IMG/VR virus record: IMGVR_UViG_2909298281_000002 | Strand: one strand, 5' to 3' | DNA: 43,281 bases | Source: a virus | Taxonomy: Duplodnaviria > Heunggongvirae > Uroviricota > Caudoviricetes | In this document: piece by piece, positions 1 to 43,281 of the stretch | How positions within the stretch are numbered: the first letter of the stretch is position 1 | Layout: each line of letters begins with the position of its first letter | The notes under the pieces: generated by a model | What the model saw: only the letters and a program-made list of their open reading frames with translations | What the model was told of the DNA's origin: nothing | Database searches by the model: none | Program-made: the position numbers and the translations under genes

Positions 1-1254
1 ATGCTGGAACAAATGGGCATTGCCGCGAAGCAAGCCTCGTATAAATTAGCGCAACTCTCCAGCCGCGAAAAAAATCGCGTGCTGGAAAAAATCGCCGATG
101 AACTGGAAGCACAAAGCGAAATCATCCTCAACGCTAACGCCCAGGATGTTGCTGACGCGCGTGCCAATGGCCTTGGCGAAGCGATGCTTGACCGTCTGGC
201 ACTGACGCCCGCACGGCTGAAAGGCATTGCCGATGATGTGCGCCAGGTGTGTAACCTCGCCGATCCGGTGGGGCAGGTAATCGATGGCAGCGTACTGGAC
301 AGCGGCCTGCGTCTTGAGCGTCGTCGCGTACCGCTGGGGGTTATTGGCGTGATTTATGAAGCGCGCCCGAACGTGACGGTTGATGTCGCTTCGCTGTGCC
401 TGAAAACCGGTAATGCGGTGATCCTGCGCGGTGGCAAAGAAACGTGTCGCACTAACGCTGCAACGGTGGCGGTGATTCAGGACGCCCTGAAATCCTGCGG
501 CTTACCGGCGGGTGCCGTGCAGGCGATTGATAATCCTGACCGTGCGCTGGTCAGTGAAATGCTGCGTATGGATAAATACATCGACATGCTGATCCCGCGT
601 GGTGGCGCTGGTTTGCATAAACTGTGCCGTGAACAGTCGACAATCCCGGTGATCACAGGTGGTATAGGCGTATGCCATATTTACGTTGATGAAAGTGTAG
701 AGATCGCTGAAGCATTAAAAGTGATCGTCAACGCGAAAACTCAGCGTCCGAGCACATGTAATACGGTTGAAACGTTGCTGGTGAATAAAAACATCGCCGA
801 TAGCTTCCTGCCCGCATTAAGCAAACAAATGGCGGAAAGCGGCGTGACATTACACGCAGATGCAGCTGCACTGGCGCAGTTGCAGGCAGGCCCTGCGAAG
901 GTGGTTGCTGTTAAAGCCGAAGAGTATGACGATGAGTTTCTGTCATTAGATTTGAACGTCAAAATCGTCAGCGATCTTGACGATGCCATCGCCCATATTC
1001 GTGAACACGGCACACAACACTCCGATGCGATCCTGACCCGCGATATGCGCAACGCCCAGCGTTTTGTTAACGAAGTGGATTCGTCCGCTGTTTACGTTAA
1101 CGCCTCTACGCGTTTTACCGACGGCGGCCAGTTTGGTCTGGGTGCGGAAGTGGCGGTAAGCACACAAAAACTCCACGCGCGTGGCCCAATGGGGCTGGAA
1201 GCACTGACCACTTACAAGTGGATCGGCATTGGTGATTACACCATTCGTGCGTAA
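1..1254 (+). CDS. proA: gamma-glutamyl phosphate reductase (glutamate-5-semialdehyde dehydrogenase)
   Basis: 417-aa ORF from ATG at 1 to TAA at 1254; full-length match to the enterobacterial ProA sequence as I recall it; sits immediately upstream of thrW as in E. coli. Confidence 0.97.
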
Positions 1255-1368
1255 ATAAAACCGGGTGATGCAAAAGTAGCCATTTGATTCACAAGGCCAT
1301 TGACGCATCGCCCGGTTAGTTTTAACCTTGTCCACCGTGATTCACGTTCGTGAACATGTCCTTTCAGG

Positions 1369-1444
1369 GCCGATATAGCTCAGTTGGTAGAGCAGCGCAT
1401 TCGTAATGCGAAGGTCGTAGGTTCGACTCCTATTATCGGCACCA
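1369..1444 (+). tRNA. thrW: tRNA-Thr (anticodon CGU)
   Basis: 76-nt sequence GCCGATATAGCTCAGTTGGTAGAGC...GGTTCGACTCCTATTATCGGCACCA with cloverleaf features, anticodon loop TTCGTAA and encoded CCA end; known prophage integration target next to proA. Confidence 0.95.
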
Positions 1445-1460
1445 TTTAAATCAATAAGTT
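1400..1460. other. putative attL junction (3' end of thrW abutting the integrase gene)
   Basis: The integrase stop codon lies 15 nt after the tRNA CCA end. P22-type integrases recombine within the 3' part of thrW. Core limits cannot be set because no attR copy was found in the window. Confidence 0.4.
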
Positions 1461-2622
1461 ACACATCATTAGTACCTTCCTTATTTTTTGACTGGGACAA
1501 ATTTGGGACCGATGGGTTCAGAATCGAGTCTATTTGCCGTGCGTGTTCGGTAAGGTGATTAGGCGCGAGGTGAGCATATCGACGAACCATTTCGATAGAC
1601 TCCCAGCCACCCATTTCCTGTAACACTGACAACGGGACTCCGGCTTGAACCAGCCAACTTGCCCAGGTGTGTCTCAAGTCGTGAAATCTGAAATCATCAA
1701 TACCAGCTCGTCTCAGCGCCGCTTTCCAGGCTGTGTTTGCGTCATACCGCATCTTCCTTACTGTTGGCGCTTTCGTTCCGTCTGGTTTGGTACAGCTTTC
1801 CTTGTACACAAATACCCAACGGTGATGATTCCCGATTTGTTTTTTCAAAACGCGACATGCAGTATCATTCAGCGCAACGCCGATTGCGCGGTTTGATTTA
1901 CTCTCTTCCGGGTTTATCCATGCCACCCGGCGCTGCATATCTATTTGTTGCCATTCAAGGTTGATGATGTTCGAGCGTCTTAAACCTGTTGCCAGTGCAA
2001 ATTCAACAACAGACTTTAATGGCTCCGGACATTCATCAATCAGCCTTTGTGCTTCATGGGGCTCCAGCCAGCGGATCCGTTTATTCTTTGGTTGAGGCAC
2101 TTTAATAATTGGTGCCTTATCCAGCATTTTCCATTCACGCTCTGCGGCTCTTAGTAGGGCCTTTATAAATGAAAGATGCGTAGCCTTCGTTGCAACGGAC
2201 GCTGGTTTTGGCGTGTATTCTGGAACAGGTTTCCCTTTTTTTCTGCATGCTTCTGCCCTGAGTTTCCAGTTTTCCTCATGACGCCGGTTCGTCATTTTCT
2301 GCATTGCTGAATAAATTTTTGATTCAGTAATGTCTCTTAGTTGCATTCCTGCGAAATGTTGAAGCCAGAATCCGATCCGGCTTTTGTCATCGTCCAGTGA
2401 TTTTTTATGTGCTTTCTCTTCAAGCCACCTGACACACGCTTCCTCGAACGTTATATCAGGTATTTCACCAAGTTTGCTGACCCGCCATGCTTCAGCCTTT
2501 AGCTTGTCATGGAGTTCTGTCGCCTGCCTTTTGTCCTTTGTTCCAAGAGACTGTTTAAATCTTTTACCGTTCGGCAATGTGAAACTGGCGTACCATATTT
2601 CACCTCTGCGGAAGAGTGACAT
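1459..2622 (-). CDS. int: tyrosine site-specific integrase (P22-type)
   Basis: 387-aa ORF; near-identical over its length to the phage P22 integrase as I recall it (N-terminus [31 protein letters not shown]-terminal catalytic region with [10 protein letters not shown] and RYAHL); adjacent to thrW. Confidence 0.95.
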
Positions 2623-2849
2623 TTTCTTTCCTCTGTTATGCCATCACCCGCGCTCACCTGGACAGTATGCAGCGGAGACTGAAGAGCCGCAATGCAGGCT
2701 TGTCGAGTTGTGAGGTAAGGAGATTTATTCTTAGTGGGATCTTTGCGTGTTGCCTGAAGACGCCCTGTGCGTATCCAGTTAATGGCAGTCGGTCTGGATA
2801 TTTTGAGAAAATGACAGGCCTCATCGAGTGTGAGGCTGTATGGCTCCAT
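2499..2849 (-). CDS. xis: excisionase
   Basis: 116-aa product starting [38 protein letters not shown], matching P22 Xis as recalled. ATG at 2849 overlaps the upstream stop (TAATG). The track ORF (2499..2933) has a 28-codon 5' extension that I reject. The 3' end overlaps the int start in another frame. Confidence 0.8.
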
Positions 2850-3154
2850 TATTTCACCTCTTGCTGTGACATTGTTGAAAAATGGATACCAGCTCGTTGC
2901 TGCCAGACGATCCAACCGAGAGTCATATCCCATGCCATGTATTCGTTATCGCCGTTTTTTGCTCTCCGACGATCTACTAAGTCACCGAAACGCTTTTCCA
3001 TGAATAATTCATAAGATTCGCGTTCATCTGGTTCTACTTCCAGAGATAGGAGTGCGATTTCATAAGCACGGCGCTCAATATCGTCTCGCACGTCAAGGCT
3101 GCTGATACGCTCTTTAATTTCTTTAATCAGTTCTTTGTCGGTAAAAGTGGTCAT
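2849..3154 (-). CDS. hypothetical early-left operon protein (YfdT-like by size and position)
   Basis: 101-aa ORF; ATG at 3154 overlaps the upstream stop; GGAG Shine-Dalgarno upstream. No domain recognised. Confidence 0.7.
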   Translation of the reverse strand: MTTFTDKELIKEIKERISSLDVRDDIERRAYEIALLSLEVEPDERESYELFMEKRFGDLVDRRRAKNGDNEYMAWDMTLGWIVWQQRAGIHFSTMSQQEVK

Positions 3155-3516
3155 TATGCTCCAGCCTCCGGTGCTTTTGGCATTACTGCCCAGTGAGTGA
3201 TATTGACGTTTTCAAGGTCCCCGACCTGAAATGTCCACTGCCATTCTCCGGTTTCTTTTTGTCCCCAGGTGTACCAGAGAGAACGCCAGCCAATCAGCCA
3301 GCCTTCTCCGTTAGCATCAAATAACAGAACACTTTCATTTGCTGGTGGCAGTTCAGTTGACACTGGTATTACTTTGTTTTCCAGTGCTGCACATTTAGCT
3401 TCAAGCGCATCGAATTTACGTACCAGGTATTCAGCATCCGTTTCATTCACTTTCAGGTCTCGTGGTACACATCTCCCGCGAAGAAACCCTTCCATTTCGA
3501 AAACATTCATGCGCAT
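3154..3516 (-). CDS. hypothetical early-left operon protein (YfdS-like by size and position)
   Basis: 120-aa ORF, ATG at 3516 with GGAG about 10 nt upstream; Trp-rich C-terminal half; overlaps the end of the upstream gene. Confidence 0.7.
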   Translation of the reverse strand: MRMNVFEMEGFLRGRCVPRDLKVNETDAEYLVRKFDALEAKCAALENKVIPVSTELPPANESVLLFDANGEGWLIGWRSLWYTWGQKETGEWQWTFQVGDLENVNITHWAVMPKAPEAGA

Positions 3517-4043
3517 TTGCGTAACTCCGATAACTCGTTAAAACGTTCCATAAACATCCCGTAGGCATGGCCCGGAGCCAGTGGAATAACTTTGAACATC
3601 TCTGTTGCCGGGATACCTTCCAGTACTGGCCAGAAAGAGCCATCATCAAGCCCGAGATCGCGGCGTTCGGTTGCCAGCATGATGAGATCGGCATATTTCA
3701 CAGGCGTGCTCATAACCGTGGGTAACCCGTATTTCTCACGGATTACGGCGTCTATTTTTTCTTCCATCCGTTTATAGTCAGGAAGAAGGCGTTTCAGCGG
3801 CGCGGGGATGTCCTGGCAATACGCTTCTGTTGCATCATGCATTAACGCTTCAAAAGCAAATTCCTGCGGCACCAGCTGGCTGCAAAGCACCGCATGTTGG
3901 GCGACACTGTAGAAGTGTGAAAGATGACCGGCAAAGCGACAGATATTTGAAAGGGAAACCGCGATATCGTTAATCACGATGTCGTCTTTATTTATCCTGT
4001 CATAATAAAAATGCTTCCCGGAAAAAGTTTTAATAAATGACAT
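3507..4043 (-). CDS. HD-domain phosphohydrolase (YfdR-like)
   Basis: His and His-Asp metal-ligand motifs (FAGHLSHFYSVAQHAV ... MHDATEAY). Start set at the ATG at 4043 (MSFIKTF...), which has GGAG 8–9 nt upstream; the track start at 4073 is a GTG without a ribosome-binding site. Confidence 0.8.
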   Translation of the reverse strand: MSFIKTFSGKHFYYDRINKDDIVINDIAVSLSNICRFAGHLSHFYSVAQHAVLCSQLVPQEFAFEALMHDATEAYCQDIPAPLKRLLPDYKRMEEKIDAVIREKYGLPTVMSTPVKYADLIMLATERRDLGLDDGSFWPVLEGIPATEMFKVIPLAPGHAYGMFMERFNELSELRKCA

Positions 4044-4136
4044 TTTGTTCTCCGCGTATATGTGCTGCACCACGCTGAATTCTGGTAAAAGGAAGCCCTC
4101 ACCATCCGGCGATTATTGAGTCAATTACGTTTCCAT

Positions 4137-4158
4137 AAATGCCCCCGCAGGGGCATTT
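4137..4158 (-). other. intergenic palindromic hairpin AAATGCCCC-cgca-GGGGCATTT between the YfdQ-like and YfdR-like genes
   Basis: Perfect 9-bp inverted repeat with a 4-nt loop seen directly; not followed by a U-run on either strand, so more likely an RNA stability or processing element than a strong terminator. Confidence 0.4.
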
Positions 4159-4170
4159 GCAGTAATGAAA

Positions 4171-4995
4171 TCAGGCGGTGAAAGTACCAATAAAGGTTTC
4201 TACTTTGCTGTCTTTGAATTTCTCAACAAGCAGATCACGAAATTCGTTAGCCATTTCTTCCTGCACCGCCTCCAGCTGAATAATGCGCAGAACCAGTACA
4301 GGACGATCGCCAGTGATAATGCTGAGGCGTAATTTAAATGGACGTTCTTTCAGACCTTCAAACGGAACGCATTTAAATTCAAATGCCACTGGCATAATAT
4401 CTTTGGTTTTCGCTTCGACAGACTCCATCAGGGAGCGTTTGCCGCTGAAGTCATTATCTTCAAAATCAGCGGTCTGGTTTGCTTCAATCGTGATTTTACG
4501 GACAGCCGCAGCCGCTTTTGTTGCCTGAATAGCGTCACCATTAGCATCAAAGCCCACAAGGTAGTCGGCCCAGTCTTCAATCCATTCTGCCAGTGACTTC
4601 TGGGAATGACGCTCGCCATTAACAGACAACAGAGCAGAGAACGGTGCTGTCTTTTTCAGTTTGAGAGTGGCGGTGTTATCTGCGTGACCTGGTTCATCAA
4701 TAGTACCCAGGTTAAGCACACTGACGGCTCGCATATTATCGGCATCGATAAAGCAGCGGGTGCCTTCATCTGCAAGATCTTTAGAATAACGGGTAAAGTC
4801 ATCGATGCTGGCAGTGGAAAGCGCACCACGGAAACGGAAGCGATTTAAATTAAATTTTTCCAGATCATGAATGCGGAAATTCTCAGGCAATGCCACAGCA
4901 TCGGCACCAATCTTACTGATAATTTCATTAACACCCTGAGCAGAAATAAGAGCATGGATTTGATTAATTGCGGTTGCGTCTAAGTTCTGAGACAT
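4171..4995 (-). CDS. DUF2303-family protein (YfdQ-like)
   Basis: 274-aa ORF beginning [20 protein letters not shown], matching E. coli CPS-53 YfdQ in length and sequence as recalled; GAGGA Shine-Dalgarno 8 nt upstream. Confidence 0.85.
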
Positions 4996-5060
4996 AATAA
5001 GTCCTCACTATATAAAGATATTCAGTGATGAGATAAATAATCAGTTAATTAAGAACGATA

Positions 5061-5423
5061 TTAATGACCTGCTGCGCGAAGTTTTCCGTCAGGTTCACCG
5101 GCAAGAGTCAGTAATTGTCCCTGGTCTTCCTGCAGAATAGTCAGGCGACCACCGCGATTGACATACATCGGCGTTTCGGTGGTGTCTTCTTCAGAAATTT
5201 TCCCGCGGTTAGTCGGGCGAACATATGAGAGTTTGTGTTTGATTTTCACACGGTTCTCATCAAACGGTTCGATTTCCAGGTTGAGCGAGACCTTACCTTT
5301 GGTTTTCGTGTTCATCACACCGGAAGCGACTTCACTGAGAACAGCGCCGATTTTGGTTTCAAATACGCCGCCGTCCAGCTCCCCGATAAATGCCTGCACA
5401 TCAGTACTGCGTTCGCTAGCCAT
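5061..5423 (-). CDS. YfdP-like phage protein
   Basis: 120-aa product from the third in-frame ATG (MASERSTDVQAFIGELDGG...), which has a GAGGAG Shine-Dalgarno 8 nt upstream. The track ORF (to 5654) starts at a TTG and runs through structured leader sequence. Confidence 0.75.
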   Translation of the reverse strand: MASERSTDVQAFIGELDGGVFETKIGAVLSEVASGVMNTKTKGKVSLNLEIEPFDENRVKIKHKLSYVRPTNRGKISEEDTTETPMYVNRGGRLTILQEDQGQLLTLAGEPDGKLRAAGH

Positions 5424-6014
5424 TTTGCTGCTCCTCATCATATCGACCCTGCAAGGTCGGTTGGTTTCTCCACAAAACAGAGAAGAACACCTGCGGTGAC
5501 TGCCGCCCGGATGGATTGGGTTATGAGCCCGTCGTCCGGTGATGCTCTTCTCTGTTTTGTAAAAAGAGCGGTACCAGCCGGAAGCAAGGGTACAAACTGG
5601 TACCGCCAAAGCAGTGGCTGTTGTGGTGGGGTTGTCACTCAGGCGTATGGTCAACCTGACAATCCGGTGTCCTCAACGGGGAAAGAGTAACCCCGCCATA
5701 CTTACCGCCGCGCCATTTCGCGGATTACCACAACGCTGAGAGCACTTAGCCAGTTACGGCACCACACTTTGTCGCGGCTCCATAAATGCCCTCATCGTTG
5801 CACCCTGGTCTCTTCCCAGGCGTCAAACCGAATCGCCACGCTGGTTAGGCGTCTTATCAGCATCATCATTGACTTGCACATTCCGGCTACCTGGTTTGTT
5901 TGCTCGAGCAAGGAGTGGATTGTCCCCTTTAACGTCACCAGACCGCTAACGACGCATGTGCCATACGCCGTGTTACAACCAAATTTTGTTTTAATCTTGC
6001 CTGTGTTGTGTTTC

Positions 6015-6056
6015 TTTTAGATACATTATGTATCTCATGGGTACATTGTCAAGTAT
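6015..6056 (-). promoter_or_regulatory. candidate PL-like early-left promoter with overlapping operator palindromes
   Basis: On the minus strand: TTGACA (plus 6047–6052), 17-nt spacer, ATAATG (plus 6024–6029). Overlapped by the palindrome GATACATAATGTATC and a GTACA half-site also present in the cI–cro intergenic region. Confidence 0.45.
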
Positions 6057-6080
6057 AAAAAAACCTGCCGAAGCAGGTTC
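6056..6080 (-). terminator. rho-independent terminator downstream of cI
   Basis: Minus-strand hairpin AACCTGC-ttcg-GCAGGTT followed by a run of seven T, starting 12 nt after the cI stop. Confidence 0.6.
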
Positions 6081-6091
6081 ATAAATATTGA

Positions 6092-6766
6092 TTAGGCCTT
6101 TATTGTGTATCTTCTTGGTTTTCCCGAGAAAATCACTGTACCAATTATAGAGCAATTACCGTTAATCTTAATGTAAGGCTCAGGCCAGTTTGGGTTTAAT
6201 GCTTTGAGATAACGCTGTGTTCCATCTTCTATCAATCGCTTGAAGGTGGTTTCGCCTGTATCGTGCATCAATGCAATAACGTCGTCACCGTGGCAGGCAG
6301 GGACTTCGGGATCAACAAAAATCATGTCTCCAGGGCGGTACTCATCAATCATTGAATCACCAATCACCCGCAAGATATAAGTCATTTCGCCACAGGGTAC
6401 AGGGCAGGGGTACGTTTCTGCTGTGCTCAAATCAACCTCAGAATAGCCAACTTCTTTCCATGCTCCGGCCTGTACCCATGATATGACAGGGACTAACGTT
6501 ATTTGTTTGTTAGTGATTGAAACATCAGGTTTTTTTGTGATGTTCGTTGTCTGGTGTTCTTGATCAAGCCATCCGACAGGCAGGTCGAAACATTTTTCGA
6601 TGTGCCGTGCCATGCTGTCACCGATATTTTTAGTAGCGCCATCCCCCATAAACCTGCTGGTTTGGGTTGGCTCGCGATCAATCATGGTGGCAAAGGATGA
6701 ATTTCCGCCAACACCATCTCTCAGTTTTCTGGCGTTAGACCGCCGGATGTCATGGATTGTTTTCAT
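6092..6766 (-). CDS. cI: CI-type prophage repressor (HTH domain plus LexA-like S24 autopeptidase domain)
   Basis: 224 aa; N-terminal helix-turn-helix; Ala-Gly cleavage site (VQAGAWKE); Ser nucleophile in GDSM and a downstream Lys (TFKRL); divergent from cro across an operator-rich intergenic region; no Shine-Dalgarno, consistent with a leaderless PRM-type message. Confidence 0.9.
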   Translation of the reverse strand: MKTIHDIRRSNARKLRDGVGGNSSFATMIDREPTQTSRFMGDGATKNIGDSMARHIEKCFDLPVGWLDQEHQTTNITKKPDVSITNKQITLVPVISWVQAGAWKEVGYSEVDLSTAETYPCPVPCGEMTYILRVIGDSMIDEYRPGDMIFVDPEVPACHGDDVIALMHDTGETTFKRLIEDGTQRYLKALNPNWPEPYIKINGNCSIIGTVIFSGKPRRYTIKA

Positions 6767-6856
6767 AACGAAATTAAAACCTTTGTACCGATAAGGTACA
6801 AGTATCTTGAAGGTTCATTTCAATCATGTAATATGTATACCGTAGGTACATATTGT
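6767..6856. promoter_or_regulatory. immunity switch region (OR operators with divergent PRM and PR)
   Basis: Perfect palindrome TTGTACC-gataa-GGTACAA (6784–6802) and a second GTACA-containing site near 6832–6853; PR-like TTGAAG (6807–6812), 16-nt spacer, TAATAT (6829–6834) upstream of cro. Confidence 0.6.
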
Positions 6857-7057
6857 ATGAAAGCGTATTGGGACTCTTTAACCAAAGAACAGCAGGGCGA
6901 GTTGGCCGGAAAAGTTGGCTCAACACCTGGCTACTTACGGCTGGTTTTCAATGGTTATAAAAAAGCCAGTTTTGTGCTGGCGAAAAAACTTGAGCAATGC
7001 ACGTCAGGTGCAATTACGAAATCTGACTTAAGACCGGATATCTATCCGAAAGATTAA
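6857..7057 (+). CDS. cro: Cro-like helix-turn-helix regulator (YdaS/Cro family)
   Basis: 66-aa product from the ATG at 6857 (MKAYWDSLTKEQQGELAGKVGSTPGYLRL...); the track ORF from 6752 would overlap the cI start and operators. Divergent from cI. Confidence 0.8.
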   Translation: MKAYWDSLTKEQQGELAGKVGSTPGYLRLVFNGYKKASFVLAKKLEQCTSGAITKSDLRPDIYPKD

Positions 7058-7088
7058 CAGAACACCTTCAATTTTTAACCACAGAACG

Positions 7089-7652
7089 ATGAGGCTAACC
7101 GTGGGTAAGTATCACTGGAAAGTAGAAAAACAGCCTGAGTGGTACGTGAAAGCTGTCAGAAAAACTATCGCAGCGTTGCCGGGTGGTTACGCTGAAGCAG
7201 CTGACTGGCTGGATGTAACAGAGAACGCATTATTTAACCGCCTTCGTGCCGATGGCGATCAGATTTTCCCGCTGGGATGGGCAATGGTTTTACAGCGCGC
7301 GGCTGGCACTCACTACATTGCGGATGCTGTCGCACAGTCTGCTGGTGGGGTGTTCGTATCGCTTCCTGAAATTGAGGAAGTAGAGAACGCCGATATAAAC
7401 CAGCGCCTGCTGGAAGTCATCGAACAGATCGGGAATTACTCAAAGCAGATTCGTTCGGCAATCGAAGATGGGGTCGTGGAGCCACACGAGCAGACAGCAA
7501 TTAATGATGAGTTGTATCTGTCAATTTCGAAGCTCCAAGAGCATGCAGCACTGGTCTACAAAATCTTTTGCGCTCCAGAAAAGAGTGACGCCCGCGAGTG
7601 TGCAGCTCCGGGCGTCGTGGCGTTTTGTGTCTGTGGAGAAACTAACGCATGA
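7089..7652 (+). CDS. early regulatory protein in the cII position (possibly YdaT/CII-like)
   Basis: 187-aa ORF directly after cro; family assignment is by position and weak recall only. Alternative GTG start at 7101 has a better Shine-Dalgarno (GAGG). Confidence 0.65.
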   Translation: MRLTVGKYHWKVEKQPEWYVKAVRKTIAALPGGYAEAADWLDVTENALFNRLRADGDQIFPLGWAMVLQRAAGTHYIADAVAQSAGGVFVSLPEIEEVENADINQRLLEVIEQIGNYSKQIRSAIEDGVVEPHEQTAINDELYLSISKLQEHAALVYKIFCAPEKSDARECAAPGVVAFCVCGETNA

Positions 7653-8485
7653 ACAGTTTAACGGCAAATAACCGTTTGTCGCAACAGCTGGTGGTCAGCG
7701 TCGCTGAACACCTGTTGTTACGGCATGAATGCAGATTACCAAATCACCTGGCTGTAAGTAACCACAGAGAACTTTACCTGACTGTGGGGGGCGAGTTGTG
7801 CAGGAACTTAACCGCTGGTTTAGTGACGGAAGAGGACTTTATGTTCATGTTATTCGTTGGGAGCCAGAAACACAGCGCGTTATCTATCTTCGCAAAGACT
7901 ACCCGCATGAGTGCTTTAGTCCTTTGTGGAAATTCAGGCGTGATTTTATTGAGTGTGAAGGACCACCAGCACATTGATTCTGCCATTCCGGGACGTTACA
8001 CTGTTCAGGCACCTTATAAAGCGGGTGCCGGGATTGGCGTCCTGGAATTGATCAAGGCGATATATGACGCGCCAGCGTCTTTTTTATCGTCCGCATTTGC
8101 TCACATCAAAGTTATGGTGGGCTGGGCGGGGGCATCGAAAGATGCGCCGGTTTCCTTGATCACCGGTTACGCCAACCCCGTTCAGTTCACCACCAGCGAA
8201 ATTGGCGTTTCCGGTGGTGGAAGTATTTCACCGATCAAGGAGGCTGCCATCATGGCTACTGTCCCAGCCCTCACTCGTCTGAATGATGAAGACTTACATA
8301 AACTCAGTTATGTAACAACAGCACTACGTGCTCTGCGCAAGGTAACTCTTTCAGATCCGCAGGCGCATCAACTTCTGGTAGAAACCCTTCTTAACTTGCA
8401 GGCTGAACGTATTCGTTTGGCGGATAAGGCTAATCTTCATATTCACCGTCTCCTGAATATCAGCGGAGGGCATCGTCATGCTTAA
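7649..8485 (+). CDS. hypothetical replication-region protein
   Basis: 278-aa ORF; ATG overlaps the upstream stop (ATGA), indicating translational coupling; no motif recognised. Confidence 0.65.
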   Translation: MNSLTANNRLSQQLVVSVAEHLLLRHECRLPNHLAVSNHRELYLTVGGELCRNLTAGLVTEEDFMFMLFVGSQKHSALSIFAKTTRMSALVLCGNSGVILLSVKDHQHIDSAIPGRYTVQAPYKAGAGIGVLELIKAIYDAPASFLSSAFAHIKVMVGWAGASKDAPVSLITGYANPVQFTTSEIGVSGGGSISPIKEAAIMATVPALTRLNDEDLHKLSYVTTALRALRKVTLSDPQAHQLLVETLLNLQAERIRLADKANLHIHRLLNISGGHRHA

Positions 8486-8714
8486 TCCGTTGATCCTCAA
8501 TATTCACCGTTTACTTCAGCGTAAAAAAATATCAATTCCTACAGTTGGGCAGTGGTACACCACACCTGCAGGGCATGTTCTACGTGTTAGCCTGGTTGAC
8601 CGTGAATGCCAGAAGGTGATTTGTGAACCGCTTGGCCGTAATTACCGCGTCAGTATGCCGCTTATAGCCTTTCGCTCCGGAAAAAACATGAAGCATCTCG
8701 GAGGTGCAGCATGA
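8478..8714 (+). CDS. hypothetical small protein
   Basis: 78-aa ORF with GGAGGG Shine-Dalgarno 8 nt upstream, overlapping both neighbouring genes at start and stop. Confidence 0.55.
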   Translation: MLNPLILNIHRLLQRKKISIPTVGQWYTTPAGHVLRVSLVDRECQKVICEPLGRNYRVSMPLIAFRSGKNMKHLGGAA

Positions 8715-9529
8715 GTATGGAGCTGATGGTTAAAGCGATGAAAATTCGAGTGGGTAATCCATTGCGAAAACTGGTTCTGATCAAGCTGGCTGATAATGCC
8801 AGCGATCAGGGTGAGTGCTGGCCCAGCTACCAGCATATTGCTGACCAGTGCGAGATTAGCAAACGTTCTGTGATGAATCATATTGCGGCCCTTTGTGAGT
8901 CCGGGCTGGTAAAAAAAGTCACCCGGAAAGGTGAAAAAGGTAACTCAAGTAATATCTATCTCCTTCATCTGGATGGTGCAGGAGATTCACTAGGGGGTAG
9001 TGCAAATAATTCACTATCTGGTGCAGCAAATTCACCAGGTAGTGCAGGAGTTGCACTAGGGGGTAGTGCAGGAGATTCACCCAGAACCAGTCACTCTTTT
9101 GAACCAGTCAAAGAACCAGTCAATGAACCAATAGCTGTTGGTGCATCTGCTGATGAGTCTGTGCGAGTTCGTTCAAACCGACCGGAATACTCTCCGGAGT
9201 TTGAGCAGGCATGGCTGGCATATCCCAAACGTGCTGGTGGCAATTCAAAATCTGCAGCCTTCAAAGCCTGGAAAGCCCGTTTGAATGAGGGGGTAAACCC
9301 CGAAACCATGCTGGAAGGTGTGAAACGCTATGCGGGCTGGGTATCTGCGATGGGTAACAGCGGCACACAATTTGTGAAACAGGCTGTCACGTTCTTTGGT
9401 CCGGATCGTCATTTCGAAGAATCCTGGGAAGTTCCTGCGGTATCTGCAGCCAGACGTGAGGACCCGTACTTCAAAGCCAGTTACGACAACGTGGACTACA
9501 GCCAGATCCCGGCAGGATTCAGGGGGTGA
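8711..9529 (+). CDS. replication initiation protein (O-like, N-terminal HTH domain) containing the origin iterons
   Basis: 272 aa; N-terminal winged-HTH replication-initiator-like region (LVLIKLADNASDQGECWPSYQHIADQCEISKRSVMNHIAAL); GGAGGTG Shine-Dalgarno; internal low-complexity linker encoded by direct DNA repeats, as in lambda O. Confidence 0.8.
   Translation: MSMELMVKAMKIRVGNPLRKLVLIKLADNASDQGECWPSYQHIADQCEISKRSVMNHIAALCESGLVKKVTRKGEKGNSSNIYLLHLDGAGDSLGGSANNSLSGAANSPGSAGVALGGSAGDSPRTSHSFEPVKEPVNEPIAVGASADESVRVRSNRPEYSPEFEQAWLAYPKRAGGNSKSAAFKAWKARLNEGVNPETMLEGVKRYAGWVSAMGNSGTQFVKQAVTFFGPDRHFEESWEVPAVSAARREDPYFKASYDNVDYSQIPAGFRG
8976..9131. repeat. putative origin of replication: five about 15-bp iterons plus three GAACCAGTCA repeats
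   Basis: Iterons GTGCAGGAGATTCAC and variants at 8976, 9000, 9021, 9042 and 9066, spaced 21–24 bp; then GAACCAGTCA at 9084, 9101 and 9113; all inside the initiator gene. Confidence 0.7.
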
Positions 9530-9531
9530 TC

Positions 9532-10020
9532 ATGAGTCTTTTGAATGAAGTTCAGAAATTCATTGAAGCCCATCCGGGGTGTACTTCCGGAGACATTGCG
9601 GATGCTTTTGCAGGTTACTCACGGCAGCGCGTTCTGCAGTCAGCAAGCAAGTTACGTCAGAGTGGGCGTGTGGCTCACCGTTGTGAAGGGGATACACGCA
9701 GACATTTCCCGCGCCAGACAAAGATATCGCCGGAGGCGGAACGGCAACCAGTTCGTGAAACCAGACCTGTGCGCAATTTCTATGTCGGCACTAACGACCC
9801 GCGGGAGATTTTATGCCTGACCCGCCAGGCTGAAGAACTGGAGTCCAGGGGCTTATACCGTCGTGCTGCAACGGTGTGGATGGCGGCATTCCGTGAAAGC
9901 CACTCCCAGCCAGAACGAAACAATTTTCTGGCGCGTCGTGAGCAGTGTTTACGGAAAAGCAGCAAGCGCGCTGTATCGAGTGATGAGTGGTATCTGTCAG
10001 GGAATTACGTGGGGGCGTAA
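9532..10020 (+). CDS. PerC-like transcriptional regulator with N-terminal wHTH-like region
   Basis: 162 aa from the ATG at 9532 (AGGGGG Shine-Dalgarno). C-terminal region LYRRAATVWMAAF...RREQCL fits the PerC/Pch family signature as I recall it. No Walker motif, so not a helicase loader. Confidence 0.6.
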   Translation: MSLLNEVQKFIEAHPGCTSGDIADAFAGYSRQRVLQSASKLRQSGRVAHRCEGDTRRHFPRQTKISPEAERQPVRETRPVRNFYVGTNDPREILCLTRQAEELESRGLYRRAATVWMAAFRESHSQPERNNFLARREQCLRKSSKRAVSSDEWYLSGNYVGA

Positions 10021-10346
10021 TGACGACGTTAACTCAATGCCAGCAGCAGGTGCTGGATATGCTGATTTCTTACCAGAAAGAGCGTGGCTTTCCGCCAACC
10101 AATCAGGAGGTGGCAACCATGCTGGGATACCGTTCGGTGAATGCAGCGGTGGAGCATCTTCGCGCACTGGAGAAAAAAGGCGTCATCACGATAAAGCGTG
10201 GTGTGGCCCGGGGGATCACGCTTCATACCGCGGTGAAGGACGACGACAGCGAGGCGGTCGGGATTATCCGCTCACTGCTTGCCGGTGAGGAAAACGCAAG
10301 GCTGCGTGCAACTCACTGGTTACATGAGAGAGGCCTGAAAGTATGA
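10020..10346 (+). CDS. LexA-family DNA-binding-domain protein lacking the peptidase domain
   Basis: 108 aa from the ATG at 10020 (TAATG overlap, GGGGG upstream). Aligns by eye to LexA residues 1–90 (MTTLTQCQQQVLDML..GFPPTNQEVATMLGYRSVNAAVEHLRALEKKGVI...ARGITL) and keeps an Ala-Gly (LLAGEEN), but ends before any S24 catalytic domain. Confidence 0.75.
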   Translation: MTTLTQCQQQVLDMLISYQKERGFPPTNQEVATMLGYRSVNAAVEHLRALEKKGVITIKRGVARGITLHTAVKDDDSEAVGIIRSLLAGEENARLRATHWLHERGLKV

Positions 10347-10732
10347 AGCTGATCCTGCCTTTCCCGCCCAGCGTGAACACCTACTGGCGACACCCCAACA
10401 AAGGGGCATTTGCTGGTAAGAGCCTGATAAGCGCGGCGGGGCGAAAATTTCAGAGCGCGGCGTGCGCAGCAATAGTTGAGCAGTTACGTCGTCTGCCAAA
10501 ACCAACGTCGGCACCTGCTTCAGTGGAGATCGTGTTGTTTCCTCCGGATAACCGGATCCGCGATCTGGACAACTATAACAAGGCGCTGTTTGACGCCCTG
10601 ACCCACGCGGGTGTGTGGGAAGACGACAGCCAGGTGAAAAGAATGCTGGTGGAGTGGGGACCGGTTATCCCGGAAGGGAAGGTCGAGATCACTATCAGTA
10701 AGTACGAGAAAACGGCGGGTGCAGCCGCCTGA
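10343..10732 (+). CDS. rusA: Holliday-junction resolvase RusA
   Basis: 129 aa; RusA-family pattern (PPSVNTYWRH ... RDLDNYNKALFDALTHAGVWEDDSQV); usual position between the replication genes and Q. Confidence 0.9.
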   Translation: MKLILPFPPSVNTYWRHPNKGAFAGKSLISAAGRKFQSAACAAIVEQLRRLPKPTSAPASVEIVLFPPDNRIRDLDNYNKALFDALTHAGVWEDDSQVKRMLVEWGPVIPEGKVEITISKYEKTAGAAA

Positions 10733-10751
10733 TTAAGAGGAGAAACGAAGT

Positions 10752-11549
10752 ATGAATAATCTGATGGTTATTGATGGTATTGAAGTTCGTCGTGATGCTT
10801 ATGGGCGTTACAGCCTGAACGATCTGCACAGGGCTGCTGGTTCTCTGGATAAGCATAAGCCTGCATTCTGGCTCCGCAATGAGCAAACTGAACGTTTAAT
10901 AAGCGAGTTGCAGATTTGCAACTCGGTCAATATAGAACCAGTTAACGTTATTCGTGGCGGAAATAACCAGGGGACGTATGTCTGCAAAGAACTGGTGTAT
11001 GCCTATGCAATGTGGATCAGCCCGTCATTCCATCTGAAGGTGATCCGTACTTTCGACATGGTAACCAGTGCACCGGAAAAATTATCCGGACAGGCTGCTG
11101 ACAAGATGCAGGCTGGTGTGATTCTGCTGGACTTTATGCGCCGGGAATTAAACCTGTCTAACTCTTCAGTGCTTGGAGCCTGTCAGAAACTCCAGGAGGC
11201 TGTTGGCTTACCGAATCTGGCACCGCGCTATGCCATTGATGCTCCTGCTGACGCGCCTGATGGCTCAAGCCGCCCCACGCTGTCACTGAGTGCACTGCTG
11301 AAGCAGTATGGTATCCGCCTGACAGCTAATCAGGCATATCACCAGATGGTGAAGCTGGGGATCGTCGAGCAGCGCGAACGATACAGTCGTACCGCGATTA
11401 ACAACATCAAAAAATTCTGGTCGCTGACAGCGAAAGGCTGCATGTTCGGCAAGAACATCACCAGTCCCGCAAATCCGCGCGAGACGCAGCCGCATTTCTT
11501 CGAATCCCGATTCCCTGAGCTGTTAAAGCTGCTCGATACCGTACATTGA
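10752..11549 (+). CDS. KilA-N domain protein (antirepressor-like)
   Basis: 265 aa with N-terminal KilA-N-like region (IDGIEVRRDAYGRYSLNDLHRAAG...KPAFWLRNEQTERLISEL); AAGAGGAG Shine-Dalgarno. Confidence 0.8.
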   Translation: MNNLMVIDGIEVRRDAYGRYSLNDLHRAAGSLDKHKPAFWLRNEQTERLISELQICNSVNIEPVNVIRGGNNQGTYVCKELVYAYAMWISPSFHLKVIRTFDMVTSAPEKLSGQAADKMQAGVILLDFMRRELNLSNSSVLGACQKLQEAVGLPNLAPRYAIDAPADAPDGSSRPTLSLSALLKQYGIRLTANQAYHQMVKLGIVEQRERYSRTAINNIKKFWSLTAKGCMFGKNITSPANPRETQPHFFESRFPELLKLLDTVH

Positions 11550-11556
11550 GGTGATC

Positions 11557-12546
11557 GTGAGAGCACTACTGACCCCTGAAATTGCCCCGCGTATGGGGAT
11601 CGTATTGTTCAGACCAGGTTCAGAGCTGATGCCCCTATTTATGCAGGGGCGTGTCCTGCTGGAGCCTGAGCCGGAACGTTATTCATCTTTCGCCAGTGGT
11701 GCCGTTCCGGCGGCATCACAACCGCTGGCGGATGATCCTGCCGTTCGGGCCGTGTTCCGCAATGAGGCAGTGATCCGTCGTGCTGGTGGCGTGGAATGTC
11801 TTGAAAGCTGGTTACTTCGTGAAAAAGGCTGTCAGTGGCCTCATTCCGACTGGCACAGCGAGAACATGACCACAATGCGACATGCTCCGGGCGCAATCCG
11901 TCTGTGCTGGCACTGCGATAACCAGCTGCGCGATCAATTCACGGAACGGCTGGAATCAATGGCAACGGATAACTGTGCCCGCTGGGTGTTGTCTGTCGTG
12001 CGTCGGGATCTCGGTTTTGATGATAGTCACGTTGTGACAATGCCGGAACTGTGCTGGTGGCTGATTCGTAATGACCTGGCGGATGCCTTACCGGAAAGTG
12101 CAGCCCGTAAGGCACTTAGATTACCGAAGCCTGTTGTGCCGTCTGCTACCCGGGAAAGTGACCTTGTGCCTTCGGTTCCTGCCACCAGCATCATCCAGGA
12201 TAAAGCGAAAAAGGTGCTGGCGCTGAAAGTGGATCCTGAGTCGCCGGAGTCTTTTATGTTACGCCCAAAACGTCGCCGCTGGGTTAATGAAAAGTACACG
12301 CGCTGGGTTAAGACACAGCCGTGTGCATGTTGTGGAAAGCCCGCTGATGATCCCCACCACCTGATAGGTCACGGTCAGGGTGGAATGGGTACAAAAGCGC
12401 ATGATCTCTTTGTGTTGCCTTTGTGCAGAAAGCATCACGACGAGCTGCATGCGGATACCGTGGCATTTGAAGAGAAGTATGGCTCCCAGCTGGAGCTGAT
12501 ATTTCGTTTTATCGATCGTGCGCTGGCAATTGGCGTGCTGGCCTGA
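11557..12546 (+). CDS. DUF968-domain protein (YdfU-like, Cys/His-rich C-terminus)
   Basis: C-terminal CACCGK...HHLIGHGQGG...CRKHHDELH motif typical of DUF968 proteins. Start uncertain: GTG at 11557 has GAGG 6 nt upstream; the track uses GTG at 11551. Confidence 0.75.
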   Translation: MRALLTPEIAPRMGIVLFRPGSELMPLFMQGRVLLEPEPERYSSFASGAVPAASQPLADDPAVRAVFRNEAVIRRAGGVECLESWLLREKGCQWPHSDWHSENMTTMRHAPGAIRLCWHCDNQLRDQFTERLESMATDNCARWVLSVVRRDLGFDDSHVVTMPELCWWLIRNDLADALPESAARKALRLPKPVVPSATRESDLVPSVPATSIIQDKAKKVLALKVDPESPESFMLRPKRRRWVNEKYTRWVKTQPCACCGKPADDPHHLIGHGQGGMGTKAHDLFVLPLCRKHHDELHADTVAFEEKYGSQLELIFRFIDRALAIGVLA

Positions 12547-12575
12547 TTTTGTGGAGAATTTTGTGGAGAAGGTTG

Positions 12576-12926
12576 ATGCGTGATATGTATGAAGTATTGG
12601 ACCTCTGGGGAGCATGGGCTGCAGCAGATAACAGTGGTGTGGACTGGCAGCCTGTTGCTGCAGGGTTTAAAGGTTTACTACCTCATGGAAAGAAAACACG
12701 CCAACAATGCGATGATGATGAAGGAATCATGATTGACAGCTGTGTTGCGCGATTGCGGAAATATAAGCCAGAAGAATATGAACTGATCATTGCTCACTTT
12801 GTTATCGGTATTTCACTCCGTTCAATAGCAAAGAAACGGAAATGCTCTGACGGGTCAATCAGAAAACAACTTCAAGCAGCAATAGGAGTGATTGAAGGTA
12901 TTTTGTTGATTATTAAGCCCCTGTAG
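12576..12926 (+). CDS. late-gene antiterminator Q (QuuD-like)
   Basis: 116 aa from the ATG at 12576 (GGAGAAGG Shine-Dalgarno); LDLWGAWAAADNSGVDWQPVAAGFKGL...CDDDEG pattern matches the DLP12 QuuD-type family as recalled. Confidence 0.85.
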   Translation: MRDMYEVLDLWGAWAAADNSGVDWQPVAAGFKGLLPHGKKTRQQCDDDEGIMIDSCVARLRKYKPEEYELIIAHFVIGISLRSIAKKRKCSDGSIRKQLQAAIGVIEGILLIIKPL

Positions 12927-12934
12927 GGCTTAAT
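12912..12934. terminator. convergent-gene hairpin ATTAAGCCC-ctgta-GGGCTTAAT spanning the stops of Q and the cassette membrane gene
   Basis: Perfect 9-bp inverted repeat seen directly; no U-run on either side, so terminator function is uncertain. Confidence 0.35.
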
Positions 12935-13514
12935 AATTCATATGAATTCTGTTTCCGAGATAATATAATCCAAAGAAAGTTGATACTAAGAGTTGCCAAA
13001 CGAGGAAAGTAAATACAACAGTATAAACCATTAAAACAATACTGTTTTGATAGACATTGATTAATGGTGAAAATATAGCATTAAGTATTATTATAACAAT
13101 GCTTAATGCTGTTAAAAAAGAGAATAGCATGCAAAGAAATAAGCGTCTGGTCAGAACCTCCTCTGAATTTACTACTTTTCCATTTTCTTTTGTTACTTTT
13201 ATTTCAATAGAGGCATTTCTTTCATTGCTAATCAATGGTAAATCAATCTCAGCTCTATTGAAAGTTGCTATGGCGGCCAGAGCGGCAATATAAAACCCTG
13301 GTAGGTTAGAGATAAATGAAACGATTGATTTAATGAAACCATTGTCATCAAATAAATCTTTGACAGGGATTTTTAATAGAATGAAAAGTACTGCTGTGAT
13401 AGAAGTAAGTAGAATTGGTGCTACCCAATCATATGCAGCTTTGCCGCTAATACCTTTAATAAAAAGATATCCAAACGGCTTGCCTAGATGAGAGAAAACT
13501 GAAAGTATTGGCAT
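12930..13514 (-). CDS. predicted four-helix integral membrane protein (second gene of the accessory cassette)
   Basis: 194 aa; ATG with GAGG 8 nt upstream, 7 nt after the upstream stop; four hydrophobic segments (about residues 25–47, 60–85, 125–150, 155–185); about 30% GC against about 50% for the flanking phage DNA. Confidence 0.8.
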   Translation of the reverse strand: MPILSVFSHLGKPFGYLFIKGISGKAAYDWVAPILLTSITAVLFILLKIPVKDLFDDNGFIKSIVSFISNLPGFYIAALAAIATFNRAEIDLPLISNERNASIEIKVTKENGKVVNSEEVLTRRLFLCMLFSFLTALSIVIIILNAIFSPLINVYQNSIVLMVYTVVFTFLVWQLLVSTFFGLYYLGNRIHMNY

Positions 13515-13521
13515 AATAACC

Positions 13522-14544
13522 TCACATCAAATCTATCATTTTCACAACAAACTCTAGTTCAATTTTAACATATGAATCCTTCAGGCGCGAATTAAAGTTA
13601 TCGATAATGCTTTTCTTAATAAATGTTTTTTCTAAATTATTAAGATTGATGTTTGAGGTTTTGAAATCAACCTGCCTTGGTTTATTTGTTTCAGGATCTT
13701 GGAATTTAACCTTTAATTTATCATAACCACCATTCATTTTTTTATTGAAATGAGATGCTACATTTTTAATCCATCCAATAACATTGTCACCATGATTTGG
13801 AAGTAATTTTAATGTACTTTCAGTCGGAATGTAAGGTGAATTAACATCAGGAGCATTAATTGTTCCGAATTGATCCTTGACTAATATGACATCTGATAAT
13901 CCTTTTTGGCTTATTTTATTAAAAAGCTCCTTGTCTAACATTCCTGTAAATTCAAATATTGGTTTGTATCGTATTTTTACTTCTTTTTTTGATGTTGTAG
14001 AAATAACGTTAGTTGGATGTTTTGCGGTAAATAAGTCTTCATTGTCTTTCGCTACTTCAAAGAGAATTTTGTCTAAAAAACTATTTAACCGGGCCGTAGA
14101 TACACCTGGGGTAGATGTACAAATCATATCATAGGTTCTTTTATTTCCATTTAATGATATGACAACATAGGTAGAAACTTCATAGCCTTCACCTTGTTCA
14201 TATTTTGGTTGGATTTCAACGCGTTCATTAGTATTTGTATTTTTTACAACGGTAGTACTTCCATTTTTATCAACACTATTAATAAGAAGGACAATATGCG
14301 TGGGTGAGTTATCTGGAAGTAAAGGATAAAGTTGTACATCTTGGAGAGTAACTACAATATTCCCAGAATCATATGAATGAACGAGTCCCTTTTGTTTAAC
14401 AATCAATGGGGCAAGCATGTACATTTCCGGAACAGGACATATACACTGGGCTTTTACCTCTTGTGTTGCCTTGGTTCTAAACTTTGTGTCAATGGTCAGA
14501 CTATGATGAGTAACGAGTCTTTCGCTAGCATTTAATTTTGCCAT
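13522..14544 (-). CDS. hypothetical soluble protein (first gene of the accessory cassette), no recognisable domain
   Basis: 340-aa ORF, ATG at 14544; no Walker, HxD or nuclease motif seen; Lys/Asn-rich and AT-rich codon usage; tightly coupled to the downstream membrane gene. Confidence 0.8.
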   Translation of the reverse strand: MAKLNASERLVTHHSLTIDTKFRTKATQEVKAQCICPVPEMYMLAPLIVKQKGLVHSYDSGNIVVTLQDVQLYPLLPDNSPTHIVLLINSVDKNGSTTVVKNTNTNERVEIQPKYEQGEGYEVSTYVVISLNGNKRTYDMICTSTPGVSTARLNSFLDKILFEVAKDNEDLFTAKHPTNVISTTSKKEVKIRYKPIFEFTGMLDKELFNKISQKGLSDVILVKDQFGTINAPDVNSPYIPTESTLKLLPNHGDNVIGWIKNVASHFNKKMNGGYDKLKVKFQDPETNKPRQVDFKTSNINLNNLEKTFIKKSIIDNFNSRLKDSYVKIELEFVVKMIDLM

Positions 14545-14581
14545 GAAATCATCCGATTATGATTTTTCGATTTATTTGTTA

Positions 14582-14610
14582 ATCTTACAAAAACGCTAAC
14601 GCGTACGCAA
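14582..14610 (-). promoter_or_regulatory. candidate sigma70 promoter for the accessory cassette
   Basis: Minus strand TTGCGT (plus 14605–14610), 17-nt spacer, TAAGAT (plus 14582–14587), about 35 nt upstream of the 340-aa gene start. Confidence 0.35.
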
Positions 14611-14655
14611 AAATTATTGTATCGTGTTAAGAGTGGTTACTTCGCCACACAGCTT

Positions 14656-14685
14656 AAACCCGCCGTCGAGCGGGTTTTGTCGTTT
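14656..14685 (+). terminator. tR'-like intrinsic terminator in the late leader (PR'/qut expected just upstream)
   Basis: AAACCCGC-cgtcga-GCGGGTTT hairpin followed by TGTCGTTTCT, about 145 nt upstream of the holin; analogous to the lambda 6S terminator that Q overrides. No PR' hexamers could be pinned. Confidence 0.5.
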
Positions 14686-14829
14686 CTGGGGCTGGGGATT
14701 CGTTGGTCCTGGTCTATTCCGCAGTTATCCATTGGTTCGGCTTCTTTGACGTTTCCGCTTCTAATTTGCTGTACATGATGTTCCCTCAATTTGCACCTGC
14801 TGTATCAGCGAGGTGAGAGATAACTACAA

Positions 14830-15156
14830 ATGCCTCATAACCCAAATACCTGGCTGGAGTTGTTCCAGAGCTGGTGGTGTGGAGACACACCGCTGGGCGC
14901 AGTGATTATGTCGATCGTTATGGCTGGCTTGCGCATTGCCTATTTTGGCGGTGGTGGTGGCTGGAAACGAAAAACGCTCGAGATTTTGCTCTGTGGTGCT
15001 CTGACGCTGACTTTTGCATCCGCTCTTGAGTATGTCGGATGGCCTAAATCTCTTTCTGTTGCCATTGGTGGCGGCGTTGGGCTGATCGGGGTCGATGCTA
15101 TTCGTGGGGCTGCAATGAGAGTAATCGGTAATAAGTTTGGTGGCTCTAAGGAGTAA
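14830..15156 (+). CDS. holin (lambda S family)
   Basis: 108 aa with three hydrophobic segments and a charged C-terminus; first gene of the lysis cassette, directly upstream of the endolysin. Confidence 0.85.
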   Translation: MPHNPNTWLELFQSWWCGDTPLGAVIMSIVMAGLRIAYFGGGGGWKRKTLEILLCGALTLTFASALEYVGWPKSLSVAIGGGVGLIGVDAIRGAAMRVIGNKFGGSKE

Positions 15157-15159
15157 TTT

Positions 15160-15636
15160 ATGCAGGTACTAAATTCCCAGCGTAAAGCTTTCCTGGATAT
15201 GGTGGCATGGTCAGAGGGAACGGATAACGGGCGACAACCGACACGTAACCACGGTTATGACGTTATTGTCGGTGGAGAACTCTTCACTGATTACTCCGAT
15301 CACCCTCGCAAGCTTGTCACGCTAAACCCGAAACTCAAATCAACAGCTGCAGGCCGTTATCAACTTCTTTCGCGCTGGTGGGATGCTTACCGCAAGCAGT
15401 TAGGGCTGACAGACTTCTCTCCTAAAAGCCAGGATGCTGTTGCATTACAGCAGATTAAAGAGCGTGGCGCTTTACCGATGATTGATCGCGGCGATATTCG
15501 TCAGGCTATCGATCGTTGCAGCAATATCTGGGCGTCGTTACCTGGTGCAGGTTACGGTCAGTATGAACATAAAATCGGTGACCTGATTTCCCGGTTTAAA
15601 GAGGCTGGTGGGGTGGTAAATGAAGTTGAGCTATAA
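15160..15636 (+). CDS. R: endolysin (lambda R-type lytic transglycosylase)
   Basis: 158 aa, near-identical to lambda R as recalled (QRKAFLDM.AWSEGTDNGRQ.TRNHGYDVIVGGELFTDYSDHPRKLVTLNPKLKST); AAGGAG Shine-Dalgarno. Confidence 0.95.
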   Translation: MQVLNSQRKAFLDMVAWSEGTDNGRQPTRNHGYDVIVGGELFTDYSDHPRKLVTLNPKLKSTAAGRYQLLSRWWDAYRKQLGLTDFSPKSQDAVALQQIKERGALPMIDRGDIRQAIDRCSNIWASLPGAGYGQYEHKIGDLISRFKEAGGVVNEVEL

Positions 15637-16012
15637 GCTGGTTATCGCTGCATTCTTCTTTACTGTCATCGGTTCTTTCATCTGGTCTGCCAACCACTAC
15701 TACAGCAAATATCAGCACGAAAAGAAACATGCTGATGAGGCTGTACAAAATGCTGAATCTGCAACAGCCATTACCCGTAACGTCCTGCAATCACTGCAAA
15801 TCGTCAATACAGTTATAGAGGTTAACCAGCATGCAAAACAGCAGATCGCACTGGAGTCACAGAGAACCCAGAAAGATATCAAAGTGGCTGTTGCGGATGA
15901 TGATTGTGCTGCACGCCTTGTGCCTGCTGCCGCTGCTGAGCGGTTGCGGAAGTACGCGGACAGTTTACGTACAAGTTCCGGCAGTACCACTCCCGACGAA
16001 TCTGATCGCTGA
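15620..16012 (+). CDS. i-spanin (Rz-like)
   Basis: 130 aa with an N-terminal transmembrane helix and a charged periplasmic domain; overlaps the endolysin end and contains the Rz1 start in another frame. Confidence 0.8.
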   Translation: MKLSYKLVIAAFFFTVIGSFIWSANHYYSKYQHEKKHADEAVQNAESATAITRNVLQSLQIVNTVIEVNQHAKQQIALESQRTQKDIKVAVADDDCAARLVPAAAAERLRKYADSLRTSSGSTTPDESDR

Positions 16013-16154
16013 AACCTCGCAACCAGTTATTCCTGAGCCGCTGACTTTTGAGGGCAGCCTAGATTTGAACGTTAGTCTGTTATCGGCGTTGGGTCAATGT
16101 AACCTTGACAAGGCTAGCATCAGACGGATTGAACAATCACGATTCTCACAATAG
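15897..16154 (+). CDS. o-spanin lipoprotein (Rz1-like)
   Basis: Starts inside Rz in another frame; signal peptide with lipobox (MMIVLHALCLLPLLSGC) and a proline-rich mature region. The track ATG at 15831 would add a hydrophilic extension atypical of a signal peptide. Confidence 0.7.
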   Translation: MMIVLHALCLLPLLSGCGSTRTVYVQVPAVPLPTNLIAETSQPVIPEPLTFEGSLDLNVSLLSALGQCNLDKASIRRIEQSRFSQ

Positions 16155-16330
16155 CGAGTTTTTATCATAAGAAAGGTGCTTTTCACTAAATCCCTGCATT
16201 TGAAGCTGAAGATGGAAAGAAACGCTACTGGGTATACTACTACTGGTCGCTTATTCTGAATCAGAAGAGAACGGCGTCCTTCAGCTCGAAGAGTCGGCTA
16301 TAAACAGGCACTTTGGGTGCCTGTTAATGA

Positions 16331-16726
16331 TTAGTCCTGCATGAATCTCTCTCTTTCTATTTCATAACCGTCGCTTTCTTCTCGGCAGTTTTGACATAAG
16401 AGATCTCCATAGTAACCTTGTAAGTTATAAGCTTCTTCTAGCTCATAGCCAGAGATAACCTTAGAGCAACCGTTATGGTGCCCGCCTGGATTTCTAACAC
16501 CACCACATGGGTGAGAAAGGAAAGGTTGCAATACCCTCTTTTGCGGTGCAGAAAGACTATCAAATCCTTTGGTTACAGCTAACTTAGCGATTCCACTAAC
16601 TTTGCCATCTTCATGATAAAATGCGTCACAATTAAGCATTGTATTGAGTAATGATTCTACTTCGTCAGACACTGGAAATACCTCTCTATAAACAAAAGTA
16701 ATAGCTATCACACAAAGTTTAAGCAC
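16331..16726 (-). CDS. hypothetical Cys/His-rich protein (YbcV-like by position)
   Basis: ORF in an AT-rich island after the lysis genes; C-terminal C-x8-HH-x2-C ... C-x2-C cluster. Start uncertain: GTG at 16726 (131 aa) or ATG at 16639 (102 aa), neither with a clear Shine-Dalgarno. Confidence 0.55.
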   Translation of the reverse strand: MLKLCVIAITFVYREVFPVSDEVESLLNTMLNCDAFYHEDGKVSGIAKLAVTKGFDSLSAPQKRVLQPFLSHPCGGVRNPGGHHNGCSKVISGYELEEAYNLQGYYGDLLCQNCREESDGYEIERERFMQD

Positions 16727-16844
16727 ATAAACTAAAATAAATCAAAATGTTAATGATAATCGTATAGTAAAAAGAAAAGGCTGAAGTAGCCGAGAGGTAG
16801 CAATAGCAGGTTAAGGCAGGCACTTAGTAAGTGCCTGCCACTGG

Positions 16845-17054
16845 TTAGTAACAAGATGGTGTATTGTTGAATCTGTAAGAGAGGCGAACTATTTCAGAAA
16901 CCCCTTTTCGGTTTAACAATCGCCTTATATTCTCTGGATTTTTGTAAATAAAAGGATTCCTTAGATCCTCGAACACTCCTCCTGCAATGCAAATCAAATA
17001 TTCCAGATCTTCTTGTGTTGGTAAGGTTGAAAGTTTGTTATTTGCATTATTCAT
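16845..17054 (-). CDS. hypothetical small protein (YbcW-like)
   Basis: 69 aa from the ATG at 17054 with AGGAG 9 nt upstream (MNNANNKLSTLPTQEDLEYLICIAGGVFEDLRNPF...); resembles DLP12 YbcW as recalled. Confidence 0.6.
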   Translation of the reverse strand: MNNANNKLSTLPTQEDLEYLICIAGGVFEDLRNPFIYKNPENIRRLLNRKGVSEIVRLSYRFNNTPSCY

Positions 17055-17175
17055 TTTACAGCTCCTAATTATTGCCGTTATTGGCGTGGTGCATGATAGG
17101 AAGTTTGTGATTTTTAACGGTAGCTGGGGCAAGCTTTTTGTGAATCCTATGCACATCATCAAATCGAGTTTTTTA

Positions 17176-17451
17176 ATGCCACAACGAACCCCAAAAGCCT
17201 GCCGTGTTCGCGGCTGCCGCCATACCACTACTGACCCGTCAGGCTACTGCGAAAGCCACAAAAGCGAAGGCTGGAAGCAATACAAGCCAGGCCAGTCCCG
17301 ACACCAGCGCGGTTATGGTTCGCGGGGTTGTCCCTCATGCTCGCCAGTCCTGTGCGGGGGTGGAAGAAACAGGACACTCACACAGATTCTTGTAGGTCGA
17401 TGCTATTCCTTTCTGGATTATCCCGATGCCATTCATGCAAGGGCTGTATAA
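17176..17451 (+). CDS. Cys-rich ORF resembling the N-terminal zinc-binding part of cos-phage HNH endonucleases; no H-N-H motif
   Basis: MPQRTPKACRVRGCRHTTTDPSGYCESHKSEGWKQ...HQRGYGS resembles the start of HK97 gp74-type HNH proteins as recalled, but no HNH catalytic motif follows in any frame. No Shine-Dalgarno. May be a remnant. Confidence 0.3.
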   Translation: MPQRTPKACRVRGCRHTTTDPSGYCESHKSEGWKQYKPGQSRHQRGYGSRGCPSCSPVLCGGGRNRTLTQILVGRCYSFLDYPDAIHARAV

Positions 17452-17499
17452 GACGTTCGTCATGGCTGTCAGGCTGACGGGTCCTCCCGGTGGGGTGGC

Positions 17500-17690
17500 C
17501 TGCCACGGGGCGGGAGCGTCGCGGAAAAAGGCTAGTTTTTGAAATTTCATTCGTCATCACCACTACTTTAATATATTGATATTACAGTGGTTTTATTTTT
17601 ATGGTGTCGATTTTGATTGTTTTTTGTTCATCACTAACACCGTTTGCCTAAAGTTGTTCGCAAGATGCATGTTTAAAACATTCTGGAGCG
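17500..17690. promoter_or_regulatory. cos region (cosN-like nicking site and terminase-binding region)
   Basis: ACGGGGCGGGAGCGTCGCGG at 17505–17524 resembles lambda cosN ACGGGGCGGCGACCTCGCGGG as recalled; an AT-rich stretch with a shared TTCGTCAT motif follows, directly upstream of the Nu1-type small terminase. Confidence 0.55.
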
Positions 17691-17693
17691 GGT

Positions 17694-18188
17694 ATGGATC
17701 GAGAGTTGAAAAATCTGACGCTGAATATCAGTCAACTGGCGGCACTGTCAGGTGTACATCGCCAGACTGCTGCGGCAAGGCTGCAAAATCTACCCGTTGC
17801 AGGGGGGCATGAAAGCAACCTCAAGCTTTATCGGGTGGTTGATATTGTGTCGGCATTTCTGGCATTACCACCGCCGGTTGCAGAAGGCGAAATGGACGCG
17901 CATGAGCGCAAAGCCTGGTATCAGTCTGAACGTGAGCGTCTTAAGTTCGAACAGGAAACGGCGCAACTCATTCCGGCCAGTGATGTCAGACGGGAGTTTG
18001 CCATCTGGGCAAAAGCGGTCGTGCAGGTGCTGGAGACATTACCGGATATTCTGGAACGTGACTGCGGTCTGCAGCCTGCCGCTGTGAGCCGTGTTCAGTC
18101 CATTATTGATGATCTGCGCGATCAGATAGCCCTGCGGGTGACCGAAGCAGGTGCGGATGATGAGGAGGAATTACAGCAGGAGGAGTAA
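17694..18188 (+). CDS. terminase small subunit (lambda Nu1-like)
   Basis: 164 aa with N-terminal HTH (LNISQLAALSGVHRQTAAARL); overlaps the large-subunit start (TAATG). Confidence 0.85.
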   Translation: MDRELKNLTLNISQLAALSGVHRQTAAARLQNLPVAGGHESNLKLYRVVDIVSAFLALPPPVAEGEMDAHERKAWYQSERERLKFEQETAQLIPASDVRREFAIWAKAVVQVLETLPDILERDCGLQPAAVSRVQSIIDDLRDQIALRVTEAGADDEEELQQEE

Positions 18189-20290
18189 TGCTGAATCAGG
18201 AAACCGCAAAGGCAGCACGAACCGATTCAGGTTATATCCTTCGCGCACCGAGACGAATGCAGGTTGCTGATGCCGTTGCTCAATATATGCGGGTGCCCAT
18301 GGGGGCCGGGAACTCAGTCCCGTGGGATCCGCTGGTGGCACCGTATGTTATTGAGCCGATGAACTGCCTGGCCTCGCGTGAATACGACGCAGTGATATTT
18401 GTTGGCCCGGCACGAACCGGCAAGACTATCGGCCTGATTGACGGCTGGGTGATTTACAACGTGATTTGCGATCCTGCGGATATGCTGATCATTCAGATGA
18501 CGGAGGAAAAAGCCCGCGAACACTCCAAAAAACGACTTGCCAGAACGTTTCGCGTCAGCCCGGAAGTGGTCAGTCGCCTGAGTCCGAACAAAAATGACAA
18601 CAACGTTTATGACAGAACATTCCTTGCTGGTAACTACCTGAAAATCGGCTGGCCGTCAGTCAATATCATGTCCTCATCAGATTATAAATGCGTCGCGCTG
18701 ACGGATTATGACCGTTTTCCGGAAGATATTGATGGCGAGGGGGATGCTTTCTCTCTTGCCTCAAAACGTACCACAACATTTATGTCCAGTGGTATGACGC
18801 TGGTGGAGAGTTCCCCCGGCAGGGATGTGAAGGATGTGAAATGGCGACGGACTTCACCGCATGAGGCTCCACCAACCACGGGGATACTGTCGCTCTATAA
18901 CCGTGGCGATCGCCGTCGCTGGTACTGGCCCTGTCCACACTGTGGTGAGTATTTTCAGCCCTGCGGCGATGTGGTTGCTGGTTTCCGTGATATTGCCGAT
19001 CCCGTGCTGGCAAGTGAGGCGGCTTATATTCAGTGTCCTTCCTGTTCAGGACGGATTATGCCTGAACAAAAACGTGAGCTGAACGGACGTGGGGTCTGGT
19101 TGCGGGATGGTGAATCCATCAATGCGGATGGCAGTCGTTATGGTGATCCCCGACGCTCACGTATTGCGTCATTCTGGATGGAGGGTCCGGCAGCTGCTTA
19201 CCAGACACTCTCGCAACTCGTTTACAAACTGCTTACTGCAGAACAGGAATACGAGACAACCGGAAGTGAAGAAACACTCAAGACGGTTATCAATACCGAC
19301 TGGGGATTACCTTATCTTCCCCGCGCCAGCATGGAGCAACGAAAAAGTGAACTGCTTGAGCAGCGGGCAGAGCCAGTTCCTTCCCGCAGTGTGCCGGATG
19401 GCGTTAATTTCCTTGTGGCGACAGTGGATGTGCAGGCGGGACGTCATCGCCGTTTTGTGGTTCAGGTAACGGGCTATGGCAGCCGTGGCGAACGCTGGAT
19501 TATTGATCGTTACAACATCACGCAGTCATTGCGCGGTGACAGCGACGGGGAGAGCCAGCGAATTGATCCGGCCAGCTATCCGGAAGACTGGGATGTCCTG
19601 CTGACGGATGTTTTTCATAAAAGCTGGCCGCTGGCCTCCGATCCTTCTCAACAAATGCGACTGATGGCAATGGCGGTGGACTCCGGCGGTGAAGACGGGG
19701 TCACTGATAATGCCTATAAATTCTGGCGTCGTTGCCGTCGTGATGGCCTTGGTAAACGTATTTACCTGTTTAAGGGTGACAGCATCCGGCGCGCAAAACT
19801 GATCAGCCGTACATTCCCTGATAACACCGGACGAACGGGCCGCCGGGCGCAGGCCGCAGGTGATGTGCCGCTCTGGCTTCTTCAGACGGATGCCCTGAAA
19901 GACCGGGTGAATAACGCGTTATGGCGTGACTCGCCAGGTCCAGGCTATGTGCATTTCCCTGACTGGCTGGGGAGCTGGTTTTACGACGAACTGACGTATG
20001 AAGAGCGGAGCAGTGACGGGAAATGGAGTAAGCCGGGTCGCGGTGCCAACGAAGCTTTTGACCTGATGGTGTATGCCGAGGCTCTGGTCATTCTGCATGG
20101 ATACGAAAAGATCCGCTGGCCGGATGCACCGGAGTGGGCGAGCCGGGAAACCTGGCTGGAGTGTGTCCCGGACAGTACCGAACCGTCACCCACACCGGAA
20201 CCGGTATCCACGCCTGTTAAAAAACAAAAACGGAAGAAAACAGTAACTGACGATGTTAACCCCTGGCTGACTTCCGGAGGATGGTTATGA
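18188..20290 (+). CDS. terminase large subunit (lambda gpA family)
   Basis: 700-aa ORF with GpA-family organisation, including a Walker-A-like segment (VGPARTGKT) and Cys clusters; follows Nu1 and precedes the portal. Confidence 0.9.
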   Translation: MLNQETAKAARTDSGYILRAPRRMQVADAVAQYMRVPMGAGNSVPWDPLVAPYVIEPMNCLASREYDAVIFVGPARTGKTIGLIDGWVIYNVICDPADMLIIQMTEEKAREHSKKRLARTFRVSPEVVSRLSPNKNDNNVYDRTFLAGNYLKIGWPSVNIMSSSDYKCVALTDYDRFPEDIDGEGDAFSLASKRTTTFMSSGMTLVESSPGRDVKDVKWRRTSPHEAPPTTGILSLYNRGDRRRWYWPCPHCGEYFQPCGDVVAGFRDIADPVLASEAAYIQCPSCSGRIMPEQKRELNGRGVWLRDGESINADGSRYGDPRRSRIASFWMEGPAAAYQTLSQLVYKLLTAEQEYETTGSEETLKTVINTDWGLPYLPRASMEQRKSELLEQRAEPVPSRSVPDGVNFLVATVDVQAGRHRRFVVQVTGYGSRGERWIIDRYNITQSLRGDSDGESQRIDPASYPEDWDVLLTDVFHKSWPLASDPSQQMRLMAMAVDSGGEDGVTDNAYKFWRRCRRDGLGKRIYLFKGDSIRRAKLISRTFPDNTGRTGRRAQAAGDVPLWLLQTDALKDRVNNALWRDSPGPGYVHFPDWLGSWFYDELTYEERSSDGKWSKPGRGANEAFDLMVYAEALVILHGYEKIRWPDAPEWASRETWLECVPDSTEPSPTPEPVSTPVKKQKRKKTVTDDVNPWLTSGGWL

Positions 20291-20499
20291 ACCAGAATGA
20301 TATCGAAGCCATGATTCAGCGTTATACGGAAGCTGAAATGGCGGTGCTGGACGGAAAATCCGTCACCTTTAATGGTCAGCAGATGACCATGGAAAACTTA
20401 TCTGAGATCCGGCAGGGACGGCAGGAGTGGGAGCGCCGCCTTGCGGCTCTGATTACACGACGACGGGGGCATCCCGGGTACCGGCTGGCGAGGTTCTGA
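20287..20499 (+). CDS. head-tail joining protein (gpW-like)
   Basis: 70 aa ending ...RRRGHPGYRLARF, like the lambda W C-terminus; GGAGG 6 nt upstream of the ATG at 20287 (alternative ATG at 20281). Confidence 0.7.
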   Translation: MNQNDIEAMIQRYTEAEMAVLDGKSVTFNGQQMTMENLSEIRQGRQEWERRLAALITRRRGHPGYRLARF

Positions 20500-22007
20500 T
20501 GGCAATTCTTGATGATGTGATTGGCGTTTTTTCACCAGGATGGAAAGCGGCAAGGCTGCGTTCCCGTGCGGTGATCCAGGCTTATGAGGCCGTAAAAACG
20601 ACGCGGACACACAAAGCCCGGCGGGAAAACCGAACTGCCGACCAGTTAAGCCAGTACGGGGCCGTGTCGTTACGTGAGCAGGCCCGTTACCTTGATAACA
20701 ACCACGATCTGGTTATTGGTGTATTTGACAAGCTGGAAGAACGGGTGGTGGGGAAAAACGGAATTATTGTCGAGCCACATCCGGTATTACGCAATGGAGC
20801 CATTGCCCGTGACCTGGCTGCGGAGATTCGCACCCGATGGAGTGAATGGTCTGTCAGCCCGGAAGTCACCGGGCAGTTTACCCGTCCGATGCTGGAACGT
20901 CTGATGCTGCGTACCTGGCTGCGCGATGGTGAGGTGTTTGCCCAGATGGTTTCCGGGCGCATAAACAGCCTGACGCCTTCTGCCGGTGTTCATTTCTGGC
21001 TGGAGGCGCTCGAGCCGGACTTTATTCCCATGACCAGTGATGAGAGCAACAGGCTGAATCAGGGCGTGTTTGTTGATGACTGGGGGCGTCCCGAAAAATA
21101 TCTGGTGTATAAAAGCCGTCCCGTATCCGGACGGCAGATGGAAACCAAAGAAGTGGATGCAGAGCGAATGCTGCATCTTAAATTTGTTCGCCGTCTGCAC
21201 CAGATGCGCGGGACGTCTTTGTTGTCCGGTGTGTTGATCCGCCTCAGTGCCCTGAAAGAGTATGAAGATTCTGAGCTGACTGCAGCAAGGATCGCCGCTG
21301 CTCTGGGGATGTACATCCGCAAAGGCGACGGACAGAGCTATGAACCGGATGGTAATGGCAGCAAGGATAAGGAACGCGAGCTTACCATTCAGCCAGGCAT
21401 TATTTACGACGATCTGAAACCCGGCGAAGAAATCGGAATGGTGAAGTCGGATCGCCCCAATCCTAATCTTGAAACTTTTCGTAATGGTCAGTTGCGTGCA
21501 GTGGCGGCTGGCAGTCGTCTGAGTTTTTCCAGTACTGCGCGCAACTATAACGGCACTTACAGCGCCCAGCGTCAGGAGCTGGTTGAATCCACTGATGGCT
21601 ACCTGATCCTGCAGGACTGGTTTATTGGTGCCGTCACCCGCCCGATGTACCGTGCCTGGCTGAAACAGGCTGTGGCATCCGGTGTTATCAGGCTACCCCG
21701 CGATCTTGACCGTTCTTCACTGTATACCGCGGTGTATTCCGGACCGGTGATGCCGTGGATTGACCCTGTTAAGGAGGCTGAGGCCTGGAAAATCCAGATT
21801 CGTGGTGGAGCGGCGACAGAATCAGACTGGGTACGTGCTGGTGGTCGTAATCCGGATGATGTCAAACGTCGGCGCAAGGCCGAAATTGATGAAAACCGCA
21901 AGCTGGATCTGGTATTTGATACCGATCCGGCCAGTGATAAAGGAGGTAGCAGTGCCGCAACGAAACGACAGGAGCCGCAGCACACCAACAACCAGTCCGA
22001 AGAATAA
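20499..22007 (+). CDS. portal protein (lambda gpB family)
   Basis: 502 aa from the ATG at 20499 (overlaps the W stop, TGATG); follows the terminase. The track ORF has a 24-codon 5' extension. Confidence 0.85.
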   Translation: MAILDDVIGVFSPGWKAARLRSRAVIQAYEAVKTTRTHKARRENRTADQLSQYGAVSLREQARYLDNNHDLVIGVFDKLEERVVGKNGIIVEPHPVLRNGAIARDLAAEIRTRWSEWSVSPEVTGQFTRPMLERLMLRTWLRDGEVFAQMVSGRINSLTPSAGVHFWLEALEPDFIPMTSDESNRLNQGVFVDDWGRPEKYLVYKSRPVSGRQMETKEVDAERMLHLKFVRRLHQMRGTSLLSGVLIRLSALKEYEDSELTAARIAAALGMYIRKGDGQSYEPDGNGSKDKERELTIQPGIIYDDLKPGEEIGMVKSDRPNPNLETFRNGQLRAVAAGSRLSFSSTARNYNGTYSAQRQELVESTDGYLILQDWFIGAVTRPMYRAWLKQAVASGVIRLPRDLDRSSLYTAVYSGPVMPWIDPVKEAEAWKIQIRGGAATESDWVRAGGRNPDDVKRRRKAEIDENRKLDLVFDTDPASDKGGSSAATKRQEPQHTNNQSEE

Positions 22008-22020
22008 TTCCTGGTTCAGG

Positions 22021-23979
22021 ATGCAGGCTGGTCATCAGAGTGACGCGGATATTTATATTTATGACGAGATTGGTTTCTGGGGTGTTACGGCGAAGCAGTT
22101 TATCAGTGATCTGAATGCACTGGGCGATATCACCCACATTAATCTCCATATCAATTCACCGGGTGGCGATGTCTTTGAAGGCATCGCCATTTTTAATGCA
22201 CTGAAAACACATGGTGCGTCCATTACCGTTTATGTCGACGGAGTGGCGGCATCAATGGCGTCGGTCATTGCGATGGTGGGAAACCCGGTCATTATGCCGG
22301 AAAACACTTTCATGATGATTCATAAACCATTTGGCTTTACGGGCGGTGATGCGGAGGACATGCGCACCTATGCCGACCTGCTCGATAAAGTTGAGGCGGT
22401 TCTCTTACCCGCTTATGCACAGAAAACCGGGAAAACCACCGATGAAATTGCTGCCATGCTGGCGGATGAGACCTGGATGTCCGGAGCCGAATGTCTGGCT
22501 CATGGATTTGCTGACCAGGTGACGCCAGCCGTTAAGGCAATGGCATGTATTCAGTCAAAACGTACAGAGGAATTTAAAAAGATGCCGGAATCTATTCGAA
22601 ACATGATTACTCCGCCACGCAACAGTGCTCCACGCGTACCGGATGATGAACCAGCAGCCCCCCGGACGCCAGTGCAGGCAGCAGCACCCGTGGTGGATGA
22701 AAACAGCATCCGTGCGCAGGTACTGGCAGAGCAAAAAGCGCGTGTAAACGGTATTAATGATCTGTTTGCCATGTTTGGCGGGCGTTATCAGGCGCTGCAG
22801 GCTCAGTGCCTTGCCGATCCTGAGTGTTCGCTGGAGCAGGCCCGCGAGAAGCTGTTGAACGAGATGGGGCGAGAGTCCACGCCATCCAATAAAAATACCC
22901 CGGCTCATATTTATGCCGGTAACGGTAATTTTGTGGGGGACGGGATCCGCCAGGCGCTGATGGCGCGTGCCGGATTTGAAAAAACCGAACGTGATAATGT
23001 CTACAACGGGATGACCCTGCGTGAATATGCCCGTATGTCACTGATTGAACGGGGTATTGGGGTTTCCAGTTATAACCCGATGCAGATGGTCGGTGCGGCG
23101 TTCACACACAGTACGTCTGACTTCGGTAATATTCTGCTGGATGTTGCGAACAAAGCCATTCTGCAGGGCTGGGAAGATGCCCCTGAAACCTATGAACAGT
23201 GGACGCGGAAAGGCCAGTTGTCTGATTTTAAAATTGCCCATCGTGTGGGTATGGGGGGCTTCAGTGCTCTGCGTCAGGTGCGTGAAGGGGCGGAATATAA
23301 ATACGTCACCACCGGAGATAAACAGGCCACTATTGCACTGGCGACCTATGGCGAGCTGTTCAGTATCACCCGTCAGGCCATTATCAATGATGATCTGAAT
23401 ATGCTGACCGATGTCCCGATGAAGCTGGGCCGTGCGGCGAAATCCACTATTGCCGATCTGGTTTATGCCATTCTGACGTCTAACCCGAAAATCTCCACAG
23501 ATAATGTAAGCCTGTTCGATAAAGCGAAACATGCAAACGTACTGGAGAGCGCTGCAATGGACGTGGCATCGCTGGATAAAGCCCGCCAGTTGATGCGCGT
23601 TCAGAAAGAGGGGGAGCGTCATCTGAATATTCGTCCTGCGTTCGTACTGGTACCGACGGCGATGGAATCTGTTGCTAACCAGGTCATTCGCTCCTCAAGT
23701 GTCAAGGGGGCTGACATTAACGCCGGTATTATTAACCCGGTGAAAGATTTTGCGACCGTTATTGCAGAGCCTCGTCTTGATGATAACAGCCAGACCACCT
23801 TCTACCTGGCTGCGTCAAAAGGCTCCGATACGATTGAAGTGGCTTATCTCAACGGTGTGGATACGCCATATATTGATCAGATGGAGGGCTTCAGTGTGGA
23901 TGGCGTGACAACGAAAGTGCGTATTGACGCCGGTGTCGCGCCAGTTGATCACCGCGGTCTGGTGAAATGTACGGCGTAA
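22021..23979 (+). CDS. fused prohead protease (ClpP-like) / scaffold linker / HK97-fold major capsid protein
   Basis: N-terminal ClpP/S14-like region (INSPGGDVFEGIAIFNALKTHGASITVYVDGVAASMASVIA), a Pro/Ala-rich linker, and a C-terminal capsid-like domain. Start at the ATG at 22021 is uncertain. Confidence 0.8.
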   Translation: MQAGHQSDADIYIYDEIGFWGVTAKQFISDLNALGDITHINLHINSPGGDVFEGIAIFNALKTHGASITVYVDGVAASMASVIAMVGNPVIMPENTFMMIHKPFGFTGGDAEDMRTYADLLDKVEAVLLPAYAQKTGKTTDEIAAMLADETWMSGAECLAHGFADQVTPAVKAMACIQSKRTEEFKKMPESIRNMITPPRNSAPRVPDDEPAAPRTPVQAAAPVVDENSIRAQVLAEQKARVNGINDLFAMFGGRYQALQAQCLADPECSLEQAREKLLNEMGRESTPSNKNTPAHIYAGNGNFVGDGIRQALMARAGFEKTERDNVYNGMTLREYARMSLIERGIGVSSYNPMQMVGAAFTHSTSDFGNILLDVANKAILQGWEDAPETYEQWTRKGQLSDFKIAHRVGMGGFSALRQVREGAEYKYVTTGDKQATIALATYGELFSITRQAIINDDLNMLTDVPMKLGRAAKSTIADLVYAILTSNPKISTDNVSLFDKAKHANVLESAAMDVASLDKARQLMRVQKEGERHLNIRPAFVLVPTAMESVANQVIRSSSVKGADINAGIINPVKDFATVIAEPRLDDNSQTTFYLAASKGSDTIEVAYLNGVDTPYIDQMEGFSVDGVTTKVRIDAGVAPVDHRGLVKCTA

Positions 23980-24002
23980 ACGTCGCAGACAACAACTCTG
24001 AT

Positions 24003-24022
24003 GGCCCGTAAGGGCTTTTTTT
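24003..24022 (+). terminator. intrinsic terminator after the capsid gene
   Basis: GGCCC-gtaa-GGGC hairpin followed by seven T; a second hairpin CAGCCCC-tgaa-CGGGGCTG (24035–24052) has no T-run. Confidence 0.5.
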
Positions 24023-24065
24023 GTACCTGAAATCAGCCCCTGAACGGGGCTGTGCGGAGACAGTT

Positions 24066-24389
24066 ATGGCAAAGAATTTTGTAGAAGAAGGAAAAGCGGT
24101 GGCGATTGTTGCCAGTGCAGCCATCAGCAGCGGAGATCTGGTGCAGGTGGGCGATGTTTTTGCGGTGGCGCTGACCGATATTCCACAGGGTGAAACAGGC
24201 GACGGCATGACCGAAGGTGTGTTTATGCTGCCTAAGCTGAAAACGGATGACATGAAAACGGGTAAGAAGGTTTATCTGAAGGCCGGAAAAGTTCAGCTGA
24301 CTAACAGCGGCTCTGATCCGCTGGTCGGGGTTGTCTGGGCAGATGCCGGAACCAGTGCAGAAGAAGTGCCGGTAAAACTCAATGTCTGA
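24066..24389 (+). CDS. small head protein (DUF2190-like, putative decoration or head-completion protein)
   Basis: 107 aa from the ATG at 24066 (GGAG 7 nt upstream); position directly after the capsid gene. The track start at 24021 is not an ATG. Confidence 0.65.
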   Translation: MAKNFVEEGKAVAIVASAAISSGDLVQVGDVFAVALTDIPQGETGDGMTEGVFMLPKLKTDDMKTGKKVYLKAGKVQLTNSGSDPLVGVVWADAGTSAEEVPVKLNV

Positions 24390-24657
24390 TCCCTTTTCCC
24401 GGCTGGCAGCGCGTATGGATGCTATCACGGTCAGAAAGATGGGAAAGACAGCCTCGATTAATGATGTCGATATGACTGTGATCCCGGGAGAAACACTGGC
24501 AGAGCTGAATGCTCTGTCCGGACCTGCGGTCTCTCTGGTGGTGTTTTCTTCGGGATACCGCCCACGGCGCGGGGATCGCGTTGTTTATGACGGACAACAA
24601 TGGACGGTCACACGGCATGAACGCTTTAACGGTAAGCCAATGATCTTTATTGAGTAA
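24382..24657 (+). CDS. head-tail connector/adaptor protein
   Basis: 91 aa, overlapping the upstream gene; the family is often mis-annotated as a sugar transporter in Gifsy-type prophages. Confidence 0.65.
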   Translation: MSDPFSRLAARMDAITVRKMGKTASINDVDMTVIPGETLAELNALSGPAVSLVVFSSGYRPRRGDRVVYDGQQWTVTRHERFNGKPMIFIE

Positions 24658-24668
24658 AGAGGTGTGGG

Positions 24669-25247
24669 ATGAAGGGGCTTGAGAATGCCATCCGCAATCT
24701 GAACAGCCTTGATACCCGTATGGTGCCACAGGCCAGCGCATGGGCGATAAACCGTGTGGCACAGAAAGCGGTCTCGGTTACCACCCGGCAGGTTGCCGGG
24801 AATACCGTTGCGGGAGATAACCAGGTGAAAGGGATCCCCCTGAAACTGGTACGTCAGCGTGTCCGGGTGTTTAAAGCCAGTCCGTCAGGAAAAATGACGG
24901 CCAGGATCCGCGTTAACCGGGGCAATCTGCCTGCCATTAAGCTGGGGACAGCCCGGGTCAGACTGGCCCGGCGTGGTGGAAAACTGCAGTACCGTGGCAG
25001 TGTGCTGAAGGTGGGTAAATATCTTTTCCGGGATGCGTTTATTCAGCAACTGGCGAATGGTCGCTGGCATGTGATGCGGCGTATTGATGGCAAAAATCGT
25101 TACCCCATTGATGTGGTGAAAATCCCGCTGTCCGGACAGCTGACACAGGCATTTGAAGATGCCCGCGACCGCATCATTGCTGCGGAAATGCCGAAACAGC
25201 TGGGGTATGCACTGAAACAACAACTGAGGTTATGGCTGACCCGATGA
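24669..25247 (+). CDS. tail completion protein (lambda Z-like)
   Basis: 192 aa, same length and position as lambda Z, directly upstream of the U homolog. Confidence 0.7.
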   Translation: MKGLENAIRNLNSLDTRMVPQASAWAINRVAQKAVSVTTRQVAGNTVAGDNQVKGIPLKLVRQRVRVFKASPSGKMTARIRVNRGNLPAIKLGTARVRLARRGGKLQYRGSVLKVGKYLFRDAFIQQLANGRWHVMRRIDGKNRYPIDVVKIPLSGQLTQAFEDARDRIIAAEMPKQLGYALKQQLRLWLTR

Positions 25248-25645
25248 ACCGACATACACAAATCCGCCAGGTCGTACTGGCACGCCTTCGGGAACAGTGT
25301 AGAGACAGCGCCACGTTTTTTGACGGGCTTCCGGCATTTATTGATGCGCAGGAACTGCCTGCCGTGGCGGTGTGGCTGAGTGATGCTCAGTACACCGGAA
25401 AAATGACGGATGAAGATGACTGGCAGGCTGTTCTGCATATTGCTGTCTTCATCCGGGCACAGGCACCGGATTCAGAGCTGGATATGTGGATGGAGAGCAC
25501 CATTTTCCCGGCCCTGAATGATGTACCAGCACTTTCCGGACTCATCGACACCCTGATCCCTCTCGGTTTTAACTATCAACGTGATAATGAGATGGCCACC
25601 TGGGCGATGGCGGAAATCACGTACCAGATCACGTACACGAATTAA
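25232..25645 (+). CDS. U: tail terminator protein (lambda U homolog)
   Basis: 137 aa, clear similarity to lambda gpU (ATFFDG.PA..D....PAVAV.L..A.YTG ... PDSELD.WMES.I.P). Confidence 0.85.
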   Translation: MADPMNRHTQIRQVVLARLREQCRDSATFFDGLPAFIDAQELPAVAVWLSDAQYTGKMTDEDDWQAVLHIAVFIRAQAPDSELDMWMESTIFPALNDVPALSGLIDTLIPLGFNYQRDNEMATWAMAEITYQITYTN

Positions 25646-25650
25646 AGGAG

Positions 25651-26400
25651 GTGGCAATGACCACACCAAATCCACTGGCAAAAACGAAAGGTGCGGGAAC
25701 GACGTTCTGGATGTACACCGGCAAGGGCGATGCGTTTGCGAACCCTTTATCGGACACTGACTGGCTGCGTCTTGCGATGGTGAAGGATCTGCAACCTGGC
25801 GAAATGACCGCTGATGCAGAAGATGACACTTATCTCGATGATGAAGATGCAGACTGGAAAACGACAACCCAGGGGCAGAAATCCGTCGGTGATACTTCGG
25901 CGACGCTGGCCTGGCGTCCGGGTGACAGCGGGCAGAAAAAACTGGTTCAGTTGTTCGACTCCGGTGAAGTCTGCGCGTTTCGTATCAAATATCCCAACGG
26001 CACTGTTGATGTTTTCCGTGGCTGGCTGAGCTCACTGGGTAAAACCATTGCCTCAAAAGACGTGATGACCCGCACAGTGAAAATCAGCGGTGTGGGGCGT
26101 CCGTATCTGGCAGAGGAAGGCACTGAAACAGTGAGCGTTACCGGGCTGACGGTGGCACCGGCATCTGCCAGTGTAAAAGTGGGAGCAACCACCACGCTGA
26201 CCTTTACAGTAAAACCTGACGGAGCCAGTGACAAAGCGATCAGTGTGCATTCGACAGATCCACAGACTGCCACGGTGACCCTGAACGGGCTTGTGGCCAC
26301 GGTGAAAGGCGTGAAGCAGGGCAGTGTCAGCATTGTGGGCATGACTTCTGACGGCGATTTTGTGGCAGTGGCTGCGGTGGCTGTCAGCGCCGCAGGTTAA
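25651..26400 (+). CDS. V: major tail tube protein with C-terminal Ig-like domain (lambda V homolog)
   Basis: 249 aa, strong similarity to lambda gpV (KGAGTT.W.Y.G.GD..ANPLSD.DW.RLA.VKDL.PGE.TA ... IRFPNGTVDVFRGW). Confidence 0.9.
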   Translation: MAMTTPNPLAKTKGAGTTFWMYTGKGDAFANPLSDTDWLRLAMVKDLQPGEMTADAEDDTYLDDEDADWKTTTQGQKSVGDTSATLAWRPGDSGQKKLVQLFDSGEVCAFRIKYPNGTVDVFRGWLSSLGKTIASKDVMTRTVKISGVGRPYLAEEGTETVSVTGLTVAPASASVKVGATTTLTFTVKPDGASDKAISVHSTDPQTATVTLNGLVATVKGVKQGSVSIVGMTSDGDFVAVAAVAVSAAG

Positions 26401-26420
26401 CAGGACGATACTCATCATTT

Positions 26421-26445
26421 GCCCCGGTTATCCGGGGCTTTTTTG
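26421..26445 (+). terminator. intrinsic terminator after the major tail gene
   Basis: GCCCCGG-ttat-CCGGGGC hairpin followed by six T, immediately after the V stop. Confidence 0.7.
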
Positions 26446-26460
26446 CAGGTGGAGAACATG

Positions 26461-26847
26461 ATGTTTCTGAAACAGGGCACGTTTAATTATGAAAAGCAGT
26501 CCGTGGTGCTCAGTGAGCTGTCCGGGCTGCAGAGAATTGAATATCTGGCGTTTGTTCAGCAGCGAACGGCAAAGTTTGATGCCGAAGAGGGAGAACTGCC
26601 GGAGGCTGAACGACAGATTGCTTTTCTGCGGATGGGGATGGATATCAATGCCTGGCTGGTTTCCCGCTCACTGTGGAATGCGGAACAGTCTCAGGATGTT
26701 GAGACGCTTTGCGCATCCGTTATTACAACATGGTCGTATGATGCCCTGGGAGCGGGGGCGGAGATGGTTCTGTCGCTGAGCGGTATGGGAGTCATTGAGA
26801 ATGCCGGGGATTTGGAGCATGAGGTGCTGACGCCGGAAAAGTCCTGA
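26461..26847 (+). CDS. G: tail assembly chaperone G
   Basis: 128 aa from the ATG at 26461 (MFLKQGTFNYEK..., similar to lambda G); GGAG Shine-Dalgarno; the track start is a TTG. Confidence 0.8.
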   Translation: MFLKQGTFNYEKQSVVLSELSGLQRIEYLAFVQQRTAKFDAEEGELPEAERQIAFLRMGMDINAWLVSRSLWNAEQSQDVETLCASVITTWSYDALGAGAEMVLSLSGMGVIENAGDLEHEVLTPEKS

Positions 26848-27185
26848 CGCGGGAAATGCAGTTTGTCATGCGGCTTGCCCGGGAGTTCCGGCGGGCAGAC
26901 TGGCGGCGGATGCTGTCGGAAATGTCGGCCACTGAGCTTGGTGAGTGGGGCGATTATTTCCGGATGCAGAGCTTCAGTGATGTGTGGATGGATGCGCAGT
27001 TTGCCTCGCTGAAGGCATTGATCGTGAGAATGGTGTCCGGCAGCAGTGATGCTGCGGTGGCTGATTTCAGCCTTTTACCGGAAGAGAACGGGATACCGGA
27101 GCGAACGGACGAAGAACTGATGCATCTTGGGGAAGGTATTTCCGGAGGTGTGCGTTATGGACCAGATAGCCAACCTGGTCATTGA
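26461..27185 (+). CDS. tail assembly chaperone G-T fusion via a -1 translational frameshift
   Basis: The T-frame ORF (26823–27185) has no convincing independent start and overlaps the last eight codons of G in the -1 frame; slippery-like sequence G GAA AAG at 26835–26841, placed as the lambda G GGA AAG site. Confidence 0.55.
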
Positions 27186-30100
27186 TTTGGGGATTGATGC
27201 GGCAGAGTTTAAAAATGAAATTCCCCGTATCAAAAACCTTCTGAATGGTGCCGCCAGCGATGCAGAACGGTCTTCTGCCCGTATGCAGCGTTTTATGGAG
27301 CGTCAGACTCAGGCCGCCCGGCAGACAACGCAGGCGGCTTCTTCGGCTGCAACAGCCGCCTCCGTCCATGCGCAGACGGTGGAGAAGAACGCACAGGCTC
27401 ATGAACGCATGGCCCGCGAGGTGGAGAAAACCTGCCAGCGCATGGAGGCGCTGGGCCAGAAAATGCGCGAGGAACAGGCGCAGGCCATGGCTCTGGCGGA
27501 GGCTCAGGATAAAGCGGCTGCTGCGTTTTATCGTCAGATTGACAGTGTGAAACAGGCCAGTGCGGGGCTGCAGGAATTACAGCGTATTCAGCAGCAGATC
27601 CGACAGGCCAGAAACAGTGGCGGGATTGGTCAGCAGGATTATCTGGCGCTGATTTCTGAGGTTACGGCGAAAACCCGTGTTCTTACACAGGCTGAGGAAG
27701 AGGCTACCCGACAGAAAGTGGCGTTTATCCGTCAGCTTAAAGAGCAGGCAACCCGCCAGAATCTTTCTTCTTCTGAGTTGCTTCGTGCTAAGGCTGCCCA
27801 GCTGGGGGTAAGCAGTGCTGCAGAAGTGTATATCCGCAAAATGGAGCAGGCAGGAAAAGCCACGCATTCGCTGGGTCTGAAAAGTGCAGCGGCCCGCCAG
27901 GAGATAGGCGTTCTGATAGGTGAACTGGCTCGCGGCAATTTAGGTGCGCTGAGGGGATCCGGGATAACGCTGGCTAACCGTGCCGGATGGATAGACACAC
28001 TGATGTCACCGAAAGGCATGATGCTGGGCGGGGTTATTGGCGGTATTGCCGCGGCCGTCTATGGTCTGGGTAAAGCCTGGTATGACGGTCAGAAGGAGGG
28101 GGAAGAATTTAACCGCCAGTTGTCGCTGACGGGGCATTATGCCGGAGTCACTGCCGGGCAGCTGTGGACGCTTAGTCGTGCTATTTCCGGGAATGGTATC
28201 ACGCAACATGCTGCAGCCGGTGCGCTGGCTCAGGTGGTGGGGAGTGGTGCATTTCGTGGAAACGATATCGGTATGGTGGCGAGAGCTGCCGCACAGATGG
28301 AGCGATCGGTTGGCCAGTCGGTCAGCGATACCATAAATCAGTTTAAGCGGCTGAAGGATGATCCTGTAAATGCCGCGAAGGCTCTGGACAATGAGCTGCA
28401 TTTTCTTACTGCCACTCAGCTTGAGCAGATACGTGTCCTTGGGGATCAGGGACGGTCCAGTGATGCTGCACGGATAGCCATGTCTGCACTGGCAGAGGAA
28501 ACCGGTCGGCGTACTGCGGATATTGATAATAACCTCAATGCGCTTGGCAGTACGCTGAAGTATCTGTCTGATTTGTGGAGTCGTTTCTGGGATGCGGCCA
28601 TGAATATTGGTCGTGAAGACTCGCTGGATGAACAGATTGCCGCTTTACAGGAGAAAGTGTCGCGGGCGAAAAGACTCCCCTGGACGGCATCATCTTCTCA
28701 GGTTGAATACGATCAGCAGCGTCTTAACGATCTTCAGGAGAAAAAACGCCAGAAGGATTTGCAGGATGCAAAAGAGCAGGCAGAGCGGAATTATCAGGAG
28801 CAACAGAAACGACGTAATGCTGAAAATGCTGCACTGAACCGGATGAATGAAACGGAAGCAGCACGACATCAGCGTGAAATTGCGCGTATTAATGCCATGC
28901 AGTACGCCGACCAGGCTGTCAGGGATGCGGCGATACAACGTGAAAATGAACGTTACGAGAAAGCCCTGGCATCCGGTAAGAAAAAAACACGCGAAACCCG
29001 TAATGATGAGGCCACCCGGTTATTGCTGCAGTACAGTCAGCAACAGGCACAGGTGGAAGGGCAGATTGCTGCTGCAAGACAGTCAGCAGGCATTGCCACT
29101 GAAAAGATGACAGAAGCGCATAAACAGCTTCTGGCTCTGCAGCAGCGCATCAGCGACCTGGGCGGGAAAAAACTGACGGCAGATGAAAAGAGTGTGCTGG
29201 CCCGTAAAGATGAACTGATTCAGGCACTGACGCTGCTGGATGTAAAACAGCAGGAGCTTCAGAAACAGACGGCACTCAACGAGCTGAAGAAAAAAACAAT
29301 TCAGCTGACCAGTCAACTGGCTGAAGAAGAGCGCGCTCAGCGTCAGCAACATGACCTGGATATCGCCACGGTGGGTATGGGTGATCAGCAGAGGCAGCGA
29401 TATCAGGTACAACTGAGTCTTCGCCAGAAATACCAGCAACAGCTGGAGCAGTTGAGGCGGGATAGTGAGCAGAAAGGGACATATAACACGGATGACTACA
29501 GAAAGGCCGAGCAGGCGCTGACGGAGAGCCTGAACCGACAACTGAATGAGAATCGCCGTTACTGGCAACAGCTTGAAATTGCTCAGGGTAACTGGAAAAA
29601 CGGTGCTATGCGGGCGTTTCAGAATTTCACGGCAGATGCGGATAATGCGGCAGGCACTGCTGAGCAGATGCTTACAGCGGCATTTAACAGTGCAGGTAAT
29701 GCACTGGCAACGTTCTGTACTACCGGAAAACTGAACTTCAAATCTTTTACCGCCTCGCTCCTTTCTGATCTGGCAAAAATCATGGCCCAGATGTCCATGA
29801 TGCAGGCAGTTAAGGGGATTGGTTCGGCGTTTGGCTGGGGGAGTGCAGCAACTGCCAGTGTGACGCCCAATGCTGATGGTGGTGTTTATCAGTCTGCTGA
29901 TTTGAGTCGCTACAGTGGCACGGTGGTTAACCGTCCGACGTTTTTTGCTTTTGCAAAAGGTGCAGGTGTGATGGGGGAAGCTGGGCCTGAAGCCATTCTG
30001 CCTCTGCGTCGTGGTGCTGACGGTAAGCTGGGGGTTGTGGCGGATATTGGTGGTTCAGGTATGGCGATGTTTGCCCCGCAGTACAACATCGAGATCAATA

Positions 30101-30231
30101 ACGATGGCACGAACGGGCAGATAGGTCCGGCTGCCCTGAAGGTGGTTTATGACCTCGGGAAAAAAGCGGCAGCGGACTTTATGCAACAGCAGTCCCGTGA
30201 TGGTGGTCGGTTAAGTGGAGCATATCGGTAA
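27157..30231 (+). CDS. H: tail tape measure protein (lambda H-like)
   Basis: 1024 aa from the ATG at 27157 (GGAGG 8 nt upstream); long coiled-coil, Gln/Ala-rich central region; position between G-T and M. Confidence 0.9.
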   Translation: MDQIANLVIDLGIDAAEFKNEIPRIKNLLNGAASDAERSSARMQRFMERQTQAARQTTQAASSAATAASVHAQTVEKNAQAHERMAREVEKTCQRMEALGQKMREEQAQAMALAEAQDKAAAAFYRQIDSVKQASAGLQELQRIQQQIRQARNSGGIGQQDYLALISEVTAKTRVLTQAEEEATRQKVAFIRQLKEQATRQNLSSSELLRAKAAQLGVSSAAEVYIRKMEQAGKATHSLGLKSAAARQEIGVLIGELARGNLGALRGSGITLANRAGWIDTLMSPKGMMLGGVIGGIAAAVYGLGKAWYDGQKEGEEFNRQLSLTGHYAGVTAGQLWTLSRAISGNGITQHAAAGALAQVVGSGAFRGNDIGMVARAAAQMERSVGQSVSDTINQFKRLKDDPVNAAKALDNELHFLTATQLEQIRVLGDQGRSSDAARIAMSALAEETGRRTADIDNNLNALGSTLKYLSDLWSRFWDAAMNIGREDSLDEQIAALQEKVSRAKRLPWTASSSQVEYDQQRLNDLQEKKRQKDLQDAKEQAERNYQEQQKRRNAENAALNRMNETEAARHQREIARINAMQYADQAVRDAAIQRENERYEKALASGKKKTRETRNDEATRLLLQYSQQQAQVEGQIAAARQSAGIATEKMTEAHKQLLALQQRISDLGGKKLTADEKSVLARKDELIQALTLLDVKQQELQKQTALNELKKKTIQLTSQLAEEERAQRQQHDLDIATVGMGDQQRQRYQVQLSLRQKYQQQLEQLRRDSEQKGTYNTDDYRKAEQALTESLNRQLNENRRYWQQLEIAQGNWKNGAMRAFQNFTADADNAAGTAEQMLTAAFNSAGNALATFCTTGKLNFKSFTASLLSDLAKIMAQMSMMQAVKGIGSAFGWGSAATASVTPNADGGVYQSADLSRYSGTVVNRPTFFAFAKGAGVMGEAGPEAILPLRRGADGKLGVVADIGGSGMAMFAPQYNIEINNDGTNGQIGPAALKVVYDLGKKAAADFMQQQSRDGGRLSGAYR

Positions 30232-30560
30232 TGGAGACGTTTCACTGGAAAGTGCGCCCGGATATGAATGTGGTATCAGAGCCGAAAGTGGTGACAGTGA
30301 AGCTGGGCGATGGTTATGAACAGCGTCGTGCGGCGGGACTGAATAACCAGTTGTCGACTTACAGCGTGACGATACGTGTTCGTAAATGTGAACACCCATC
30401 TTTAAAAGCCTTTCTGGAACGGCACGGTGGCGTCCGCGCATTTCAGTGGACGCCACCTTATGACTGGAAGCCGATCAGGGTGGTTTGTCGTAAATGGTCG
30501 GCAAGCGTGGGGGCGCTGTGGGTAACCATAACGGCAGATTTTGAACAGGTCGTGGCATAG
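30231..30560 (+). CDS. M: minor tail protein M
   Basis: 109 aa, same length as lambda M and close similarity; ATG overlaps the H stop (TAATG). Confidence 0.9.
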   Translation: METFHWKVRPDMNVVSEPKVVTVKLGDGYEQRRAAGLNNQLSTYSVTIRVRKCEHPSLKAFLERHGGVRAFQWTPPYDWKPIRVVCRKWSASVGALWVTITADFEQVVA

Positions 30561-30569
30561 GAGGCCCTG

Positions 30570-31268
30570 ATGCAGGATATTTCACAGGAAACACATCATG
30601 AGACGACACGCCTCACTCAGTCAGCCCAGGTGGTGCTCTGGGAAATCGATCTGACAGTGGTCGGTGGTGAACGTTATTTTTTCTGTAATGAGCAGAACGA
30701 TAAAGGTGAGCCGGTCACCTGGCAGGGGCGACAGTATCAGGCGTATCCCATTCAGGGGACGGGATTTGAACTGAACGGCAAAGGCAGTGCTGCCCGTCCG
30801 ACACTGACGGTTTCTAACCTGCACGGCATGGTCACCGGGATGGCGGAAGACCTGCAGAGTCTGGTCGGAGGAACGGTGGTCCGGCGTAAGGTTTACGCCC
30901 GTTTTCTGGATGCGGTGAACTTCGTCAACGGAAACAGTGACGCCGATCCGGAGCAGGAGGTGATCAGCCGCTGGCGCATCGAGCAGTGCAGTGAACTGAG
31001 CGCGGTGAGTGCCTCTTTTGTACTGTCCACGCCGACGGAAACGGACGGTGCCGTTTTTCCGGGACGTATCATGCTGGCCAACATCTGCACCTGGACCTAT
31101 CGCGGTGATGAGTGCGGTTATCACGGTCCGGCGGTCGCGGATGAATATGATCAGCTGACGTCCGATATCACGAAGGATAAATGCAGCAAATGCCTGAGCG
31201 GCTGTAAGTTTCGCAATAACGTCGGCAACTTTGGCGGCTTCCTTTCCATTAACAAACTTTCGCAGTGA
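30570..31268 (+). CDS. L: minor tail protein L
   Basis: 232 aa, near-identical to lambda L as recalled (MQDI.QET...VVLWEIDLT.VGGERYFFCNEQN.KGEPVTWQGRQYQ). Confidence 0.95.
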   Translation: MQDISQETHHETTRLTQSAQVVLWEIDLTVVGGERYFFCNEQNDKGEPVTWQGRQYQAYPIQGTGFELNGKGSAARPTLTVSNLHGMVTGMAEDLQSLVGGTVVRRKVYARFLDAVNFVNGNSDADPEQEVISRWRIEQCSELSAVSASFVLSTPTETDGAVFPGRIMLANICTWTYRGDECGYHGPAVADEYDQLTSDITKDKCSKCLSGCKFRNNVGNFGGFLSINKLSQ

Positions 31269-31273
31269 ATCCC

Positions 31274-32017
31274 ATGACAGAGACAGAATCAGCGATTCTG
31301 GTGCACGCCCGGCGATGTGCGCCAGCGGAGTCGTGCGGCTTCGTGGTGAGAACACCGGAGGGGGAAAGATATTTTCCCTGCGTGAATATATCCGGTGAGC
31401 CGGAGGAGTATTTCCGGATGTCGCCGGAGGACTGGCTGAGTGCAGAAATGCAGGGAGAGATTGTGGCGCTGGTCCACAGCCACCCCGGTGGTCTGCCCTG
31501 GCTGAGTGAGGCCGACCGGCGGCTGCAGGTGCAGAGTGATTTGCCGTGGTGGCTGGTCTGCCGGGGGGCGATTCATAAATTCCGCTGTGTGCCGCATCTC
31601 ACCGGGCGGCGCTTTGAGCACGGGGTGACGGACTGTTACACGCTGTTCCGGGACGCTTACCATCTGGCGGGGATTGAGATGCCGGATTTTCATCGCGGGG
31701 ATGACTGGTGGCGTCACGGTCAGAATCTCTATCTGGATAATCTGGAGGCCACAGGGTTGTATCAGGTGCCGTTGTCATCAGCACAACCGGGCGATGTGCT
31801 GCTGTGCTGCTTTGGTTCATCGGTGCCGAATCATGCCGCCATTTACTGTGGTGACGGCGAGCTGCTGCACCATATTCCTGAACAACTGAGCAAACGAGAG
31901 AGGTATACCGACAAATGGCAGCGACGCACACACTCCCTCTGGCGTCACCGGGCATGGCGCGCATCTGCCTTTACGGGGATTTACAACGATTTGGCCGCCG
32001 CATCGATCTGCGTGTGA
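31274..32017 (+). CDS. K: tail tip assembly protein K (JAB/MPN-like plus NlpC/P60-like domains)
   Basis: Lambda K-like; JAMM-type motif HSHPGGLPWLSEAD. Start uncertain: the ATG at 31274 gives 247 aa, an internal ATG gives the 199 aa usually quoted for lambda K. Confidence 0.8.
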   Translation: MTETESAILVHARRCAPAESCGFVVRTPEGERYFPCVNISGEPEEYFRMSPEDWLSAEMQGEIVALVHSHPGGLPWLSEADRRLQVQSDLPWWLVCRGAIHKFRCVPHLTGRRFEHGVTDCYTLFRDAYHLAGIEMPDFHRGDDWWRHGQNLYLDNLEATGLYQVPLSSAQPGDVLLCCFGSSVPNHAAIYCGDGELLHHIPEQLSKRERYTDKWQRRTHSLWRHRAWRASAFTGIYNDLAAASICV

Positions 32018-32556
32018 AAACGGGGGCCGAAGCCATCCGGGCGCTGGCCATGCAGATCCCGGCGTTTCGTCAGAAGCTGAGCGACGGCTGGTATCAGGTA
32101 CGCATTGCCGGGCGTGATACAGGTGAAACGGAATTATCAGCCCGTCTTAATGAACCGCTGGCAAATGGTGCTGTGATCCATATCGTGCCGCGTCTGGCGG
32201 GAGCCAAAAGTGGCGGTGTGTTTCAGGCTGTGCTGGGGGCGGCTGTTATGGCGGTTGCTATATGGATGCCGGGGGTAGGAATTATGGCGAGTAATCTGCT
32301 GTTTTCTCTCGGTGCCAGTATGACGCTTGGCGGTGTTGCACAGATGCTGGCCCCTAAACCCAAAACCCCCCGCACACAGACAACGGATAACGGCAAACAG
32401 AACACCTATTTTTCTTCACTGGATAACATGGTTGCCCAGGGCAATGTTCTGCCTGTTCTGTACGGTGAAATGCGCGTGGGGTCACGCGTGGTTTCTCAGG
32501 AGATCAGCACGGCAGACGAAGGGGATGGTGGTCAGGTTGTGGTGATTGGTCGCTGA
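31915..32556 (+). CDS. I: tail tip assembly protein I
   Basis: 213 aa; N- and C-terminal regions near-identical to lambda I (MAATHTLPLASPGMARICLYGDLQRFGRRIDLRVKTGAEAIRALA...); overlaps the K 3' end. Confidence 0.9.
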   Translation: MAATHTLPLASPGMARICLYGDLQRFGRRIDLRVKTGAEAIRALAMQIPAFRQKLSDGWYQVRIAGRDTGETELSARLNEPLANGAVIHIVPRLAGAKSGGVFQAVLGAAVMAVAIWMPGVGIMASNLLFSLGASMTLGGVAQMLAPKPKTPRTQTTDNGKQNTYFSSLDNMVAQGNVLPVLYGEMRVGSRVVSQEISTADEGDGGQVVVIGR

Positions 32557-32616
32557 TGCAAAATGTTTTATGTGAAACCGCCTGCGGGCGGTTTTGTCGT
32601 TTATGGAGCGTGAGGA

Positions 32617-35600
32617 ATGGGTAAAGGAAGCAGTAAGGGGCATACCCCGCGCGAAGCGAAGGACAACCTGAAGTCCACGCAGTTGCTGAGTGTGATTGAT
32701 GCCATCAGTGAAGGGCCGATTGAAGGTCCGGTGGATGGATTAAAAAGCGTGCTGCTGAACAGTACGCCGGTGCTGGACAGTGATGGGAATACCAACATCG
32801 CCGGTGTCACGGTGGTGTTCCGGGCCGGTGAGCAGGAGCAGACTCCGCCGGAGGGATTTGAATCCTCCGGCTCCGAGACGGTGTTGGGTACGGAAGTGAA
32901 ATACGACACGCCGATCACCCGCGCCATCACGTCGGCAAACATCGACCGACTGCGCTTTACCTTCGGTGTGCAGGCACTGGTGGAAACCACCTCAAAGGGG
33001 GACCGGAATCCGTCGGAAGTTCGCCTGCTGGTTCAGATACAGCGTAATGGTGGCTGGGTGACGGAAAAAGACATCACCATTAAGGGCAAAACCACCTCGC
33101 AGTATCTGGCCTCGGTGGTGGTGGATAACCTGCCGCCGCGCCCGTTTAATATCCGGATGCGCAGAATGACGCCGGACAGCACCACAGACCAGCTGCAGAA
33201 CAAAACGCTCTGGTCGTCATACACCGAAATCATCGATGTGAAACAGTGCTACCCGAACACGGCACTGGTCGGCGTGCAGGTGGACTCGGAACAGTTCGGC
33301 AGCCAGCAGGTGAGCCGTAATTATCATCTTCGCGGGCGCATTCTGCAGGTGCCGTCGAACTATAACCCGCAGACGCGGCAATACAGCGGTATCTGGGACG
33401 GAACGTTTAAGCCAGCATACAGCAACAACATGGCCTGGTGTCTGTGGGATATGCTGACCCATCCGCGCTACGGCATGGGGAAACGTCTTGGTGCGGCGGA
33501 TGTGGACAAATGGGCGCTGTATGTCATCGGCCAGAATTGCGACCAGTCGGTGCCGGATGGCTTTGGTGGCACGGAGCCGCGCATCACCTGTAATGCCTGG
33601 CTGACCACACAGCGCAAGGCGTGGGATGTTCTCAGTGATTTCTGCTCGGCGATGCGCTGTATGCCGGTATGGAACGGGCAGACGCTGACGTTCGTGCAGG
33701 ACCGACCGTCGGATAAGGTGTGGGCCTATAACCGCAGTAATGTGGTGATGCCGGATGATGGCGCGCCGTTCCGCTACAGCTTCAGTGCCCTGAAGGACCG
33801 TCATAATGCCGTTGAGGTGAACTGGATTGACCCGGATAACGGCTGGGAGACGGCGACAGAGCTTGTTGAAGATACGCAGGCCATTCTCCGTTACGGTCGT
33901 AACGTCACGAAGATGGATGCCTTTGGCTGTACCAGCCGGGGCAGGCGCACCGCGCCGGGCTGTGGCTGATTAAAACGGAACTACTGGAAACGCAGACCGT
34001 GGACTTCAGCGTGGGTGCGGAAGGGCTTCGCCATGTGCCGGGCGATGTCATTGAAATCTGCGATGATGACTATGCGGGGATCAGCACCGGCGGGCGCGTG
34101 CTGGCGGTGAACAGCCAGACCCGGACGCTGACGCTCGACCGTGAAATCACGCTGCCATCCTCCGGTACCACGCTGATAAGCCTGGTTGACGGAAGTGGCA
34201 ATCCGGTCAGCGTGGAGGTCCAGTCCGTCACCGACGGCGTGAAGGTAAAAGTGAGCCGTGTTCCTGACGGCGTTGCCGGATACAGCGTATGGGGGCTGAA
34301 GCTGCCGACGCTGCGCCAGCGCCTGTTCCGCTGCGTGAGTATCCGTGAGAACGACGACGGCACGTATGCCATCACCGCCGTGCAGCATGTACCGGAAAAA
34401 GAAGCCATCGTGGATAACGGGGCGCACTTTGACGGCGACCAGAGCGGCACGGTGAATGGTGTCACGCCGCCAGCGGTGCAGCACCTGACCGCAGAAGTCA
34501 CCGCAGACAGTGGGGAATACCAGGTGCTGGCGCGATGGGACACACCGAAGGTGGTGAAGGGCGTGAGCTTCCTGCTCCGTCTGACCGTAACAGCGGACGA
34601 CGGCAGTGAGCGGCTGGTCAGCACGGCCCGGACGACGGAAACCACATACCGCTTCACGCAACTGGCGCTGGGGAACTACAGGCTGACAGTCCGGGCGGTA
34701 AATGCCCGGGGGCAGCAGGGTGATCCGGCGTCGGTATCGTTCCGGATTGCCGCACCGGCAGCACCGTCGAGGATTGAGCTGACGCCGGGCTATTTTCAGA
34801 TAACCGCCACGCCGCATCTTGCTGTTTATGACCCGACGGTACAGTTTGAGTTCTGGTTCTCGGAAAAGCGGATTACCGATATCAGGCAGGTTGAAACCAC
34901 AGCCCGCTATCTTGGTACGGCGCTGTACTGGATAGCCGCCAGTATCAATATCAAACCGGGCCATGATTATTACTTTTATATCCGCAGTGTGAACACCGTT
35001 GGCAAATCGGCATTCGTGGAGGCTGTCGGTCGGGCGAGCGATGATGCGGAAGGTTACCTGGATTTTTTCAAAGGAGAAATCGGGAAAACACATCTGGCCC
35101 AGGAGCTGTGGACGCAGATTGATAACGGTCAGCTTGCGCCGGACCTGGCTGAAATCAGGACGTCCATTACGAATGTCAGCAATGAAATCACGCAGACCGT
35201 CAATAAAAAACTGGAAGACCAGAGTGCGGCAATCCAGCAGATACAGAAAGTTCAGGTTGATACAAATAATAACCTGAACAGCATGTGGGCCGTGAAACTG
35301 CAGCAGATGAAGGACGGACGCCTTTATATTGCGGGTATCGGAGCCGGTATTGAGAATACGCCAGCAGGTATGCAGAGTCAGGTGCTTCTGGCTGCTGACC
35401 GGATTGCGATGATTAATCCTGCGAATGGCAACACAAAGCCGATGTTTGTTGGTCAGGGCGATCAGATATTCATGAACGACGTGTTCCTGAAACGCCTGAC
35501 GGCTCCGACCATTACCAGTGGCGGTAATCCTCCGGCATTTTCCCTGACACCGGACGGGCGGCTGACGGCGAAAAATGCCGATATCAGCGGTAACGTGAAT

Positions 35601-36095
35601 GCGAACTCCGGGGCGCTCAACAACGTCACGATTAACGAGAACTGTCGGGTTCTGGGAAAATTGTCCGCCAACCAGATTGAAGGCGATCTCGTTAAAACAG
35701 TGGGCAAAGCTTTCCCCCGGGACTCCCGTGCACCGGAACGGTGGCCATCAGGGACCATCACCGTCAGGGTTTATGACGATCAGCCGTTTGACCGGCAGAT
35801 TGTTATTCCGGCGGTGGCATTCAGCGGCGCTAAACATGAGCGGGAGAATAACGATATTTATTCGTCATGCCGCCTGATAGTACGGAAAAACGGTGCTGAA
35901 ATTTATAACCGTACCGCGCTGGATAATACGCTGATTTACAGTGGTGTTATTGATATGCCAGCTGGTCGCGGCCACATGACGCTGGAGTTTTCGGTGTCAT
36001 CATGGCTGGTAAATGACTGGTATCCCACAGCAAGTATCAGCGATTTGCTGGTTGTGGTGATGAAGAAAGCCACCGCAGGCATCAGTATCAGCTGA
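32617..36095 (+). pseudogene. J: tail tip / host-specificity protein J, split by a 1-nt deletion in a G-run (frameshift at 33938–33941)
   Basis: Track ORFs 32617–33969 (450 aa) and 33999–36095 (698 aa) together cover lambda J. The second frame is open from 33903 and reads ...[29 protein letters not shown] as in lambda. The run CCGGGGCAGG has four G where lambda has five as I recall, giving [12 protein letters not shown]-stop. The C-terminal 250 aa diverge from lambda. Confidence 0.7.
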
Positions 36096-36113
36096 ATTTT
36101 ATAACCCATATAC

Positions 36114-36140
36114 GGGCGCCAGAAATGGCGCCTTTTTTAT
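36114..36140 (+). terminator. intrinsic terminator after J
   Basis: GGCGCC-agaaat-GGCGCC hairpin followed by TTTTTTATT. Confidence 0.7.
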
Positions 36141-36162
36141 TGCAGAAAAGCGAGAGGTAATT

Positions 36163-36762
36163 ATGCGTAAAGTTTGTGCAGCCATTTTGTCCGCAGCCAT
36201 CTGTCTGGCCGTATCCGGTGCGCCTGCATGGGCGTCTGAGCAGCAGGCCACGCTGAGCGCAGGGTATCTTCATGCCCGTACGAACGCTTCCGGCAGCGAT
36301 AATCTGAACGGGATTAACGTGAAATACCGTTATGAGTTTACGGACACGCTGGGGCTGATTACGTCATTCAGTTATGCCAACGCTGAAGATGAGCAAAAAA
36401 CGCATTACAGCGATACCCGCTGGCATGAAGATTCCGTTCGTAACCGCTGGTTCAGCGTAATGGCGGGGCCGTCTGTGCGCGTGAATGAATGGTTCAGCGC
36501 GTATGCGATGGCGGGTGTAGCTTACAGCCGTGTGTCGACTTTCTCCGGGGATTATCTTCGCGTAACTGACAACAAGGGGAAAAAGCACGATGTGCTGACC
36601 GGAAGTGATGACGGTCGCCACAGCAACACGTCTCTGGCGTGGGGGGCTGGCGTGCAGTTTAACCCGACCGAATCCGTGGCCATTGATATTGCTTATGAAG
36701 GCTCCGGCAGTGGTGACTGGCGCACTGACGGTTTCATCGTGGGTGTCGGTTATAAATTCTGA
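36163..36762 (+). CDS. lom: outer-membrane protein Lom (Ail/Lom family)
   Basis: 199 aa with signal peptide; C-terminus ...VDIAYEGSGSGDWRTDGFIVGVGYKF identical to lambda Lom as recalled; GAGAGG Shine-Dalgarno. Confidence 0.9.
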   Translation: MRKVCAAILSAAICLAVSGAPAWASEQQATLSAGYLHARTNASGSDNLNGINVKYRYEFTDTLGLITSFSYANAEDEQKTHYSDTRWHEDSVRNRWFSVMAGPSVRVNEWFSAYAMAGVAYSRVSTFSGDYLRVTDNKGKKHDVLTGSDDGRHSNTSLAWGAGVQFNPTESVAIDIAYEGSGSGDWRTDGFIVGVGYKF

Positions 36763-36788
36763 TTAGCCAGGTAACACAGTGTTATGAC

Positions 36789-36816
36789 AGCCCGCCGGTT
36801 CAGGCGGGCTTTTTTG
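36789..36816 (+). terminator. intrinsic terminator after lom
   Basis: AGCCCGCC-ggttca-GGCGGGCT hairpin followed by five T. Confidence 0.7.
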
Positions 36817-36826
36817 TGGGGTGAAT

Positions 36827-39800
36827 ATGGCAGTAAAGATTTCAGGTGTACTGAAAGACGGCACAGGAAAACCGGTACAGAACTGCACAATCCAGCTGAA
36901 AGCAAAACGTAACAGCACCACGGTGGTGGTGAACACGCTGGCCTCAGAAAATCCGGATGAAGCCGGGCGTTACAGCATGGACGTTGAGTACGGGCAGTAC
37001 AGCGTTATTCTGTTGGTGGAGGGATTCCCGCCGTCACATGCCGGGACCATCACCGTGTATGAAGATTCCCGACCCGGTACGCTGAATGATTTTCTCGGTG
37101 CCATGACGGAGGATGATGCCCGTCCTGAGGCACTGCGCCGTTTTGAACTGATGGTGGAAGAGGTGGCGCGTAACGCGTCCGCGGTGGCACAGAACACGGC
37201 AGCCGCGAAGAAGTCAGCCAGCGATGCCGGCACATCAGCACGTGAGGCGGCAACCCATGCGACTGATGCTGCAGGCTCAGCACGCGCAGCCAGCACGTCA
37301 GCCGGACAGGCCGCGTCGTCGGCTCAGTCAGCATCTTCCAGCGCAGGAACGGCATCAACAAAGGCCAGTGAAGCATCGAAAAGTGCTGCTGCTGCAGAGT
37401 CCTCAAAAAGCGCGGCAGCTACCAGTGCCGCTGCGGCGAAAACGTCAGAAACGAATGCGGCAGCGTCACAACAATCAGCAGCCACTTCTGCATCCGCCGC
37501 GACCACGAAGGCGTCAGAAGCAGCCACCTCAGCACGGGATGCGGCGGCCTCAAAAGAGGCAGCGAAATCATCAGAAACGAACGCATCATCAAGCGCCAGT
37601 AGTGCCGCTTCCTCGGCAACGGCGGCAGGCAATTCCGCGAAGGCGGCAAAGACGTCTGAGACAAACGCCAGGTCTTCTGAAACGGCAGCGGGACAGAGCG
37701 CCTCGGCTGCGGCAGGCTCAAAAACAGCGGCTGCGTCGTCTGCCAGTGCCGCGTCAACAAGTGCCGGGCAGGCCTCAGCCAGTGCCACCGCCGCCGGAAA
37801 ATCGGCAGAAAGTGCCGCATCGTCTGCTTCAACAGCCACAACGAAGGCTGGCGAAGCCACTGAACAGGCCAGCGCAGCAGCGAGGTCTGCTTCCGCAGCG
37901 AAGACATCCGAGACGAACGCGAAAGCGTCGGAAACCAGCGCAGAATCCTCAAAAACGGCTGCCGCATCGTCCGCCAGTTCGGCGGCGTCATCGGCATCAT
38001 CGGCGTCTGCTTCAAAAGATGAGGCGACCAGACAAGCGTCCGCAGCGAAGGTCAGCGCCACGACAGCATCCACGAAGGCGACAGAGGCAGCTGGCAGTGC
38101 GACGGCGGCAGCACAGAGCAAAAGTACGGCGGAATCCGCGGCAACGCGCGCCGAGACAGCGGCAAAACGGGCAGAGGATATTGCATCCGCCGTGGCGCTT
38201 GAGGATGCAAGTACGACGAAAAAGGGGATAGTACAGCTCAGCAGTGCGACCAACAGTACGTCTGAAACGCTGGCGGCAACGCCAAAGGCAGTAAAATCAG
38301 CCTATGACAATGCAGAGAAACGTCTGCAGAAAGACCAGAACGGCGCTGATATACCCGATAAGGGACGCTTCCTGAACAACATTAACGCGGTCAGTAAAAC
38401 AGACTTTGCTGATAAGCGTGGTATGCGTTATGTGCGGGTTAACGCTCCTGCAGGTGCAACATCTGGAAAATATTACCCTGTTGTTGTTATGCGTTCTGCT
38501 GGCTCAGTAAGCGAACTGGCATCAAGGGTCATTATCACCACGGCAACGCGAACCGCAGGCGATCCGATGAATAACTGCGAGTTTAACGGATTTGTTATGC
38601 CTGGTGGCTGGACTGACAGGGGGCGTTATGCTTATGGAATGTTCTGGCAATATCAAAACAATGAACGAGCCATCCACTCAATAATGATGAGTAATAAGGG
38701 CGATGATTTGCGCTCTGTGTTCTATGTTGATGGCGCTGCTTTCCCTGTTTTTGCGTTTATCGAAGATGGCCTGTCAATATCCGCACCTGGTGCTGATCTC
38801 GTTGTTAATGATACGACCTATAAGTTTGGGGCAACAAATCCAGCGACTGAATGTATCGCGGCGGACGTTATCCTTGATTTTAAGAGTGGGCGTGGTTTTT
38901 ATGAGTCTCATTCGTTAATCGTTAACGATAACTTGTCGTGCAAAAAACTTTTTGCCACAGACGAAATTGTAGCGCGTGGTGGTAATCAGATTCGAATGAT
39001 AGGTGGGGAGTATGGGGCATTATGGCGTAATGATGGCGCTAAAACTTACCTGCTGCTTACCAATCAAGGTGATGTTTATGGTGGATGGAATACATTAAGA
39101 CCGTTTGCTATTGATAACGCAACCGGCGAACTGGTTATTGGAACCAAGCTGTCTGCAAGTCTGAACGGTAACGCATTGACAGCAACAAAGCTGCAAACGC
39201 CAAGACTGGTTTCTGGGGTTGAGTTTGATGGTTCAAAATATATTACTTTAACCGCCGCGCATGTGGCTGCTTTTGCCAGAAGGGCAACGGATACATATGC
39301 CGATGCGGATGGTGGCGTTCCCTGGAATGCCGAATCAGGCGCTTACAATGTCACCCGCTCTGGCGACAGCTATATTCTGGTTAACTTCTATACCGGAGTC
39401 GGAAGTTGCCGGACCCTGCAGATGAAGGCGCATTACAGAAATGGTGGTCTGTTCTACCGTTCTTCAAGAGACGGTTATGGTTTTGAGGAAGACTGGGCAG
39501 AAGTTTATACCTCGAAAAATCTTCCACCAGAAAGCTACCCAGTCGGCGCACCAATCCCGTGGCCATCAGATACCGTTCCGTCTGGTTATGCCCTGATGCA
39601 GGGGCAGACTTTTGACAAATCTGCTTACCCGAAACTTGCAGCCGCTTATCCGTCAGGCGTGATCCCTGATATGCGTGGCTGGACGATTAAGGGCAAGCCC
39701 GCCAGTGGTCGTGCCGTATTGTCTCAGGAACAGGACGGCATTAAATCGCACACCCACAGCGCCAGCGTATCCAGTACGGATTTGGGTACGAAAACCACAT

Positions 39801-40225
39801 CATCGTTTGATTACGGCACTAAATCCACGAATAACACTGGTGCGCATACTCATAGTTTAAGTGGCAGCACGAATGCAGCTGGTAATCACAGCCATAGAGA
39901 TGGCCGTCGATTTAACCCCAGTGTTTTTAAAGATACTTATCAATATGGTTATACAAGCTCAGGTCAAAATACCTGGGGTGTACAAGGCTCAGTAGGTATG
40001 TCTACGGGGTGGTTAGCTAATACCAGTACAGATGGTAATCATAGCCACTCACTGTCCGGCACAGCAGCATCTGCAGGTGCACACGCGCATACTGTCGGTA
40101 TTGGTGCTCATACGCACTCCGTTGCGATTGGTTCACATGGACACACCATCACCGTTAACGCTGCTGGTAATGCGGAAAACACCGTCAAAAACATCGCATT
40201 TAACTATATTGTGAGGCTTGCATAA
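36827..40225 (+). CDS. stf: side tail fibre protein Stf
   Basis: 1132 aa from the ATG at 36827; N-terminus matches lambda Stf ([37 protein letters not shown]); long Ala/Ser-rich repetitive shaft; C-terminus with repeated His-x-His boxes (GAHTHS, GNHSHS, GAHAHT, GSHGHT) ending ...[11 protein letters not shown]. Confidence 0.9.
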
Positions 40226-40806
40226 TGGCATTCAGAATGAGTGAACAACCACGGACCATAAAAATTTATAATCTGCTGGTCGGGACTAATGAATTTATTG
40301 GTGAAGGTGACGCATATATTCCGCCTCATACAGGTCTGCCAGCAAACAGTACCGATATTGCACCGCCAGATATTCCGGCAGGCTTCGTGGCTGTTTTCAA
40401 CAGTGATGAGGCATCGTGGCATCTCGTTGAAGATCATCGGGGTAAAACGGTTTATGACGTGGCTTCCGGCGACGCGTTATTTATTTCTGAACTCGGTCCG
40501 TTACCGGAAAATGTTACCTGGTTATCGCCGGGAGGGGAATATCAGAAGTGGAACGGCACAGCCTGGGTGAAGGATACGGAAGCAGAAAAACTGTTCCGGA
40601 TCCGGGAGGCGGAAGAAACAAAAAACAGCCTGATGCAGGCAGCGAATGAGCATATTGCGCCACTTCAGGATGCTGTAGATCTGGAAATCGCAACGGAGGA
40701 AGAAATCTCGTTGCTGGAAGCATGGAAAAAGTATCGGGTATTGCTGAACCGTGTTAATACAACAACTGCACCGGATATTGAATGGCCAGTAGCACCTATA
40801 GGGTAA
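40225..40806 (+). CDS. tfa: tail fibre assembly protein Tfa
   Basis: 193 aa, near-identical to lambda Tfa ([77 protein letters not shown]); ATG overlaps the stf stop. Confidence 0.95.
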
Positions 40807-41666
40807 ATTCGTAATGATTACCTAAATACGTTATTCTTTTGTTCAAAAAGTGATTTTGCTATAGGTAGGGAGTATGTTCTTGGATTAAGAATAAAAAATC
40901 GCCATGAAAGAGCTTCATGGCGAGTACATAAACGTACAAAATGTGATGAAAGTAGAGTGGCGTAAGCCACTATATTAAGATATGACAATAGCGAACAAAA
41001 GTAAATAACATTTTATGGACGTTTAATTGTTAATTATAAAAACTAGAGTGCCCGATATTGTTTATCTTGCTTTAAAATAATGTACTCAAACCAAATTTTT
41101 GAGCTAAAAGCTCAAATAATATAAATGCAATGATAATGTTTAATAAGACAATTAGCTTGCTTTGTATTTTCATTTCGGAATACTGTTAAGTAACTTTGAT
41201 GACCCTAACAATAGATCGGAATTTTCTTAGAGTCAATGGTCACTGTTTTTGTTTGCAAAGCAAATGTTTTGGTGGTTATAAGTTGTCTTAATATAGTCAC
41301 GCATGCAACTTGTTCCATGCGGAGATTAAAGATTGGAATATAACGCGAAGATGGAATTAAATTACATTTGCAATAATCAATTTATTATTACTCAATAATT
41401 ACCGATATTATTATTGTAAATTAATCATTAGAGTGCAAAAAGAAATATAACGGCAAAATAAGAGGACGATAGCTGAGAAAAAAGCGTGCTTTCCCAATCT
41501 GGGGCAAATCACGTCTGAATGACACCTGAAAACAGGTAGTAGCCTCAAGAAGGCTTGGAATATTCTTCTTTAATATTATGTAATTCATTGATTTTTCGTG
41601 TACGATTTTAAGACATTTATTCCAAGAAAAATTTTTAACTCTTTGATTTTTCGACTCTGTATCATC

Positions 41667-41727
41667 GGTCTCGAAAACCGGAGTAGGGGCAACTCTACCG
41701 GGGGGGCGAATCCCCCTCTCTCCGCCA
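41667..41727 (+). other. tRNA-Ser 3'-half fragment (pseudo-tRNA, probable att-site relic)
   Basis: GGTCTCGAAAACCGGAGTAGGGGCAACTCTACCGGGGGGGCGAATCCCCCTCTCTCCGCCA matches the anticodon stem-loop (anticodon CGA) through the 3' end of the serU-type tRNA-Ser as recalled, with an altered T-loop and no 5' half. Confidence 0.6.
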
Positions 41728-42310
41728 CTTTATCAATGACTTATCTCCCGACTTCCCGCCTTGCTTTTCCTAAACAGAACAATCGTAGAATATTCTTGAA
41801 GGGTTAGATCGTCACTGTTTTCTGTTCGATACTGTGACATTCAGCACTTGATTCGCTATGGATCTGACAGGAAGGTTTCGAGCGAAAATCTGCAGTTATT
41901 CAGTCGTTTTCTTATCGGTCACCATTATTCTTTTAGACATTGATCCTACAAAGCTGCCGCAAAGTTGGTGGTGGGAACTGAAGTTGCGTAGAGAAGGGGT
42001 CAATACCCGGAGGCAAACATGGGCTGGCAAAAGTGTAGCGGTATTAGGCGCAGCTATTTAGCCTAGTTATGTTTTATGAAAACTTGATATCATATAAGTG
42101 TCTTACTTATTGGCTGTAAATAAGGTTTTCTAAGGAATTGTTTCTTTAGTATCATTTGTAACTGTAACGGAATTTATAATCCTTTACTTTATTTTTACGG
42201 TGTTTTTTATCACACCCTATTTTTTATGTGGTTTTTTATACTGAAGTTTGGCAAAGTGAACTTTATATGCATATACTTCATCCTGGTTTCAGTTAAATTG
42301 GGTGGATGAT

Positions 42311-43054
42311 ATGGCAACTACATGTTCAGTTATATTGATTTTGGAGCCCTTTGATGTTTATTTCGGAAAAGAGAGTGTGTTTCTGGATAGAGGTTTATCT
42401 GTACTTGTCGACTCTAGCTATAGAGATTTTTTCCTGACATATCCTGAAAGAGTGATAGTGGCGGATTTTGGCGCTGAGTTTATTAGTCGCTATTTGAAAG
42501 CTAATAACTTAAGGGATATTTCTGATTGTAGGGAATATCCATCTTATTTAAAAATAAACTTTGCTGACTTCAGTTTAATTAAAGGATTAATTAGTTGGGC
42601 TAATCACTGTGCTGAATATATAGAAATTTTTGATGAGTCTATTGCTTTTACATGTCTCTCTGCATTTTCTTCTGAAAAACAATTTGGAGTATTTCTGTTT
42701 GGATGTTTGAAAAGCACAGGGGCTAAAGTTAAAACGATTATTCATACGGATTTATCTGCACCATGGCATCTTAAGGATATATCATCAAGATTATATCTCA
42801 GCGAAAGTTTACTAAAGAGGAAATTGAAAGAAGAGGGGGTATCATTCAGTAAGATCCTACTTGATGAGAGGATGCAAATGGCTGAATATTTACTCAGCAC
42901 TCGTTGTTATCCTATTAGTAAAGTAGCTAAGGTCTGTGGTTATGCCAGTGTCTCATACTTTACTTATGTATTTAGACGTTATTTTGGTGTTTCTCCAAGT
43001 CAATACTCTCAGAGGAGTTCAGAAAGTAAAATTCTTACTCACCAGGGAATCTAA
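42311..43054 (+). CDS. AraC/XylS-family transcriptional regulator (AppY/EnvY/GadX-like)
   Basis: 247 aa from the ATG at 42311 (the track start is a GTG at 42302); C-terminal AraC-type double HTH (WHLKDISSRLYLSESLLKRKLKEEGVSFSKILLDERMQMAEYLL...YASVSYFTYVFRRYFGVSPSQY); lies in very AT-rich DNA. Confidence 0.8.
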   Translation: MATTCSVILILEPFDVYFGKESVFLDRGLSVLVDSSYRDFFLTYPERVIVADFGAEFISRYLKANNLRDISDCREYPSYLKINFADFSLIKGLISWANHCAEYIEIFDESIAFTCLSAFSSEKQFGVFLFGCLKSTGAKVKTIIHTDLSAPWHLKDISSRLYLSESLLKRKLKEEGVSFSKILLDERMQMAEYLLSTRCYPISKVAKVCGYASVSYFTYVFRRYFGVSPSQYSQRSSESKILTHQGI

Positions 43055-43057
43055 TCA

Positions 43058-43281
43058 TTGTTCTTGCCCCCTTATTTCCAGACAGGGGGTGTATCTTAAG
43101 TTAACGTTACCCGCTGACGTCGATATTCTCGCGGAGAGCGATAACCCAACGCACTGTGCGGATGGTTTTCATTGTAATGTTCGATCGCCACTGCAAGATT
43201 ATGCAATGCCGTTCTTATATTCGGTTTCGGCATGAACGCGATGTAGTCTTCCTTCATCGTTTTCACGAACCTTTCTGCCAT
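43058..43281 (-). mobile_element. IS2-like insertion sequence (IS3 family), terminal part only; continues beyond the window
   Basis: Terminal inverted-repeat-like sequence, minus strand TGTCTGGAAATAAGGGGGCAAGAACA, resembles the IS2 end as recalled; adjacent transposase C-terminus; starts 3–6 bp after the AraC stop. Confidence 0.6.
43096..43281 (-). CDS. IS3-family transposase OrfB, C-terminal fragment truncated by the window edge
   Basis: ...[16 protein letters not shown]...[22 protein letters not shown] matches the conserved C-terminal end of IS2-type transposases; the ORF is open to the window boundary. Confidence 0.7.

Follow-up and report, generated by a model that had tools for sequence, protein, structure and literature searches.

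An SfV/CPS-53-type yfdPQRST cassette in the early-left operon of a Chi-rich lambdoid prophage at thrW

Between the leftward early promoter PL and xis–int, phage lambda carries the Red genes (exo-bet-gam) and P22 carries erf-abc, in both cases transcribed leftward and early. What does a prophage keep in this place, and to what end, if it has neither set? The question is raised by the window analysed here, the whole 43,281-nucleotide stretch of viral DNA under study, in which five genes with the same predicted leftward early transcription occupy the same place, are not homologous to lambda Red or P22 erf-abc and are accompanied by no relative of those genes. An initial annotation had read the five as a YfdP/Q/R/S/T-like set carried instead of recombination genes, with an anti-defence or host-takeover role that it called plausible but unproven. 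Here we identify the cassette, place the prophage in a published phage class and weigh what the five proteins may do.

Identity and distribution of the cassette

The prophage is integrated at the tRNA-Thr gene thrW (1369–1444), beside proA, which is the attachment site of Shigella phage SfV as well. Adjoining thrW is a P22/SfV-type tyrosine integrase gene (1459–2622, minus strand; Pfam Phage_integrase, E = 3e-48; start at 2577 in the PGAP call), followed by an excisionase gene (2499–2849, minus strand; phrog_2907, E = 1e-50; Pfam HTH_17). The limits of the cassette, 2849–5423 on the minus strand, are as first drawn: they run from the final base of the yfdT stop codon (2849), which shares one nucleotide with the excisionase start codon, to the opening base of the yfdP start codon (5423). 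Read in the direction of transcription, the genes are yfdP (5061–5423, 120 residues), yfdQ (4171–4995, 274 residues), yfdR (3507–4043, 178 residues, with a possible longer open reading frame from a GTG at 4073), yfdS (3154–3516, 120 residues) and yfdT (2849–3154, 101 residues), all on one strand in the order and with the spacing of K-12 and SfV, and with coding overlaps at yfdR/yfdS, yfdS/yfdT, yfdT/xis and xis/int. Gene annotation followed the PGAP calls of a closely related prophage that is 100% identical across window positions 2400–6100.

In its cryptic prophage CPS-53 (KplE1), Escherichia coli K-12 has all five genes in this order, and full-length BLASTP comparison gives amino-acid identities of 95% for YfdT, 97% for YfdS, 98% for YfdR and 99% for both YfdQ and YfdP. 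Because identities are this high (95–99%), the proteins are orthologues of the K-12 set rather than merely '-like', which confirms and sharpens the gene identities first assigned. CPS-53 itself is a remnant at argW that lacks cI, PL and the structured leader, all three of which are kept by the window prophage at thrW; it has TorI/IntS where the window has P22-type Xis/Int, and the iterons of its replication origin adjoin yfdP, about 25 nt before its start. The DNA is about 98% identical to that of SfV over int, xis, the five genes (orf28–32 in SfV), cI, cro and the replication gene, although between PL and the conserved leader element SfV has an extra insert of about 400 bp that includes orf33 and a second terminator. 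The SfV tail is of the myovirus type, unlike the late genes of the window, which are annotated as those of a lambda-like siphovirus. Judged by sequence, segment 2849–5423 is thus an SfV/CPS-53-type early-left accessory cassette, yfdP-yfdQ-yfdR-yfdS-yfdT, in a lambdoid prophage at thrW.

A 3.7-kb query (window 2400–6100) was matched in part or in full in 4986 of 5426 complete E. coli genomes, with at least 80% of its length matched in 945 of them, and in 229 phage records; the genes are clearly real. The cassette is also present in SfII, SfIV, cdtI, mEp460, Ayreon and Stx2c phages, and its plaque-forming carriers include SfV, Ayreon, LLS and mEp460. As the yfdPQRST set of SfV and K-12 CPS-53 was already known, the finding is real but ordinary.

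Early expression from the left promoter, which had been proposed before, is plausible. The gene for a CI-type repressor with a Peptidase_S24 domain (6092–6766, minus strand; ymfK-like, corresponding to SfV cI by annotation; Pfam E = 1.5e-26) ends in an intrinsic terminator (6061–6080, minus strand) with an 8-bp stem and a T-run, a feature also annotated in SfV and Ayreon. Directly after it lies a candidate PL (6025–6052, minus strand; TTGACA-16-CATAAT), with 11 of 12 positions matching the sigma-70 consensus. An operator-like 20-mer, TATGTATCTCATGGGTACAT (6027–6046), overlaps this promoter and is 80% identical to 6832–6851 in the cI–cro intergenic region, and the Ayreon record has an annotated promoter in the corresponding position. 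Leftward transcription of the cassette would be driven by this repressor-controlled, PL-like promoter (6052–6025), the transcript crossing a structured leader of about 600 nt before entering the five genes and, beyond them, xis and int.

Recombination genes, Chi sites and replication module

The absence of exo/bet/gam and erf/abc, as first described, was borne out in every search. Fourteen reference proteins, including lambda Exo, Bet, Gam and Kil, P22 Erf, Abc1 and Abc2, Gam, RecT, Exo and SSB of ArgO145, and Erf of CP2, gave no tblastn match in the 43-kb window at E ≤ 1e-5, and neither a lambda Red nor a P22 Erf/Abc module was matched in 80 and 98 related loci. Among the open reading frames from 7089 to 12926, PHROG and Pfam scans found no recombination gene besides that of the RusA Holliday-junction resolvase (10343–10732, plus strand; phrog_34, E = 3e-58), and the PGAP annotation of the closely related prophage lists no strand-annealing protein, exonuclease, SSB or anti-RecBCD gene. 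RusA is the sole recombination-related gene in the prophage.

The window holds 16 copies of the Chi octamer (GCTGGTGG; span 3341–21844) against 1.73 ± 1.25 expected, a number reached in none of 100 shuffles. Thirteen lie on the plus strand, that of PR and the late genes and the top strand of the lambda map, where Chi is the most frequent octamer; three lie on the minus strand. One copy (3341–3348) is antisense within yfdS. The replication module consists of an O-like/DnaD-like initiator gene alone (8711–9529, plus strand; phrog_270, E = 2e-88; Pfam HTH_36 and DnaD_N), neither a helicase nor a helicase loader being encoded.

Zheng et al. (PMC12315714) defined a class of LLS-type phages by eight or more Chi sites on the top strand, six or fewer on the bottom strand and the lack of a strand-annealing protein (SAP), exonuclease, SSB and anti-RecBCD gene; O-only replication modules occurred in 34 of their 314 lambdoid phages, homologues of yfdR, yfdQ and yfdP were found in LLS and ST64B, and LLS has no N protein. 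The prophage belongs to this class, having no recombination module and many Chi sites. It is like LLS also in that Chi is its commonest octamer, its replication module is O-like only, N was not detected and yfdR/Q/P homologues stand in the early-left operon; the LLS proteins are ST64B-like, with YfdQ and YfdP about 57–63% identical to those of the window. LLS, a free phage, has been shown to grow better when RecBCD is present, whereas the window holds a prophage placed in the class by sequence. By analogy with LLS, recombination-dependent growth would draw on host RecBCD and RecA acting at the 13 co-oriented Chi sites, together with the phage's RusA, and the missing module is likely to be compensated by Chi enrichment and host RecBCD. 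The cassette is no substitute recombination system and does not stand in for the missing genes. The wording 'instead of' does not survive comparison with other phages, in which homologues of yfdP and yfdQ adjoin complete recombination modules (ArgO145) or Erf and an exonuclease (CP2).

Domains and structures of the five proteins

Of the proteins first described as a DUF2303 protein, an HD-domain protein and three small unknowns, the first two stand; YfdS, with its DUF551 domain, is not a complete unknown. The domain search that had been suggested confirmed DUF2303 in YfdQ, an HD fold in YfdR and DUF551 in YfdS. YfdQ scores 310 bits against PF10065 (E = 1e-92; cut-off 26.6) with residues 7–272 of 274 aligned, and a homologue has been solved (PDB 9o7m, 'YfdQ Protein', E = 6e-45) in an entry whose 36 chains point to a large assembly. 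Fused YfdP–YfdQ proteins occur in databases. AlphaFold models of YfdP and YfdQ had no Foldseek match in the PDB at E < 0.01 and resembled no solved annealing protein, nuclease or SSB. In YfdS an N-terminal coiled-coil-like segment precedes the C-terminal DUF551 (PF04448; residues 50–117), a marginal pass at 22.1 bits against a cut-off of 22; this domain is found fused to varied phage proteins (PMC10834534). A Pfam scan found no domain in YfdT.

YfdR belongs to the HD-domain phosphohydrolase superfamily, with H49, H69-D70 and D119 aligned with the equivalent residues of Atu1052 (PDB 2gz4; E = 2e-12). It is a YfbR-like phosphohydrolase by its assignment to phrog_318 ('deoxyribonucleoside 5' monophosphate phosphatase'; E = 5e-111), and RefSeq names it 5'-deoxynucleotidase. 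It scores below the YfbR cut-offs of both Pfam PF12917 (24.4 against 25.9 bits) and NCBIfam NF003009 (20 against 122); we therefore rejected it as a YfbR equivalog and regard it as a distant relative of YfbR.

Modularity of the cassette

Comparison across loci indicates that the cassette is made of separable pieces: a conserved yfdPQ pair, yfdR alone, and variable yfdS and yfdT. Among 80 loci bearing a YfdQ of 99–100% identity, yfdS is present in 56 and the distal yfdT in 36. The pair occurs without yfdR in distant phages, and yfdR occurs without the pair in 17 of 98 otherwise similar operons lacking recombination genes. In ArgO145, Pseudomonas PG1, Vibrio 34E29.1 and Xanthomonas CP2, yfdQ has a yfdP homologue as its immediate upstream neighbour. 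The gene list of JC1 holds a DUF2303 gene plus RecT and YqaJ, and that of VvAW1 a DUF2303 gene plus SSB and an exonuclease.

The gap between yfdQ and yfdR contains a hairpin predicted from sequence, AATGCCCC-TGCG-GGGGCATT (4138–4157, minus strand). In prophages without yfdPQ (L099, L110 and others) a hairpin that is similar, not identical, and a close match of the post-loop sequence (…GGGGGCATTTATGGAAA…) are joined directly to the leader. The Ayreon record annotates a terminator directly after its yfdQ.

Interference with host replication initiation

For K-12 YfdR, Noguchi and Katayama (2016, PMC4776307) reported binding to DnaA domain I, at Phe46, in competition with DiaA and DnaB, and found that extra copies of yfdQ and yfdR along with yfdS or yfdT block initiation at oriC in vivo. 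The DnaA findings were restated in PMC12122000. The effect was limited to multicopy expression, a yfdQRST deletion showed no phenotype in initiation, and the authors allow for an overexpression artefact (PMC4776307). They describe YfdR as an HD-fold protein with weak 5'-nucleotidase activity, and its affinity for nucleotides, in their summary of Zimmerman (2008), is low. The window YfdR differs from that of K-12 at 4 of 178 residues, and since the K-12 proteins are 95–99% identical, these results should apply almost directly. In our assessment, interference with host replication initiation is the sole experimentally supported activity of the cassette, shown for the K-12 proteins. Of the two roles once considered plausible but unproven, host takeover accordingly has published support, because YfdR binds DnaA and the yfdQRS/T set inhibits oriC (PMC4776307), whereas an action on defence or signalling nucleotides has gained none.

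In binding DnaA and blocking initiation, by this published evidence, YfdR is comparable to lambda P and B. subtilis SirA, likewise products of a mobile element or of a developmental programme, and both SirA and YfdR target the Phe46/Phe49 patch of DnaA domain I. It is not homologous to either, and differs in its HD fold, its need for YfdQ and YfdS/T in vivo and its moderate inhibition in vitro. Because yfdR and yfdPQ also occur apart, the need for yfdQ alongside yfdR in K-12 may not mirror a natural complex. After induction, the cassette would halt new rounds of host chromosome replication, which may release DnaB–DnaC to a phage replicon that has an O-like initiator alone.

Alternative functions

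Taken jointly, cassette identity, PL-like expression, use of host RecBCD and Chi, interference at oriC and modularity make the explanation that we favour, and we consider it somewhat more probable than its negation. The pair YfdP–YfdQ might instead be an unrecognized DNA-transaction module (single-strand or end binding, or a recombination or replication accessory) that partly fills in for the recombination module. Its conservation in Escherichia, Pseudomonas, Vibrio and Xanthomonas phages speaks for this, as do its repeated adjacency to SSB, a DnaQ-like exonuclease, Erf plus exonuclease or Gam/RecT/Exo/SSB, the recombination-type genes in the VvAW1 and JC1 lists, the 36-chain homologue and the fused proteins, and the sensitivity of yfdQ deletion mutants to MMS and H2O2, as cited in PMC4776307. 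Yet the pair co-occurs with complete recombination modules (PMC12315714) and so is not an alternative to them, it is absent from the 17 of 98 equivalent operons mentioned above, Chi enrichment points to reliance on RecBCD and the structural models lack a matching fold among solved annealing proteins, nucleases and SSBs; we regard this function as unlikely. Phage T5 Dmp offers a likened case for another reading, in which YfdR is mainly a 5'-(deoxy)nucleotidase that tunes dNMP and dNTP pools in lytic growth, its DnaA binding being incidental. The PHROG and RefSeq names, the retained catalytic H/HD/D residues and a reported phosphatase activity toward CMP (PMC10870394) fit it, but CMP yield was unchanged by deletion of yfdR and changed by deletion of other phosphatases (PMC10870394), and YfdR falls under the Pfam YfbR-like cut-off and far under that of the NCBIfam equivalog. 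Nor is any temperate lambdoid phage known to degrade host DNA into dNMPs, and we give the pool-tuning role little credence.

Accessory regions of early operons frequently house anti-defence genes. On that basis YfdR could cleave immune signalling nucleotides (cyclic oligonucleotides, gcADPR and others) or counter dNTP depletion, with the small proteins as defence inhibitors, an idea aired in the initial annotation. The HD site of YfdR is intact, DUF551 is fused to varied phage proteins (PMC10834534) and in Vibrio phage 34E29.1 the third gene downstream of yfdQ encodes a protein with a Tad2-like domain. That neighbour, however, is a gene in its own right and belongs to an unrelated phage; the five proteins match no annotated anti-defence family in Pfam or PHROGs and no defence system in PADLOC; and YfdR is a YfbR-like HD protein that groups with 5'-monophosphatases, apart from known cyclic-nucleotide phosphodiesterases, with low nucleotide affinities as reported in PMC4776307. 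These points tell against the idea, which we judge quite improbable. Still further from our expectation, and very improbable, is retention of the cassette for the tolerance of lysogens to oxidative, acid or DNA-damage stress. H2O2 sensitivity rises on deletion of CPS-53, yfdQ or yfdS, and MMS sensitivity on deletion of yfdQ (Wang 2010 and Rooney 2009, in secondary citation), but these K-12 phenotypes stem from a decayed prophage without cI, PL or leader. In the intact prophage a promoter under repressor control and a leader terminator precede the genes, which should therefore be silent in a stable lysogen, and plaque-forming phages (SfV, Ayreon, LLS and mEp460) carry them.

A conserved leader RNA upstream of yfdP

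The most interesting by-product of the analysis is a conserved, covarying RNA element upstream of yfdP (5444–5607, minus strand), recognized by folding and covariation. It begins with a GC hairpin and T-run (5607–5560), continues with a stem of about 25 bp that closes two apical stem-loops (5565–5467), the first of which holds a near-invariant core, CGACGGGCTCATAACCCAATCCATCCGG (5534–5507), and ends in a small hairpin (5459–5444) ahead of the yfdP ribosome-binding site. Its fold has a z-score of −6.2, and RNAalifold finds 15 compensated pairs across 7 phages. For 15 distinct variants, the proportion of paired cells is 94%, compared with 37–49% in slid controls, and the covariation score was matched by none of 500 shuffles. 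The element has no Rfam match.

The first hairpin and its T-run could stop PL transcripts short of yfdP unless they are antiterminated. No tblastn match to lambda N and no put-like sequence was found in the window. Put-like antitermination in LLS was a speculation of Zheng et al. (PMC12315714), and the element does recall HK022 put as a structured cis RNA in the PL leader of an N-less lambdoid phage, with two adjacent stem-loops at its core. At about 100–160 nt it is larger than put, and its stem-loops are closed by the long stem; some 410 nt separate it from the promoter, whereas put is immediately downstream; and a terminator-like hairpin precedes it but follows put. An HK022-type put RNA was rejected, given the lack of sequence similarity to the HK022 PL–nun region and the single copy in the window, where no second one was found downstream of PR.

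In a more far-reaching reading, YfdR, helped by YfdQ and YfdS/T, could occupy the Phe46 patch of DnaA domain I and so hold DnaB–DnaC off oriC, to the benefit of the O-like/DnaD-like initiator of O-only phages, and the operon would be switched on through antitermination by this leader RNA. We put this forward as a long shot. Were it true, YfdR/Q/S/T would be a missing piece in the replication of the 34 of 314 lambdoid phages (about 11%) that encode neither a helicase nor its loader, and the leader RNA at 5444–5607 would be a previously undescribed cis-acting readthrough element in N-less phages. LLS itself has the leader element.

Identity and layout of the early-left cassette

The left end of the window carries proA (1–1254) and a tRNA-Thr gene (thrW, 1369–1444), after which the prophage begins, with a P22/SfV-type integrase (1459–2622) and an excisionase (2499–2849) on the − strand. 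The same strand encodes yfdT (2849–3154), yfdS (3154–3516; DUF551), yfdR (3507–4043; HD fold), yfdQ (4171–4995; DUF2303, Pfam E = 1e-92) and yfdP (5061–5423), and a non-coding gap of 668 bp (5424–6091) separates yfdP from an S24-type CI repressor (6092–6766, −). The proteins are 95% (YfdT), 97% (YfdS), 98% (YfdR), 99% (YfdQ) and 99% (YfdP) identical to those of the K-12 prophage CPS-53. From int to the replication gene, the DNA shares about 98% identity with Shigella phage SfV, in which the cassette comprises orf28–32; SfIV, cdtI, mEp460, Ayreon, 2H10, Kati and Stx2c-converting phages carry this block as well. At least 80% of a 3.7-kb query (window 2400–6100) was matched in 945 of 5,426 complete E. 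coli genomes. The initial annotation, which had bracketed yfdT to yfdP exactly and described a YfdP/Q/R/S/T-like set, is therefore confirmed; judged by sequence identity, the five genes are orthologues of the K-12 set and not look-alikes, an assignment that we regard as almost certain.

The gene set, its position, the absence of recombination genes from such phages and the host-directed activity of YfdR have all been published, and the finding as stated is thus already known. Queried by sequence, the PDB contained no match to YfdP, YfdS or YfdT below E = 0.19, and none of the five proteins matched NCBIfam above its cut-offs. A repeat of the thrW 3′ end that would mark attR was not found within the window, and the right prophage boundary therefore lies beyond the window or is degraded. 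Past the tail-fibre genes is a low-GC (34–36%) stretch (40900–43281), a position occupied in strain 203740, the carrier of a similar prophage, by genes for a GIY-YIG protein and a Dcm-type methyltransferase.

A Rec-less, Chi-rich prophage of the LLS class

The cassette had been proposed to stand where λ and P22 carry exo/bet/gam or erf/abc, and the absence of these genes was borne out. With tblastn, the 43-kb window contained no match to λ Exo, Bet, Gam, Kil or N, to P22 Erf, Abc1 or Abc2 or CP2 Erf, or to Gam, RecT, Exo or SSB of ArgO145. PHROG and Pfam scans of the early-right open reading frames identified a CII-like protein, Ash-like, PerC-like and LexA-like regulators, a KilA-N protein, a DUF968/HNH protein, RusA (10343–10732), Q and a single O-like/DnaD-like replication protein (8711–9529, +). 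Neither a helicase nor a helicase loader is encoded by the prophage.

Phages of this kind form a described class: 68 of 314 enterobacterial lambdoid phages lack a Rec module, and 62 of these have at least eight Chi sites in the active orientation and no more than six in the other (Zheng, Casjens, Davidson, Amundsen and Smith, Genome Res 2025, PMC12315714). Growth of LLS, the type phage, is improved by RecBCD; this phage lacks N, its replication module holds an O-like gene alone, and yfdR, yfdQ and yfdP homologues are present in its early-left operon (PMC12315714). In our prophage, the Chi octamer GCTGGTGG occurs 16 times, compared with 1.73 ± 1.25 expected (0 of 100 shuffles reach 16), with 13 copies on the + strand and 3 on the − strand. 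The + strand, being that of PR and the late genes, corresponds to the top strand of the λ map, and Chi is its commonest octamer in the prophage. Nine of the 13 + strand sites lie at 7.3–15.6 kb, immediately upstream of the terminase genes and, as in LLS, toward the right end of the virion map. Chi counts, octamer rank and position thus mark the prophage as typical of the Rec-less, Chi-rich LLS class. The absent genes are likely to be compensated for by Chi and host RecBCD, not by the yfd cassette, and the prophage is a clear natural illustration of how LLS-type phages use these in place of a recombinase of their own.

The yfd genes are neither limited to Rec-less phages nor universal among them (PMC12315714); our analysis of ArgO145, in which Gam, RecT, Exo and SSB are followed directly by a yfdP homologue and yfdQ, confirms the example given by Zheng et al. 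The only Chi site of the early-left operon (3341–3348, +) is antisense within yfdS; all others lie between 7.3 and 21.8 kb.

Modularity and structure of the yfdPQ pair

Cassette composition was surveyed in 80 IMG/VR loci, all with 99–100% identical YfdQ, and more distant context was taken from annotated phage records. YfdP was present in all 80 loci, YfdR in 79, YfdS in 56 and YfdT in 36, and in none did a Rec gene occur within 6 kb. In ArgO145, Pseudomonas phage PG1, Vibrio phage 34E29.1 and Xanthomonas phage CP2, a YfdP homologue (E = 1e-17 to 1e-48) is always encoded directly upstream of YfdQ, YfdR, YfdS and YfdT are absent from the locus, and the neighbours are SSB, a DnaQ-like exonuclease, Erf with an exonuclease, or a full Red-like module. 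The same PL leader runs straight into yfdR without yfdPQ in 17 of 98 loci. Given yfdPQ without yfdR in the former and yfdR without yfdPQ in the latter, the two are separable units. Flanked by hairpins (4138–4157 and 5444–5459, both −), the yfdP–yfdQ segment acts as a discrete unit of insertion or deletion; in the 17 related prophages without it (L099, L110, L113 and L117 among these loci), the PL leader passes through a similar hairpin into the sequence that here precedes yfdR. A few database proteins (P0011, P0073 and P0160) bear the YfdP label (PF27127) and DUF2303 (PF10065) on one polypeptide; these are apparent YfdP–YfdQ fusions or mis-called genes and, if real, would be consistent with a functional partnership.

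Structure prediction and domain searches, the route suggested by the initial annotation, recovered the DUF2303, HD and DUF551 assignments and gave no significant match of YfdQ or YfdP to a solved fold. The AlphaFold2 model of YfdQ (34-sequence alignment; pLDDT 74.7) had no Foldseek match in the PDB below E = 0.1 and, in BFVD, matched only other DUF2303 or uncharacterized phage proteins, one of them from Gordonia phage Herod; this route yielded no functional lead. The YfdP model (pLDDT 72.6) comprises one long helix and a three-stranded curved sheet, and its weak matches to NTF2-like and CaMKII-hub-like folds (E ≥ 0.015, TM about 0.3) were taken as not significant. By sequence, a homologue of YfdQ has been solved (PDB 9o7m, ‘YfdQ Protein’, 36 chains of one sequence, E = 6e-45); with chain C given as the example, A and B may be different molecules. 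This entry was not among the Foldseek PDB matches for YfdQ, possibly because it post-dates the Foldseek copy of the PDB, and our literature search found no paper mentioning it; it may already reveal the DUF2303 assembly.

YfdR and a proposed role in takeover of host replication

The sole direct functional evidence for the cassette comes from Noguchi and Katayama (2016, PMC4776307). Multicopy yfdQ and yfdR, together with yfdS or yfdT, suppress over-initiation in hda-185, dnaAcos and seqA mutants and also inhibit initiation in the wild type, and extracts containing YfdQRST inhibit oriC replication in vitro (PMC4776307). YfdR binds DnaA in a Phe46-dependent manner and competes moderately with DiaA and DnaB; deletion of the genes gave no phenotype, and the authors conceded that an overexpression artefact is possible while suggesting an ancestral phage role akin to that of λ P (PMC4776307). 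In later work, YfdR figures as a prophage protein that competes with DnaB for domain I of DnaA (PMC12122000). The YfdR of the window differs from that of K-12 at 4 of 178 residues and retains the H/HD/D residues. Its relationship to YfbR is only distant, with scores under the Pfam and NCBIfam cut-offs; its reported affinities as a nucleotidase are low (Zimmerman 2008, as summarized in PMC4776307), and CMP catabolism is unaffected by yfdR deletion (PMC10870394).

Host takeover and anti-defence had both been advanced as plausible roles, and the K-12 YfdR–DnaA data support the former in part. On this basis we propose as the best explanation, with rather less than even confidence in the mechanism, that the cassette would serve takeover of host replication; in a phage with neither helicase nor loader, displacement of DnaB from DnaA by YfdR could favour the phage origin. 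Anti-defence seems very improbable by comparison, as the five proteins match no anti-defence family in Pfam or PHROGs and nothing in PADLOC, and YfdR is an HD protein of the monophosphatase type; the one anti-defence signal seen near any yfdQ homologue is a Tad2-like (Thoeris anti-defence 2) domain protein of the podovirus 34E29.1 (L086 5212–5721), three genes downstream of yfdQ and SSB. For yfdPQ, the repeated occurrence among DNA-metabolism genes makes a role in DNA transactions a possible rival explanation.

Within the takeover proposal, the O-like gene (8711–9529, +) stands out next to a cassette encoding YfdR, a competitor of DnaB at DnaA. O-like-only replication is found in 34 of 314 lambdoid phages and was termed ‘not yet understood’ (PMC12315714), and a link between it and YfdR is attractive but unproven. 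A protein that competes at the DnaA–DnaB interface, in phages without a helicase loader, offers a directly testable connection that may outweigh the finding itself.

Between the Q-like antiterminator and the lysis genes lies a two-gene island of about 31% GC (12930–13514 and 13522–14544, both −) whose genes match the two components of PDC-M53, a candidate defence system in PADLOC (M53B, E = 2e-54; M53A, E = 2e-32). The prophage of strain 203740, similar elsewhere but divergent across 12536–17308, lacks this island.

Predicted cassette expression and a structured leader RNA

A candidate PL (TTGACA-16 nt-CATAAT; 6052–6025, −), matching 11 of 12 consensus positions, lies directly after the repressor terminator (6080–6061, −), and the Ayreon record annotates a terminator and a promoter at the same places. 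Its spacer contains a 20-mer, TATGTATCTCATGGGTACAT, with an 80%-identical copy in the cI–cro intergenic region, as shared operators would predict. From yfdR through int, adjacent coding regions overlap or abut, and the natural reading of this arrangement, from which we infer the expression scheme, is a single leftward PL transcript that would pass through the structured leader and the cassette and end in xis–int. A search for an N-like antiterminator gave no tblastn match to λ N in the window, and the only small leader open reading frame (5792–5938, 48 amino acids) was rejected as N for want of an arginine-rich N terminus, with the caveat that N proteins are diverse.

In K-12 CPS-53, the sequence upstream of yfdP (L002 7240–7615) is a series of iteron-like repeats (GACGGGTCAGATTTTGA...) derived from yfdO, a truncated replication gene. 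The leader RNA is lost, and the junction with the iteron run lies about 25 nt ahead of the yfdP start codon; the K-12 cassette used in experiments is therefore without the promoter, operators and leader RNA native to it. Compared with that remnant, the prophage displays the cassette in an intact regulatory setting.

The leader of about 600 nt folds far better than shuffled controls (z = −6.5), and its last 185 nt or so (5607–5424) accompany the operon in almost every related locus. The leader RNA itself (5444–5607, −) lies inside the 5424–6091 gap and has three parts: a GC, terminator-like hairpin with a T-run, kept among phages even as its stem sequence varies; a stem of about 25 bp closing two apical stem-loops, the first with a near-invariant core, CGACGGGCTCATWACCCAATCCAYCCGG (5507–5534); and a small hairpin ahead of the yfdP ribosome-binding site. 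RNAalifold on seven phages gave 59 pairs, 15 with compensatory changes. Across 15 distinct variants, 94.3% of cells were paired (37–49% in slid controls), double changes occurred in 8 pairs (26 cells), and the covariation score was 0.177 compared with 0.091 for shuffles, none of 500 reaching 0.177.

No Rfam match was found at E ≤ 1, and an earlier description elsewhere in the literature is possible; the window has no second copy. ‘Put-like’ antitermination in such phages has been raised as speculation only (PMC12315714), and a put-like RNA was rejected here, as the PL and PR leaders are dissimilar to the HK022 nun–cI–cro region, putL included, and Rfam gave no match. The conserved structure may represent a cis-acting RNA for antitermination or processing in lambdoid phages that lack N. 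As such it may explain early-left gene expression in SfV/ST64B/LLS-type phages and could matter more than the cassette finding; the leader RNA and the possible link of YfdR to phages with an O-like replication gene only are worth follow-up.

At least 120 IMG/VR contigs and 71 phage records carry the element, among them LLS, phiNP, ST64B, SfV, SfII, SfIV, mEp460 and Stx phages. Since a gene other than yfdP comes first after it in 24 of 108 loci, the element is a feature of the PL leader and not of yfdP. The long hairpin shares about 85% DNA identity with ST64B and a Klebsiella phage, whose YfdP and YfdQ proteins are only about 60% identical.

Follow-up and report, generated by a model that had tools for sequence, protein, structure and literature searches.

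The early-left leader of a lambdoid phage is a chain of conserved RNA modules with a probable small-RNA cassette at its core

The early-left leader analysed here, 592 nt (~590) of minus strand between a PL-like promoter and yfdP, is non-coding and consists of a chain of independently folding, conserved RNA modules rather than of one element. Its core is, with a probability that we put at roughly 60%, a small-RNA cassette at 5734-5562, driven from PL and giving rise to a stable RNA of about 173 nt, which is followed by a large hairpin, module A, ahead of yfdP. The anatomy of the leader, its homologies, the covariation and the association of module B with a terminator were established here, and experimentally determined RNA ends were available from two relatives. 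All positions are those of the window, i.e. the whole stretch of 43,281 nucleotides of viral DNA that was analysed. Downstream of the promoter, the modules follow one another on the minus strand in the order C, L, B, terminator hairpin and A:

6052-6025, minus strand: PL-like sigma-70 promoter, TTGACA-16-CATAAT, 11/12 match to the consensus
near 6018, minus strand: predicted PL transcript start
5969-5804, minus strand: module C
5969-5871, minus strand: hairpin I of module C, long and irregular, 26 pairs (helices 1-6)
5852-5838, minus strand: hairpin II of module C, ACGC/GCGU stem with a conserved C/U-U-A/C-ACCA loop (helix 7)
5820-5804, minus strand: hairpin III of module C, CCUG/CAGG stem with a conserved GGAAGAG loop (helix 8)
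5793-5738, minus strand: linker hairpin L, GAGGGCAU (5793-5786) pairing with GUGCUCUC (5745-5738), directly before the cassette slot
5734-5620, minus strand: module B, four-way junction with a pseudoknot
5734-5727/5627-5620, minus strand: helix P1 of module B
5723-5719/5712-5708, minus strand: helix P2 of module B
5701-5696/5650-5645, minus strand: pseudoknot P3 of module B
5695-5691/5681-5677, minus strand: helix P4 of module B
5664-5657/5637-5630, minus strand: helix P5 of module B
5707-5704/5668-5665, minus strand: possible helix P6 of module B
5607-5561, minus strand: intrinsic-terminator hairpin GGCGGUACCAG...CUGGUACCGCU followed by U5, in the position of DicF
5734-5562, minus strand: predicted 173-nt stable RNA, made up of module B, the linker and the terminator hairpin
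5560-5472, minus strand: module A, 89-nt hairpin whose 20-bp basal stem contains the 15-bp repeat
5459-5444, minus strand: small hairpin CGACC...GGUCG, shortly before the ribosome-binding site of yfdP
5436-5431, minus strand: Shine-Dalgarno sequence GAGGAG of yfdP
5423-5421, minus strand: ATG of yfdP, the first early-left gene, behind GAGGAG

The promoter lies between the leader and the terminator (6061-6080) of ymfK, a cI-like repressor gene, and its 11/12 match bears out the first-pass annotation of this DNA, which had placed a PL-like promoter beside a cI-like gene. The same annotation had described the interval as structured, poor in open reading frames and GC-rich. Conserved folds and the failure to find a conserved ORF in a comparison across relatives agree with the first two of these properties, and the GC enrichment turned out to be moderate (0.51-0.56 against ~0.45 in the surroundings). 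Within module C, a single ORF of some size is found on the minus strand (5792-5938, beginning with GTG); it was discarded as a protein-coding gene since its start codon is gone in close relatives and the frame is interrupted by frameshifts and stops in distant ones. Rfam scans of the leader, which had been suggested, gave no match at gathering or at permissive thresholds, be it for module B, C, L or A. In the comparison across homologous prophages, suggested as well, conservation and covariation were both present, the latter supporting modules B, C, L and A, and no conserved N-like ORF was seen in the leader. The stem of the small hairpin at 5459-5444 has changed its sequence in two relatives (F1055 and L160) with its pairing kept; taken alone, its fold was not significant against shuffles. 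The leader was covered to at least 80% in 1102 of 5426 complete E. coli genomes, and phages that are free-living or have been induced, among them cdtI, Ayreon, 2H10 and Stx2c phages, carry the full 592 nt at an identity of 97% or more.

Module B is the element on which the proposed cassette is built. It is closed by the helix GUUGUGGU/ACCACAAC; in the alignment, 95.4% of the cells were paired, versus at most 56% when the partners were slid, and both-side changes occurred at 10 pairs. For pseudoknot P3 and for P6, independent substitutions were few and came mostly from the P1/P7 lineage of phages. The local hairpin UCAGG/CCUGA, which was the MFE choice in this region, was rejected since it is not kept in Qin or phage P1, where P5 and P3 are kept instead, and an alternative pairing of GCGGGGUU with AACCCCGC is not kept there either. 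Module B is present in ~88% of complete E. coli genomes and also in the ban leader of phage P1. A pattern with 15 specified bases, run over 596 Gb of genome contigs, returned one true locus among the matches listed, in E. albertii (L024), the rest being nearly all due to chance. A terminator hairpin with a T-run was found 34-87 nt further on in 86 of the 87 unique copies of module B, and these hairpins were of 24 different kinds. The one in the window has a folding energy of −20.7 kcal/mol. The 173-nt unit alone did not fold significantly better than its shuffles (z = −1.56).

Module B shares ~92% identity with the stretch that immediately precedes DicF in Qin (L001, 3001-3107) and is a homologue of the 5' domain in the long, 190-nt form of DicF from this prophage. 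The 190-nt RNA is a stable species in Qin with a 5' end that depends on RNase III (Faubladier 1990; PMC10448788). According to its position, computed from the Qin alignment, it spans the module-B-like domain plus DicF. The setting is that of DicF as well: a repressor-controlled prophage early operon with a PL-like promoter upstream, and a preceding long-DicF 5' domain. The Rfam DicF model (RF00039, gathering score 48 bits) gave no match in 5300-6200 even at E values up to 10; the Qin control scored 76.7 bits, and a relative with the same stem as the window (L160) reached a sub-threshold 30.3 bits.

The 3' part of the unit leads to a second described RNA. sRNA-17 of E. coli K1 RS218, from a mEp460-like prophage, has 193 nt, RACE-mapped ends and was detected by Northern blot (Front Microbiol 2020, PMC7719688). 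The terminator hairpin of the window together with its 5' linker is identical or nearly so to the 3' 61 nt of sRNA-17 (CACCACAAC-AGCCACUGCUUUGGCGGUACCAG...CUGGUACCGCUCUUUU), and the 3' sequence CACCACAACAGCCACTGCTTTGGCGGTACCAGTTTGTAC(C/A)CTTGCTTCCGGCTGGTACCGCTCTTTT is common to the published sRNA-17 alignment, mEp460 and the window. In mEp460, the stretch from GTTGTGG to CTCTTTT corresponds exactly to the RACE-mapped 193 nt, which places the start of the RNA at the closing helix and its end at the terminator. The window does not hold the full-length 193-nt sRNA-17 but a unit of 173 nt with module B. Copies of the window type have been classed as 'degenerative sRNA-17', and expression of sRNA-17 was assigned to an ArcA-controlled promoter of its own, not to PL (PMC7719688). 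At 5950-5930 (minus strand), inside hairpin I, the window carries a direct repeat of the ArcA type, GTTA-N13-GTTA. The modular structure of sRNA-17 and its relation to DicF and STnc100 are not described in the sRNA-17 paper (PMC7719688).

In another relative of the window (L352), an STnc100-like domain fills the same slot before the same terminator. Against full-length RF02076 this unit gave E = 3.5e-6 and 39 bits, below the gathering score of 47, and no RF02076 match was obtained in the window leader even at E values up to 10. STnc100 (RF02076) has been linked to PasD sRNAs (2026 preprint 10.64898/2026.05.13.724894). The PasA-D sRNAs were set aside, as they are located in late/structural regions and not in the PL leader.

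The first-pass annotation had singled out a perfect 15-bp inverted repeat around a 59-nt GC-rich loop. The arms ACAAAACAGAGAAGA (5472-5486) and TCTTCTCTGTTTTGT (5546-5560) are indeed perfectly complementary over 15 bp, their pairing extends to 25 nt at 84%, and they form the sole perfect inverted repeat of at least 15 bp with a loop of at most 100 nt in the 43-kb window, with none in 100 dinucleotide-preserving shuffles of it. Real as it is, the repeat is merely one of at least five structured elements of the leader. The spacing of 59 nt is correct, but the loop is not open: the apical part of module A is conserved in sequence and its interior folds further. As minus-strand RNA, module A has a folding energy of −45.5 kcal/mol (z = −8.3). 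Fourteen variants retain the stem at ~20 bp, pairs 4, 11 and 16 having changed in a compensatory manner, and the module always lies directly 3' of the sRNA terminator, where it stays while the downstream gene differs. It combines the double-stranded stem of ~20 bp or more and the conserved structure by which an RNase III hairpin may be recognized, and from stem length and position it is most likely a candidate processing site of the RNase III, i.e. double-strand-specific, type. An RNase III site had been among the options offered for the repeat and fits it best in view of the 20-bp stem, the compensatory changes and the fixed place 3' of the terminator; the cleavage itself we infer. A small RNA, another of these options, was right for the upstream unit at 5734-5562, given the homology to long DicF and sRNA-17, but not for the repeat itself.

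The sequence of events that we propose runs as follows. Transcription from PL, after loss of the repressor or leaky in the lysogen, would mostly stop at the terminator at 5607-5561. The upstream RNA would be cut at the foot of the closing helix, leaving the stable RNA of ~173 nt, which may act in trans on host mRNAs by analogy with long DicF, sRNA-17 and STnc100. Polymerases that read through would transcribe module A, allowing an RNase III-type cleavage in the 20-bp stem. As in the lambda N leader, such a cut could detach the sRNA from the message running from yfdP to int and determine where this message begins, how stable it is or how well it is translated. What we put forward on the strength of sequence and analogy is the processing in this phage, the action of RNase III at module A and a trans function with its targets.

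Modules C and L precede the cassette, and in other settings they are neighbours of phage tRNA genes. In hairpin I, 95-100% of the alignment cells were paired per helix, at mostly invariant positions, and the hairpin is almost unchanged across lambdoid, P1-like and phiV10-like phages. Hairpins II and III each showed both-side changes at three of their four pairs (e.g. CG:16 and GC:12 in helix 8), and hairpin L (helix 9) at four of eight, with a fold z of −2.85; an equivalent 10-bp helix was seen by eye in Qin. As a domain of ~170 nt, module C is shared between lambdoid, P1-like and phiV10-like phages. Folding of the precursor, its processing, or a shielding of the untranslated leader from Rho are possible roles for C and L.

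It is conceivable, if doubtful, that modules B and C each represent a class of structured RNA not described before and have an active role of their own. They could provide a 'handle' in a tRNA slot, directing precursor processing and stabilising exchangeable sRNA payloads, or they could direct the polymerase or Rho during traversal of the 600-nt leader and its terminator. The content of this closing helix differs between related phages, being module B, an STnc100-like domain or a genuine tRNA-Arg, and if the reading were true, early-operon leaders would be built from exchangeable RNA cassettes (B, STnc100-like, tRNA) set in a common closing helix.

Independent of this, a strong terminator of −20.7 kcal/mol before xis and int implies heavy attenuation or an antitermination mechanism beyond the sRNA account. 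The first-pass annotation had reported no N-like gene, which holds within the early genes scanned: none of them encodes an N-like protein. The window encodes a Q antiterminator (12549-12926) and a CII-like protein. An arginine-rich N with conserved boxA/boxB, as in the lambda-type N/nut system, was not found in the region covered, and a boxA/nut reading of CGCUCUUUUUACAA at the terminator tail was dropped since the motif is not conserved in three relatives (F1055, L160 and L281).

Module C, just after PL, and/or module B might replace N as a put-like antiterminator that binds RNA polymerase in cis and lets it pass the sRNA terminator and later ones. The missing N-like gene ahead of a strong intrinsic terminator would be explained in this way, and the near-invariance of hairpin I across very different phages is what one would expect of an RNA with a conserved host-machine partner. 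B and/or C moreover precede terminator-like structures that need passage in three independent operon types (the PL operon here, dicB of Qin and ban of phage P1). We nevertheless consider such a role unlikely. Comparison of the leader with HK022 putL/putR (nun/PL/cI region, blastn-short) returned chance 9-13-mers only, and the architecture is unlike the two-stem put fold. The close relative L352 is devoid of C and B, yet keeps the terminator, module A and the yfdP operon, mEp460 has an unrelated domain instead of B, and in phage P1 module C stands immediately in front of ban, with ~2.3 kb between it and the promoter upstream. In Qin, terminated and read-through transcripts were both seen and no antitermination was claimed (PMC10448788). 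The likeness to HK022 put, which the first-pass annotation had considered, was not sustained by these comparisons, in particular by the absence of putL/putR similarity and by the relative without C and B.

Quite unlikely is the idea that modules B and C derive from tRNA arrays and serve as tRNA mimics or decoys, against host defences that target tRNAs or for the recruitment of tRNA-processing enzymes, with the sRNA hairpin being secondary. Module B, with four arms and an acceptor-like closing helix of 7-8 bp, occupies exactly the position of tRNA-Arg(UCU) in phiV10-like phages: the 7-bp GUUGUGG/CCACAAC helix, acceptor-type in length, aligns with the start of this tRNA behind the same linker AGUGCUCUCAGC. 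In P1-like and phiV10-like phages module C has tRNA genes as neighbours, related leaders contain T-arm-like remnants, and PL would provide early expression. Neither B nor C, however, is recognized by ARAGORN or the Rfam tRNA model; the latter found no tRNA in the leader at E values up to 10, the sole tRNA of the window being tRNA-Thr at 1369-1444. A 3' CCA is missing, and the arm lengths and the pseudoknot are unlike tRNA. It is RNase III that the Qin homologue needs for its 5' end, and no involvement of RNase P has been reported.

A conserved, pseudoknotted module B with an ever-present terminator of variable sequence a short, fixed distance behind it is a layout typical of transcriptional riboswitches, and B might be an aptamer sensing a ligand or factor, with the terminator as expression platform controlling entry to the early-left genes. 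This is very unlikely in our view. By inspection, no conserved antiterminator pairing of B or the linker with the terminator exceeds 5-6 nt, the sole competitor for the terminator 3' strand being the 5-6-nt GGCGG(UA) of B. A tRNA or an STnc100-like domain can stand in the slot before the same terminator, and in Qin the RNA of B plus hairpin builds up in stable form, as would be expected of an sRNA rather than of a leader that has served its purpose. That the repeat acts as DNA, be it as the protein-binding palindrome considered in the first-pass annotation, a cruciform or a recombination site, is hardly credible despite two arms perfect over 15 bp in a mosaic region of cassette exchange, since 59 bp separate the arms, the stem is prolonged by G-U pairs that are meaningful solely in minus-strand RNA, variants hold the pairing by compensatory or wobble changes and the conserved interior of module A folds further.

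The sRNA cassette followed by a probable processing hairpin remains our preferred reading. For the 5' part of long DicF, which most E. coli genomes contain, a conserved pseudoknotted fold emerges, and modules B and C add two RNA structures, absent from Rfam, with support from covariation. Cassettes of the DicF type are seen in functional temperate phages, namely mEp460, cdtI, Stx2c phages, P1 and phiV10-like phages; an earlier study had found no DicF homologues in phage databases. Our literature search found no paper that treats P1, dicF, ban and tRNA together. The leader also poses the question of how a lambdoid phage without N passes a strong terminator before its recombination and integration genes.

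With HK022 put the leader has in common a promoter-proximal structured RNA in the early operon of a lambdoid phage without N-dependent antitermination. Put RNAs have ~70 nt and two stem-loops (PMC9378689), compared to modules of 115-190 nt in the window. In close relatives of the window, C and B are dispensable. Suppression of downstream terminators in cis, by way of the zinc-binding domain of the RNA polymerase beta' subunit, characterises put, and the relatives that have the terminator and the operon but neither C nor B speak indirectly against it here. The RNase III hairpin of the lambda N leader has a stem of at least 20 bp and lies in the PL leader, tens of nt upstream of the ribosome-binding site of the first gene. 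Module A is likewise a hairpin with a large stem in a PL leader; it differs in having no sequence relation to the lambda hairpin and no nutL or N system, and cleavage at A is a presumed one.

STnc100 is, like the window unit, a prophage RNA of ~200 nt with a helix-closed 5' domain and a terminator hairpin, whereas module B is unrelated to its 5' domain in sequence. sRNA-17 shares with the window the locus, the phage family, the closing helix, the terminator and the downstream module A and yfdP; its 5' domain, however, is an STnc100-like one of ~134 nt (GTTGTGGTGAATGCGCAGGC...) and not module B. Differences from DicF, whose 5' region pairs with xylR/pykA, concern the 5' seed UUUCUGGUGACG, absent from the window by inspection, the ftsZ-pairing 3' region, absent or different, the short linker, devoid of the AU-rich site at which RNase E liberates the 53-nt DicF, and the downstream gene, yfdP instead of the dicB of Qin. 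The likeness to long DicF lies in the closed 5' domain, the linker, the GGCGG...CCGCC terminator hairpin and the repressor-controlled early operon, and the terminator stem of the window starts with UUUGGCGGUAxCAGUUU as in DicF. DicF, sRNA-17 and STnc100/PasD, so far treated as unrelated prophage sRNAs, thus share one plan, a terminator hairpin preceded by a closed 5' domain that occupies a fixed slot; 5' domains and hairpins have been swapped between phages, and a real tRNA can occupy the same slot.

The window is a lambdoid prophage with its integration site beside tRNA-Thr (1369-1444). Its early-left genes yfdP (ATG at 5423), yfdQ, yfdR, yfdT, a helix-turn-helix gene and integrase run leftward on the minus strand. 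To the right of the leader lies ymfK (6092-6766, minus), encoding a LexA-family cI-like repressor, followed rightward by a cro-like gene, a CII-like gene and, further off, a Q antiterminator. Since a sigma-70 promoter sits between the repressor-gene terminator and 5424-6015, the early-left operon has this interval, read on the minus strand, as its transcribed leader (about 595 nt; whole-leader fold z = -4.5). The leader is non-coding. The first-pass annotation had found no convincing ORF, and our comparison agrees: near-identical relatives lack the GTG start of ORF 5792-5938, and distant ones carry frameshifts or stops in it. From the promoter, the transcript runs through an A-rich 5' end and then in the following order.

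6052-6025, minus: sigma-70 promoter TTGACA-16-CATAAT, 11/12 match
5969-5871, 5852-5838 and 5820-5804, minus: hairpins I, II and III of module C, from the alignment
5793-5738, minus: linker hairpin L, from the alignment
5734-5620, minus: module B, four-way junction from the alignment
5734-5562, minus: predicted 173-nt RNA unit, the counterpart of sRNA-17 by correspondence with relatives
5607-5561, minus: terminator hairpin with U5, 3' of module B and a short linker
5560-5472, minus: module A, with the inverted repeat
5459-5444, minus: small hairpin between module A and the yfdP Shine-Dalgarno sequence
5436-5431, minus: good yfdP ribosome-binding site GAGGAG, followed by the ATG

The leader is a mosaic. 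In a megablast of its 592 nt against 5,426 complete E. coli genomes it broke into blocks with very unlike distributions: 1,102 genomes covered at least 80% of it, and 4,796 matched some part. For E. coli K-12 and most lower-ranked records sampled, the matching part was a roughly 107-nt block (5628-5734), which in K-12 lies within the Qin prophage, flanked by ydfC and dicB and immediately 5' of dicF. Block 5728-5971 also occurs in phiV10/epsilon15-like prophages, immediately upstream of a tRNA-Arg gene. Phages cdtI, Ayreon and 2H10, like a set of Stx2c-converting phages, carry the full leader at 97-99% identity; for mEp460 the figure is about 89%.

For module B, the phage collection and a pattern scan of viral contigs yielded 77 distinct homologues, among them the phage P1/P7 ban-operon leader, where the module begins about 35 nt past the C1-controlled promoter, beside the 'dicF-like region' of the phage P1 annotation. 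Their alignment supports a predicted four-way junction with closing helix P1 (GUUGUGGU/ACCACAAC), hairpins P2 and P5, a hypervariable hairpin P4, a pseudoknot (P3) in which the P2-P4 linker pairs with the P5 loop, and possibly a 4-bp helix P6. Paired cells amounted to 95.4%, versus 31-56% with partners slid. Both-sided changes occurred at 10 pairs, and none of 500 shuffles reached the covariation score; in P3, P5 and P6 it is mainly the phage P1/P7 lineage that supplies the double changes, which thus represent few independent events. The minimum-free-energy fold of the window copy recovers P1, P2, P4 and P6, by a method that cannot predict a pseudoknot. The P4 stem is wholly different between lineages yet paired, and its pyrimidine-rich loop (5682-5690, minus; alignment columns 49-61) keeps a CUCCU-like, anti-Shine-Dalgarno-like motif, with variants ACUCUUU, AUUCCUU, UUCCUCCAUU and GACUCCUU. 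Because this motif survives where the stems differ completely, a pairing or binding function is suggested.

A hairpin with a T-run follows module B at 34-87 nt (median 69) in 86 of 87 unique sequences. There are 24 different such hairpins, DicF among them (-15.1 kcal/mol); that of the window (-20.7 kcal/mol) is among the strongest. The limits of the RNA unit would follow, by analogy, from two experiments in relatives. The 190-nt DicF species of Qin has an RNase III-dependent 5' end (RF00039; PMC10448788), which, counted back from the terminator, falls within a few nt of the first base of helix P1. In E. coli K1 RS218, a 193-nt 'sRNA-17' from a mEp460-like prophage was defined by 5'/3' RACE and Northern blotting, its sequence being given in a supplementary alignment (PMC7719688); in mEp460, GTTGTGG (the 5' strand of helix P1) through CTCTTTT (the terminator tail) spans exactly 193 nt. 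The window agrees with sRNA-17 over its final 61 nt and carries module B where sRNA-17 has another domain; its authors class such copies as 'degenerative sRNA-17' (PMC7719688). The earlier suggestion of a small RNA is thus supported, by homology, for the unit 5734-5562, but not for the repeat itself, which lies downstream of it.

Modules C and L were aligned from 28 diverse sequences of lambdoid, P1-like and phiV10-like phages, the P1-like copies lying between tRNA-Ile/Met and ban. The alignment comprises the long, irregular and almost invariant hairpin I, two short hairpins with kept loops, and hairpin L. Of its cells 98% were paired, versus at most 43% with partners slid; both-sided changes occurred at 13 pairs, and none of 500 shuffles reached the alignment on any of the five measures. 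A 10-bp helix that looks equivalent by eye (AAGCGCAUGG/CCGUGCGCUU) lies immediately upstream of helix P1 in Qin; this 10-bp helix could serve as the RNase III substrate for making the long-DicF 5' end. Hairpin I contains an ArcA-type GTTA-N13-GTTA direct repeat (GTTAGCGGTCTGGTGACGTTA; 5950-5930, minus). Repeats of this class served to predict ArcA binding upstream of sRNA-17, and ours may correspond to the 'ArcA site in the sRNA-17 promoter' (PMC7719688). A promoter role is doubtful because the repeat lies about 200 nt upstream of the RNA 5' end.

The perfect 15-bp inverted repeat reported in module A was confirmed. Its arms (5472-5486/5546-5560) are fully complementary, with pairing continuing to 25 nt; it is the sole perfect inverted repeat of at least 15 bp with a loop of at most 100 nt in the 43-kb window, and 100 dinucleotide-preserving shuffles gave none. 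As RNA, the 89-nt hairpin has a folding energy of -45.5 kcal/mol (z = -8.3). Among 14 variants the basal 20 bp are paired throughout and the apical sequence CGACGGGCUCAUAACCCAAUCC is kept, while pairs 4 (A-U to C-G), 11 (G-C to A-U) and 16 (G-U to G-C or A-U) change. Covariation across relatives bears out the structured leader, with compensatory changes in A and both-sided changes also in B and C + L. Module A stands immediately 3' of the terminator despite different next genes: yfdP in the window, an rdgC-like gene in the related locus F1055, another gene in L160. Because this position is held while the downstream gene varies, module A would belong functionally with the sRNA unit. The lambda N leader has an RNase III processing site. 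By analogy, the kept 20-bp double-stranded stem between the sRNA terminator and the first ribosome-binding site makes module A a candidate for such a site, as had been proposed: length, conservation and position fit, cleavage itself being putative.

RNA-based antitermination in the leader is possible. As first noted, no N-like gene was found in the leader or the early genes scanned. Qin has both terminated and read-through transcripts, and partial read-through of the leader terminator is the simplest assumption. The proposed HK022 put-like element fared poorly, as the leader has no similarity to putL/putR, and C and B cannot be obligatory antiterminators because the E. coli T-HYM1 sister prophage (L352) retains this terminator along with module A and the yfdP operon, with C and B replaced by protein-coding inserts and an STnc100-like domain. 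The terminator tail CGCUCUUUUUACAA (5558-5571, minus) looks like boxA (CGCUCUUA in lambda, GCUCUUUAACAA in rrn); F1055, L160 and L281 do not conserve the tail sequence, and the likeness is probably chance.

Since in L352 (2269-2881) an ECs1072-family gene in opposite orientation and a small ORF take the place of C and B, the PL-proximal leader is an insertion hot spot for RNA and protein accessory cassettes. The insert enclosed by the linker AGUGCUCUCAGC, which is conserved, and by the closing helix GUUGUGG/CCACAAC varies from phage to phage. The window has module B there, and mEp460 and many prophages have a domain of some 134 nt. L352 carries the STnc100-like domain, its complete unit scoring 39 bits (E = 3.5e-6) against the full-length Rfam STnc100 model, under the threshold of 47 bits. 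P1-like contigs have yet another domain, and phiV10-like phages a genuine tRNA-Arg(UCU) followed by a DicF-like terminator sRNA. Because the slot holds such varied inserts, tRNA-Arg included, and some related leaders keep T-arm-like remnants, the region looks, from sequence comparison, as if it derived from an array of phage tRNAs with exchange of helix-closed units.

Further RNAs were seen in these phages. In a phiV10-like prophage (L002), module C, the tRNA and a DicF-like hairpin lie between the terminase and portal genes; the unannotated DicF-like sRNA (2845-2925, minus; CCAGAAGUUCCAGGUGCUUGGCGGUGAUGG...CACCGUCCUUUUUU) has its own terminator and lies immediately 3' of tRNA-Arg(UCU). In phage P1 (L005 4960-5056), module C is followed by UUUUCUGGUGAUGAC, similar to the DicF 5' seed UUUCUGGUGACG and immediately before the ban ribosome-binding site; a sub-threshold STnc100-like match lies upstream of tciA (3842-3961). 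In the window, Rfam isrK (8009-8085, plus, 64 bits) adjoins C4 antisense RNA (8110-8197, plus, 82 bits) within predicted ORF 7649-8485, upstream of an ash-family gene; the pair, also present in mEp460 (L248 5175-5363), looks like a phage P1/P7 immI-type (c4-icd-ant) or Gifsy-1 IsrK-type module. A full-length Rfam IS009 RNA (40568-40766, plus, 214 bits) overlaps ORF 40225-40806 in the tail-fibre region; according to a 2026 preprint, IS009 often neighbours the prophage sRNA PasB.

An earlier study reportedly found no DicF homologues in phage databases. The Rfam covariance models of DicF and STnc100 assign the leader to neither family. In the literature searched, there appears to be no earlier description of how module B folds, of modules C, L and A, or of the slot architecture, which links DicF, sRNA-17, STnc100 and phage tRNAs. 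By analogy, the sRNA element would work like DicF, sRNA-17 and STnc100. It shares its 5' domain, module B, with long DicF, whose 3' hairpin differs, and its hairpin end with sRNA-17, whose 5' domain differs: the element is a chimera of the long-DicF 5' domain and the sRNA-17 hairpin.

Follow-up and report, generated by a model that had tools for sequence, protein, structure and literature searches.

A gene in the early region of this prophage encodes a stand-alone LexA-type DNA-binding protein of 108 aa. The protein joins the LexA winged helix-turn-helix to a predicted C-terminal helical hairpin and has no autopeptidase domain. We give about an even chance to the reading that it is a RecA-insensitive, hairpin-dimerised and sequence-specific delayed-early regulator that binds its own operator, which would most plausibly lie in the host chromosome. 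The window, meaning the whole 43,281-nucleotide stretch of DNA analysed, contains the gene and its immediate neighbours as follows.

10020-10346, + strand: gene for the stand-alone LexA-type DNA-binding protein, 108 aa (open reading frame, PF01726, PHROG 362)
9526-10020, + strand: PerC-family (yfdN-like) gene, upstream, first of the co-travelling block (Pfam PF06069, E 6.6e-10)
10018-10022, + strand: TAATG, in which the PerC-like stop overlaps the start of the LexA-like gene (from the sequence)
10343-10346, + strand: ATGA, in which the stop of the LexA-like gene overlaps the rusA start (from the sequence)
10343-10732, + strand: rusA, directly downstream (Pfam RusA PF05866, E 6.1e-15)
10752-11549, + strand: KilA-N gene (Pfam)
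11551-12546, + strand: DUF968/HNH gene (Pfam)
10343-12546, + strand: downstream part of the block, comprising rusA, KilA-N and DUF968/HNH (Pfam, co-occurrence)

The reading frame of the LexA-like gene starts with ATG at 10020 and ends with a TGA stop at 10344-10346, and its product is small and basic (pI 9.3). A preliminary description made from the DNA letters had named the neighbours PerC-like and rusA and had placed the gene in translational coupling between them. The Pfam matches agree with both names, and the TAATG and ATGA overlaps are present.

The assignment of the protein to the LexA DNA-binding domain, also made in that description, holds. Residues 1-65 align with positions 1-65 of the 65 in the Pfam LexA_DNA_bind profile (PF01726, E 2.9e-19), and the score of 69 bits passes the gathering threshold of 23.7 bits across the full domain. 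The top match in a phmmer search of PDB sequences is the E. coli LexA DNA-binding domain (1lea, E 6.9e-16), and an ungapped alignment of residues 1-69 with E. coli LexA contains 35 identities in 69 positions (51%). Judged by these alignments, the similarity to LexA is far beyond chance. The Pfam scan found no Peptidase_S24 match in the protein, whose chain stops at residue 108, and the claimed absence of the autopeptidase domain is thereby borne out. The NCBIfam lexA equivalog TIGR00498 gives 70.8 bits, under its cutoff of 110.95, because only positions 1-91 of the 203 in the profile are matched. Of the features that mark a LexA repressor proper, the protein has the winged helix; the S24 domain with Ser119-Lys156, an Ala-Gly in the VAAGEP context and a score above the TIGR00498 cutoff are absent.

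Because the S24 domain is missing, RecA-stimulated self-cleavage in cis is impossible, as had been proposed. With neither this domain nor a conserved cleavage site (see below), the protein has no off-switch via RecA-stimulated autocleavage. Compared with E. coli LexA (1lea/1leb, 3jso), it lacks the S24 peptidase/dimerisation domain and residues Ser119 and Lys156, has a helical hairpin in place of the hinge and cleavage region, and is encoded in a phage delayed-early operon, without the autoregulation by way of an SOS-box promoter that LexA has. The C-terminal domain by which LexA dimerises is missing here, and the protein has a helical tail of its own, which makes the earlier suggestion of a decoy that forms poor heterodimers with LexA unlikely. 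A PADLOC scan of the protein gave a marginal match at the level of the winged helix to a CARF-associated model (E 3.6e-4), and a role as a defence-system component was rejected.

The protein is divided into the following parts.

10020-10226, + strand: LexA-type winged helix-turn-helix, residues 1-69 (helices 6-22, 28-35 and 40-52; strands 56-58 and 66-68)
10137-10175, + strand: recognition helix, residues 40-52, VNAAVEHLRALEK (in LexA, PNAAEEHLKALAR; from alignments)
10227-10244, + strand: acidic, low-confidence linker TAVKDD, residues 70-75 (pLDDT <50 at 72-75; length varies in the family)
10245-10328, + strand: predicted two-helix hairpin tail, residues 76-103 (AF2: helix 76-87, turn 88-92, helix 93-103)
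10281-10286, + strand: Ala88-Gly89 dipeptide, in the predicted inter-helix turn and unconserved in relatives

Alignment to LexA and structure modelling had been proposed as checks, and together they recovered the winged helix. The AlphaFold (AF2) model, computed as a monomer with a 40-sequence family alignment, has a mean pLDDT of 83.4 and a pTM of 0.58, and it replaced a poor model made from the single sequence (pLDDT 54). It superposes on DNA-bound LexA at 1.0 Å. Within the tail, A97 and L101 are invariant and A93 is nearly so in the 40-sequence family alignment. Neither sequence profiles nor fold comparison identified a PDB counterpart of the tail, and the predicted hairpin is a conserved element specific to this family. 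From the monomer model (pTM 0.58), in which the tail has no structural precedent, we infer that the hairpin most likely pairs two subunits for binding to a palindromic operator. A winged helix followed by helices also occurs in BlaI/MecI, in the N-terminal part of MntR/DtxR, and in Rrf2 and MarR-like repressors. These are weaker fold matches, with 10-25% identity and a high rmsd when the tail is included; their tails are not homologous to this one, and the likeness is architectural only. A few relatives of the 108-aa protein carry the label 'Rrf2 family' at NCBI.

The preliminary description had further noted that an Ala-Gly dipeptide is kept. The dipeptide is indeed there, and HMMER and hhalign weakly align LLAGE of the 108-aa protein with VAAGE of LexA (A84-G85). 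As a meaningful retained cleavage site it does not stand: the AGEP of E. coli LexA is AGEE here, with Glu in place of the following Pro, and relatives have AN, VG, ER, RK, GG, DD, CS, EE, EL or DT at positions 88-89, within sequences such as LLANEE, LLVGEE, VERE, IAEE and LTRK. Unconserved and located in the predicted turn between the helices, Ala88-Gly89 is not kept by the family for cleavage, though it may be left over from a full-length lexA ancestor.

The same weak extension of the HMMER and hhalign alignments into the LexA hinge and cleavage region (AGE on AGE) fits descent from a full-length lexA, and could be taken to mean that the gene is a non-functional, decaying 5' remnant of a captured lexA or S24-type repressor gene. 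This reading is refuted by the family to which the gene belongs, by its intact copies and by the selection on it. PHROG 362, a phage 'transcriptional repressor' of the same length (~106 aa), is matched from end to end, with residues 1-108 on positions 1-106 of 106 (E 1.1e-59). An exhaustive HMMER search of 1.84 billion representatives recovered tail-bearing relatives down to ~40% identity in Cronobacter, Enterobacter, Klebsiella, Salmonella, Atlantibacter and Citrobacter. These are 105-135 aa long, apart from a few longer ones that are extended at the N terminus or apparently fused to neighbouring genes, and none of the tail-bearing relatives in that search has an S24 domain. Intact copies are found in 2222 E. 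coli genomes, and the gene is carried by the plaque-forming phages SfV, SfII, mEp460 and Ayreon and by Stx2 phages.

Selection on the gene was estimated by comparison with the common E. coli allele (96% protein identity) and with Citrobacter and Salmonella alleles. Whole-gene dN/dS is 0.09-0.24 where dS could be estimated, and dS is saturated between the window allele and the 65%-identical Citrobacter allele. The winged helix and the tail are separately constrained, with values of 0.05-0.39 for the tail. Estimates from 80 IMG/VR loci were discarded as biased low, because these loci had been picked by protein identity, and the other alleles were used instead. Taken with the end-to-end match to PHROG 362 and the lack of S24-bearing orthologues, these ratios indicate an intact gene under purifying selection rather than a truncated pseudogene of a longer gene, a possibility that the preliminary description had raised.

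The prophage is lambdoid and SfV-like and lies at a tRNA-Thr gene (1369-1444), beside proA. Its landmarks around the LexA-like gene are these.

1459-2622: integrase, next to tRNA-Thr
6092-7652: CI (S24)/Cro/CII-like switch module
6092-6766: CI-type repressor, ymfK-like (Pfam S24 peptidase, E 1.5e-26)
12549-12926: Q antiterminator, with lysis genes after it

Rightward from the switch, the order is replication genes, PerC-like, LexA-like, rusA, KilA-N, DUF968/HNH, Q and lysis. The LexA-like gene thus belongs to the delayed-early (nin-like) operon that runs rightward, with the replication genes before it and Q after it, and its place ahead of rusA and DUF968 in the nin-like region is that of PHROG 362 in lambdoid/SfV-like prophages. 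No promoter-like site was found immediately upstream of the gene. From this gene order we infer the timing of its expression: because of the delayed-early position and the lack of a promoter-like site just upstream, the gene would be silent in the lysogen and made from the early rightward promoter upon induction or infection. The CI-type repressor belongs broadly to the same LexA/CI superfamily, and both proteins are DNA-binding regulators of one prophage. CI, however, carries an S24 autopeptidase and constitutes a RecA-sensitive switch, whereas the 108-aa protein has a LexA-type winged helix and no peptidase.

Across 88 related loci the LexA-like gene occurs together with a PerC-like gene in 80, rusA in 85, KilA-N in 83 and DUF968 in 85. 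The modules around this block vary. CI is ~100%, 42% or 35% identical to that of the window or has no detectable homology to it, the replication protein is ~99% or ~30% identical, and Q is ~85% or 42-55% identical or undetected within the flank. At least three types of immunity module, two of replication module and three or more of Q thus accompany the PerC-LexA-like-RusA-KilA-N-DUF968 block, which is nearly without non-coding DNA. Gene order is similar in Citrobacter, Salmonella and Cronobacter, where one methylase gene or a pair of them often sits immediately before the LexA-like gene, and the 65%-identical Citrobacter homologue is preceded by an uncalled PerC-like ORF. Many of the phages with the same gene (SfV, SfII and the others named below) have a 650-bp dam methylase gene between the PerC-like and LexA-like genes, whereas the window has no dam there. 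The Klebsiella loci run from dinI through a small ORF to the LexA-like gene and then through a second small ORF to DUF968, and linkage to DUF968 persists in this 43%-identical clade.

Regulators with phage targets are normally inherited together with those targets. Because the block moves without regard to which immunity, replication and Q modules surround it, and has little non-coding DNA, a target at the immunity switch or the late promoter is unlikely.

Within the family the gene is tightly packed, often with overlaps, behind Dam and ahead of RusA, and its linkage to DUF968 reaches the 43%-identical homologues. Both could also be explained if the protein were an accessory DNA-binding subunit that tethers or targets RusA, the DUF968 Orf-HNH protein or Dam methylase to DNA. 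DUF968 has been reported fused to various recombination proteins (PMC4118853), and one protein (P0158) fuses a LexA-type domain to a DUF968 C-terminal HNH. That fusion is a singleton cluster from one contig and most simply a deletion artefact, and we rejected it as a 'Rosetta-stone' link to DUF968. Synteny is itself weak evidence in nin-like regions, where unrelated genes are tightly packed, and the conserved S39 and N41 point to the base-specific reading typical of regulators. We consider a subunit role quite improbable.

For DNA recognition, the LexA residues that contact DNA are Ser39, Asn41, Ala42, Glu44 and Glu45 (PMC3091678). The 108-aa protein has S39, N41, A42, V44 and E45 at these positions, and because four of the five are kept, its operator could be a canonical SOS box. 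It might then be a non-cleavable surrogate that binds SOS boxes (CTGT-N8-ACAG) and shuts the host SOS regulon down again, wholly or in part, during lytic growth in SOS-induced cells, with targets such as recA, sulA, SOS-induced toxins or the LexA-controlled antirepressors of competing prophages. The 51% identity and the 1.0 Å fit to DNA-bound E. coli LexA favour this. So does the absence of any regulatory module of the phage linked to the gene, as expected for a target in the host. Four contact residues in five is nevertheless not significantly more than the 51% background identity would give (binomial P ~0.2), and both E44 and P40 of E. coli LexA are replaced by Val. A dimer geometry different from that of LexA would also alter the spacing of the half-sites. 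On balance we hold the surrogate role to be possible, on the unlikely side.

Comparison within the LexA-like family bears on the same question. S39 and N41 of the recognition helix and R64, G65 and I66, in the wing, are invariant, and positions 40, 44 and 45 of the helix differ by clade. The helix segment reads VNAAVEH in the window, SNAVLLH in Klebsiella, PNAATDM in Cronobacter, PNAANDH in Atlantibacter and QNTVFIH in one Salmonella sequence, and across the clades other than that of the window, position 45 is L, D, T, I or G, which speaks against the SOS-surrogate role. The Enterobacteriaceae hosts of these clades share the same SOS box, and variation at contact positions over a common SOS box argues against SOS-box mimicry as a function shared by the family. 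The window clade could still bind the SOS box even if the family as a whole does not.

No operator emerged from searches of the prophage. In the window, CTGT-N8-ACAG with at most one mismatch occurs 20 times against 14.7 expected, and perfect CTGT-Nx-ACAG occurs 0-3 times per spacing for x = 0-16 against an analytic expectation of 0.65. Palindromes of the SOS type are about as frequent in the prophage as chance predicts. The sole perfect N8 site (7752-7767) is inside an ash-like ORF and is treated as chance, and no SOS box was found upstream of the LexA-like gene. A short-repeat search for inverted repeats in 5000-15200 gave no convincing operator. Conserved stretches shared with the diverged Citrobacter and Salmonella loci revealed no clear cis element, and the long identical runs in these comparisons resemble junctions of mosaic recombination. 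Were the protein to act at SOS boxes, the chance-level sites in the prophage would place any such target in the host. The Klebsiella homologue lies ~340 bp downstream of dinI, which bears a perfect SOS box, TACTGTTTATTTATACAGTA, also in favour of SOS-box binding. Engineered fusions of LexA(1-87) to heterologous dimerisation domains, for example a zipper, repress SOS-box reporters, and the DNA-binding domain plus any suitable dimeriser can therefore suffice. The more specific proposal, that a RecA-proof LexA surrogate in ~40% of E. coli strains shuts down recA and other SOS genes at some or all host boxes after induction, once the cell's own LexA has been destroyed, we regard as unlikely.

A precedent for a captured LexA domain that drifted to a new site is gp6 of GIL01, a tectivirus of Bacillus thuringiensis, and it weighs against the surrogate role (PMC6182141). 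Experiments have shown that this truncated LexA homologue, 44% identical to host LexA, recognises GaCACAnnTGTGaC at P3, the late promoter, and activates transcription from it; the palindrome overlaps the -35 element of that promoter, and Lys38 is conserved in gp6 (PMC6182141). It is the only characterised phage truncated LexA. As judged from its published description, gp6 resembles the 108-aa protein in being a phage LexA DNA-binding domain without the catalytic domain, in its degree of identity to LexA (44% to the host protein, against 51% to E. coli LexA here), and in being an early product that acts in lytic development. It differs in being essentially a winged helix alone, whereas the 108-aa protein adds a conserved helical hairpin. 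GIL01 is moreover a Gram-positive tectivirus without a CI-type repressor, while a CI/Cro switch is present in the window phage, along with a Q antiterminator for its late genes, and the 108-aa protein belongs to a lambdoid nin-region setting in Gram-negative hosts.

We therefore return to the regulator with its own operator, for which we envisage the following course. The LexA-derived winged helix would read DNA sequence via helix 3, and a short flexible linker would join it to the helical hairpin, which would bring two subunits together on a palindromic operator. Autocleavage would be unable to silence the protein after RecA activation. The operator would most probably be the protein's own, related to the SOS half-site and not necessarily identical to it, as with GIL01 gp6. 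We suggest that it lies on the host chromosome or in coding sequence within the block, rather than at the phage switch or late promoter.

The gene is common. By megablast it is present in 2233 of 5426 complete E. coli genomes (41%), and it occurs in ~60 sequenced phages, Stx2 phages among them. An identical (100%) gene in E. coli D10 and many other strains is annotated as a 'LexA family transcriptional regulator' (WP_000210170.1). The same gene is orf42 of SfV and is found in SfII, SfIV, mEp460, Ayreon, cdtI and Stx2a/Stx2c/Stx2k phages, of which Ayreon grows on K-12; the homologues in SfV, SfII, SfIV, mEp460, cdtI and the Stx2a/2c/2k phages are 95-100% identical, equal in length, structurally no different and located before rusA. 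More distant copies occur in mEp390 and in Klebsiella phages. The sequence feature is thus already known, in that databases carry the same description, and the existing 'LexA family' annotations of homologues are based on similarity only. Stand-alone LexA-type domains are frequent among viral proteins in general, and phage LexA DNA-binding domains without the protease are a known kind, of which gp6 is the sole studied example. Literature searches, to which most subscription journals were outside coverage, found no functional study of the enterobacterial LexA-like family. The K-12 cryptic prophage CPS-53 has kept yfdN (PerC) and a truncated methylase, yfdM, and has everything downstream deleted. 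The LexA-like gene probably escaped study in part because K-12 lost it through this deletion.

The meaning of the gene would depend on its operator. If the protein binds an operator of its own, it would represent a second independent capture and retargeting of a host LexA DNA-binding domain, after GIL01 gp6, here with a new dimerisation tail attached to the captured domain. If it is instead an SOS surrogate, it would parallel in nature the engineered LexA-DBD-zipper repressors, and could curb the induction of rival prophages and SOS-induced toxins or defence functions in favour of the phage. Should its targets be SOS boxes or other promoters of the host, a prophage gene as widespread as this one, carried by 41% of complete E. 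coli genomes, by Shigella serotype-converting phages and by Stx2 phages, would rewire the DNA-damage response at the time of prophage induction, with a bearing on Shiga-toxin release, competition between co-resident prophages and antibiotic-induced mutagenesis.

Immediately upstream of the LexA-like gene, which encodes a 108-aa stand-alone LexA-type DNA-binding protein, gene content varies among related prophages. We compared the junction at window position 10020 with positions 4495-5148 of SfV (L002) and 2351-3004 of a second related locus, L091. A 650-bp dam methylase gene separates the PerC-like and LexA-like genes in most sequenced relatives and is absent from the window and from phage Ayreon, and in Salmonella relatives two larger methylase genes lie between the same two genes. 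CPS-53, a cryptic prophage of E. coli K-12 (L092, 8113-8882), retains yfdN (PerC-like) and a truncated methylase gene, yfdM; past yfdM its sequence jumps straight to tail-fibre remnants. CPS-53 has lost the LexA-like gene, rusA, DUF968 and Q by deletion.

The 124 nt from the 3' end of rusA to the start of the KilA-N gene (window 10637-10760) are identical to a Citrobacter prophage, compared with about 82% identity elsewhere, and probably mark a junction left by recent recombination. P0158, a 240-aa protein, fuses a LexA-type domain with the HNH part from the C-terminus of DUF968. It is the one member of its cluster, from a single 401-kb contig, and probably arose when the DNA between neighbouring genes was deleted. 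Four other proteins (P0132, P0133, P0149 and P0156) carry a tandem pair of LexA-type DNA-binding domains per chain, without an S24 domain, and could be single-chain pseudo-dimers.

Further downstream, the interval that runs from the antiterminator Q gene (12549-12926) to the holin gene (14830-15156) contains the following features:

12930-14544, minus strand: AT-rich two-gene cassette, products of 194 and 340 aa
14656-14677: terminator-like hairpin AAACCCGCCGTCGAGCGGGTTT, then a T-run TGTCGTTTCT, in the stretch separating the defence-like cassette from the holin gene

The cassette is oriented opposite to these flanking genes, and its proteins match the candidate defence system PDC-M53 (PADLOC), one as subunit B with E 1.8e-54 and the other as subunit A with E 1.6e-32. 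Homologues of its proteins were found in only two or three of the 88 related loci. In Stx phages, the stx genes occupy the same position. The hairpin and T-run are placed where a Q-dependent late terminator is expected.

Perfect CTGT-N8-ACAG occurs once in the whole window, at 7752-7767 (CTGTAAGTAACCACAG), a count at chance level. The site falls within a 278-aa ash-like ORF (7649-8485); in E. coli strain D10, whose LexA-like gene is identical to that of the window, the matching stretch is annotated as non-coding, 5' of a DUF4222 gene. The beginning of the ash-like ORF also harbors a repeat, part of which lies inside a 72-nt stretch shared at full identity with a Citrobacter prophage:

7677-7725: imperfect 24-nt inverted repeat, 79% complementary, 1-nt gap

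A canonical site was identified in a related Klebsiella prophage (L083):

5385-5404 of L083: perfect canonical SOS box, TACTGTTTATTTATACAGTA, immediately 5' of the prophage dinI

The LexA-like gene has its Klebsiella homologue about 340 bp downstream of dinI; given the proximity of dinI and its perfect SOS box, that homologue may be SOS-inducible.

Follow-up and report, generated by a model that had tools for sequence, protein, structure and literature searches.

A YfdN-type PerC-domain gene in the helicase-loader slot of a lambdoid prophage probably does not replace the loader

A gene of the YfdN type, coding for a predicted winged helix joined to a PerC domain, directly follows the replication initiator gene of a lambdoid prophage, at the position taken by DnaC-like genes in homologous modules. 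The reading that we favour, and consider reasonably likely, is that its product acts as an accessory early-phase regulator, and that the adjoining replicon is of the initiator-only kind and uses DnaB and DnaC of the host. The window (the whole stretch of DNA that was analysed, 43,281 nucleotides) represents an entire lambdoid prophage, inserted at the Thr(CGU) tRNA gene adjoining proA, with an early region of the SfV/e14/CPS-53 type and the following features:

6092-6766, minus strand: cI-like repressor
6752-7057, plus strand: Cro/YdaS-like protein (ORF counted from its first start codon; in relatives the annotated cro has 66 aa)
7089-7652, plus strand: CII/YmfL-like protein
7649-8485, plus strand: Ash-family protein of 278 aa (PF10554, E=1.2e-18)
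8478-8714, plus strand: 78-aa protein with no assigned function
8711-9529, plus strand: replication initiator of the YfdO/SfV orf39 type, 272 aa, with HTH_36, a low-complexity linker, a DnaD-like domain and a tail
8976-9080, plus strand: five iterons GTGCA-N5-TKCAC, starting at 8976, 9000, 9021, 9042 and 9066
9458-9526, plus strand: variable tail of the initiator, aa 250-272
9506-9526, plus strand: codons of the C-terminal heptapeptide IPAGFRG (initiator end ...DYSQIPAGFRG)
9521-9526, plus strand: Shine-Dalgarno sequence AGGGGG of the yfdN-like gene, as read from the sequence
9532-10020, plus strand: yfdN-like gene, 162 aa, predicted winged helix plus PerC domain
9532-9711, plus strand: predicted winged-helix domain, aa 1-60 (AlphaFold2 order helix-helix-helix-strand-strand, pLDDT ~78-89)
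9799-9972, plus strand: PerC domain, aa 90-147 (AlphaFold2 helices 90-105, 109-122 and 126-147, pLDDT ~90)
10020-10346, plus strand: 108-aa protein with only a LexA DNA-binding domain (Pfam LexA_DNA_bind, E=2.9e-19)
10343-12926, plus strand: RusA, KilA-N, DUF968/HNH and Q

The yfdN-like open reading frame runs from an ATG at 9532 to a stop codon at 10018-10020, giving 162 aa; PGAP starts the gene at a GTG at 9526, giving 164 aa. We favour the ATG because of the N-terminus MSL, which is conserved across the family, and because of the placement of the Shine-Dalgarno sequence. The initiator stop codon (TGA, 9527-9529) leaves a gap of only 2 nt, in agreement with the first-pass annotation, which had described a 162-aa protein directly after the initiator. 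In distant relatives the initiator stop and the YfdN-like start overlap as ATGA, and the arrangement is consistent with translational coupling of the two genes. The yfdN-like gene is flanked by no promoter-like or terminator-like signal and appears to belong to the early-right operon, its transcription included. At the other end, its stop codon overlaps the start of the LexA-domain gene (TAATG). Many relatives carry dam between these two genes; dam is missing from the window, and the LexA-domain gene therefore stands directly after yfdN.

Both the gene and its family assignment are already known. In the PGAP annotation the gene is called yfdN, with the product ‘PerC family transcriptional regulator’, and proteins 98% identical to this product bear the same label. 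It is an ordinary prophage gene and very common in E. coli prophages, K-12 included; 3,939 of 5,426 complete E. coli genomes match part of the 7-kb early region in which it lies. A dN/dS of 0.23-0.38 against orthologues indicates that purifying selection acts on the sequence. Its GC content of 55% is normal, unlike that of a typical AT-rich cargo gene; the cargo region of the window (12930-14544) has 29-36% GC. The right end of the same prophage encodes an AraC-family YdeO-like regulator.

Membership in the PerC family is supported by a Pfam match to PF06069 over aa 98-152 (E=6.5e-10, 39.6 bits against a gathering score of 22.6), which covers model positions 5-59 of 90. The PerC/Pch-like C-terminal signature described earlier (GLYRRAATVWMAAF...ARREQCL) lies at aa 107-140, and the PerC similarity is statistically sound. 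More distant full-length YfdN relatives scored 26.0 and 18.9 bits with the same model. Over its full length (aa 1-161) the protein matches PHROG 1324, annotated as ‘transcriptional activator’ (E=4e-76). The NCBIfam model ANR_neg_reg (NF033650) gave a sub-threshold score at aa 96-142 (23.1 bits against a cut-off of 32, E=4.9e-5), which suggests a related helical motif and not family membership.

An AlphaFold2 model built with 24 homologues (mean pLDDT 76) places a disordered linker at aa 63-83, between the two domains, and a disordered C-terminal end that bears the conserved motif YL[AS]G[NR][YF]VG. Foldseek aligned the N-terminal domain with winged helices of ArsR, MarR, BlaI and DsrD over 56-66 residues (rmsd 1.5-2.9 Å), with a probability of 1.0 and weak E-values of 0.03-0.15. 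A PHROG match of aa 6-59 to MarR was weak, and no Pfam winged-helix model matched the protein. As modelled, the YfdN-like protein would combine a putative DNA-binding winged helix with a C-terminal three-helix PerC domain. A HMMER search of 1.84 billion representative proteins returned 178 members of the YfdN family at E<=1e-3, only ~30-40 of them full-length two-domain proteins, and the two-domain subfamily is therefore small. The YfdN-like protein thus represents a distinct two-domain PerC subfamily, PHROG 1324. Sequence searches of the PDB with YfdN and with the initiator gave nothing useful, and YfdN had no match in the PADLOC library of defence systems.

The K-12 protein YfdN (b2357, cryptic prophage CPS-53/KpLE1) is 91% identical over 162 aa, and SfV Orf40 (91%) and ST64B Sb43 (67%) are likewise full-length orthologues. 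In K-12, SfV and ST64B the gene order is initiator (yfdO, orf39 or sb42), YfdN gene and dam (yfdM), whereas the window lacks dam. The C-terminal PerC domain is shared with PerC of the EPEC plasmid pEAF and PchA-E of EHEC prophages, which are also carried on mobile elements. Group-1 Pch are PerC-only proteins. PerC and PchA-C are single-domain proteins of ~90-105 aa, whereas the YfdN-like protein reaches 162 aa with its winged helix, linker and C-terminal motif; moreover, YfdN-type genes, unlike those of Pch and PerC, are found inside the replication/early operon. Members of the ANR family have a single domain and ~60 aa, and bind H-NS as well as regulators of the AraC type; the small helical domain of members such as Aar resembles aa 96-142 of YfdN below the cut-off. 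Pch binds DNA at many loci and activates by displacing H-NS, StpA and Hha (PMC4764244). The group-1 Pch genes measure 315 bp (PMC5931665), PchD and PchE have other targets and are weak on ler (PMC5931665, PMC6265319), and yfdN has been referred to as ‘the K12 unique PerC homologue’ (PMC5931665).

The suspected absence of a P- or DnaC-type loader from the replication module was confirmed across the window. Profile searches of the early ORFs with Pfam, NCBIfam and PHROG gave no match to DnaC/IstB, DnaB or lambda P, and tblastn with six reference phage loader or helicase proteins and lambda P gave no hit in the window; the phage loaders used for comparison, which served as positive control, do match IstB_IS21. 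The 278-aa protein, which had been suspected of being a divergent loader, belongs to the Ash family. For the YfdN-like protein itself, said earlier to have no Walker motif, Pfam, NCBIfam and PHROG returned no Walker-type or AAA+ match. Profile comparison of the YfdN family by hhalign gave probabilities of 0.3% against lambda P and 0.6% against the DnaC-like protein of POCJ13, and lambda P had no tblastn match in the window or at any YfdN locus. Since the module encodes neither a phage loader nor a phage helicase, the replicon must use DnaB and DnaC of the host.

The initiator carries an N-terminal HTH_36 winged helix (Pfam, E=1.8e-11) and matches PHROG 270, ‘replication initiation protein’ (E=2e-88). 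Its aa 147-249 match PHROG 1701, annotated as ‘DnaD-like helicase loader’ (E=1e-32), and its C-terminal domain also matches a PHROG with the annotation label ‘primosomal protein’. SfV orf39 is 99% identical to it. All five iterons fall within the initiator gene, where it codes for the linker. On both strands taken together their pattern occurs nine times in the window, six of these in the 105-bp stretch 8976-9080, against an expected 0.32 for the window, and nine matches were reached in none of 100 shuffles. This stretch is probably the origin, in a layout like that of lambda, where the ori iterons lie inside gene O. Initiator-only replicons of phages and plasmids likewise have a single initiator, iterons in its own gene and no loader or helicase, and the initiator of the window differs from theirs by the added DnaD-like C-terminal domain and IPxGFRG tail. 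Plasmid initiators recruit DnaB directly.

The proposal that the yfdN-like gene stands where a loader gene is normally found is borne out by homologous modules, which hold a DnaC-like gene at this position in phiP27, Stx2_95, AsXd-1, POCJ13 and ST13-OXA48phi12.4. In phiP27, Stx2_95 and the Aeromonas phage AsXd-1, the gene after a homologous initiator is an IstB-type DnaC-like gene, and a DnaB-like gene comes next; initiators of this kind are 57-58% identical to that of the window over the C-terminal region, and that of AsXd-1 is 69% identical over its full length. Among 80 viral contigs with this initiator domain, a recognisable DnaC-like gene directly follows the initiator in 61, and a DnaB-like gene lies ~0.9 kb downstream in all 79 contigs with enough sequence. 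Initiators that precede DnaC-like and DnaB-like genes end in other tails, e.g. ...SEQDYGQSDCNW or ...SSDKLTF, and not in IPxGFRG.

Scanning viral contigs for the tail pattern yielded 108 long ORFs that end in IPxGFRG; E. coli dominates this sample, and its loci are phylogenetically non-independent. The next gene is YfdN-like in 66 of them and DnaC-like in 18, the latter without a DnaB-like gene, and dam follows directly in ten; eight have no ORF of >=60 aa starting close by, four are followed by another gene and two by the contig end. The isolated phages POCJ13 and ST13-OXA48phi12.4 have a tail-bearing initiator followed by a DnaC-like gene. Altogether 245 loci carry a YfdN-like gene (34-100% identity) immediately 3' of an initiator, overlapping it or 2 nt apart, and span at least four initiator architectures, one of them with a lambda-O-like C-terminal domain; there is also a YfdN-like gene behind a tail-less initiator. 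The scan of genome contigs for YfdN-like genes contributed 5 loci only. The first scans of viral contigs gave near-identical E. coli loci only, and subfamily alignments of distant members were used instead, one of which (A3) held no searchable conserved stretch.

No locus with both a full-length YfdN-like and a DnaC-like gene was found. Ten loci that seemed to carry both gave weak matches (22-27 bits) to the winged helix alone, and they were discarded because the protein concerned has 256 aa, two winged helices and no PerC domain. As judged from gene order, the slot of the YfdN-like gene corresponds to the loader slot of homologous modules, and YfdN-like and DnaC-like genes appear to be its alternative occupants. 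Lambda P and the DnaC-like (IstB/AAA+) loaders of phages take the same coupled position after the initiator as yfdN, but YfdN has neither sequence or profile similarity to them nor an ATPase fold.

It is the initiator tail, and not YfdN, that varies with the helicase genes of the phage. The IPxGFRG tail is correlated with the lack of a phage DnaB gene, and this implies that host DnaB is used. The tail is conserved at the protein level with synonymous codon differences and terminates at least four initiator architectures: HTH_36 with the DnaD-like domain, HTH_36 with a lambda-O-like C-terminal domain (E=8e-26 against lambda O), another N-terminal domain with the lambda-O-like C-terminal domain, and Phg_2220_C types with or without HTH_36. 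A role of the tail as a YfdN-specific docking site was rejected, given that it is unchanged upstream of dam and DnaC-like genes, and is also contradicted by the YfdN-like gene behind a tail-less initiator. The notion that the tail is conserved merely as Shine-Dalgarno sequence for the downstream gene holds only in part. AGGGG does lie in the FRG codons, but this is not enough because I-P-x-G is kept through synonymous changes.

Modules of this kind also occur without YfdN. In widespread prophages of Enterobacter and E. coli, dam directly follows a homologous initiator that shares the tail (PVDTKIPEGFRG); these initiators are 62% identical to a Klebsiella initiator that precedes a YfdN-like gene, and two such proteins are found in 242 and 61 blocks of the collection. 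Searches with the family HMM in six-frame translation revealed no YfdN-like gene within 4-5 kb in those prophages, and no DnaC or DnaB gene was found in them. Likewise, the complete genome of phage cdtI (NC_009514), described as an inducible lambdoid prophage, has kept initiator and tail, and an internal deletion has reduced its yfdN to a remnant of 31 codons (MSLLNEVQKFIEAHPGCTSGDIADAF-YVGD*). Phage cdtI is reportedly infective. The deletion allele is present in at least eight complete E. coli genomes (single-piece matches with 100% coverage), a lower bound since the junction search joins separate pieces and only these eight matches are certain. Prophages without yfdN could be defective. Nevertheless, as the module is found without yfdN or any loader, yfdN is not needed to explain the missing loader; the gene is probably dispensable for the module, and YfdN probably does not replace a loader. 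Of the first-pass annotation, the PerC domain, the absence of a loader and the position in a loader slot thus stand, whereas the gene proved to be known, common and not required to account for the replicon.

As we picture it, the predicted winged helix of the YfdN-like protein would target DNA, and its PerC domain would probably relieve silencing of the H-NS type by analogy with its relative Pch. Phage or prophage-borne AT-rich genes would be the likely targets, and the AT-rich cargo at 12930-14544 is a candidate. Replication would be driven by the initiator alone, which would bind the five iterons inside its own gene and recruit the host DnaB-DnaC via its DnaD-like C-terminal domain and the IPxGFRG tail. 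Since yfdN has no promoter of its own and is coupled into a repressed early operon, YfdN is expected in lytic growth and not in the lysogen.

So strict a linkage of YfdN and initiator would be expected of functional partners rather than of a free-standing regulator. YfdN-like proteins might be replication accessories that attach to the initiator or origin and capture host DnaB or deliver it, i.e. a non-AAA+ functional analogue of lambda P and the DnaC-like loaders, helpful and not strictly essential. The coupled position in all 245 loci with their several architectures, the slot shared with DnaC-like genes after IPxGFRG initiators (66 vs 18 of 108) and the absence of loci with both full-length genes would fit such a role. 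Many partner initiators also have the lambda-O-like C-terminal domain; this domain of lambda O binds P, and P itself has no Walker motif. Still, we hold this role to be very unlikely: modules with the same tail exist without YfdN and without any loader, phage cdtI carries a deletion in yfdN, a tail-less initiator, too, precedes a YfdN-like gene, profile comparison shows no similarity to lambda P or DnaC, and the predicted winged helix and PerC domain point to a family with a demonstrated transcriptional role. The conserved position alone is weak evidence because these phages are syntenic over the entire early region. Very unlikely to the same degree is a regulator of the replicon itself, which would bind the iteron/origin region or the initiator and tune initiation with no action on the helicase, perhaps by switching on transcription across the origin or by copy-number control. 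A predicted DNA-binding winged helix, tight coupling to the initiator gene and iterons only ~450 bp upstream speak for it, but no conserved YfdN-specific DNA motif was identified and the module exists without yfdN. Further, nearly identical YfdN proteins go with initiators whose N-terminal DNA-binding domains, and hence probably iterons, differ, which speaks against specificity for one origin.

A transcription factor directed at virulence or adhesion loci of the host (LEE, curli), comparable to PchA-C and PchE, was the other function suggested earlier, and we consider it unlikely, if less so than a direct part in replication. It draws on the membership in the PerC family, on prophage-encoded Pch that regulate ler and on PchE that represses csgD (PMC5931665, PMC6265319), on the altered glycogen content upon yfdN overexpression in an ASKA library screen (PMC2853380), and on the YdeO-like regulator at the right end of the prophage. 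On the other hand, yfdN is coupled inside a repressed early operon with no promoter- or terminator-like signal at its flanks, its GC content is atypical for AT-rich cargo, PchD and PchE, which do not belong to group 1, barely activate ler, and the gene is common across E. coli genomes including K-12. We therefore retain the accessory early-phase regulator beside an initiator-only replicon as the preferred explanation.

For the biology of phage replication, the useful outcome is the pattern of tail and slot. Homologous initiators carry exchangeable C-terminal tails, and the type of tail tracks what follows the gene: other tails are followed by DnaC-like and DnaB-like genes, IPxGFRG by a DnaC-like gene, a YfdN-like gene or nothing. 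Were YfdN-like proteins replication accessories after all, the PerC fold would be a module for protein recruitment and not purely a transcription factor, and the YfdN type would be a previously unrecognised non-ATPase accessory that captures host DnaB together with IPxGFRG initiators. If YfdN acts in transcription, as in our preferred reading of an early-phase regulator, it would be a member from the phage lytic cycle of a family known mainly from virulence regulation.

In phage cdtI (NC_009514; locus L256, 5001-5096), an internal deletion leaves 26 N-terminal codons of yfdN followed by YVGD*, and the annotated start of the RefSeq dam CDS falls within this remnant; this allele is also present in at least eight complete E. 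coli genomes. In phage POCJ13 (L343) and in similar loci, the DnaC-like gene is immediately followed by one (4118-4888 in L343) whose 256-aa product has a pair of winged helices in tandem, which bear a weak likeness to the YfdN winged helix (22-27 bits), and the PerC domain is absent from this protein in L343 and the similar loci. Four proteins of 234 aa (P0025, P0032, P0034, P0038) fuse the HTH_36 N-terminus of the initiator to the PerC region of YfdN, and these are probably deletion products of decaying prophages.

Further features of the window:

10020-10346, plus strand: gene for a 108-aa protein with a LexA DNA-binding domain only (PF01726, E=2.9e-19)
12930-14544, minus strand: two-gene AT-rich cargo (29-36% GC) between Q and the lysis genes
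42302-43054, plus strand: AraC-family regulator, YdeO/GadX-like, at the prophage's right-hand end (NCBIfam E=7e-43, below cut-off)
1-1254: proA, left flank
1369-1444: tRNA-Thr(CGU) gene, left flank
1459-2622, minus strand: integrase gene, adjoining the left flank (1-1444)

The gene for the LexA-domain protein is conserved beside yfdN or dam across this phage group. The protein lacks the S24 peptidase domain and would be a LexA-like binder that is not cleavable. For the cargo, PADLOC gives matches to PDC-M53, a candidate defence system (M53B, E=1.8e-54; M53A, E=1.6e-32). AraC regulators are functionally linked elsewhere with PerC- and ANR-type proteins. The combination of proA and a Thr tRNA gene is presumably the thrW attachment site of SfV-type phages.

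Within the initiator gene, the part coding for the low-complexity linker contains a repeat region that, together with the repeats 3' of it, is probably the origin:

8976-9080: iterons GTGCA-N5-TKCAC, five copies at 21-24 bp spacing
9083-9122: three AGAACCAGTCA repeats, 3' of the iterons

This layout of iterons within the initiator gene resembles that of lambda. In the commonest E. coli initiators 5' of yfdN (L017, 5057-5998; L042, 5006-5998), the C-terminal domain is a homologue of the lambda O one (E=8e-26). The domain binds P in lambda, and no P gene follows the lambda-O-like initiators of L017 and L042. The heptapeptide IPxGFRG forms the conserved C-terminal end of replication initiators of at least four domain architectures (window, tail codons at 9458-9526; comparison loci L004, L005, L017, L042, L251, L343 and L345). 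Homologous initiators upstream of phage DnaC-like plus DnaB-like genes end differently, for example in ...SDCNW or ...DKLTF. The IPxGFRG tail may be a motif that recruits a host factor, possibly DnaB.

Follow-up and report, generated by a model that had tools for sequence, protein, structure and literature searches.

The window (the whole stretch of DNA that we analysed, 43,281 nt of the Caudoviricetes record IMGVR_UViG_2909298281_000002) carries a two-gene cassette between the antiterminator gene Q and the holin gene. The features of this region are, from left to right:

12549-12926, plus strand: antiterminator Q gene, the left flank (PF06530, E = 5.9e-44; also from the annotations of phage SfII and RefSeq)
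12909-12937, no strand assigned: 12-bp perfect inverted repeat with a 5-nt loop, ATTATTAAGCCC-CTGTA-GGGCTTAATAAT (-17 kcal/mol on either strand)
12930-13514, minus strand: gene B, PDC-M53B / RexBpp family, for a 194-aa four-helix inner-membrane protein (predicted)
13515-13521, minus strand: A-B spacer GGTTATT, 7 nt (from the sequence; a GAGG Shine-Dalgarno overlaps the TGA stop of A)
13522-14544, minus strand: gene A, PDC-M53A / RexApp family, for a 340-aa cytoplasmic protein with a predicted RdgC/RexA-like fold
14582-14610, minus strand: putative leftward cargo promoter (-35 TTGCGT at 14605-14610, 17-nt spacer, -10 TAAGAT at 14582-14587)
14596-14829, plus strand: shared phage backbone, with a conserved late leader and a tR'-like hairpin (14656-14677) and T-run (from alignment)

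A first-pass annotation of this DNA had proposed open reading frames of 340 and 194 amino acids, and their coordinates and 7-nt gap are exactly as it gave them. The short spacer, with GAGG over the stop codon of A, is consistent with translational coupling. Q ends (at 12926) 3 nt away from the stop codon of B, and the holin starts to the right of the cassette, at 14830. The AT-richness that had been noted is also there, with a GC content of 0.29-0.36 over 12850-14500 vs. 0.49-0.59 on either side. As described earlier, the cassette lies between Q and the tR'-like hairpin with its T-run, on the strand opposite the late operon. PR' was not located in the window, although the tR'-like hairpin was found.

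We set the right boundary of the cassette by aligning five cargo variants and Lambda_4C10. The cargo ends at about 14595, and the element at 14586-14678 is kept in many lambdoid phages. The TTGCGT -35 lies in the shared backbone and the TAAGAT -10 lies in the edge of the cargo. Four other cassettes in this slot use the same -35 and a 17-nt spacer with a -10-like sequence of their own (TAGAAT, TAATAT, TATATT, or the weaker TACTTT). Because a shared -35 meets a cargo-specific -10 at 17 nt, comparison of the cassettes favours a real leftward promoter. The proposed sigma70-like promoter is thus present and comparatively supported, but it is weak: it matches the consensus at 7/12 positions and is absent from the output of a consensus promoter scan. 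(We rejected an alternative nearer the ATG, TTAACA-15-CATAAT, because of its 15-nt spacer and the near absence of a leader that would result.) At the other end, the inverted repeat covers the stop codons of Q and B, which converge there, and each of the alternative cargos brings a GC-rich hairpin of its own to the Q junction. The repeat is possibly a bidirectional terminator as well as the left boundary of the cargo. Because a canonical U-tract is absent, its function as a terminator is something we infer.

The first-pass annotation considered the interval between Q and the holin to be a cargo site, and related prophages bear this out. In those with 90-94% identical flanks, the slot is filled by at least four other AT-rich cassettes on the opposite strand, which makes at least five different cassettes in the slot, this one included. 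The alternatives are from E. coli prophages and have a GC content of 0.29-0.38 (L059 734-2064, L060 734-1734, L061 744-2610, and L062 728-2291). Two alternative cassettes (273+161 aa and 343+179 aa) encode a soluble protein and a small protein with four hydrophobic segments, and one encodes a STAS-like DUF4325 protein. We found no match between the alternative cargos and PADLOC or the profiles of A, B, and RexA, and Pfam, which was tried too, gave no relationship. The alternative cassettes may be further unrecognised defence pairs. Lambda_4C10 carries a porin in the same slot. In the literature, we found nothing specific on the lambdoid Q-holin slot as a defence hotspot.

The window is a mosaic lambdoid prophage. 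It has int/xis and the block from DUF968 through Q and the cassette to the lysis genes in common with Shigella phage SfII, whose cassette is 99.7% identical and is annotated as the hypothetical proteins SfII_49/50. But the window matches SfII only at 1399-4154, 7073-7662, and 9454-16102. Since the immunity region and the structural module differ, this is a mosaic phage and not SfII itself. At the start of the window is an ORF of 417 aa, which is the size of icd, followed by an SfII/e14-type integrase. In E. coli ARS-C101, icd likewise lies next to a near-identical prophage. This arrangement suggests that the prophage is integrated at icd.

Two other regions of these prophages attracted our attention. 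Between icd and intE, the ARS-C101 prophage (L144, 2957-5043) has an extra AAA-family ATPase and a hypothetical gene. This pair is absent from the window, where the distance from the first ORF to int is only about 200 nt, and it is possibly a further variable cargo, located at the end with the attachment site. In the window, an AT-rich patch (16331-17228, minus strand; GC 0.35-0.42) follows Rz/Rz1 and has ORFs of 131 and 127 aa; the corresponding gene is annotated as hypothetical in near-identical E. coli prophages. It may be an opposite-strand moron downstream of the lysis cassette.

We then compared the two proteins to databases of families. Neither had a hit above threshold in Pfam or NCBIfam. 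In PHROGs, they match two families without known function (E = 8e-222 and 4e-104). In PADLOC at E ≤ 1, A and B matched only PDC-M53 models, and did so over their full lengths: PDLC04696 for A (a PDC-M53A model; E = 1.6e-32, residues 7-340) and PDC-M53B for B (E = 1.8e-54, residues 6-193). Protein A also matched four additional M53A models, down to E = 6.6e-13. Of the profile searches that had been suggested, PADLOC placed both proteins in PDC-M53 and Pfam gave no hit above threshold. Both proteins are already modelled as candidate PDC-M53 in PADLOC-DB v2.0.0 (2023). The PDCs are described as "guilt-by-embedding" candidates, the majority of which are still without validation, and a search of the literature for "PDC-M53" gave a single incidental listing. 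Other known systems were considered and rejected. For Kiwa (a 4-TM KwaA and KwaB with DUF4868), there was no PADLOC match to KwaA or KwaB and no Pfam match to DUF4868, and in our cassette the soluble gene comes first. Zorya, CBASS-TM, and other known systems with membrane effectors were not matched in PADLOC.

A relative of the pair has been studied experimentally. RexABpp (PP_5643/PP_5644), from prophage P1 of Pseudomonas putida KT2440, is a RexAB-type system that blocks phage infection and was characterised in January 2026 (Rosendahl et al., Sci Rep 2026, PMC12894663). Deleting rexABpp raises susceptibility to external phages, protection needs both genes, and RexApp binds DNA (PMC12894663). 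Overexpressing RexApp brings about RexBpp-dependent growth arrest and membrane permeabilisation (PMC12894663). Suppressors of the toxicity of RexApp were located in rexBpp, and a strain deficient in rexBpp withstands overexpression of RexApp (PMC12894663), which implies that RexBpp is the effector.

Several lines of evidence tie RexABpp to PDC-M53. First, four published primers, one of them of 35 nt, match our locus L117 exactly, and 6 of 7 reported residue positions agree with it, so L117 is the RexABpp locus. Second, terminal peptides derived from the RexABpp primers are an exact match to a family member (L029), and the RexApp-like A protein of L029 matches the same five M53A models as the window's A. 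Third, the window's B is 37% identical to RexBpp (E = 2e-32), and the window's A is about 20% identical to RexApp. At the level of residues, Tyr185 of B, within GLYYLG, corresponds to Tyr181 of RexBpp (Y181H causes loss of function), and Trp30 corresponds to Trp25. By these sequence comparisons, RexABpp itself belongs to the PDC-M53 family, and its experimental data may therefore carry over to the family. This link is made here; PMC12894663 does not mention PADLOC. There are minor discrepancies with the published description. A 10-nt insertion is placed "in the T103 codon" (PMC12894663), but the genomic RexBpp ORF (L117 5992-6558) has T102 and D103. Also, primers 5643-T25-Nt-Fw and 5643-T25-Ct-Rev, as given in the text copy of the supplement, have no exact match to L117. 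These are probably transcription errors or off-by-one numbering.

This relationship changes how the cassette should be described. The first-pass annotation had put it forward as a candidate novel, uncharacterised system, and this claim fails because the family is already catalogued (as PDC-M53) and one member of it (RexABpp) has been validated. By the same token, since it is of the same family as RexABpp, the cassette is probably a real defence-type module of a catalogued kind. As judged from sequence identity, the enterobacterial/SfII clade is distant from the validated member.

What do the proteins look like? For protein A, RexA is in the top two PDB matches of the predicted structure. This predicts an RdgC/RexA-like fold, which would be DNA-clamp-like, and A is a putative phage sensor and DNA binder. 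RexA itself is built of a split globular domain and a dimerisation domain, in an RdgC-like arrangement. A word-indexed search gave A only in Enterobacterales, but an exhaustive profile search widened the family to 272 clusters at 50% identity, nearly all of them single-domain proteins of 310-350 aa. When we scanned 142 divergent members with Pfam, looking for RexA, RdgC, or any other domain, the output was only noise, and PDB sequences had no match to the profiles of A1 and A3.

We tried harder to relate the pair to RexA and RexB by sequence. Neither protein matched RexA or RexB models from Pfam or PADLOC at E ≤ 1. (As a control, lambda RexA strongly matches both the Pfam and the PADLOC models of RexA.) No A-family member out of 142 matched PF15969 (RexA). 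With hhalign, the A family vs. a RexA family of 29 sequences gave E = 0.069-0.07, which is not significant, and the B family vs. lambda RexB gave E = 0.11, with only a 20-residue stretch of TM2 aligned. Shallow or deep alignments of A against lambda RexA or the 29-sequence family, re-alignment with L-INS-i, a subfamily with only Pseudomonas, low mact, and global mode all gave E ≥ 0.04. Since every one of these comparisons was non-significant, we reject membership in the RexA/RexB families. The earlier statement that neither protein shows recognisable similarity to RexAB therefore holds for sequence (hhalign, Pfam, and PADLOC) but not for the predicted fold of A. The parallel to two-component RexA/RexB systems that had been drawn is supported by the homology to the validated RexABpp, the RexA/RdgC-like predicted fold of A, and a lambda-like architecture.

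For protein B, hydropathy identifies four hydrophobic segments, and an AlphaFold model (pLDDT 85.7) has helices at 25-46, 60-84, 123-154, and 158-189. Both agree with the four membrane helices, and hence the membrane embedding, that had been predicted for the 194-aa protein. Lysine and arginine are in excess in the N-terminus and the central loop, and this distribution of charge fits a topology with both termini inside. The B family has 682 clusters at 90% identity and extends to Vibrio, Shewanella, Aeromonas, Halomonas, and Chromobacterium. Its invariant motifs (LPGFYIAALAAIATF, LTRR, and GLYYLG) are all found in the window's B. In a Foldseek search of viral structures, the model of B had no significant match. 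The best TM score among the viral structures (0.42-0.47, with a non-significant E = 1.9) went to BFVD A0A0A7RXT6, a 165-aa uncharacterised protein. It comes from mycobacteriophage Sbash, the phage with the validated Rex-like pair gp30/gp31.

Which of the two proteins is the effector? We propose B as a putative membrane-damaging effector. The logic could be reversed, so that A carries the antiviral or toxic activity and the only task of B is to sequester or restrain A up to the moment of infection. This is how the Butters pair gp30/gp31 works: its RexA-like protein acts as the effector, and defence can do without the membrane partner (PMC12894663). Also, lambda RexA is reported to have activities that are independent of RexB (Adams 2024). 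However, the suppressor genetics of RexABpp and the tolerance of the rexBpp-deficient strain make B the effector (PMC12894663). Furthermore, B is better conserved than A and occurs more widely, and it has invariant, intramembrane motifs. In matched loci, A has diverged more (median identity of 25% vs. 42%), and B had the higher identity in 48/48. We consider the reversed roles to be unlikely, and B remains our choice of effector.

We also examined the genes' neighborhoods. Of 54 genome loci, 49 have an A-family gene directly upstream of B and on its strand (most of the exceptions are at contig ends or are fragments); so do 78 of 80 viral loci, and L117. The A-B junction is -4 to +16 nt in most loci of the family. 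Taking the PHROG matches and this conserved adjacency together, the pair is far beyond chance. The family is present in about 100 viral contigs and spans Gamma- and Betaproteobacteria. Among 5,426 complete E. coli genomes, the family is rare, with 24 carriers: 9 have the window's allele, and 15 have one that is ~67% identical to it and also adjoins Q. All 24 copies are annotated as hypothetical.

The first-pass annotation had asked whether homologs sit in defence islands or in the same slot of other prophages, and the family has members within restriction operons and in this slot. In two loci, L034 (5559-13776) and L038 (5580-15747), from Psychromonas ossibalaenae and a Psychrobium MAG, A-B lies between hsdS and hsdR within a type I restriction-modification (R-M) operon, without surrounding phage genes. 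In L038, a GmrSD type IV restriction gene adjoins the pair as well. In 33 viral loci, A-B is in the same DUF968/Q-holin slot and on the opposite strand. Other copies adjoin genes for terminase, portal, or tape-measure proteins, ArdC/ICE genes, or HTH/S24 repressors. As far as gene neighbors can indicate, these are the contexts of mobile defence cargo.

These contexts bear on two other explanations. One is that the pair mainly regulates its own prophage (the switch between lysogeny and lysis, or the timing of late genes and lysis) and that phage exclusion is secondary or absent. The cassette does abut the late-promoter region, with a divergent junction in common; some relatives are directly downstream of a cI-like repressor; and lambda RexA is reported to bind DNA and to promote the lytic transition independently of RexB. 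But the copies within R-M operons that lack phage genes, and the many different positions of the pair in phage genomes, speak for a module that is autonomous. The family is listed by PADLOC as a candidate for defence, and deletion of rexABpp sensitises cells to external phages (PMC12894663). A regulatory role as the main function seems quite improbable to us.

The other explanation is a moron unrelated to defence, either an addiction (toxin-antitoxin-like) module or a membrane function in lysogenic conversion. A growth-arresting membrane protein could serve as an addiction toxin, and this is AT-rich, horizontally acquired cargo in a slot that holds a porin in Lambda_4C10. We think this very unlikely, given the homology to RexABpp, whose deletion specifically raises phage susceptibility, and the embedding of the pair in R-M loci. 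In addition, the cassette proteins have no match in Pfam to transporters, enzymes, or known toxin-antitoxin families.

Overall, our proposal is that the cassette, as an enterobacterial member of the PDC-M53/RexABpp family, serves as a Rex-type anti-phage module of two genes carried by the prophage, in which A senses infection and B is the effector. We put the probability of this reading at roughly 70%. The cassette is presumably expressed in lysogens, where the pair would be transcribed leftward from its own promoter, at the junction of cargo and backbone, independently of the Q-dependent late operon. Protein A, in the cytoplasm and with its RdgC/RexA-like fold, would be the infection sensor, and it probably dimerises and binds DNA. 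When a susceptible phage infects, A would activate B, a four-helix inner-membrane protein that is probably oligomeric. B would then compromise the integrity or the potential of the membrane, bring growth to a halt, and abort the infection. This analysis provides the membership in the family, the conserved pairing, the fold prediction, the topology in the membrane, and the defence-type contexts; DNA binding by A, B-dependent arrest, membrane permeabilisation, and phage protection come from the literature on RexABpp and lambda RexAB. By analogy, we infer that the enterobacterial pair (B 37% and A about 20% identical) acts like RexABpp.

This result ties an anonymous PADLOC candidate to a validated system, and the family is large. 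The means by which RexA detects infection and RexB halts it have, to our knowledge, resisted explanation for about 70 years. With natural members in prophages of E. coli and Shigella, SfII among them, a Rex-type system is at hand in the most tractable setting of host and phage. Only a handful of Rex-like pairs were known until recently (five are given in PMC12894663). Deep alignments of the family can be used for co-variation and for modelling of complexes, and GLYYLG, LTRR, and LPGFYIAALAAIATF are targets for mutation. Two "hypothetical proteins" of SfII and of E. coli prophages can be re-annotated, and the Q-holin slot is flagged for further defence cargo.

A more speculative idea, which we hold to be doubtful but worth stating, concerns the slot as a whole. 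The Q-holin junction of e14/SfII-like prophages might be a socket, with a fixed -35 and interchangeable cargos that each bring a -10 and a hairpin. This pair and the 273+161-aa and 343+179-aa pairs might be independent modules of a cytoplasmic sensor and a 4-TM effector within a broad, sequence-diverse Rex-like superfamily, with the A protein of PDC-M53 structurally intermediate between RdgC and RexA. If so, these intermediate A proteins would suggest that Rex sensors share descent from an RdgC-like DNA clamp.

Finally, we compared the cassette to known systems. It resembles PDC-M53 in having the same two-gene architecture and full-length matches to the models for A and B, and the family loci within R-M operons fit the "guilt-by-embedding" origin of the PDCs. 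But PDC-M53 is a computational label without a name, a mechanism, or validation. RexABpp is the closest characterised system, and it differs in several ways. The best PADLOC sub-model for A is 04694 there vs. PDLC04696 here, and the proteins are slightly shorter (A 330 vs. 340 aa; B 188 vs. 194 aa). RexABpp lies close to a CI-like repressor and HicAB in the immunity region, whereas our pair is in the Q-holin slot, opposite the late operon. The host and the target phages differ as well.

The likeness of A to E. coli RdgC (PDB:2OWL) is at the level of predicted fold only; neither A nor 142 members of its family match PF04381. RdgC is encoded in the chromosome and stands alone, with no membrane partner, and it acts in the control of recombination, not in defence. 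The Rex-like systems of actinophages (gp30/gp31 of Sbash, gp44/gp43 of CarolAnn, and gp30/gp31 of Butters) also combine a cytosolic, RexA-like protein with a 4-TM partner. They are expressed from prophages, their central cytoplasmic loop is important, and they defend against heterotypic phages. But their sequences are unrelated, their hosts are from another phylum, and in Butters the roles are reversed.

As for lambda RexAB (PF15969/PF15968), both systems are prophage-encoded, with a cytoplasmic protein followed by a 4-TM protein, and expression in the lysogen is presumed for ours. In lambda, rexA precedes rexB with a gap of 15 nt, and both B and RexB have four hydrophobic segments. As in lambda, the 4-TM partner is directly downstream, and its N-terminus, C-terminus, and central loop are predicted to be cytoplasmic. 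However, A exceeds RexA in length by 60 aa and B exceeds RexB by 50 aa, and the central loop of B contains a beta-hairpin. Lambda rexAB is in the immunity region and is co-transcribed with cI, whereas our pair is between Q and the holin. This is also so in SfII, where what comes after cI is a terminator rather than rex genes. Nevertheless, in four viral loci (L116, L119, L120, and L138; about 3700-6560), a lambda-cI-like repressor is directly upstream of A-B on the same strand, a layout that mirrors lambda's cI-rexA-rexB.

Follow-up and report, generated by a model that had tools for sequence, protein, structure and literature searches.

An open reading frame beside the lambda-type cos site of an E. 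coli prophage starts as a truncated HNH endonuclease gene and ends in DNA from a second phage type

What is the small open reading frame (ORF) that stands between the lysis genes and the cos site of this prophage, and does it bear on whether the prophage can package its DNA? The DNA analyzed here, hereafter the window, is a 43,281-nucleotide viral stretch (IMG/VR record IMGVR_UViG_2909298281_000002). Several complete E. coli genomes contain its first 1450 bases, with proA and the tRNA-Thr gene thrW, at 100% identity, and a lambdoid prophage starts just past thrW, with an integrase-sized ORF at 1459-2622. The ORF of interest lies on the plus strand, at the boundary of the late-regulation and lysis arm with the packaging genes (Table 1), and runs for 91 codons from an ATG at 17176 to a TAA stop at 17449-17451. 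An in-frame ATG further upstream, at 16987, only lengthens the mechanical ORF. The original prediction, made from the sequence alone, had offered two readings, i.e., a decayed HNH endonuclease gene whose loss might matter for packaging, or a distinct small zinc-ribbon protein. We conclude, with a probability of roughly 0.88, that the 91-codon ORF is not a gene but a chimeric frame that spans a mosaic junction between phages. Its 5' part, codons 1-49, is a truncated HNH pseudogene.

Table 1. Coordinates of the features surrounding the ORF and the cos site in the window.
Feature	Positions	Strand	Description
Lysozyme	15160-15636		
Rz	15620-16012		
Two small ORFs	16331-17057	minus	
HNH gene 5' remnant, codons 1-49	17176-17322	+	Pseudogene fragment of a 116-aa zinc-ribbon + HNH endonuclease gene
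Junction microhomology TTATGGTTCG	17313-17322	+	10 nt exact; three-way comparison of the window, S19-651 and 569R4/mEp460
Chimeric ORF tail, codons 50-91 + stop	17323-17451	+	Non-coding lambda-type right-end DNA, accidental read-through
7-bp hairpin GTCCTGT-N15-ACAGGAC	17347-17375	+	Inside conserved block 17313-17385; in mEp460-, Tritos- and Stx/VT1-Sakai-type loci
cosQ GGGTCCT	17479-17485	+	Identical to lambda bp 48473-48479
cosN cohesive end GGGCGGGAGCGT	17508-17519	+	Predicted nicks after 17507 (top) and after 17519 (bottom)
cosN-to-terminase segment	17520-17693	+	I2-like CGCGGAAAAAGGCTAGTTTTTG, then candidate cosB; by position relative to cosN and TerS
Small terminase (TerS), DUF1441, 164 aa	17694-18188	+	PF07278 E 2.7e-41; phrog_141 'terminase small subunit' E 7e-74
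Large terminase (TerL), lambda gpA type, 700 aa	18188-20290	+	PF05876 GpA_ATPase E 8.6e-72; PF20454 GpA_nuclease E 1.2e-85

The first 50 residues of the ORF had been likened to the N-terminus of HNH endonucleases, and this was confirmed by several searches. In a collection of 50,697 phage records, aa 1-50 matched the N-termini of the 116-aa HNH endonucleases of SfI, SfV, SfIV, SfII and ST64B at 88-96% identity, with a tblastn match to the SfI protein at 96% amino acid identity (E 2e-25), and the PHROG family phrog_144, 'HNH endonuclease', matched aa 1-49 (E 9e-11). None of the 205 phage-record matches reached past residue 50 in the ORF frame. A phmmer search of 5.8 billion proteins with the ORF gave 108 matches, in which the intact relatives were 116 aa long and carried PF01844/PF14279, while a handful of E. 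coli proteins annotated as 'endonuclease' or hypothetical carried the same aberrant tail. At the DNA level, the 147 nt of the remnant are 100% identical to the start of an intact gene, that of WP_024184542 in E. coli S19-651. When an intact 116-aa homologue was compared by tblastn with all six frames of the whole 43-kb window, only aa 1-50 were recovered (E 1.7e-31), and all other matches had E > 0.8. The HNH catalytic half is thus absent from the window, as had been claimed with the statement that no H-N-H motif follows in any frame.

The remnant contains the zinc-ribbon motif C9-x4-C14 ... C25-x2-H28, whose four ligand positions hardly vary among 43 aligned sequences. This motif fits the class of phage HNH enzymes with a [CxxxxC]/[CxxH] N-terminal zinc ribbon, which was defined as 'Group 1' by Xu & Gupta 2013 (PMC3592412), and points to putative zinc binding. 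The proposed likeness to HNH proteins of HK97-type phages holds in part: the remnant resembles the zinc-ribbon HNH proteins of phages with P27/HK97-type terminases and not HK97 gp74 itself, which has no N-terminal zinc ribbon (PMC3592412). The intact 116-aa protein, the Pfam HNH domain of which comprises aa 66-112, has full-length homology to the HNHE of GVE2 (PDB 5H0M), in whose crystal the N-terminal segment is disordered (PMC5304195). With SfI gp66, SfV orf53, ST64B sb56 and WP_024184542, the remnant shares the start codon, the first 49 codons (identical or 88-96% identical), the CxxxxC...CxxH motif and a place after the lysis genes just before cos. Unlike those genes, it lacks the beta-beta-alpha-Me catalytic domain (aa 66-112, [CxxC]2, His-Asn-His), and its partner terminase is of the lambda gpA type, whereas that of the intact HNH genes is of the HK97/P27 type. 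Homology to the small protein YlcI (DUF3950), named in the original prediction as a possible refutation, was absent in a BLASTP comparison with K-12 YlcI (E 0.64), and neither the Pfam nor the NCBIfam scan assigned the 91-aa ORF to a family. The ylcI genes of DLP12 and lambda lie on the opposite strand, in unrelated DNA.

Both parental sequences of the ORF could be traced. On the left, positions 12008-17322 are colinear with a prophage of S19-651 at 99.45% identity. The stretch 16020-17322 contains two mismatches, neither of them in 17176-17322, and the two sequences are unrelated from 17323 onward. The region 16020-17180 occurs in only five of 5426 complete E. coli genomes, in each of which an annotated full-length HNH endonuclease gene comes next. 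The gene order in S19-651 and ARS-C101 is Q, two minus-strand genes, holin, lysozyme, LysC, moron, HNH (351 nt), P27-family TerS, TerL, YmfR and portal, and the large terminase that follows the S19-651 HNH gene is of the HK97 type. An HNH gene next to a P27-family TerS, arranged as in this parent, was seen only in these two strains. On the right, the sequence from 17308 onward corresponds to the extreme right ends of phages mEp460 (95%), 569R4 (96%) and PhiR47_1 (87%) and, more distantly, to DNA of Tritos and of Stx/VT1-Sakai phages. All of these phages have different DNA before the point equivalent to 17308. Thousands of E. coli prophage copies likewise match the window from 17308.

The two homologies overlap at 17308-17322 in the sequence CGCG[G/T]TTATGGTTCG, with 14 matches in 15 positions, and the junction falls in codons 45-49 (RGYGS) of the HNH gene. 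No exact match longer than the 10 nt of TTATGGTTCG exists between the HNH gene and the 460 nt of non-coding DNA that precede cosQ in 569R4; in a shuffle test, a 14/15 match arose in 1 of 300 cases and a 10-mer in 32 of 300. To judge by these matches, the junction looks like a microhomology-guided illegitimate join. The HNH gene was cut at codon 49/50 by recombination and was not lost here by gradual decay: the surviving 147 nt are 100% identical to the intact gene, and past 17322 there is only unrelated, non-coding DNA that belongs to a lambda-type cos module. The decayed HNH gene of the original prediction is, accordingly, a dead HNH gene that died in a different manner. An assembly chimera was ruled out by the recurrence of the junction in 37 complete genomes and 14 IMG/VR loci. 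We also considered whether the mEp460-type upstream DNA might be a diverged HNH remnant and rejected this, as 763 of 1000 shuffles aligned at least as well.

Taken as a whole, the locus is an ordinary mosaic-junction recombination scar. As in lambdoid mosaic junctions, there is an abrupt switch between phages from >99% to 95-99% identity within a shared sequence of 10 nt, and here, as there, the scar may have been reused as homology. The joint lies inside a gene and not at a gene boundary; the difference is not essential, and the position would be tolerated because the HNH gene is dispensable with the new packaging module. Since both parental arrangements persist in E. coli at >99% identity, the locus offers a clean, datable example of a packaging-module swap in lambdoid phages.

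At a query coverage of at least 80%, the remnant-cos junction was present in 37 of the 5426 complete E. coli genomes, and the cos-proximal block alone in well over two thousand of them. Among 108 IMG/VR loci with the start of the block, about 94 have mEp460-type DNA upstream and 14 have the remnant. The junction was found in no isolated phage of the 50,697-record collection; the packaging module that the remnant-bearing prophages carry nevertheless suggests that they are viable. All complete-genome copies belong to one haplotype (B), whose identity to the window does not exceed 96%; it has the native HNH region with GGAG upstream and includes IAI39, MEI008 and RS218 among its carriers. The window represents haplotype A, found also in one further IMG/VR locus (L031), 99% identical over 14.8 kb. 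The truncated HNH pseudogene is already known: in MEI008, IAI39 (ECIAI39_RS24845), W224N and FDAARGOS_1304, the same 150 bp carry the PGAP annotation of an 'HNH endonuclease' pseudogene that is incomplete and lacks the C-terminus; in one case the PGAP label is 'DUF8602 domain-containing'. The IAI39, MEI008 and W224N copies share with the window the 150-bp remnant, the junction and the downstream DUF1441 and gpA genes. They represent the older haplotype, with 14 nucleotide differences, C14Y, R42C and the native HNH upstream region, whereas the window copy is identical to the intact gene and has a different moron upstream.

The B-lineage remnants carry E26K and R42C, many of them with C14Y, A8T and H16N as well, and C14Y is present in the commonest copies of the remnant-cos junction. 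Among 19 intact homologues, the residues in question are E26 in 16, R42 in all 19, C14 in 17 and A8 in 15. The substitutions are few and fall in six non-synonymous and seven synonymous codons; comparisons of intact HNH genes with one another showed mostly synonymous changes. Small as these numbers are, the B-lineage changes, which include the loss of a putative zinc ligand, bear the apparent signature of relaxed constraint.

We propose a single origin for the junction, an illegitimate recombination guided by microhomology, with the old copies now in decay. Later, in the lineage of the window, the remnant would have served as the site of a homologous crossover (between 17305 and 17322) that attached an S19-651-like late-regulation and lysis arm, from a donor with an intact HNH gene, to a remnant-bearing lambda-type right arm. 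The remnant would look pristine in the window because this exchange was with a phage that still held the intact gene. The last difference between haplotypes A and B before the junction is at 17304. Five bases past the junction, at 17327, all HNH-remnant loci of both haplotypes have a G, whereas all of the approximately 94 mEp460-type loci have a T, and the right arm of the window (17323-21800) shows 99.3% gap-free identity over 4.5 kb to that of the B-lineage MEI008. From the shared G and this similarity we infer one original join, followed by homologous exchange. Single origin leans mainly on one linked nucleotide and on overall similarity, and the right arm of 569R4, which has no remnant, is likewise 98.9% identical to that of the window. 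Because VT1-Sakai-type prophages carry mEp460-type upstream DNA together with the cos block, both at about 75% identity, the comparison shows the remnant-free mEp460-type arrangement as the presumably older one.

An alternative is that haplotypes A and B stem from two independent illegitimate recombinations at the same microhomology, with TTATGGTTCG acting as a recurrent hot spot. No better microhomology exists between the HNH gene and the cos-proximal DNA than this overlap (10 nt exact, 14/15), and HNH alleles keep it because it encodes GYGS. A third upstream context, of the Tritos/ybcW type and unrelated to the other two, also meets the block no more than 5 bp from this point. We nevertheless regard two joins as unlikely, since the G at 17327 comes from neither parent type and is found in both haplotypes but in no mEp460-type locus, and since the right arm of the window is near-identical to those of B-lineage prophages down to two 1-bp indel states.

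A further extension of the single-join history can be put forward only tentatively, and we would sooner bet against it than for it. The 147-bp remnant may serve as a portable homology patch for repeated arm exchange between HK97/P27-type phages with intact HNH genes and lambda-type phages, and the block at 17313-17385 may be an undescribed cis-acting element whose left edge is a preferred recombination boundary. The window would then be one such arm exchange caught fresh. The idea of a preferred boundary derives from the three unrelated upstream contexts (HNH remnant, mEp460-type and Tritos/ybcW-type) that all meet the block within 5 bp, a convergence that may reflect selection to keep the block. 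Upstream of cosQ, all classes have in common only the first ~70 bp of the block (17313-17385). For a further class of loci, cosQ is the left limit of similarity. The hairpin inside the block has a single covarying stem pair, T.A changing to G.C in Stx-type prophages, with G.T intermediates. RNA folding of 17308-17507 was no more stable than that of shuffled sequences (z = +1.5), and the hairpin was not part of the minimum-free-energy structure. Rfam gave no relevant match for the whole window or in a sensitive scan of 16700-17800, where one sub-threshold match to a eukaryotic lncRNA was attributed to chance, and promoter and terminator scans of 16000-17800 found no more sites than in shuffles. 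The literature checked made no mention of the prophage sRNAs AgvB, AsxR or Pas near cos or terminase genes.

To the right of the junction, the frame that remained continues for 42 codons in non-coding DNA and ends at a chance stop. The DNA of this tail matches that at the right ends of mEp460 and 569R4 with 95-96% identity, and copies in close relatives are separated by 1-bp indels. The G-run at 17356-17360 is length-polymorphic, which places the tail in all three frames among related loci (GGGRNRT..., GGGKKQD... and GGGEETG...), and gene-caller products over remnant and tail are 91, 121, 133 and 155 aa long. In aligned mEp460-, Tritos- and VT1-type loci, inspection revealed no small ORF on either strand that was shared across the junction block; starts were common to them, but frames and stops differed. 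AlphaFold2, supplied with 42 homologues, gave pLDDT values of 80-86 for aa 1-30 and below 50 for aa 48-91. The ORF tail is, as judged from these comparisons, non-coding. Because the frame is intact and the upstream sequence is the same as that of the functional parental gene, the ORF is probably translated during late transcription, and sequence by itself leaves room for a zinc-ribbon fragment with residual activity.

These same features could be expected of a functional stand-alone zinc-ribbon protein, made up of either the 91-aa product or its first ~49 residues and acting as a DNA-binding accessory or as a decoy against a competing HK97-type HNH-terminase interplay. Its frame is intact and retains four putative zinc ligands (C9, C14, C25 and H28), it has the same upstream signals as the functional parent gene, aa 1-30 are predicted as a small confident unit, and stand-alone zinc-ribbon proteins beside HNH genes have been described (PMC3592412). 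We consider such a function improbable all the same. The commonest junction copies have lost C14, all B-lineage copies carry R42C at a position that is invariant in intact genes, and the tail frame is not conserved among copies, which together also speak against the distinct small protein of the original prediction. Furthermore, just 37 of the 5426 genomes keep the remnant, which most cos-module copies lack, and the pristine state of the window copy is explained by recent recombination with an intact gene. The ORF is therefore best annotated as a pseudogene fragment, and neither as a small zinc-ribbon protein nor as the sign of a packaging defect; otherwise it is of little importance.

Beside the remnant lies what is, by its sequence, a bona fide lambda-type cos with predicted nicks, an assignment supported by cosQ, by cosN and by the deposited genome ends of Tritos. 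The 7-bp cosQ is highly conserved among lambda-like phages (PMC4669245), and alignment with lambda over the cosQ region of the window also keeps ACGGGTCCT..CCGGTG. With slashes at the nicks, cosN reads ACG/GGGCGGGAGCGT/CGCGG in the window and ACG/GGGCGGCGACCT/CGCGG in lambda; the two differ only at positions 7, 8, 9 and 11, and the CG dinucleotides flanking both predicted nick sites are kept. In an alignment with the joined lambda ends, ...GACGGGTCCTCCCGGTG-N-CCACG/GGGCGGGAGCGT/CGCGG in the window stands against ...TACGGGTCCTTTCCGGTG-N-TTACG/GGGCGGCGACCT/CGCGG in lambda. Natural lambda-like phages are reported to show this pattern, with conservation of cosQ and of the left half and variation at bp 7-12; Gifsy-1 differs at 8, 9 and 11 (Feiss et al., PMC4669245). 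The window has a single occurrence of the composite of ACGGGGCGGGAGCGTCGCGG (17505-17524) and, 19 nt before it, the cosQ heptamer, a composite that none of 100 shuffles contained; the gap from cosQ to ACGGGGCGG is 19 nt as compared with 20 nt in lambda. A cosN-like sequence just downstream of the ORF had thus been correctly spotted, although the ORF stops 53 nt before ACGGGGCGGGAGCGTCGCGG. The deposited linear Tritos genome ends in ...CCACG, the equivalent of 17507 in the window, and begins with GGGCGGGAGCGTCGCGG / GGGCGGGAGCGTCGCGGAAAAAGG.

In common with the cos sites of lambda, 21, phi80, N15 and Gifsy-1, the window has the exact cosQ heptamer, a predicted 12-nt 5' cohesive end and the left half GGGCGG, and it shares with lambda-like cos sites the flanking CG, the terminase genes directly downstream and a gpA-type TerL. 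It differs from lambda in the four cohesive-end positions, in a cosQ-cosN spacing that is 1 nt shorter and in a TerS of the DUF1441 family where lambda has Nu1. The terminase genes had been named Nu1/A. For the large subunit this name fits, as both the ATPase and the nuclease family of gpA were matched; its length is that of the annotated TerL of MEI008 and IAI39. For the small terminase, a Pfam scan (E <= 1) gave DUF1441 and weak HTH models only, with no match to a Nu1 family, and 'Nu1' applies to it by analogy of position alone. A head-tail adaptor and a portal gene follow the large terminase, and the ORFs of TerS, TerL, adaptor and portal are all full length. The lambda/Gifsy-like packaging module to the right of the junction would consist of the conserved block, cosQ, cosN, a candidate cosB, the DUF1441 TerS and the gpA TerL.

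In such a module, the gpA-type terminase would nick cosN with its own predicted nuclease domain, and because of this domain the loss of the HNH gene, to which the original prediction had attached significance for packaging, should have no bearing on it. The phages mEp460, 569R4 and PhiR47_1, the first and last of which are complete records, possess this cos/terminase module and have no HNH remnant where the junction would be, and all three are absent among the listed aa 1-50 matches of the phage search. That HNH loss crippled cos cleavage and left the prophage packaging-defective is very improbable: HNH proteins stimulate cos cleavage in HK97-type systems, gp74 promoting that of HK97 (Kala et al. 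2014, as cited in PMC9410871), and a position adjoining cos is typical of such helpers (PMC3592412), but the terminase here is not of the HK97/P27 type, lambda, unlike HK97, encodes no HNH protein (PMC9410871), the three phages just named do without the remnant, and the head and terminase ORFs are full length. The remnant is the leftover of the former packaging system of the left-arm donor; it is predicted to be irrelevant to packaging in the prophage, which should not need an HNH protein. The HNH helper would accordingly become dispensable the moment the terminase type switches.

The exact cosQ and cosN coordinates given here help to predict the virion genome ends of this prophage group. Further to the right, Tritos matches the window through GGCTAGTTTTTG and then diverges, with a different TerS. 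In the AT-rich DNA between cosN and the terminase genes, the only candidate for cosB repeats is a 24-nt direct repeat, TTTTGA..TCATCAC, at 17537-17560 and 17611-17634, the two copies of which are 71% identical.

Three unrelated upstream sequences, i.e., the HNH remnant, the mEp460-type and the Tritos/ybcW-type, meet the left edge of the cos-proximal block at window 17308-17313, no more than 5 bp apart. In a fourth class of loci, similarity to the window starts only at cosQ (17478). The same 150-bp remnant is present in E. coli E10 (NZ_CP104533.1; positions 1192-1341 of locus L204), where PGAP names it a "DUF8602 domain-containing protein" pseudogene. This label suggests that a separate domain model, which the Pfam copy searched does not contain, now exists for the N-terminal part of these HNH proteins.

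The block itself contains a conserved hairpin. Comparison of mEp460-, Tritos- and Stx/VT1-type prophages revealed a single covarying stem pair, in which T.A is replaced by G.C via G.T, as well as a loop G-run that varies in length among prophages. Neither overall folding energy nor Rfam lent support to this hairpin. In IMG/VR locus L140 and others like it, a natural deletion variant is seen in which both the junction region and the hairpin's left arm are missing; the deletion appears to be bounded by two GTGTGCGGG-like repeats.

Features of the prophage outside the HNH remnant, with window coordinates
Feature	Window	Strand	Location	Description
Moron	16331-17057	-	Between Rz and HNH remnant	Two small ORFs: 131 aa (phrog_12178), 70 aa (phrog_22590)
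Hairpin	17347-17375		Inside block 17313-17385, upstream of cosQ	GTCCTGT-N15-ACAGGAC; conserved
Candidate defence gene pair	12930-14544	-	Between Q antiterminator and holin	Two genes, 194 aa and 340 aa
isrK Hfq-binding RNA	8009-8085		Prophage early region	Rfam match
C4 antisense RNA	8110-8197		Prophage early region	Rfam match
IS009 RNA	40568-40766		Inside ORF 40225-40806	Full-length Rfam match, 214 bits

The moron block was found in just five of 5426 complete E. coli genomes, with an intact HNH gene adjoining it every time. Searches of Pfam, NCBIfam and PADLOC yielded no match for either of its ORFs.

With regard to the integration site, the prophage insertion adjoins proA and the tRNA-Thr(CGU) gene thrW (window 1-2622), which we take to be the attachment site of the SfV/SfI/SfII group. 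The prophage of E. coli S19-651, its closest left-arm relative, is instead located at icd and carries an e14-type integrase. It follows that the late arm has moved between prophages that differ in integration module. Within this arm, the minus-strand gene pair matches two subunits of PDC-M53, a candidate defence system in PADLOC (E 1.8e-54 for subunit B and 1.6e-32 for subunit A), and this same pair is also found in the prophages of S19-651 and ARS-C101, both of which carry the intact HNH gene.

Amongst the RNA-family matches elsewhere in the window, the ORF containing IS009 adjoins a large ORF (36821-40225), presumably the tail-fibre region.

Follow-up and report, generated by a model that had tools for sequence, protein, structure and literature searches.

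One missing G splits the tail tip gene J of a prophage in the assembly of ETEC strain D181

The J protein of phage lambda nucleates tail assembly, and lambda gpJ, with its PDB structures 8IYK and 8XCG, is the closest described counterpart of the gene discussed here. This gene, for the tip attachment or host specificity protein, occupies positions 32617–36095 (plus strand) of the window, as we call the whole 43,281-nucleotide stretch of viral DNA that was analyzed (IMG/VR virus record IMGVR_UViG_2909298281_000002), and it measures 3479 nt here versus 3480 nt in all of its relatives, one G being absent from a homopolymer. With that G restored, residues 1–835 of the protein align without a gap to residues 1–835 of the lambda J chain 8iyk_J (phmmer, E = 0), and 8xcg, like 8iyk, matches at E = 0. 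The Pfam families FNIII-A_GpJ, Phage-tail_3, Ig_J, Ig_J_second, Phage_Tail_Tip and Ig_GpJ_C all score above their gathering thresholds over the two fragments, and the domain order is that of lambda gpJ. The gene also has the same place as in lambda, after I and before lom/stf; called genes and Pfam families show the order H-M-L-K-I-J-lom-stf-tfa in the two loci inspected (L001 and L005). Identity to lambda-group phages runs at 94% along the first 3.1 kb of J, whereas the last ~380 nt, the receptor-binding end, are unmatched there and match other prophage J alleles as well as the structures 9wca and 8xcj. The lengths also differ, at 1132 aa for lambda J versus 1159 aa for the repaired protein. 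By these comparisons of sequence, the gene belongs to the lambda J family and is unremarkable within it except for a non-lambda receptor-binding end; it is set apart from lambda gpJ in this record by a reading frame that is broken at codon 442.

The break itself is simple to describe. The window reads GGGG exactly at 33938–33941 (plus strand), with C flanking the run on either side, where every relative has five Gs and the intact codons CGG GGG CAG encode R-G-Q. The ORF that opens at 32617 follows J through ...DAFGCTSRG, that is, through residue 442, then runs out of frame for eight codons (RRTAPGCG) and stops, for a product of 450 aa (32617–33969, plus strand). The frame shifted by one base stays open to the stop at 36095 and continues J past the junction, giving 717 codons that begin QAHRAGLW (33942–36095, plus strand); the gene called for this part starts at a GTG at 33999 and encodes 698 aa. 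In other words, one uninterrupted ORF of about 1130–1160 codons is replaced in the record by ORFs of 450 and 698 aa. Adding a single G to the run yields one ORF of 3480 nt and 1159 aa without an internal stop, equal in length to gpJ in two annotated relatives and with the junction at residues 442/443, and the collinearity with 8iyk_J continues straight across that junction. Within the protein, the frameshift cuts Phage-tail_3 at profile position 109 of 164. An earlier note on this DNA had claimed that J is split by the loss of one base from a run of Gs, that the two ORFs join once one G is added, and that the downstream frame carries on the lambda J sequence; each of these statements is borne out, and the loss of one base in J is a deterministic fact of the sequence in which no statistical signal is involved.

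The window corresponds to CP024252.1:1631447–1674727 (GCA_002741275.1, 4.89 Mb), which places the G run, by offset, at 1665384–1665387. CP024252 is the record of ETEC strain D181 (O182:H21, ST4493, phylogroup B1; PMC8281228). Its accession falls among those of the CDC ETEC set, which PMC8281228 cites as PacBio-sequenced (reference 305); accession and citation together suggest that D181 belongs to a PacBio-only set. Neither NZ_CP024252 nor CP189652.1, a related genome described below, was found in the RefSeq-based collection, and we draw no inference from that absence. The prophage is lambdoid and integrated at thrW: it adjoins proA and the thrW tRNA-Thr(CGT) gene, and its integrase sits beside the tRNA. 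The tRNA, at 1369–1444, forms the left end, and a search near the right end of the window for attR found no stretch of the thrW region repeated over at least 12 nt. The right flank (40806–43281) carries an AraC-family gene, an IS integrase remnant, a LysR fragment and XdhC/xanthine-dehydrogenase-family genes, and we take it to resemble the CP4-6 region of K-12.

For this allele, the base is missing only in the CP024252.1 assembly, and once it is put back the gene is an exact copy of a known intact allele. The repaired J equals one known protein (P0001; EEV9913856.1 and others) across all 1159 residues, a protein that 17 other contigs encode in prophage and chromosomal settings of several kinds. 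The 450- and 698-aa products occur on one contig only, CP024252.1, among 153 billion gene positions. At the nucleotide level, the 3480-nt J was identical to the window apart from the G in 9 of the 10 contigs fetched; GGGGG is present in all relatives whose loci include the site, and GGGG is confined to three loci that all come from CP024252.1. The closest contig, LGNB01000083.1, shows no SNP over 26164–39015 (12.9 kb) and a single SNP over 20028–39015 (19 kb), plus the G in each case. CP189652.1, a complete genome in which this prophage occupies the same site, differs from the window over 17157–43281 by 14 SNPs and the G. For the prophage's left half and the chromosome that flanks it, APZL01000070.1 differs by 36 SNPs with no gaps over 20.8 kb. 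One pair of loci (L004 and L005) differed by one gap in 20.6 kb. Altogether, about 49 kb of D181 were set against near-identical relatives, and the missing G is the sole indel: the other 48 G/C runs of at least five bases in the window show no length difference from the relatives compared, and no further homopolymer indel in the D181 assembly was found in the portion compared, which amounts to 1% of the genome. A search among contigs with the exact tape-measure protein, Lom or repaired J found no independent sequence of D181.

LGNB01000083.1 is not the same strain as D181, because its terminase region differs. At the equivalent of window positions 18287–19833 (1126–2672 of locus L016 from this contig, large terminase), it is 81.5% identical to the window with 26 gaps and has no ORF called; this stretch could be low-quality sequence or a degenerate terminase. 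At window position 25528, D181 has A, LGNB01000083.1 has T and CP189652.1 has G. The position lies in a SNP cluster (25272–25932) in the U/V region that looks like a small recombination patch.

The rest of the prophage was also inspected. The upstream tail genes V, G, T, H (tape measure, 27157–30231), M, L, K and I (25651–32556, plus strand) are all open, as are lom (36163–36762), stf for the side tail fibre (36827–40225) and tfa for tail fibre assembly (40225–40806), which follow J on the same strand (36163–40806). Over 26164–39015 the tail module equals that of LGNB01000083.1 base for base except for the G, with all genes there called intact, and wherever a comparison was possible the tail genes are identical to copies called intact elsewhere; the exact tape-measure protein, for example, recurs on at least 24 further contigs. 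Apart from J, every head, tail and lysis gene is open and agrees with its counterpart in intact relatives, and no further frameshift, stop, deletion or IS element was found in the structural genes of the prophage. The suggestion made beforehand that the remaining tail module is intact is thus correct. On identical DNA (31265–32556), gene callers give K 199 or 247 aa and I 180, 200 or 213 aa; this disagreement over starts is a difference in annotation and no lesion. Between the antiterminator Q gene and the holin lie two genes on the minus strand (12930–13514 and 13522–14544) for which no Pfam family scored significantly above threshold. In PADLOC they hit a candidate defence pair, PDC-M53B (E = 1.8e-54) and PDC-M53A (E = 1.4e-32), and the same slot in related prophages holds DUF6650, an SMC/AAA_23 protein or an NA37 pair.

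Is the same G ever missing elsewhere? A 61-nt query across the site matched 5,954 places in 3,663 RefSeq complete E. coli genomes, with no exact match to the four-G form. Short queries that seed only on the four-G form recovered one and then five RefSeq records, namely CLSC36, 204446, RM14723, a plasmid of 13TMH22, 14EC047 and RM8082, which makes 6 records versus about 6,000 matched J copies; the accessions of the six are NZ_CP019258.1, NZ_CP024155.1, NZ_CP025910.1, NZ_CP027103.1, NZ_CP041300.1 and NZ_CP043825.1. IMG/VR holds four contigs with four Gs (L043–L046) and more than 120 with five among the matches listed, and no six-G form was found there. Scans for the exact four-G pattern gave no hit in GTDB representative genomes (two scans) and none in JGI metagenomes. 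The four IMG/VR carriers represent four different J alleles, 93–97% identical to the window, and each has several further single-base homopolymer differences, both gains and losses, relative to its nearest relatives. The four RefSeq carriers that we opened have J annotated as 'frameshifted' by PGAP, and each has two to six genes so labelled within 24 kb; in RM14723 and RM8082, the prophage lies next to ompT, and both J and a Z-like tail gene are frameshifted. All eight carriers examined have more homopolymer indels or 'frameshifted' genes within the same 5–24 kb. Losses of a G from the tract thus recur but are rare, and the assemblies or prophages in which they occur abound in such events; this recurrence fails to tell sequencing noise from decay.

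What, then, removed the G from the D181 record? We lean towards a homopolymer consensus error, in which G5 was read as G4 and J is intact in the cell. The run would have been under-called and left that way in the consensus of the long-read-only assembly CP024252.1 (D181, deposited 2017), and the record would then break the phage's single tip attachment protein of 1159 aa into ORFs of 450 and 698 aa. We infer that the cause lies in the sequencing platform rather than in the cell: the shorter run is found in one assembly and the longer run in all close relatives, and the other indels near the four-G tract in the eight carriers form the pattern of an error-prone consensus. The six RefSeq records with four Gs have accessions (CP019–CP043) that presumably date, as the D181 record does, to 2017–2019, a period of uncorrected long-read assemblies. 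Additionally, a real indel on the D181 branch is unexpected a priori because the private branch is very short (0–1 SNP over 13–19 kb). Real indels arise at about a tenth of the substitution rate, and at that rate we estimate roughly 0.05–0.1 real indels in this stretch; for residual long-read consensus errors the estimate is about 0.02–0.7, at frequencies from one per 25 kb to one per Mb. Several considerations count against a consensus error. Only one indel is seen in about 49 kb, so the residual error rate of D181 is low; slippage mutation and consensus error leave one and the same signature, a loss of one base in a G/C run; and prophages that are truly defective often carry frameshifted tail genes. 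A real and very recent loss of one G by replication slippage, either in the D181 lineage or in the stock that was sequenced, is accordingly a reading that we hold to be quite possible. Slips of −1 in G/C runs are the commonest spontaneous indels, prophage structural genes in lysogens are under relaxed selection, and a finished assembly that is free of other indels over such a length implies a consensus of locally high quality. The same tract is short of one G in other genomes, with J 'frameshifted' in all four RefSeq records opened, and the paired lesions of RM14723 and RM8082 could reflect real, inherited events; a break inside a folded domain, followed by a poor ribosome binding site at GTG 33999, would moreover amount to a true loss of function. 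Yet the remaining 3479 nt are identical to the intact allele in nine independent assemblies, with no other decay, and this allele with four Gs appears in no second assembly searched. If real, the loss must be very recent because no secondary decay has accumulated, and the 0–1 SNP that separates the neighbouring 13–19 kb from the closest contig would make the event extremely recent; the platform inferred for the D181 assembly is, in addition, known for exactly this type of error. Sequencing error or inactivating mutation was also the choice posed by the earlier note, and it is the right one, the repaired gene being an intact J allele and the split products being present in one assembly only. 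Its wording of a prophage fixed in a tail-defective state is another matter and exceeds the evidence: secondary decay is absent, and a real change would have to be very recent.

To anything besides a consensus error or a real slippage mutation we give only a very slight probability. The tract could, for example, be a functional switch, either a site of programmed ribosomal frameshifting or a phase-variable tract that toggles production of J and tails, and its length has indeed changed repeatedly in independent J alleles (the four IMG/VR contigs and six RefSeq records above). A switch is nonetheless extremely improbable, as known tracts of phase variation or transcriptional slippage are much longer than these 4–5 bases, the four-G form is rare and the six-G form was not found, and the out-of-frame end consists of eight junk residues and a stop, with no conserved alternative product. 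In each of the eight four-G carriers examined, unrelated homopolymer indels lie close by, which suits noise or decay better than a dedicated switch. Lambdoid tails have a known programmed frameshift, in G/T and not in J, and we set aside programmed frameshifting and phase variation here, having found no long tract, no products conserved in both frames and no frequent variants. A related and very doubtful proposal is that the conserved G5 at J codons 441–442 is a mutational hot spot at which independent lysogens repeatedly lose tail-tip function. If true, it would describe a recurrent first step of prophage domestication that leaves lysis and packaging intact.

The consequences differ with the cause. 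If the missing G is the consensus error that we favor, an ETEC prophage that is intact, and probably inducible, is under-annotated in GenBank. If the deletion is real, J ends at residue 442, inside the Phage-tail_3 hub domain, and a functional J is not expected. The prophage would still excise, replicate, package and lyse, and induction would release DNA-filled, tail-less, non-infectious heads; unable to make tails, the prophage would be trapped in its host. We also considered and rejected a functional two-piece J produced by re-initiation at GTG 33999: such a J would lack 20 conserved residues and have a folded domain cut in two, and the ribosome binding site is poor, a weak GGAA being the only Shine-Dalgarno-like sequence that we read upstream of this GTG.

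Whether an error or a mutation, the missing G is ordinary. Both frameshifted J pseudogenes and homopolymer consensus errors are thoroughly familiar, and nothing here is new. What the locus does offer is a caution: when a long-read-only assembly shows a single isolated homopolymer frameshift, this is not to be counted as a pseudogene or as a sign of a defective prophage unless reads support it. With the frameshifted J pseudogenes of defective E. coli lambdoid prophages, the D181 gene shares the class of lesion and, in six RefSeq genomes, the very same G tract; those prophages differ in that frameshifts affect two to six of their structural genes within about 24 kb, whereas in D181 the lesion is the sole one in about 49 kb. 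From the homopolymer consensus errors of long-read and pyrosequencing assemblies, D181 differs in the low rate that it implies, one event in 49 kb, and it resembles them in each other respect compared: a single-base deletion in a G/C run, present in one assembly, within an allele that is otherwise intact.
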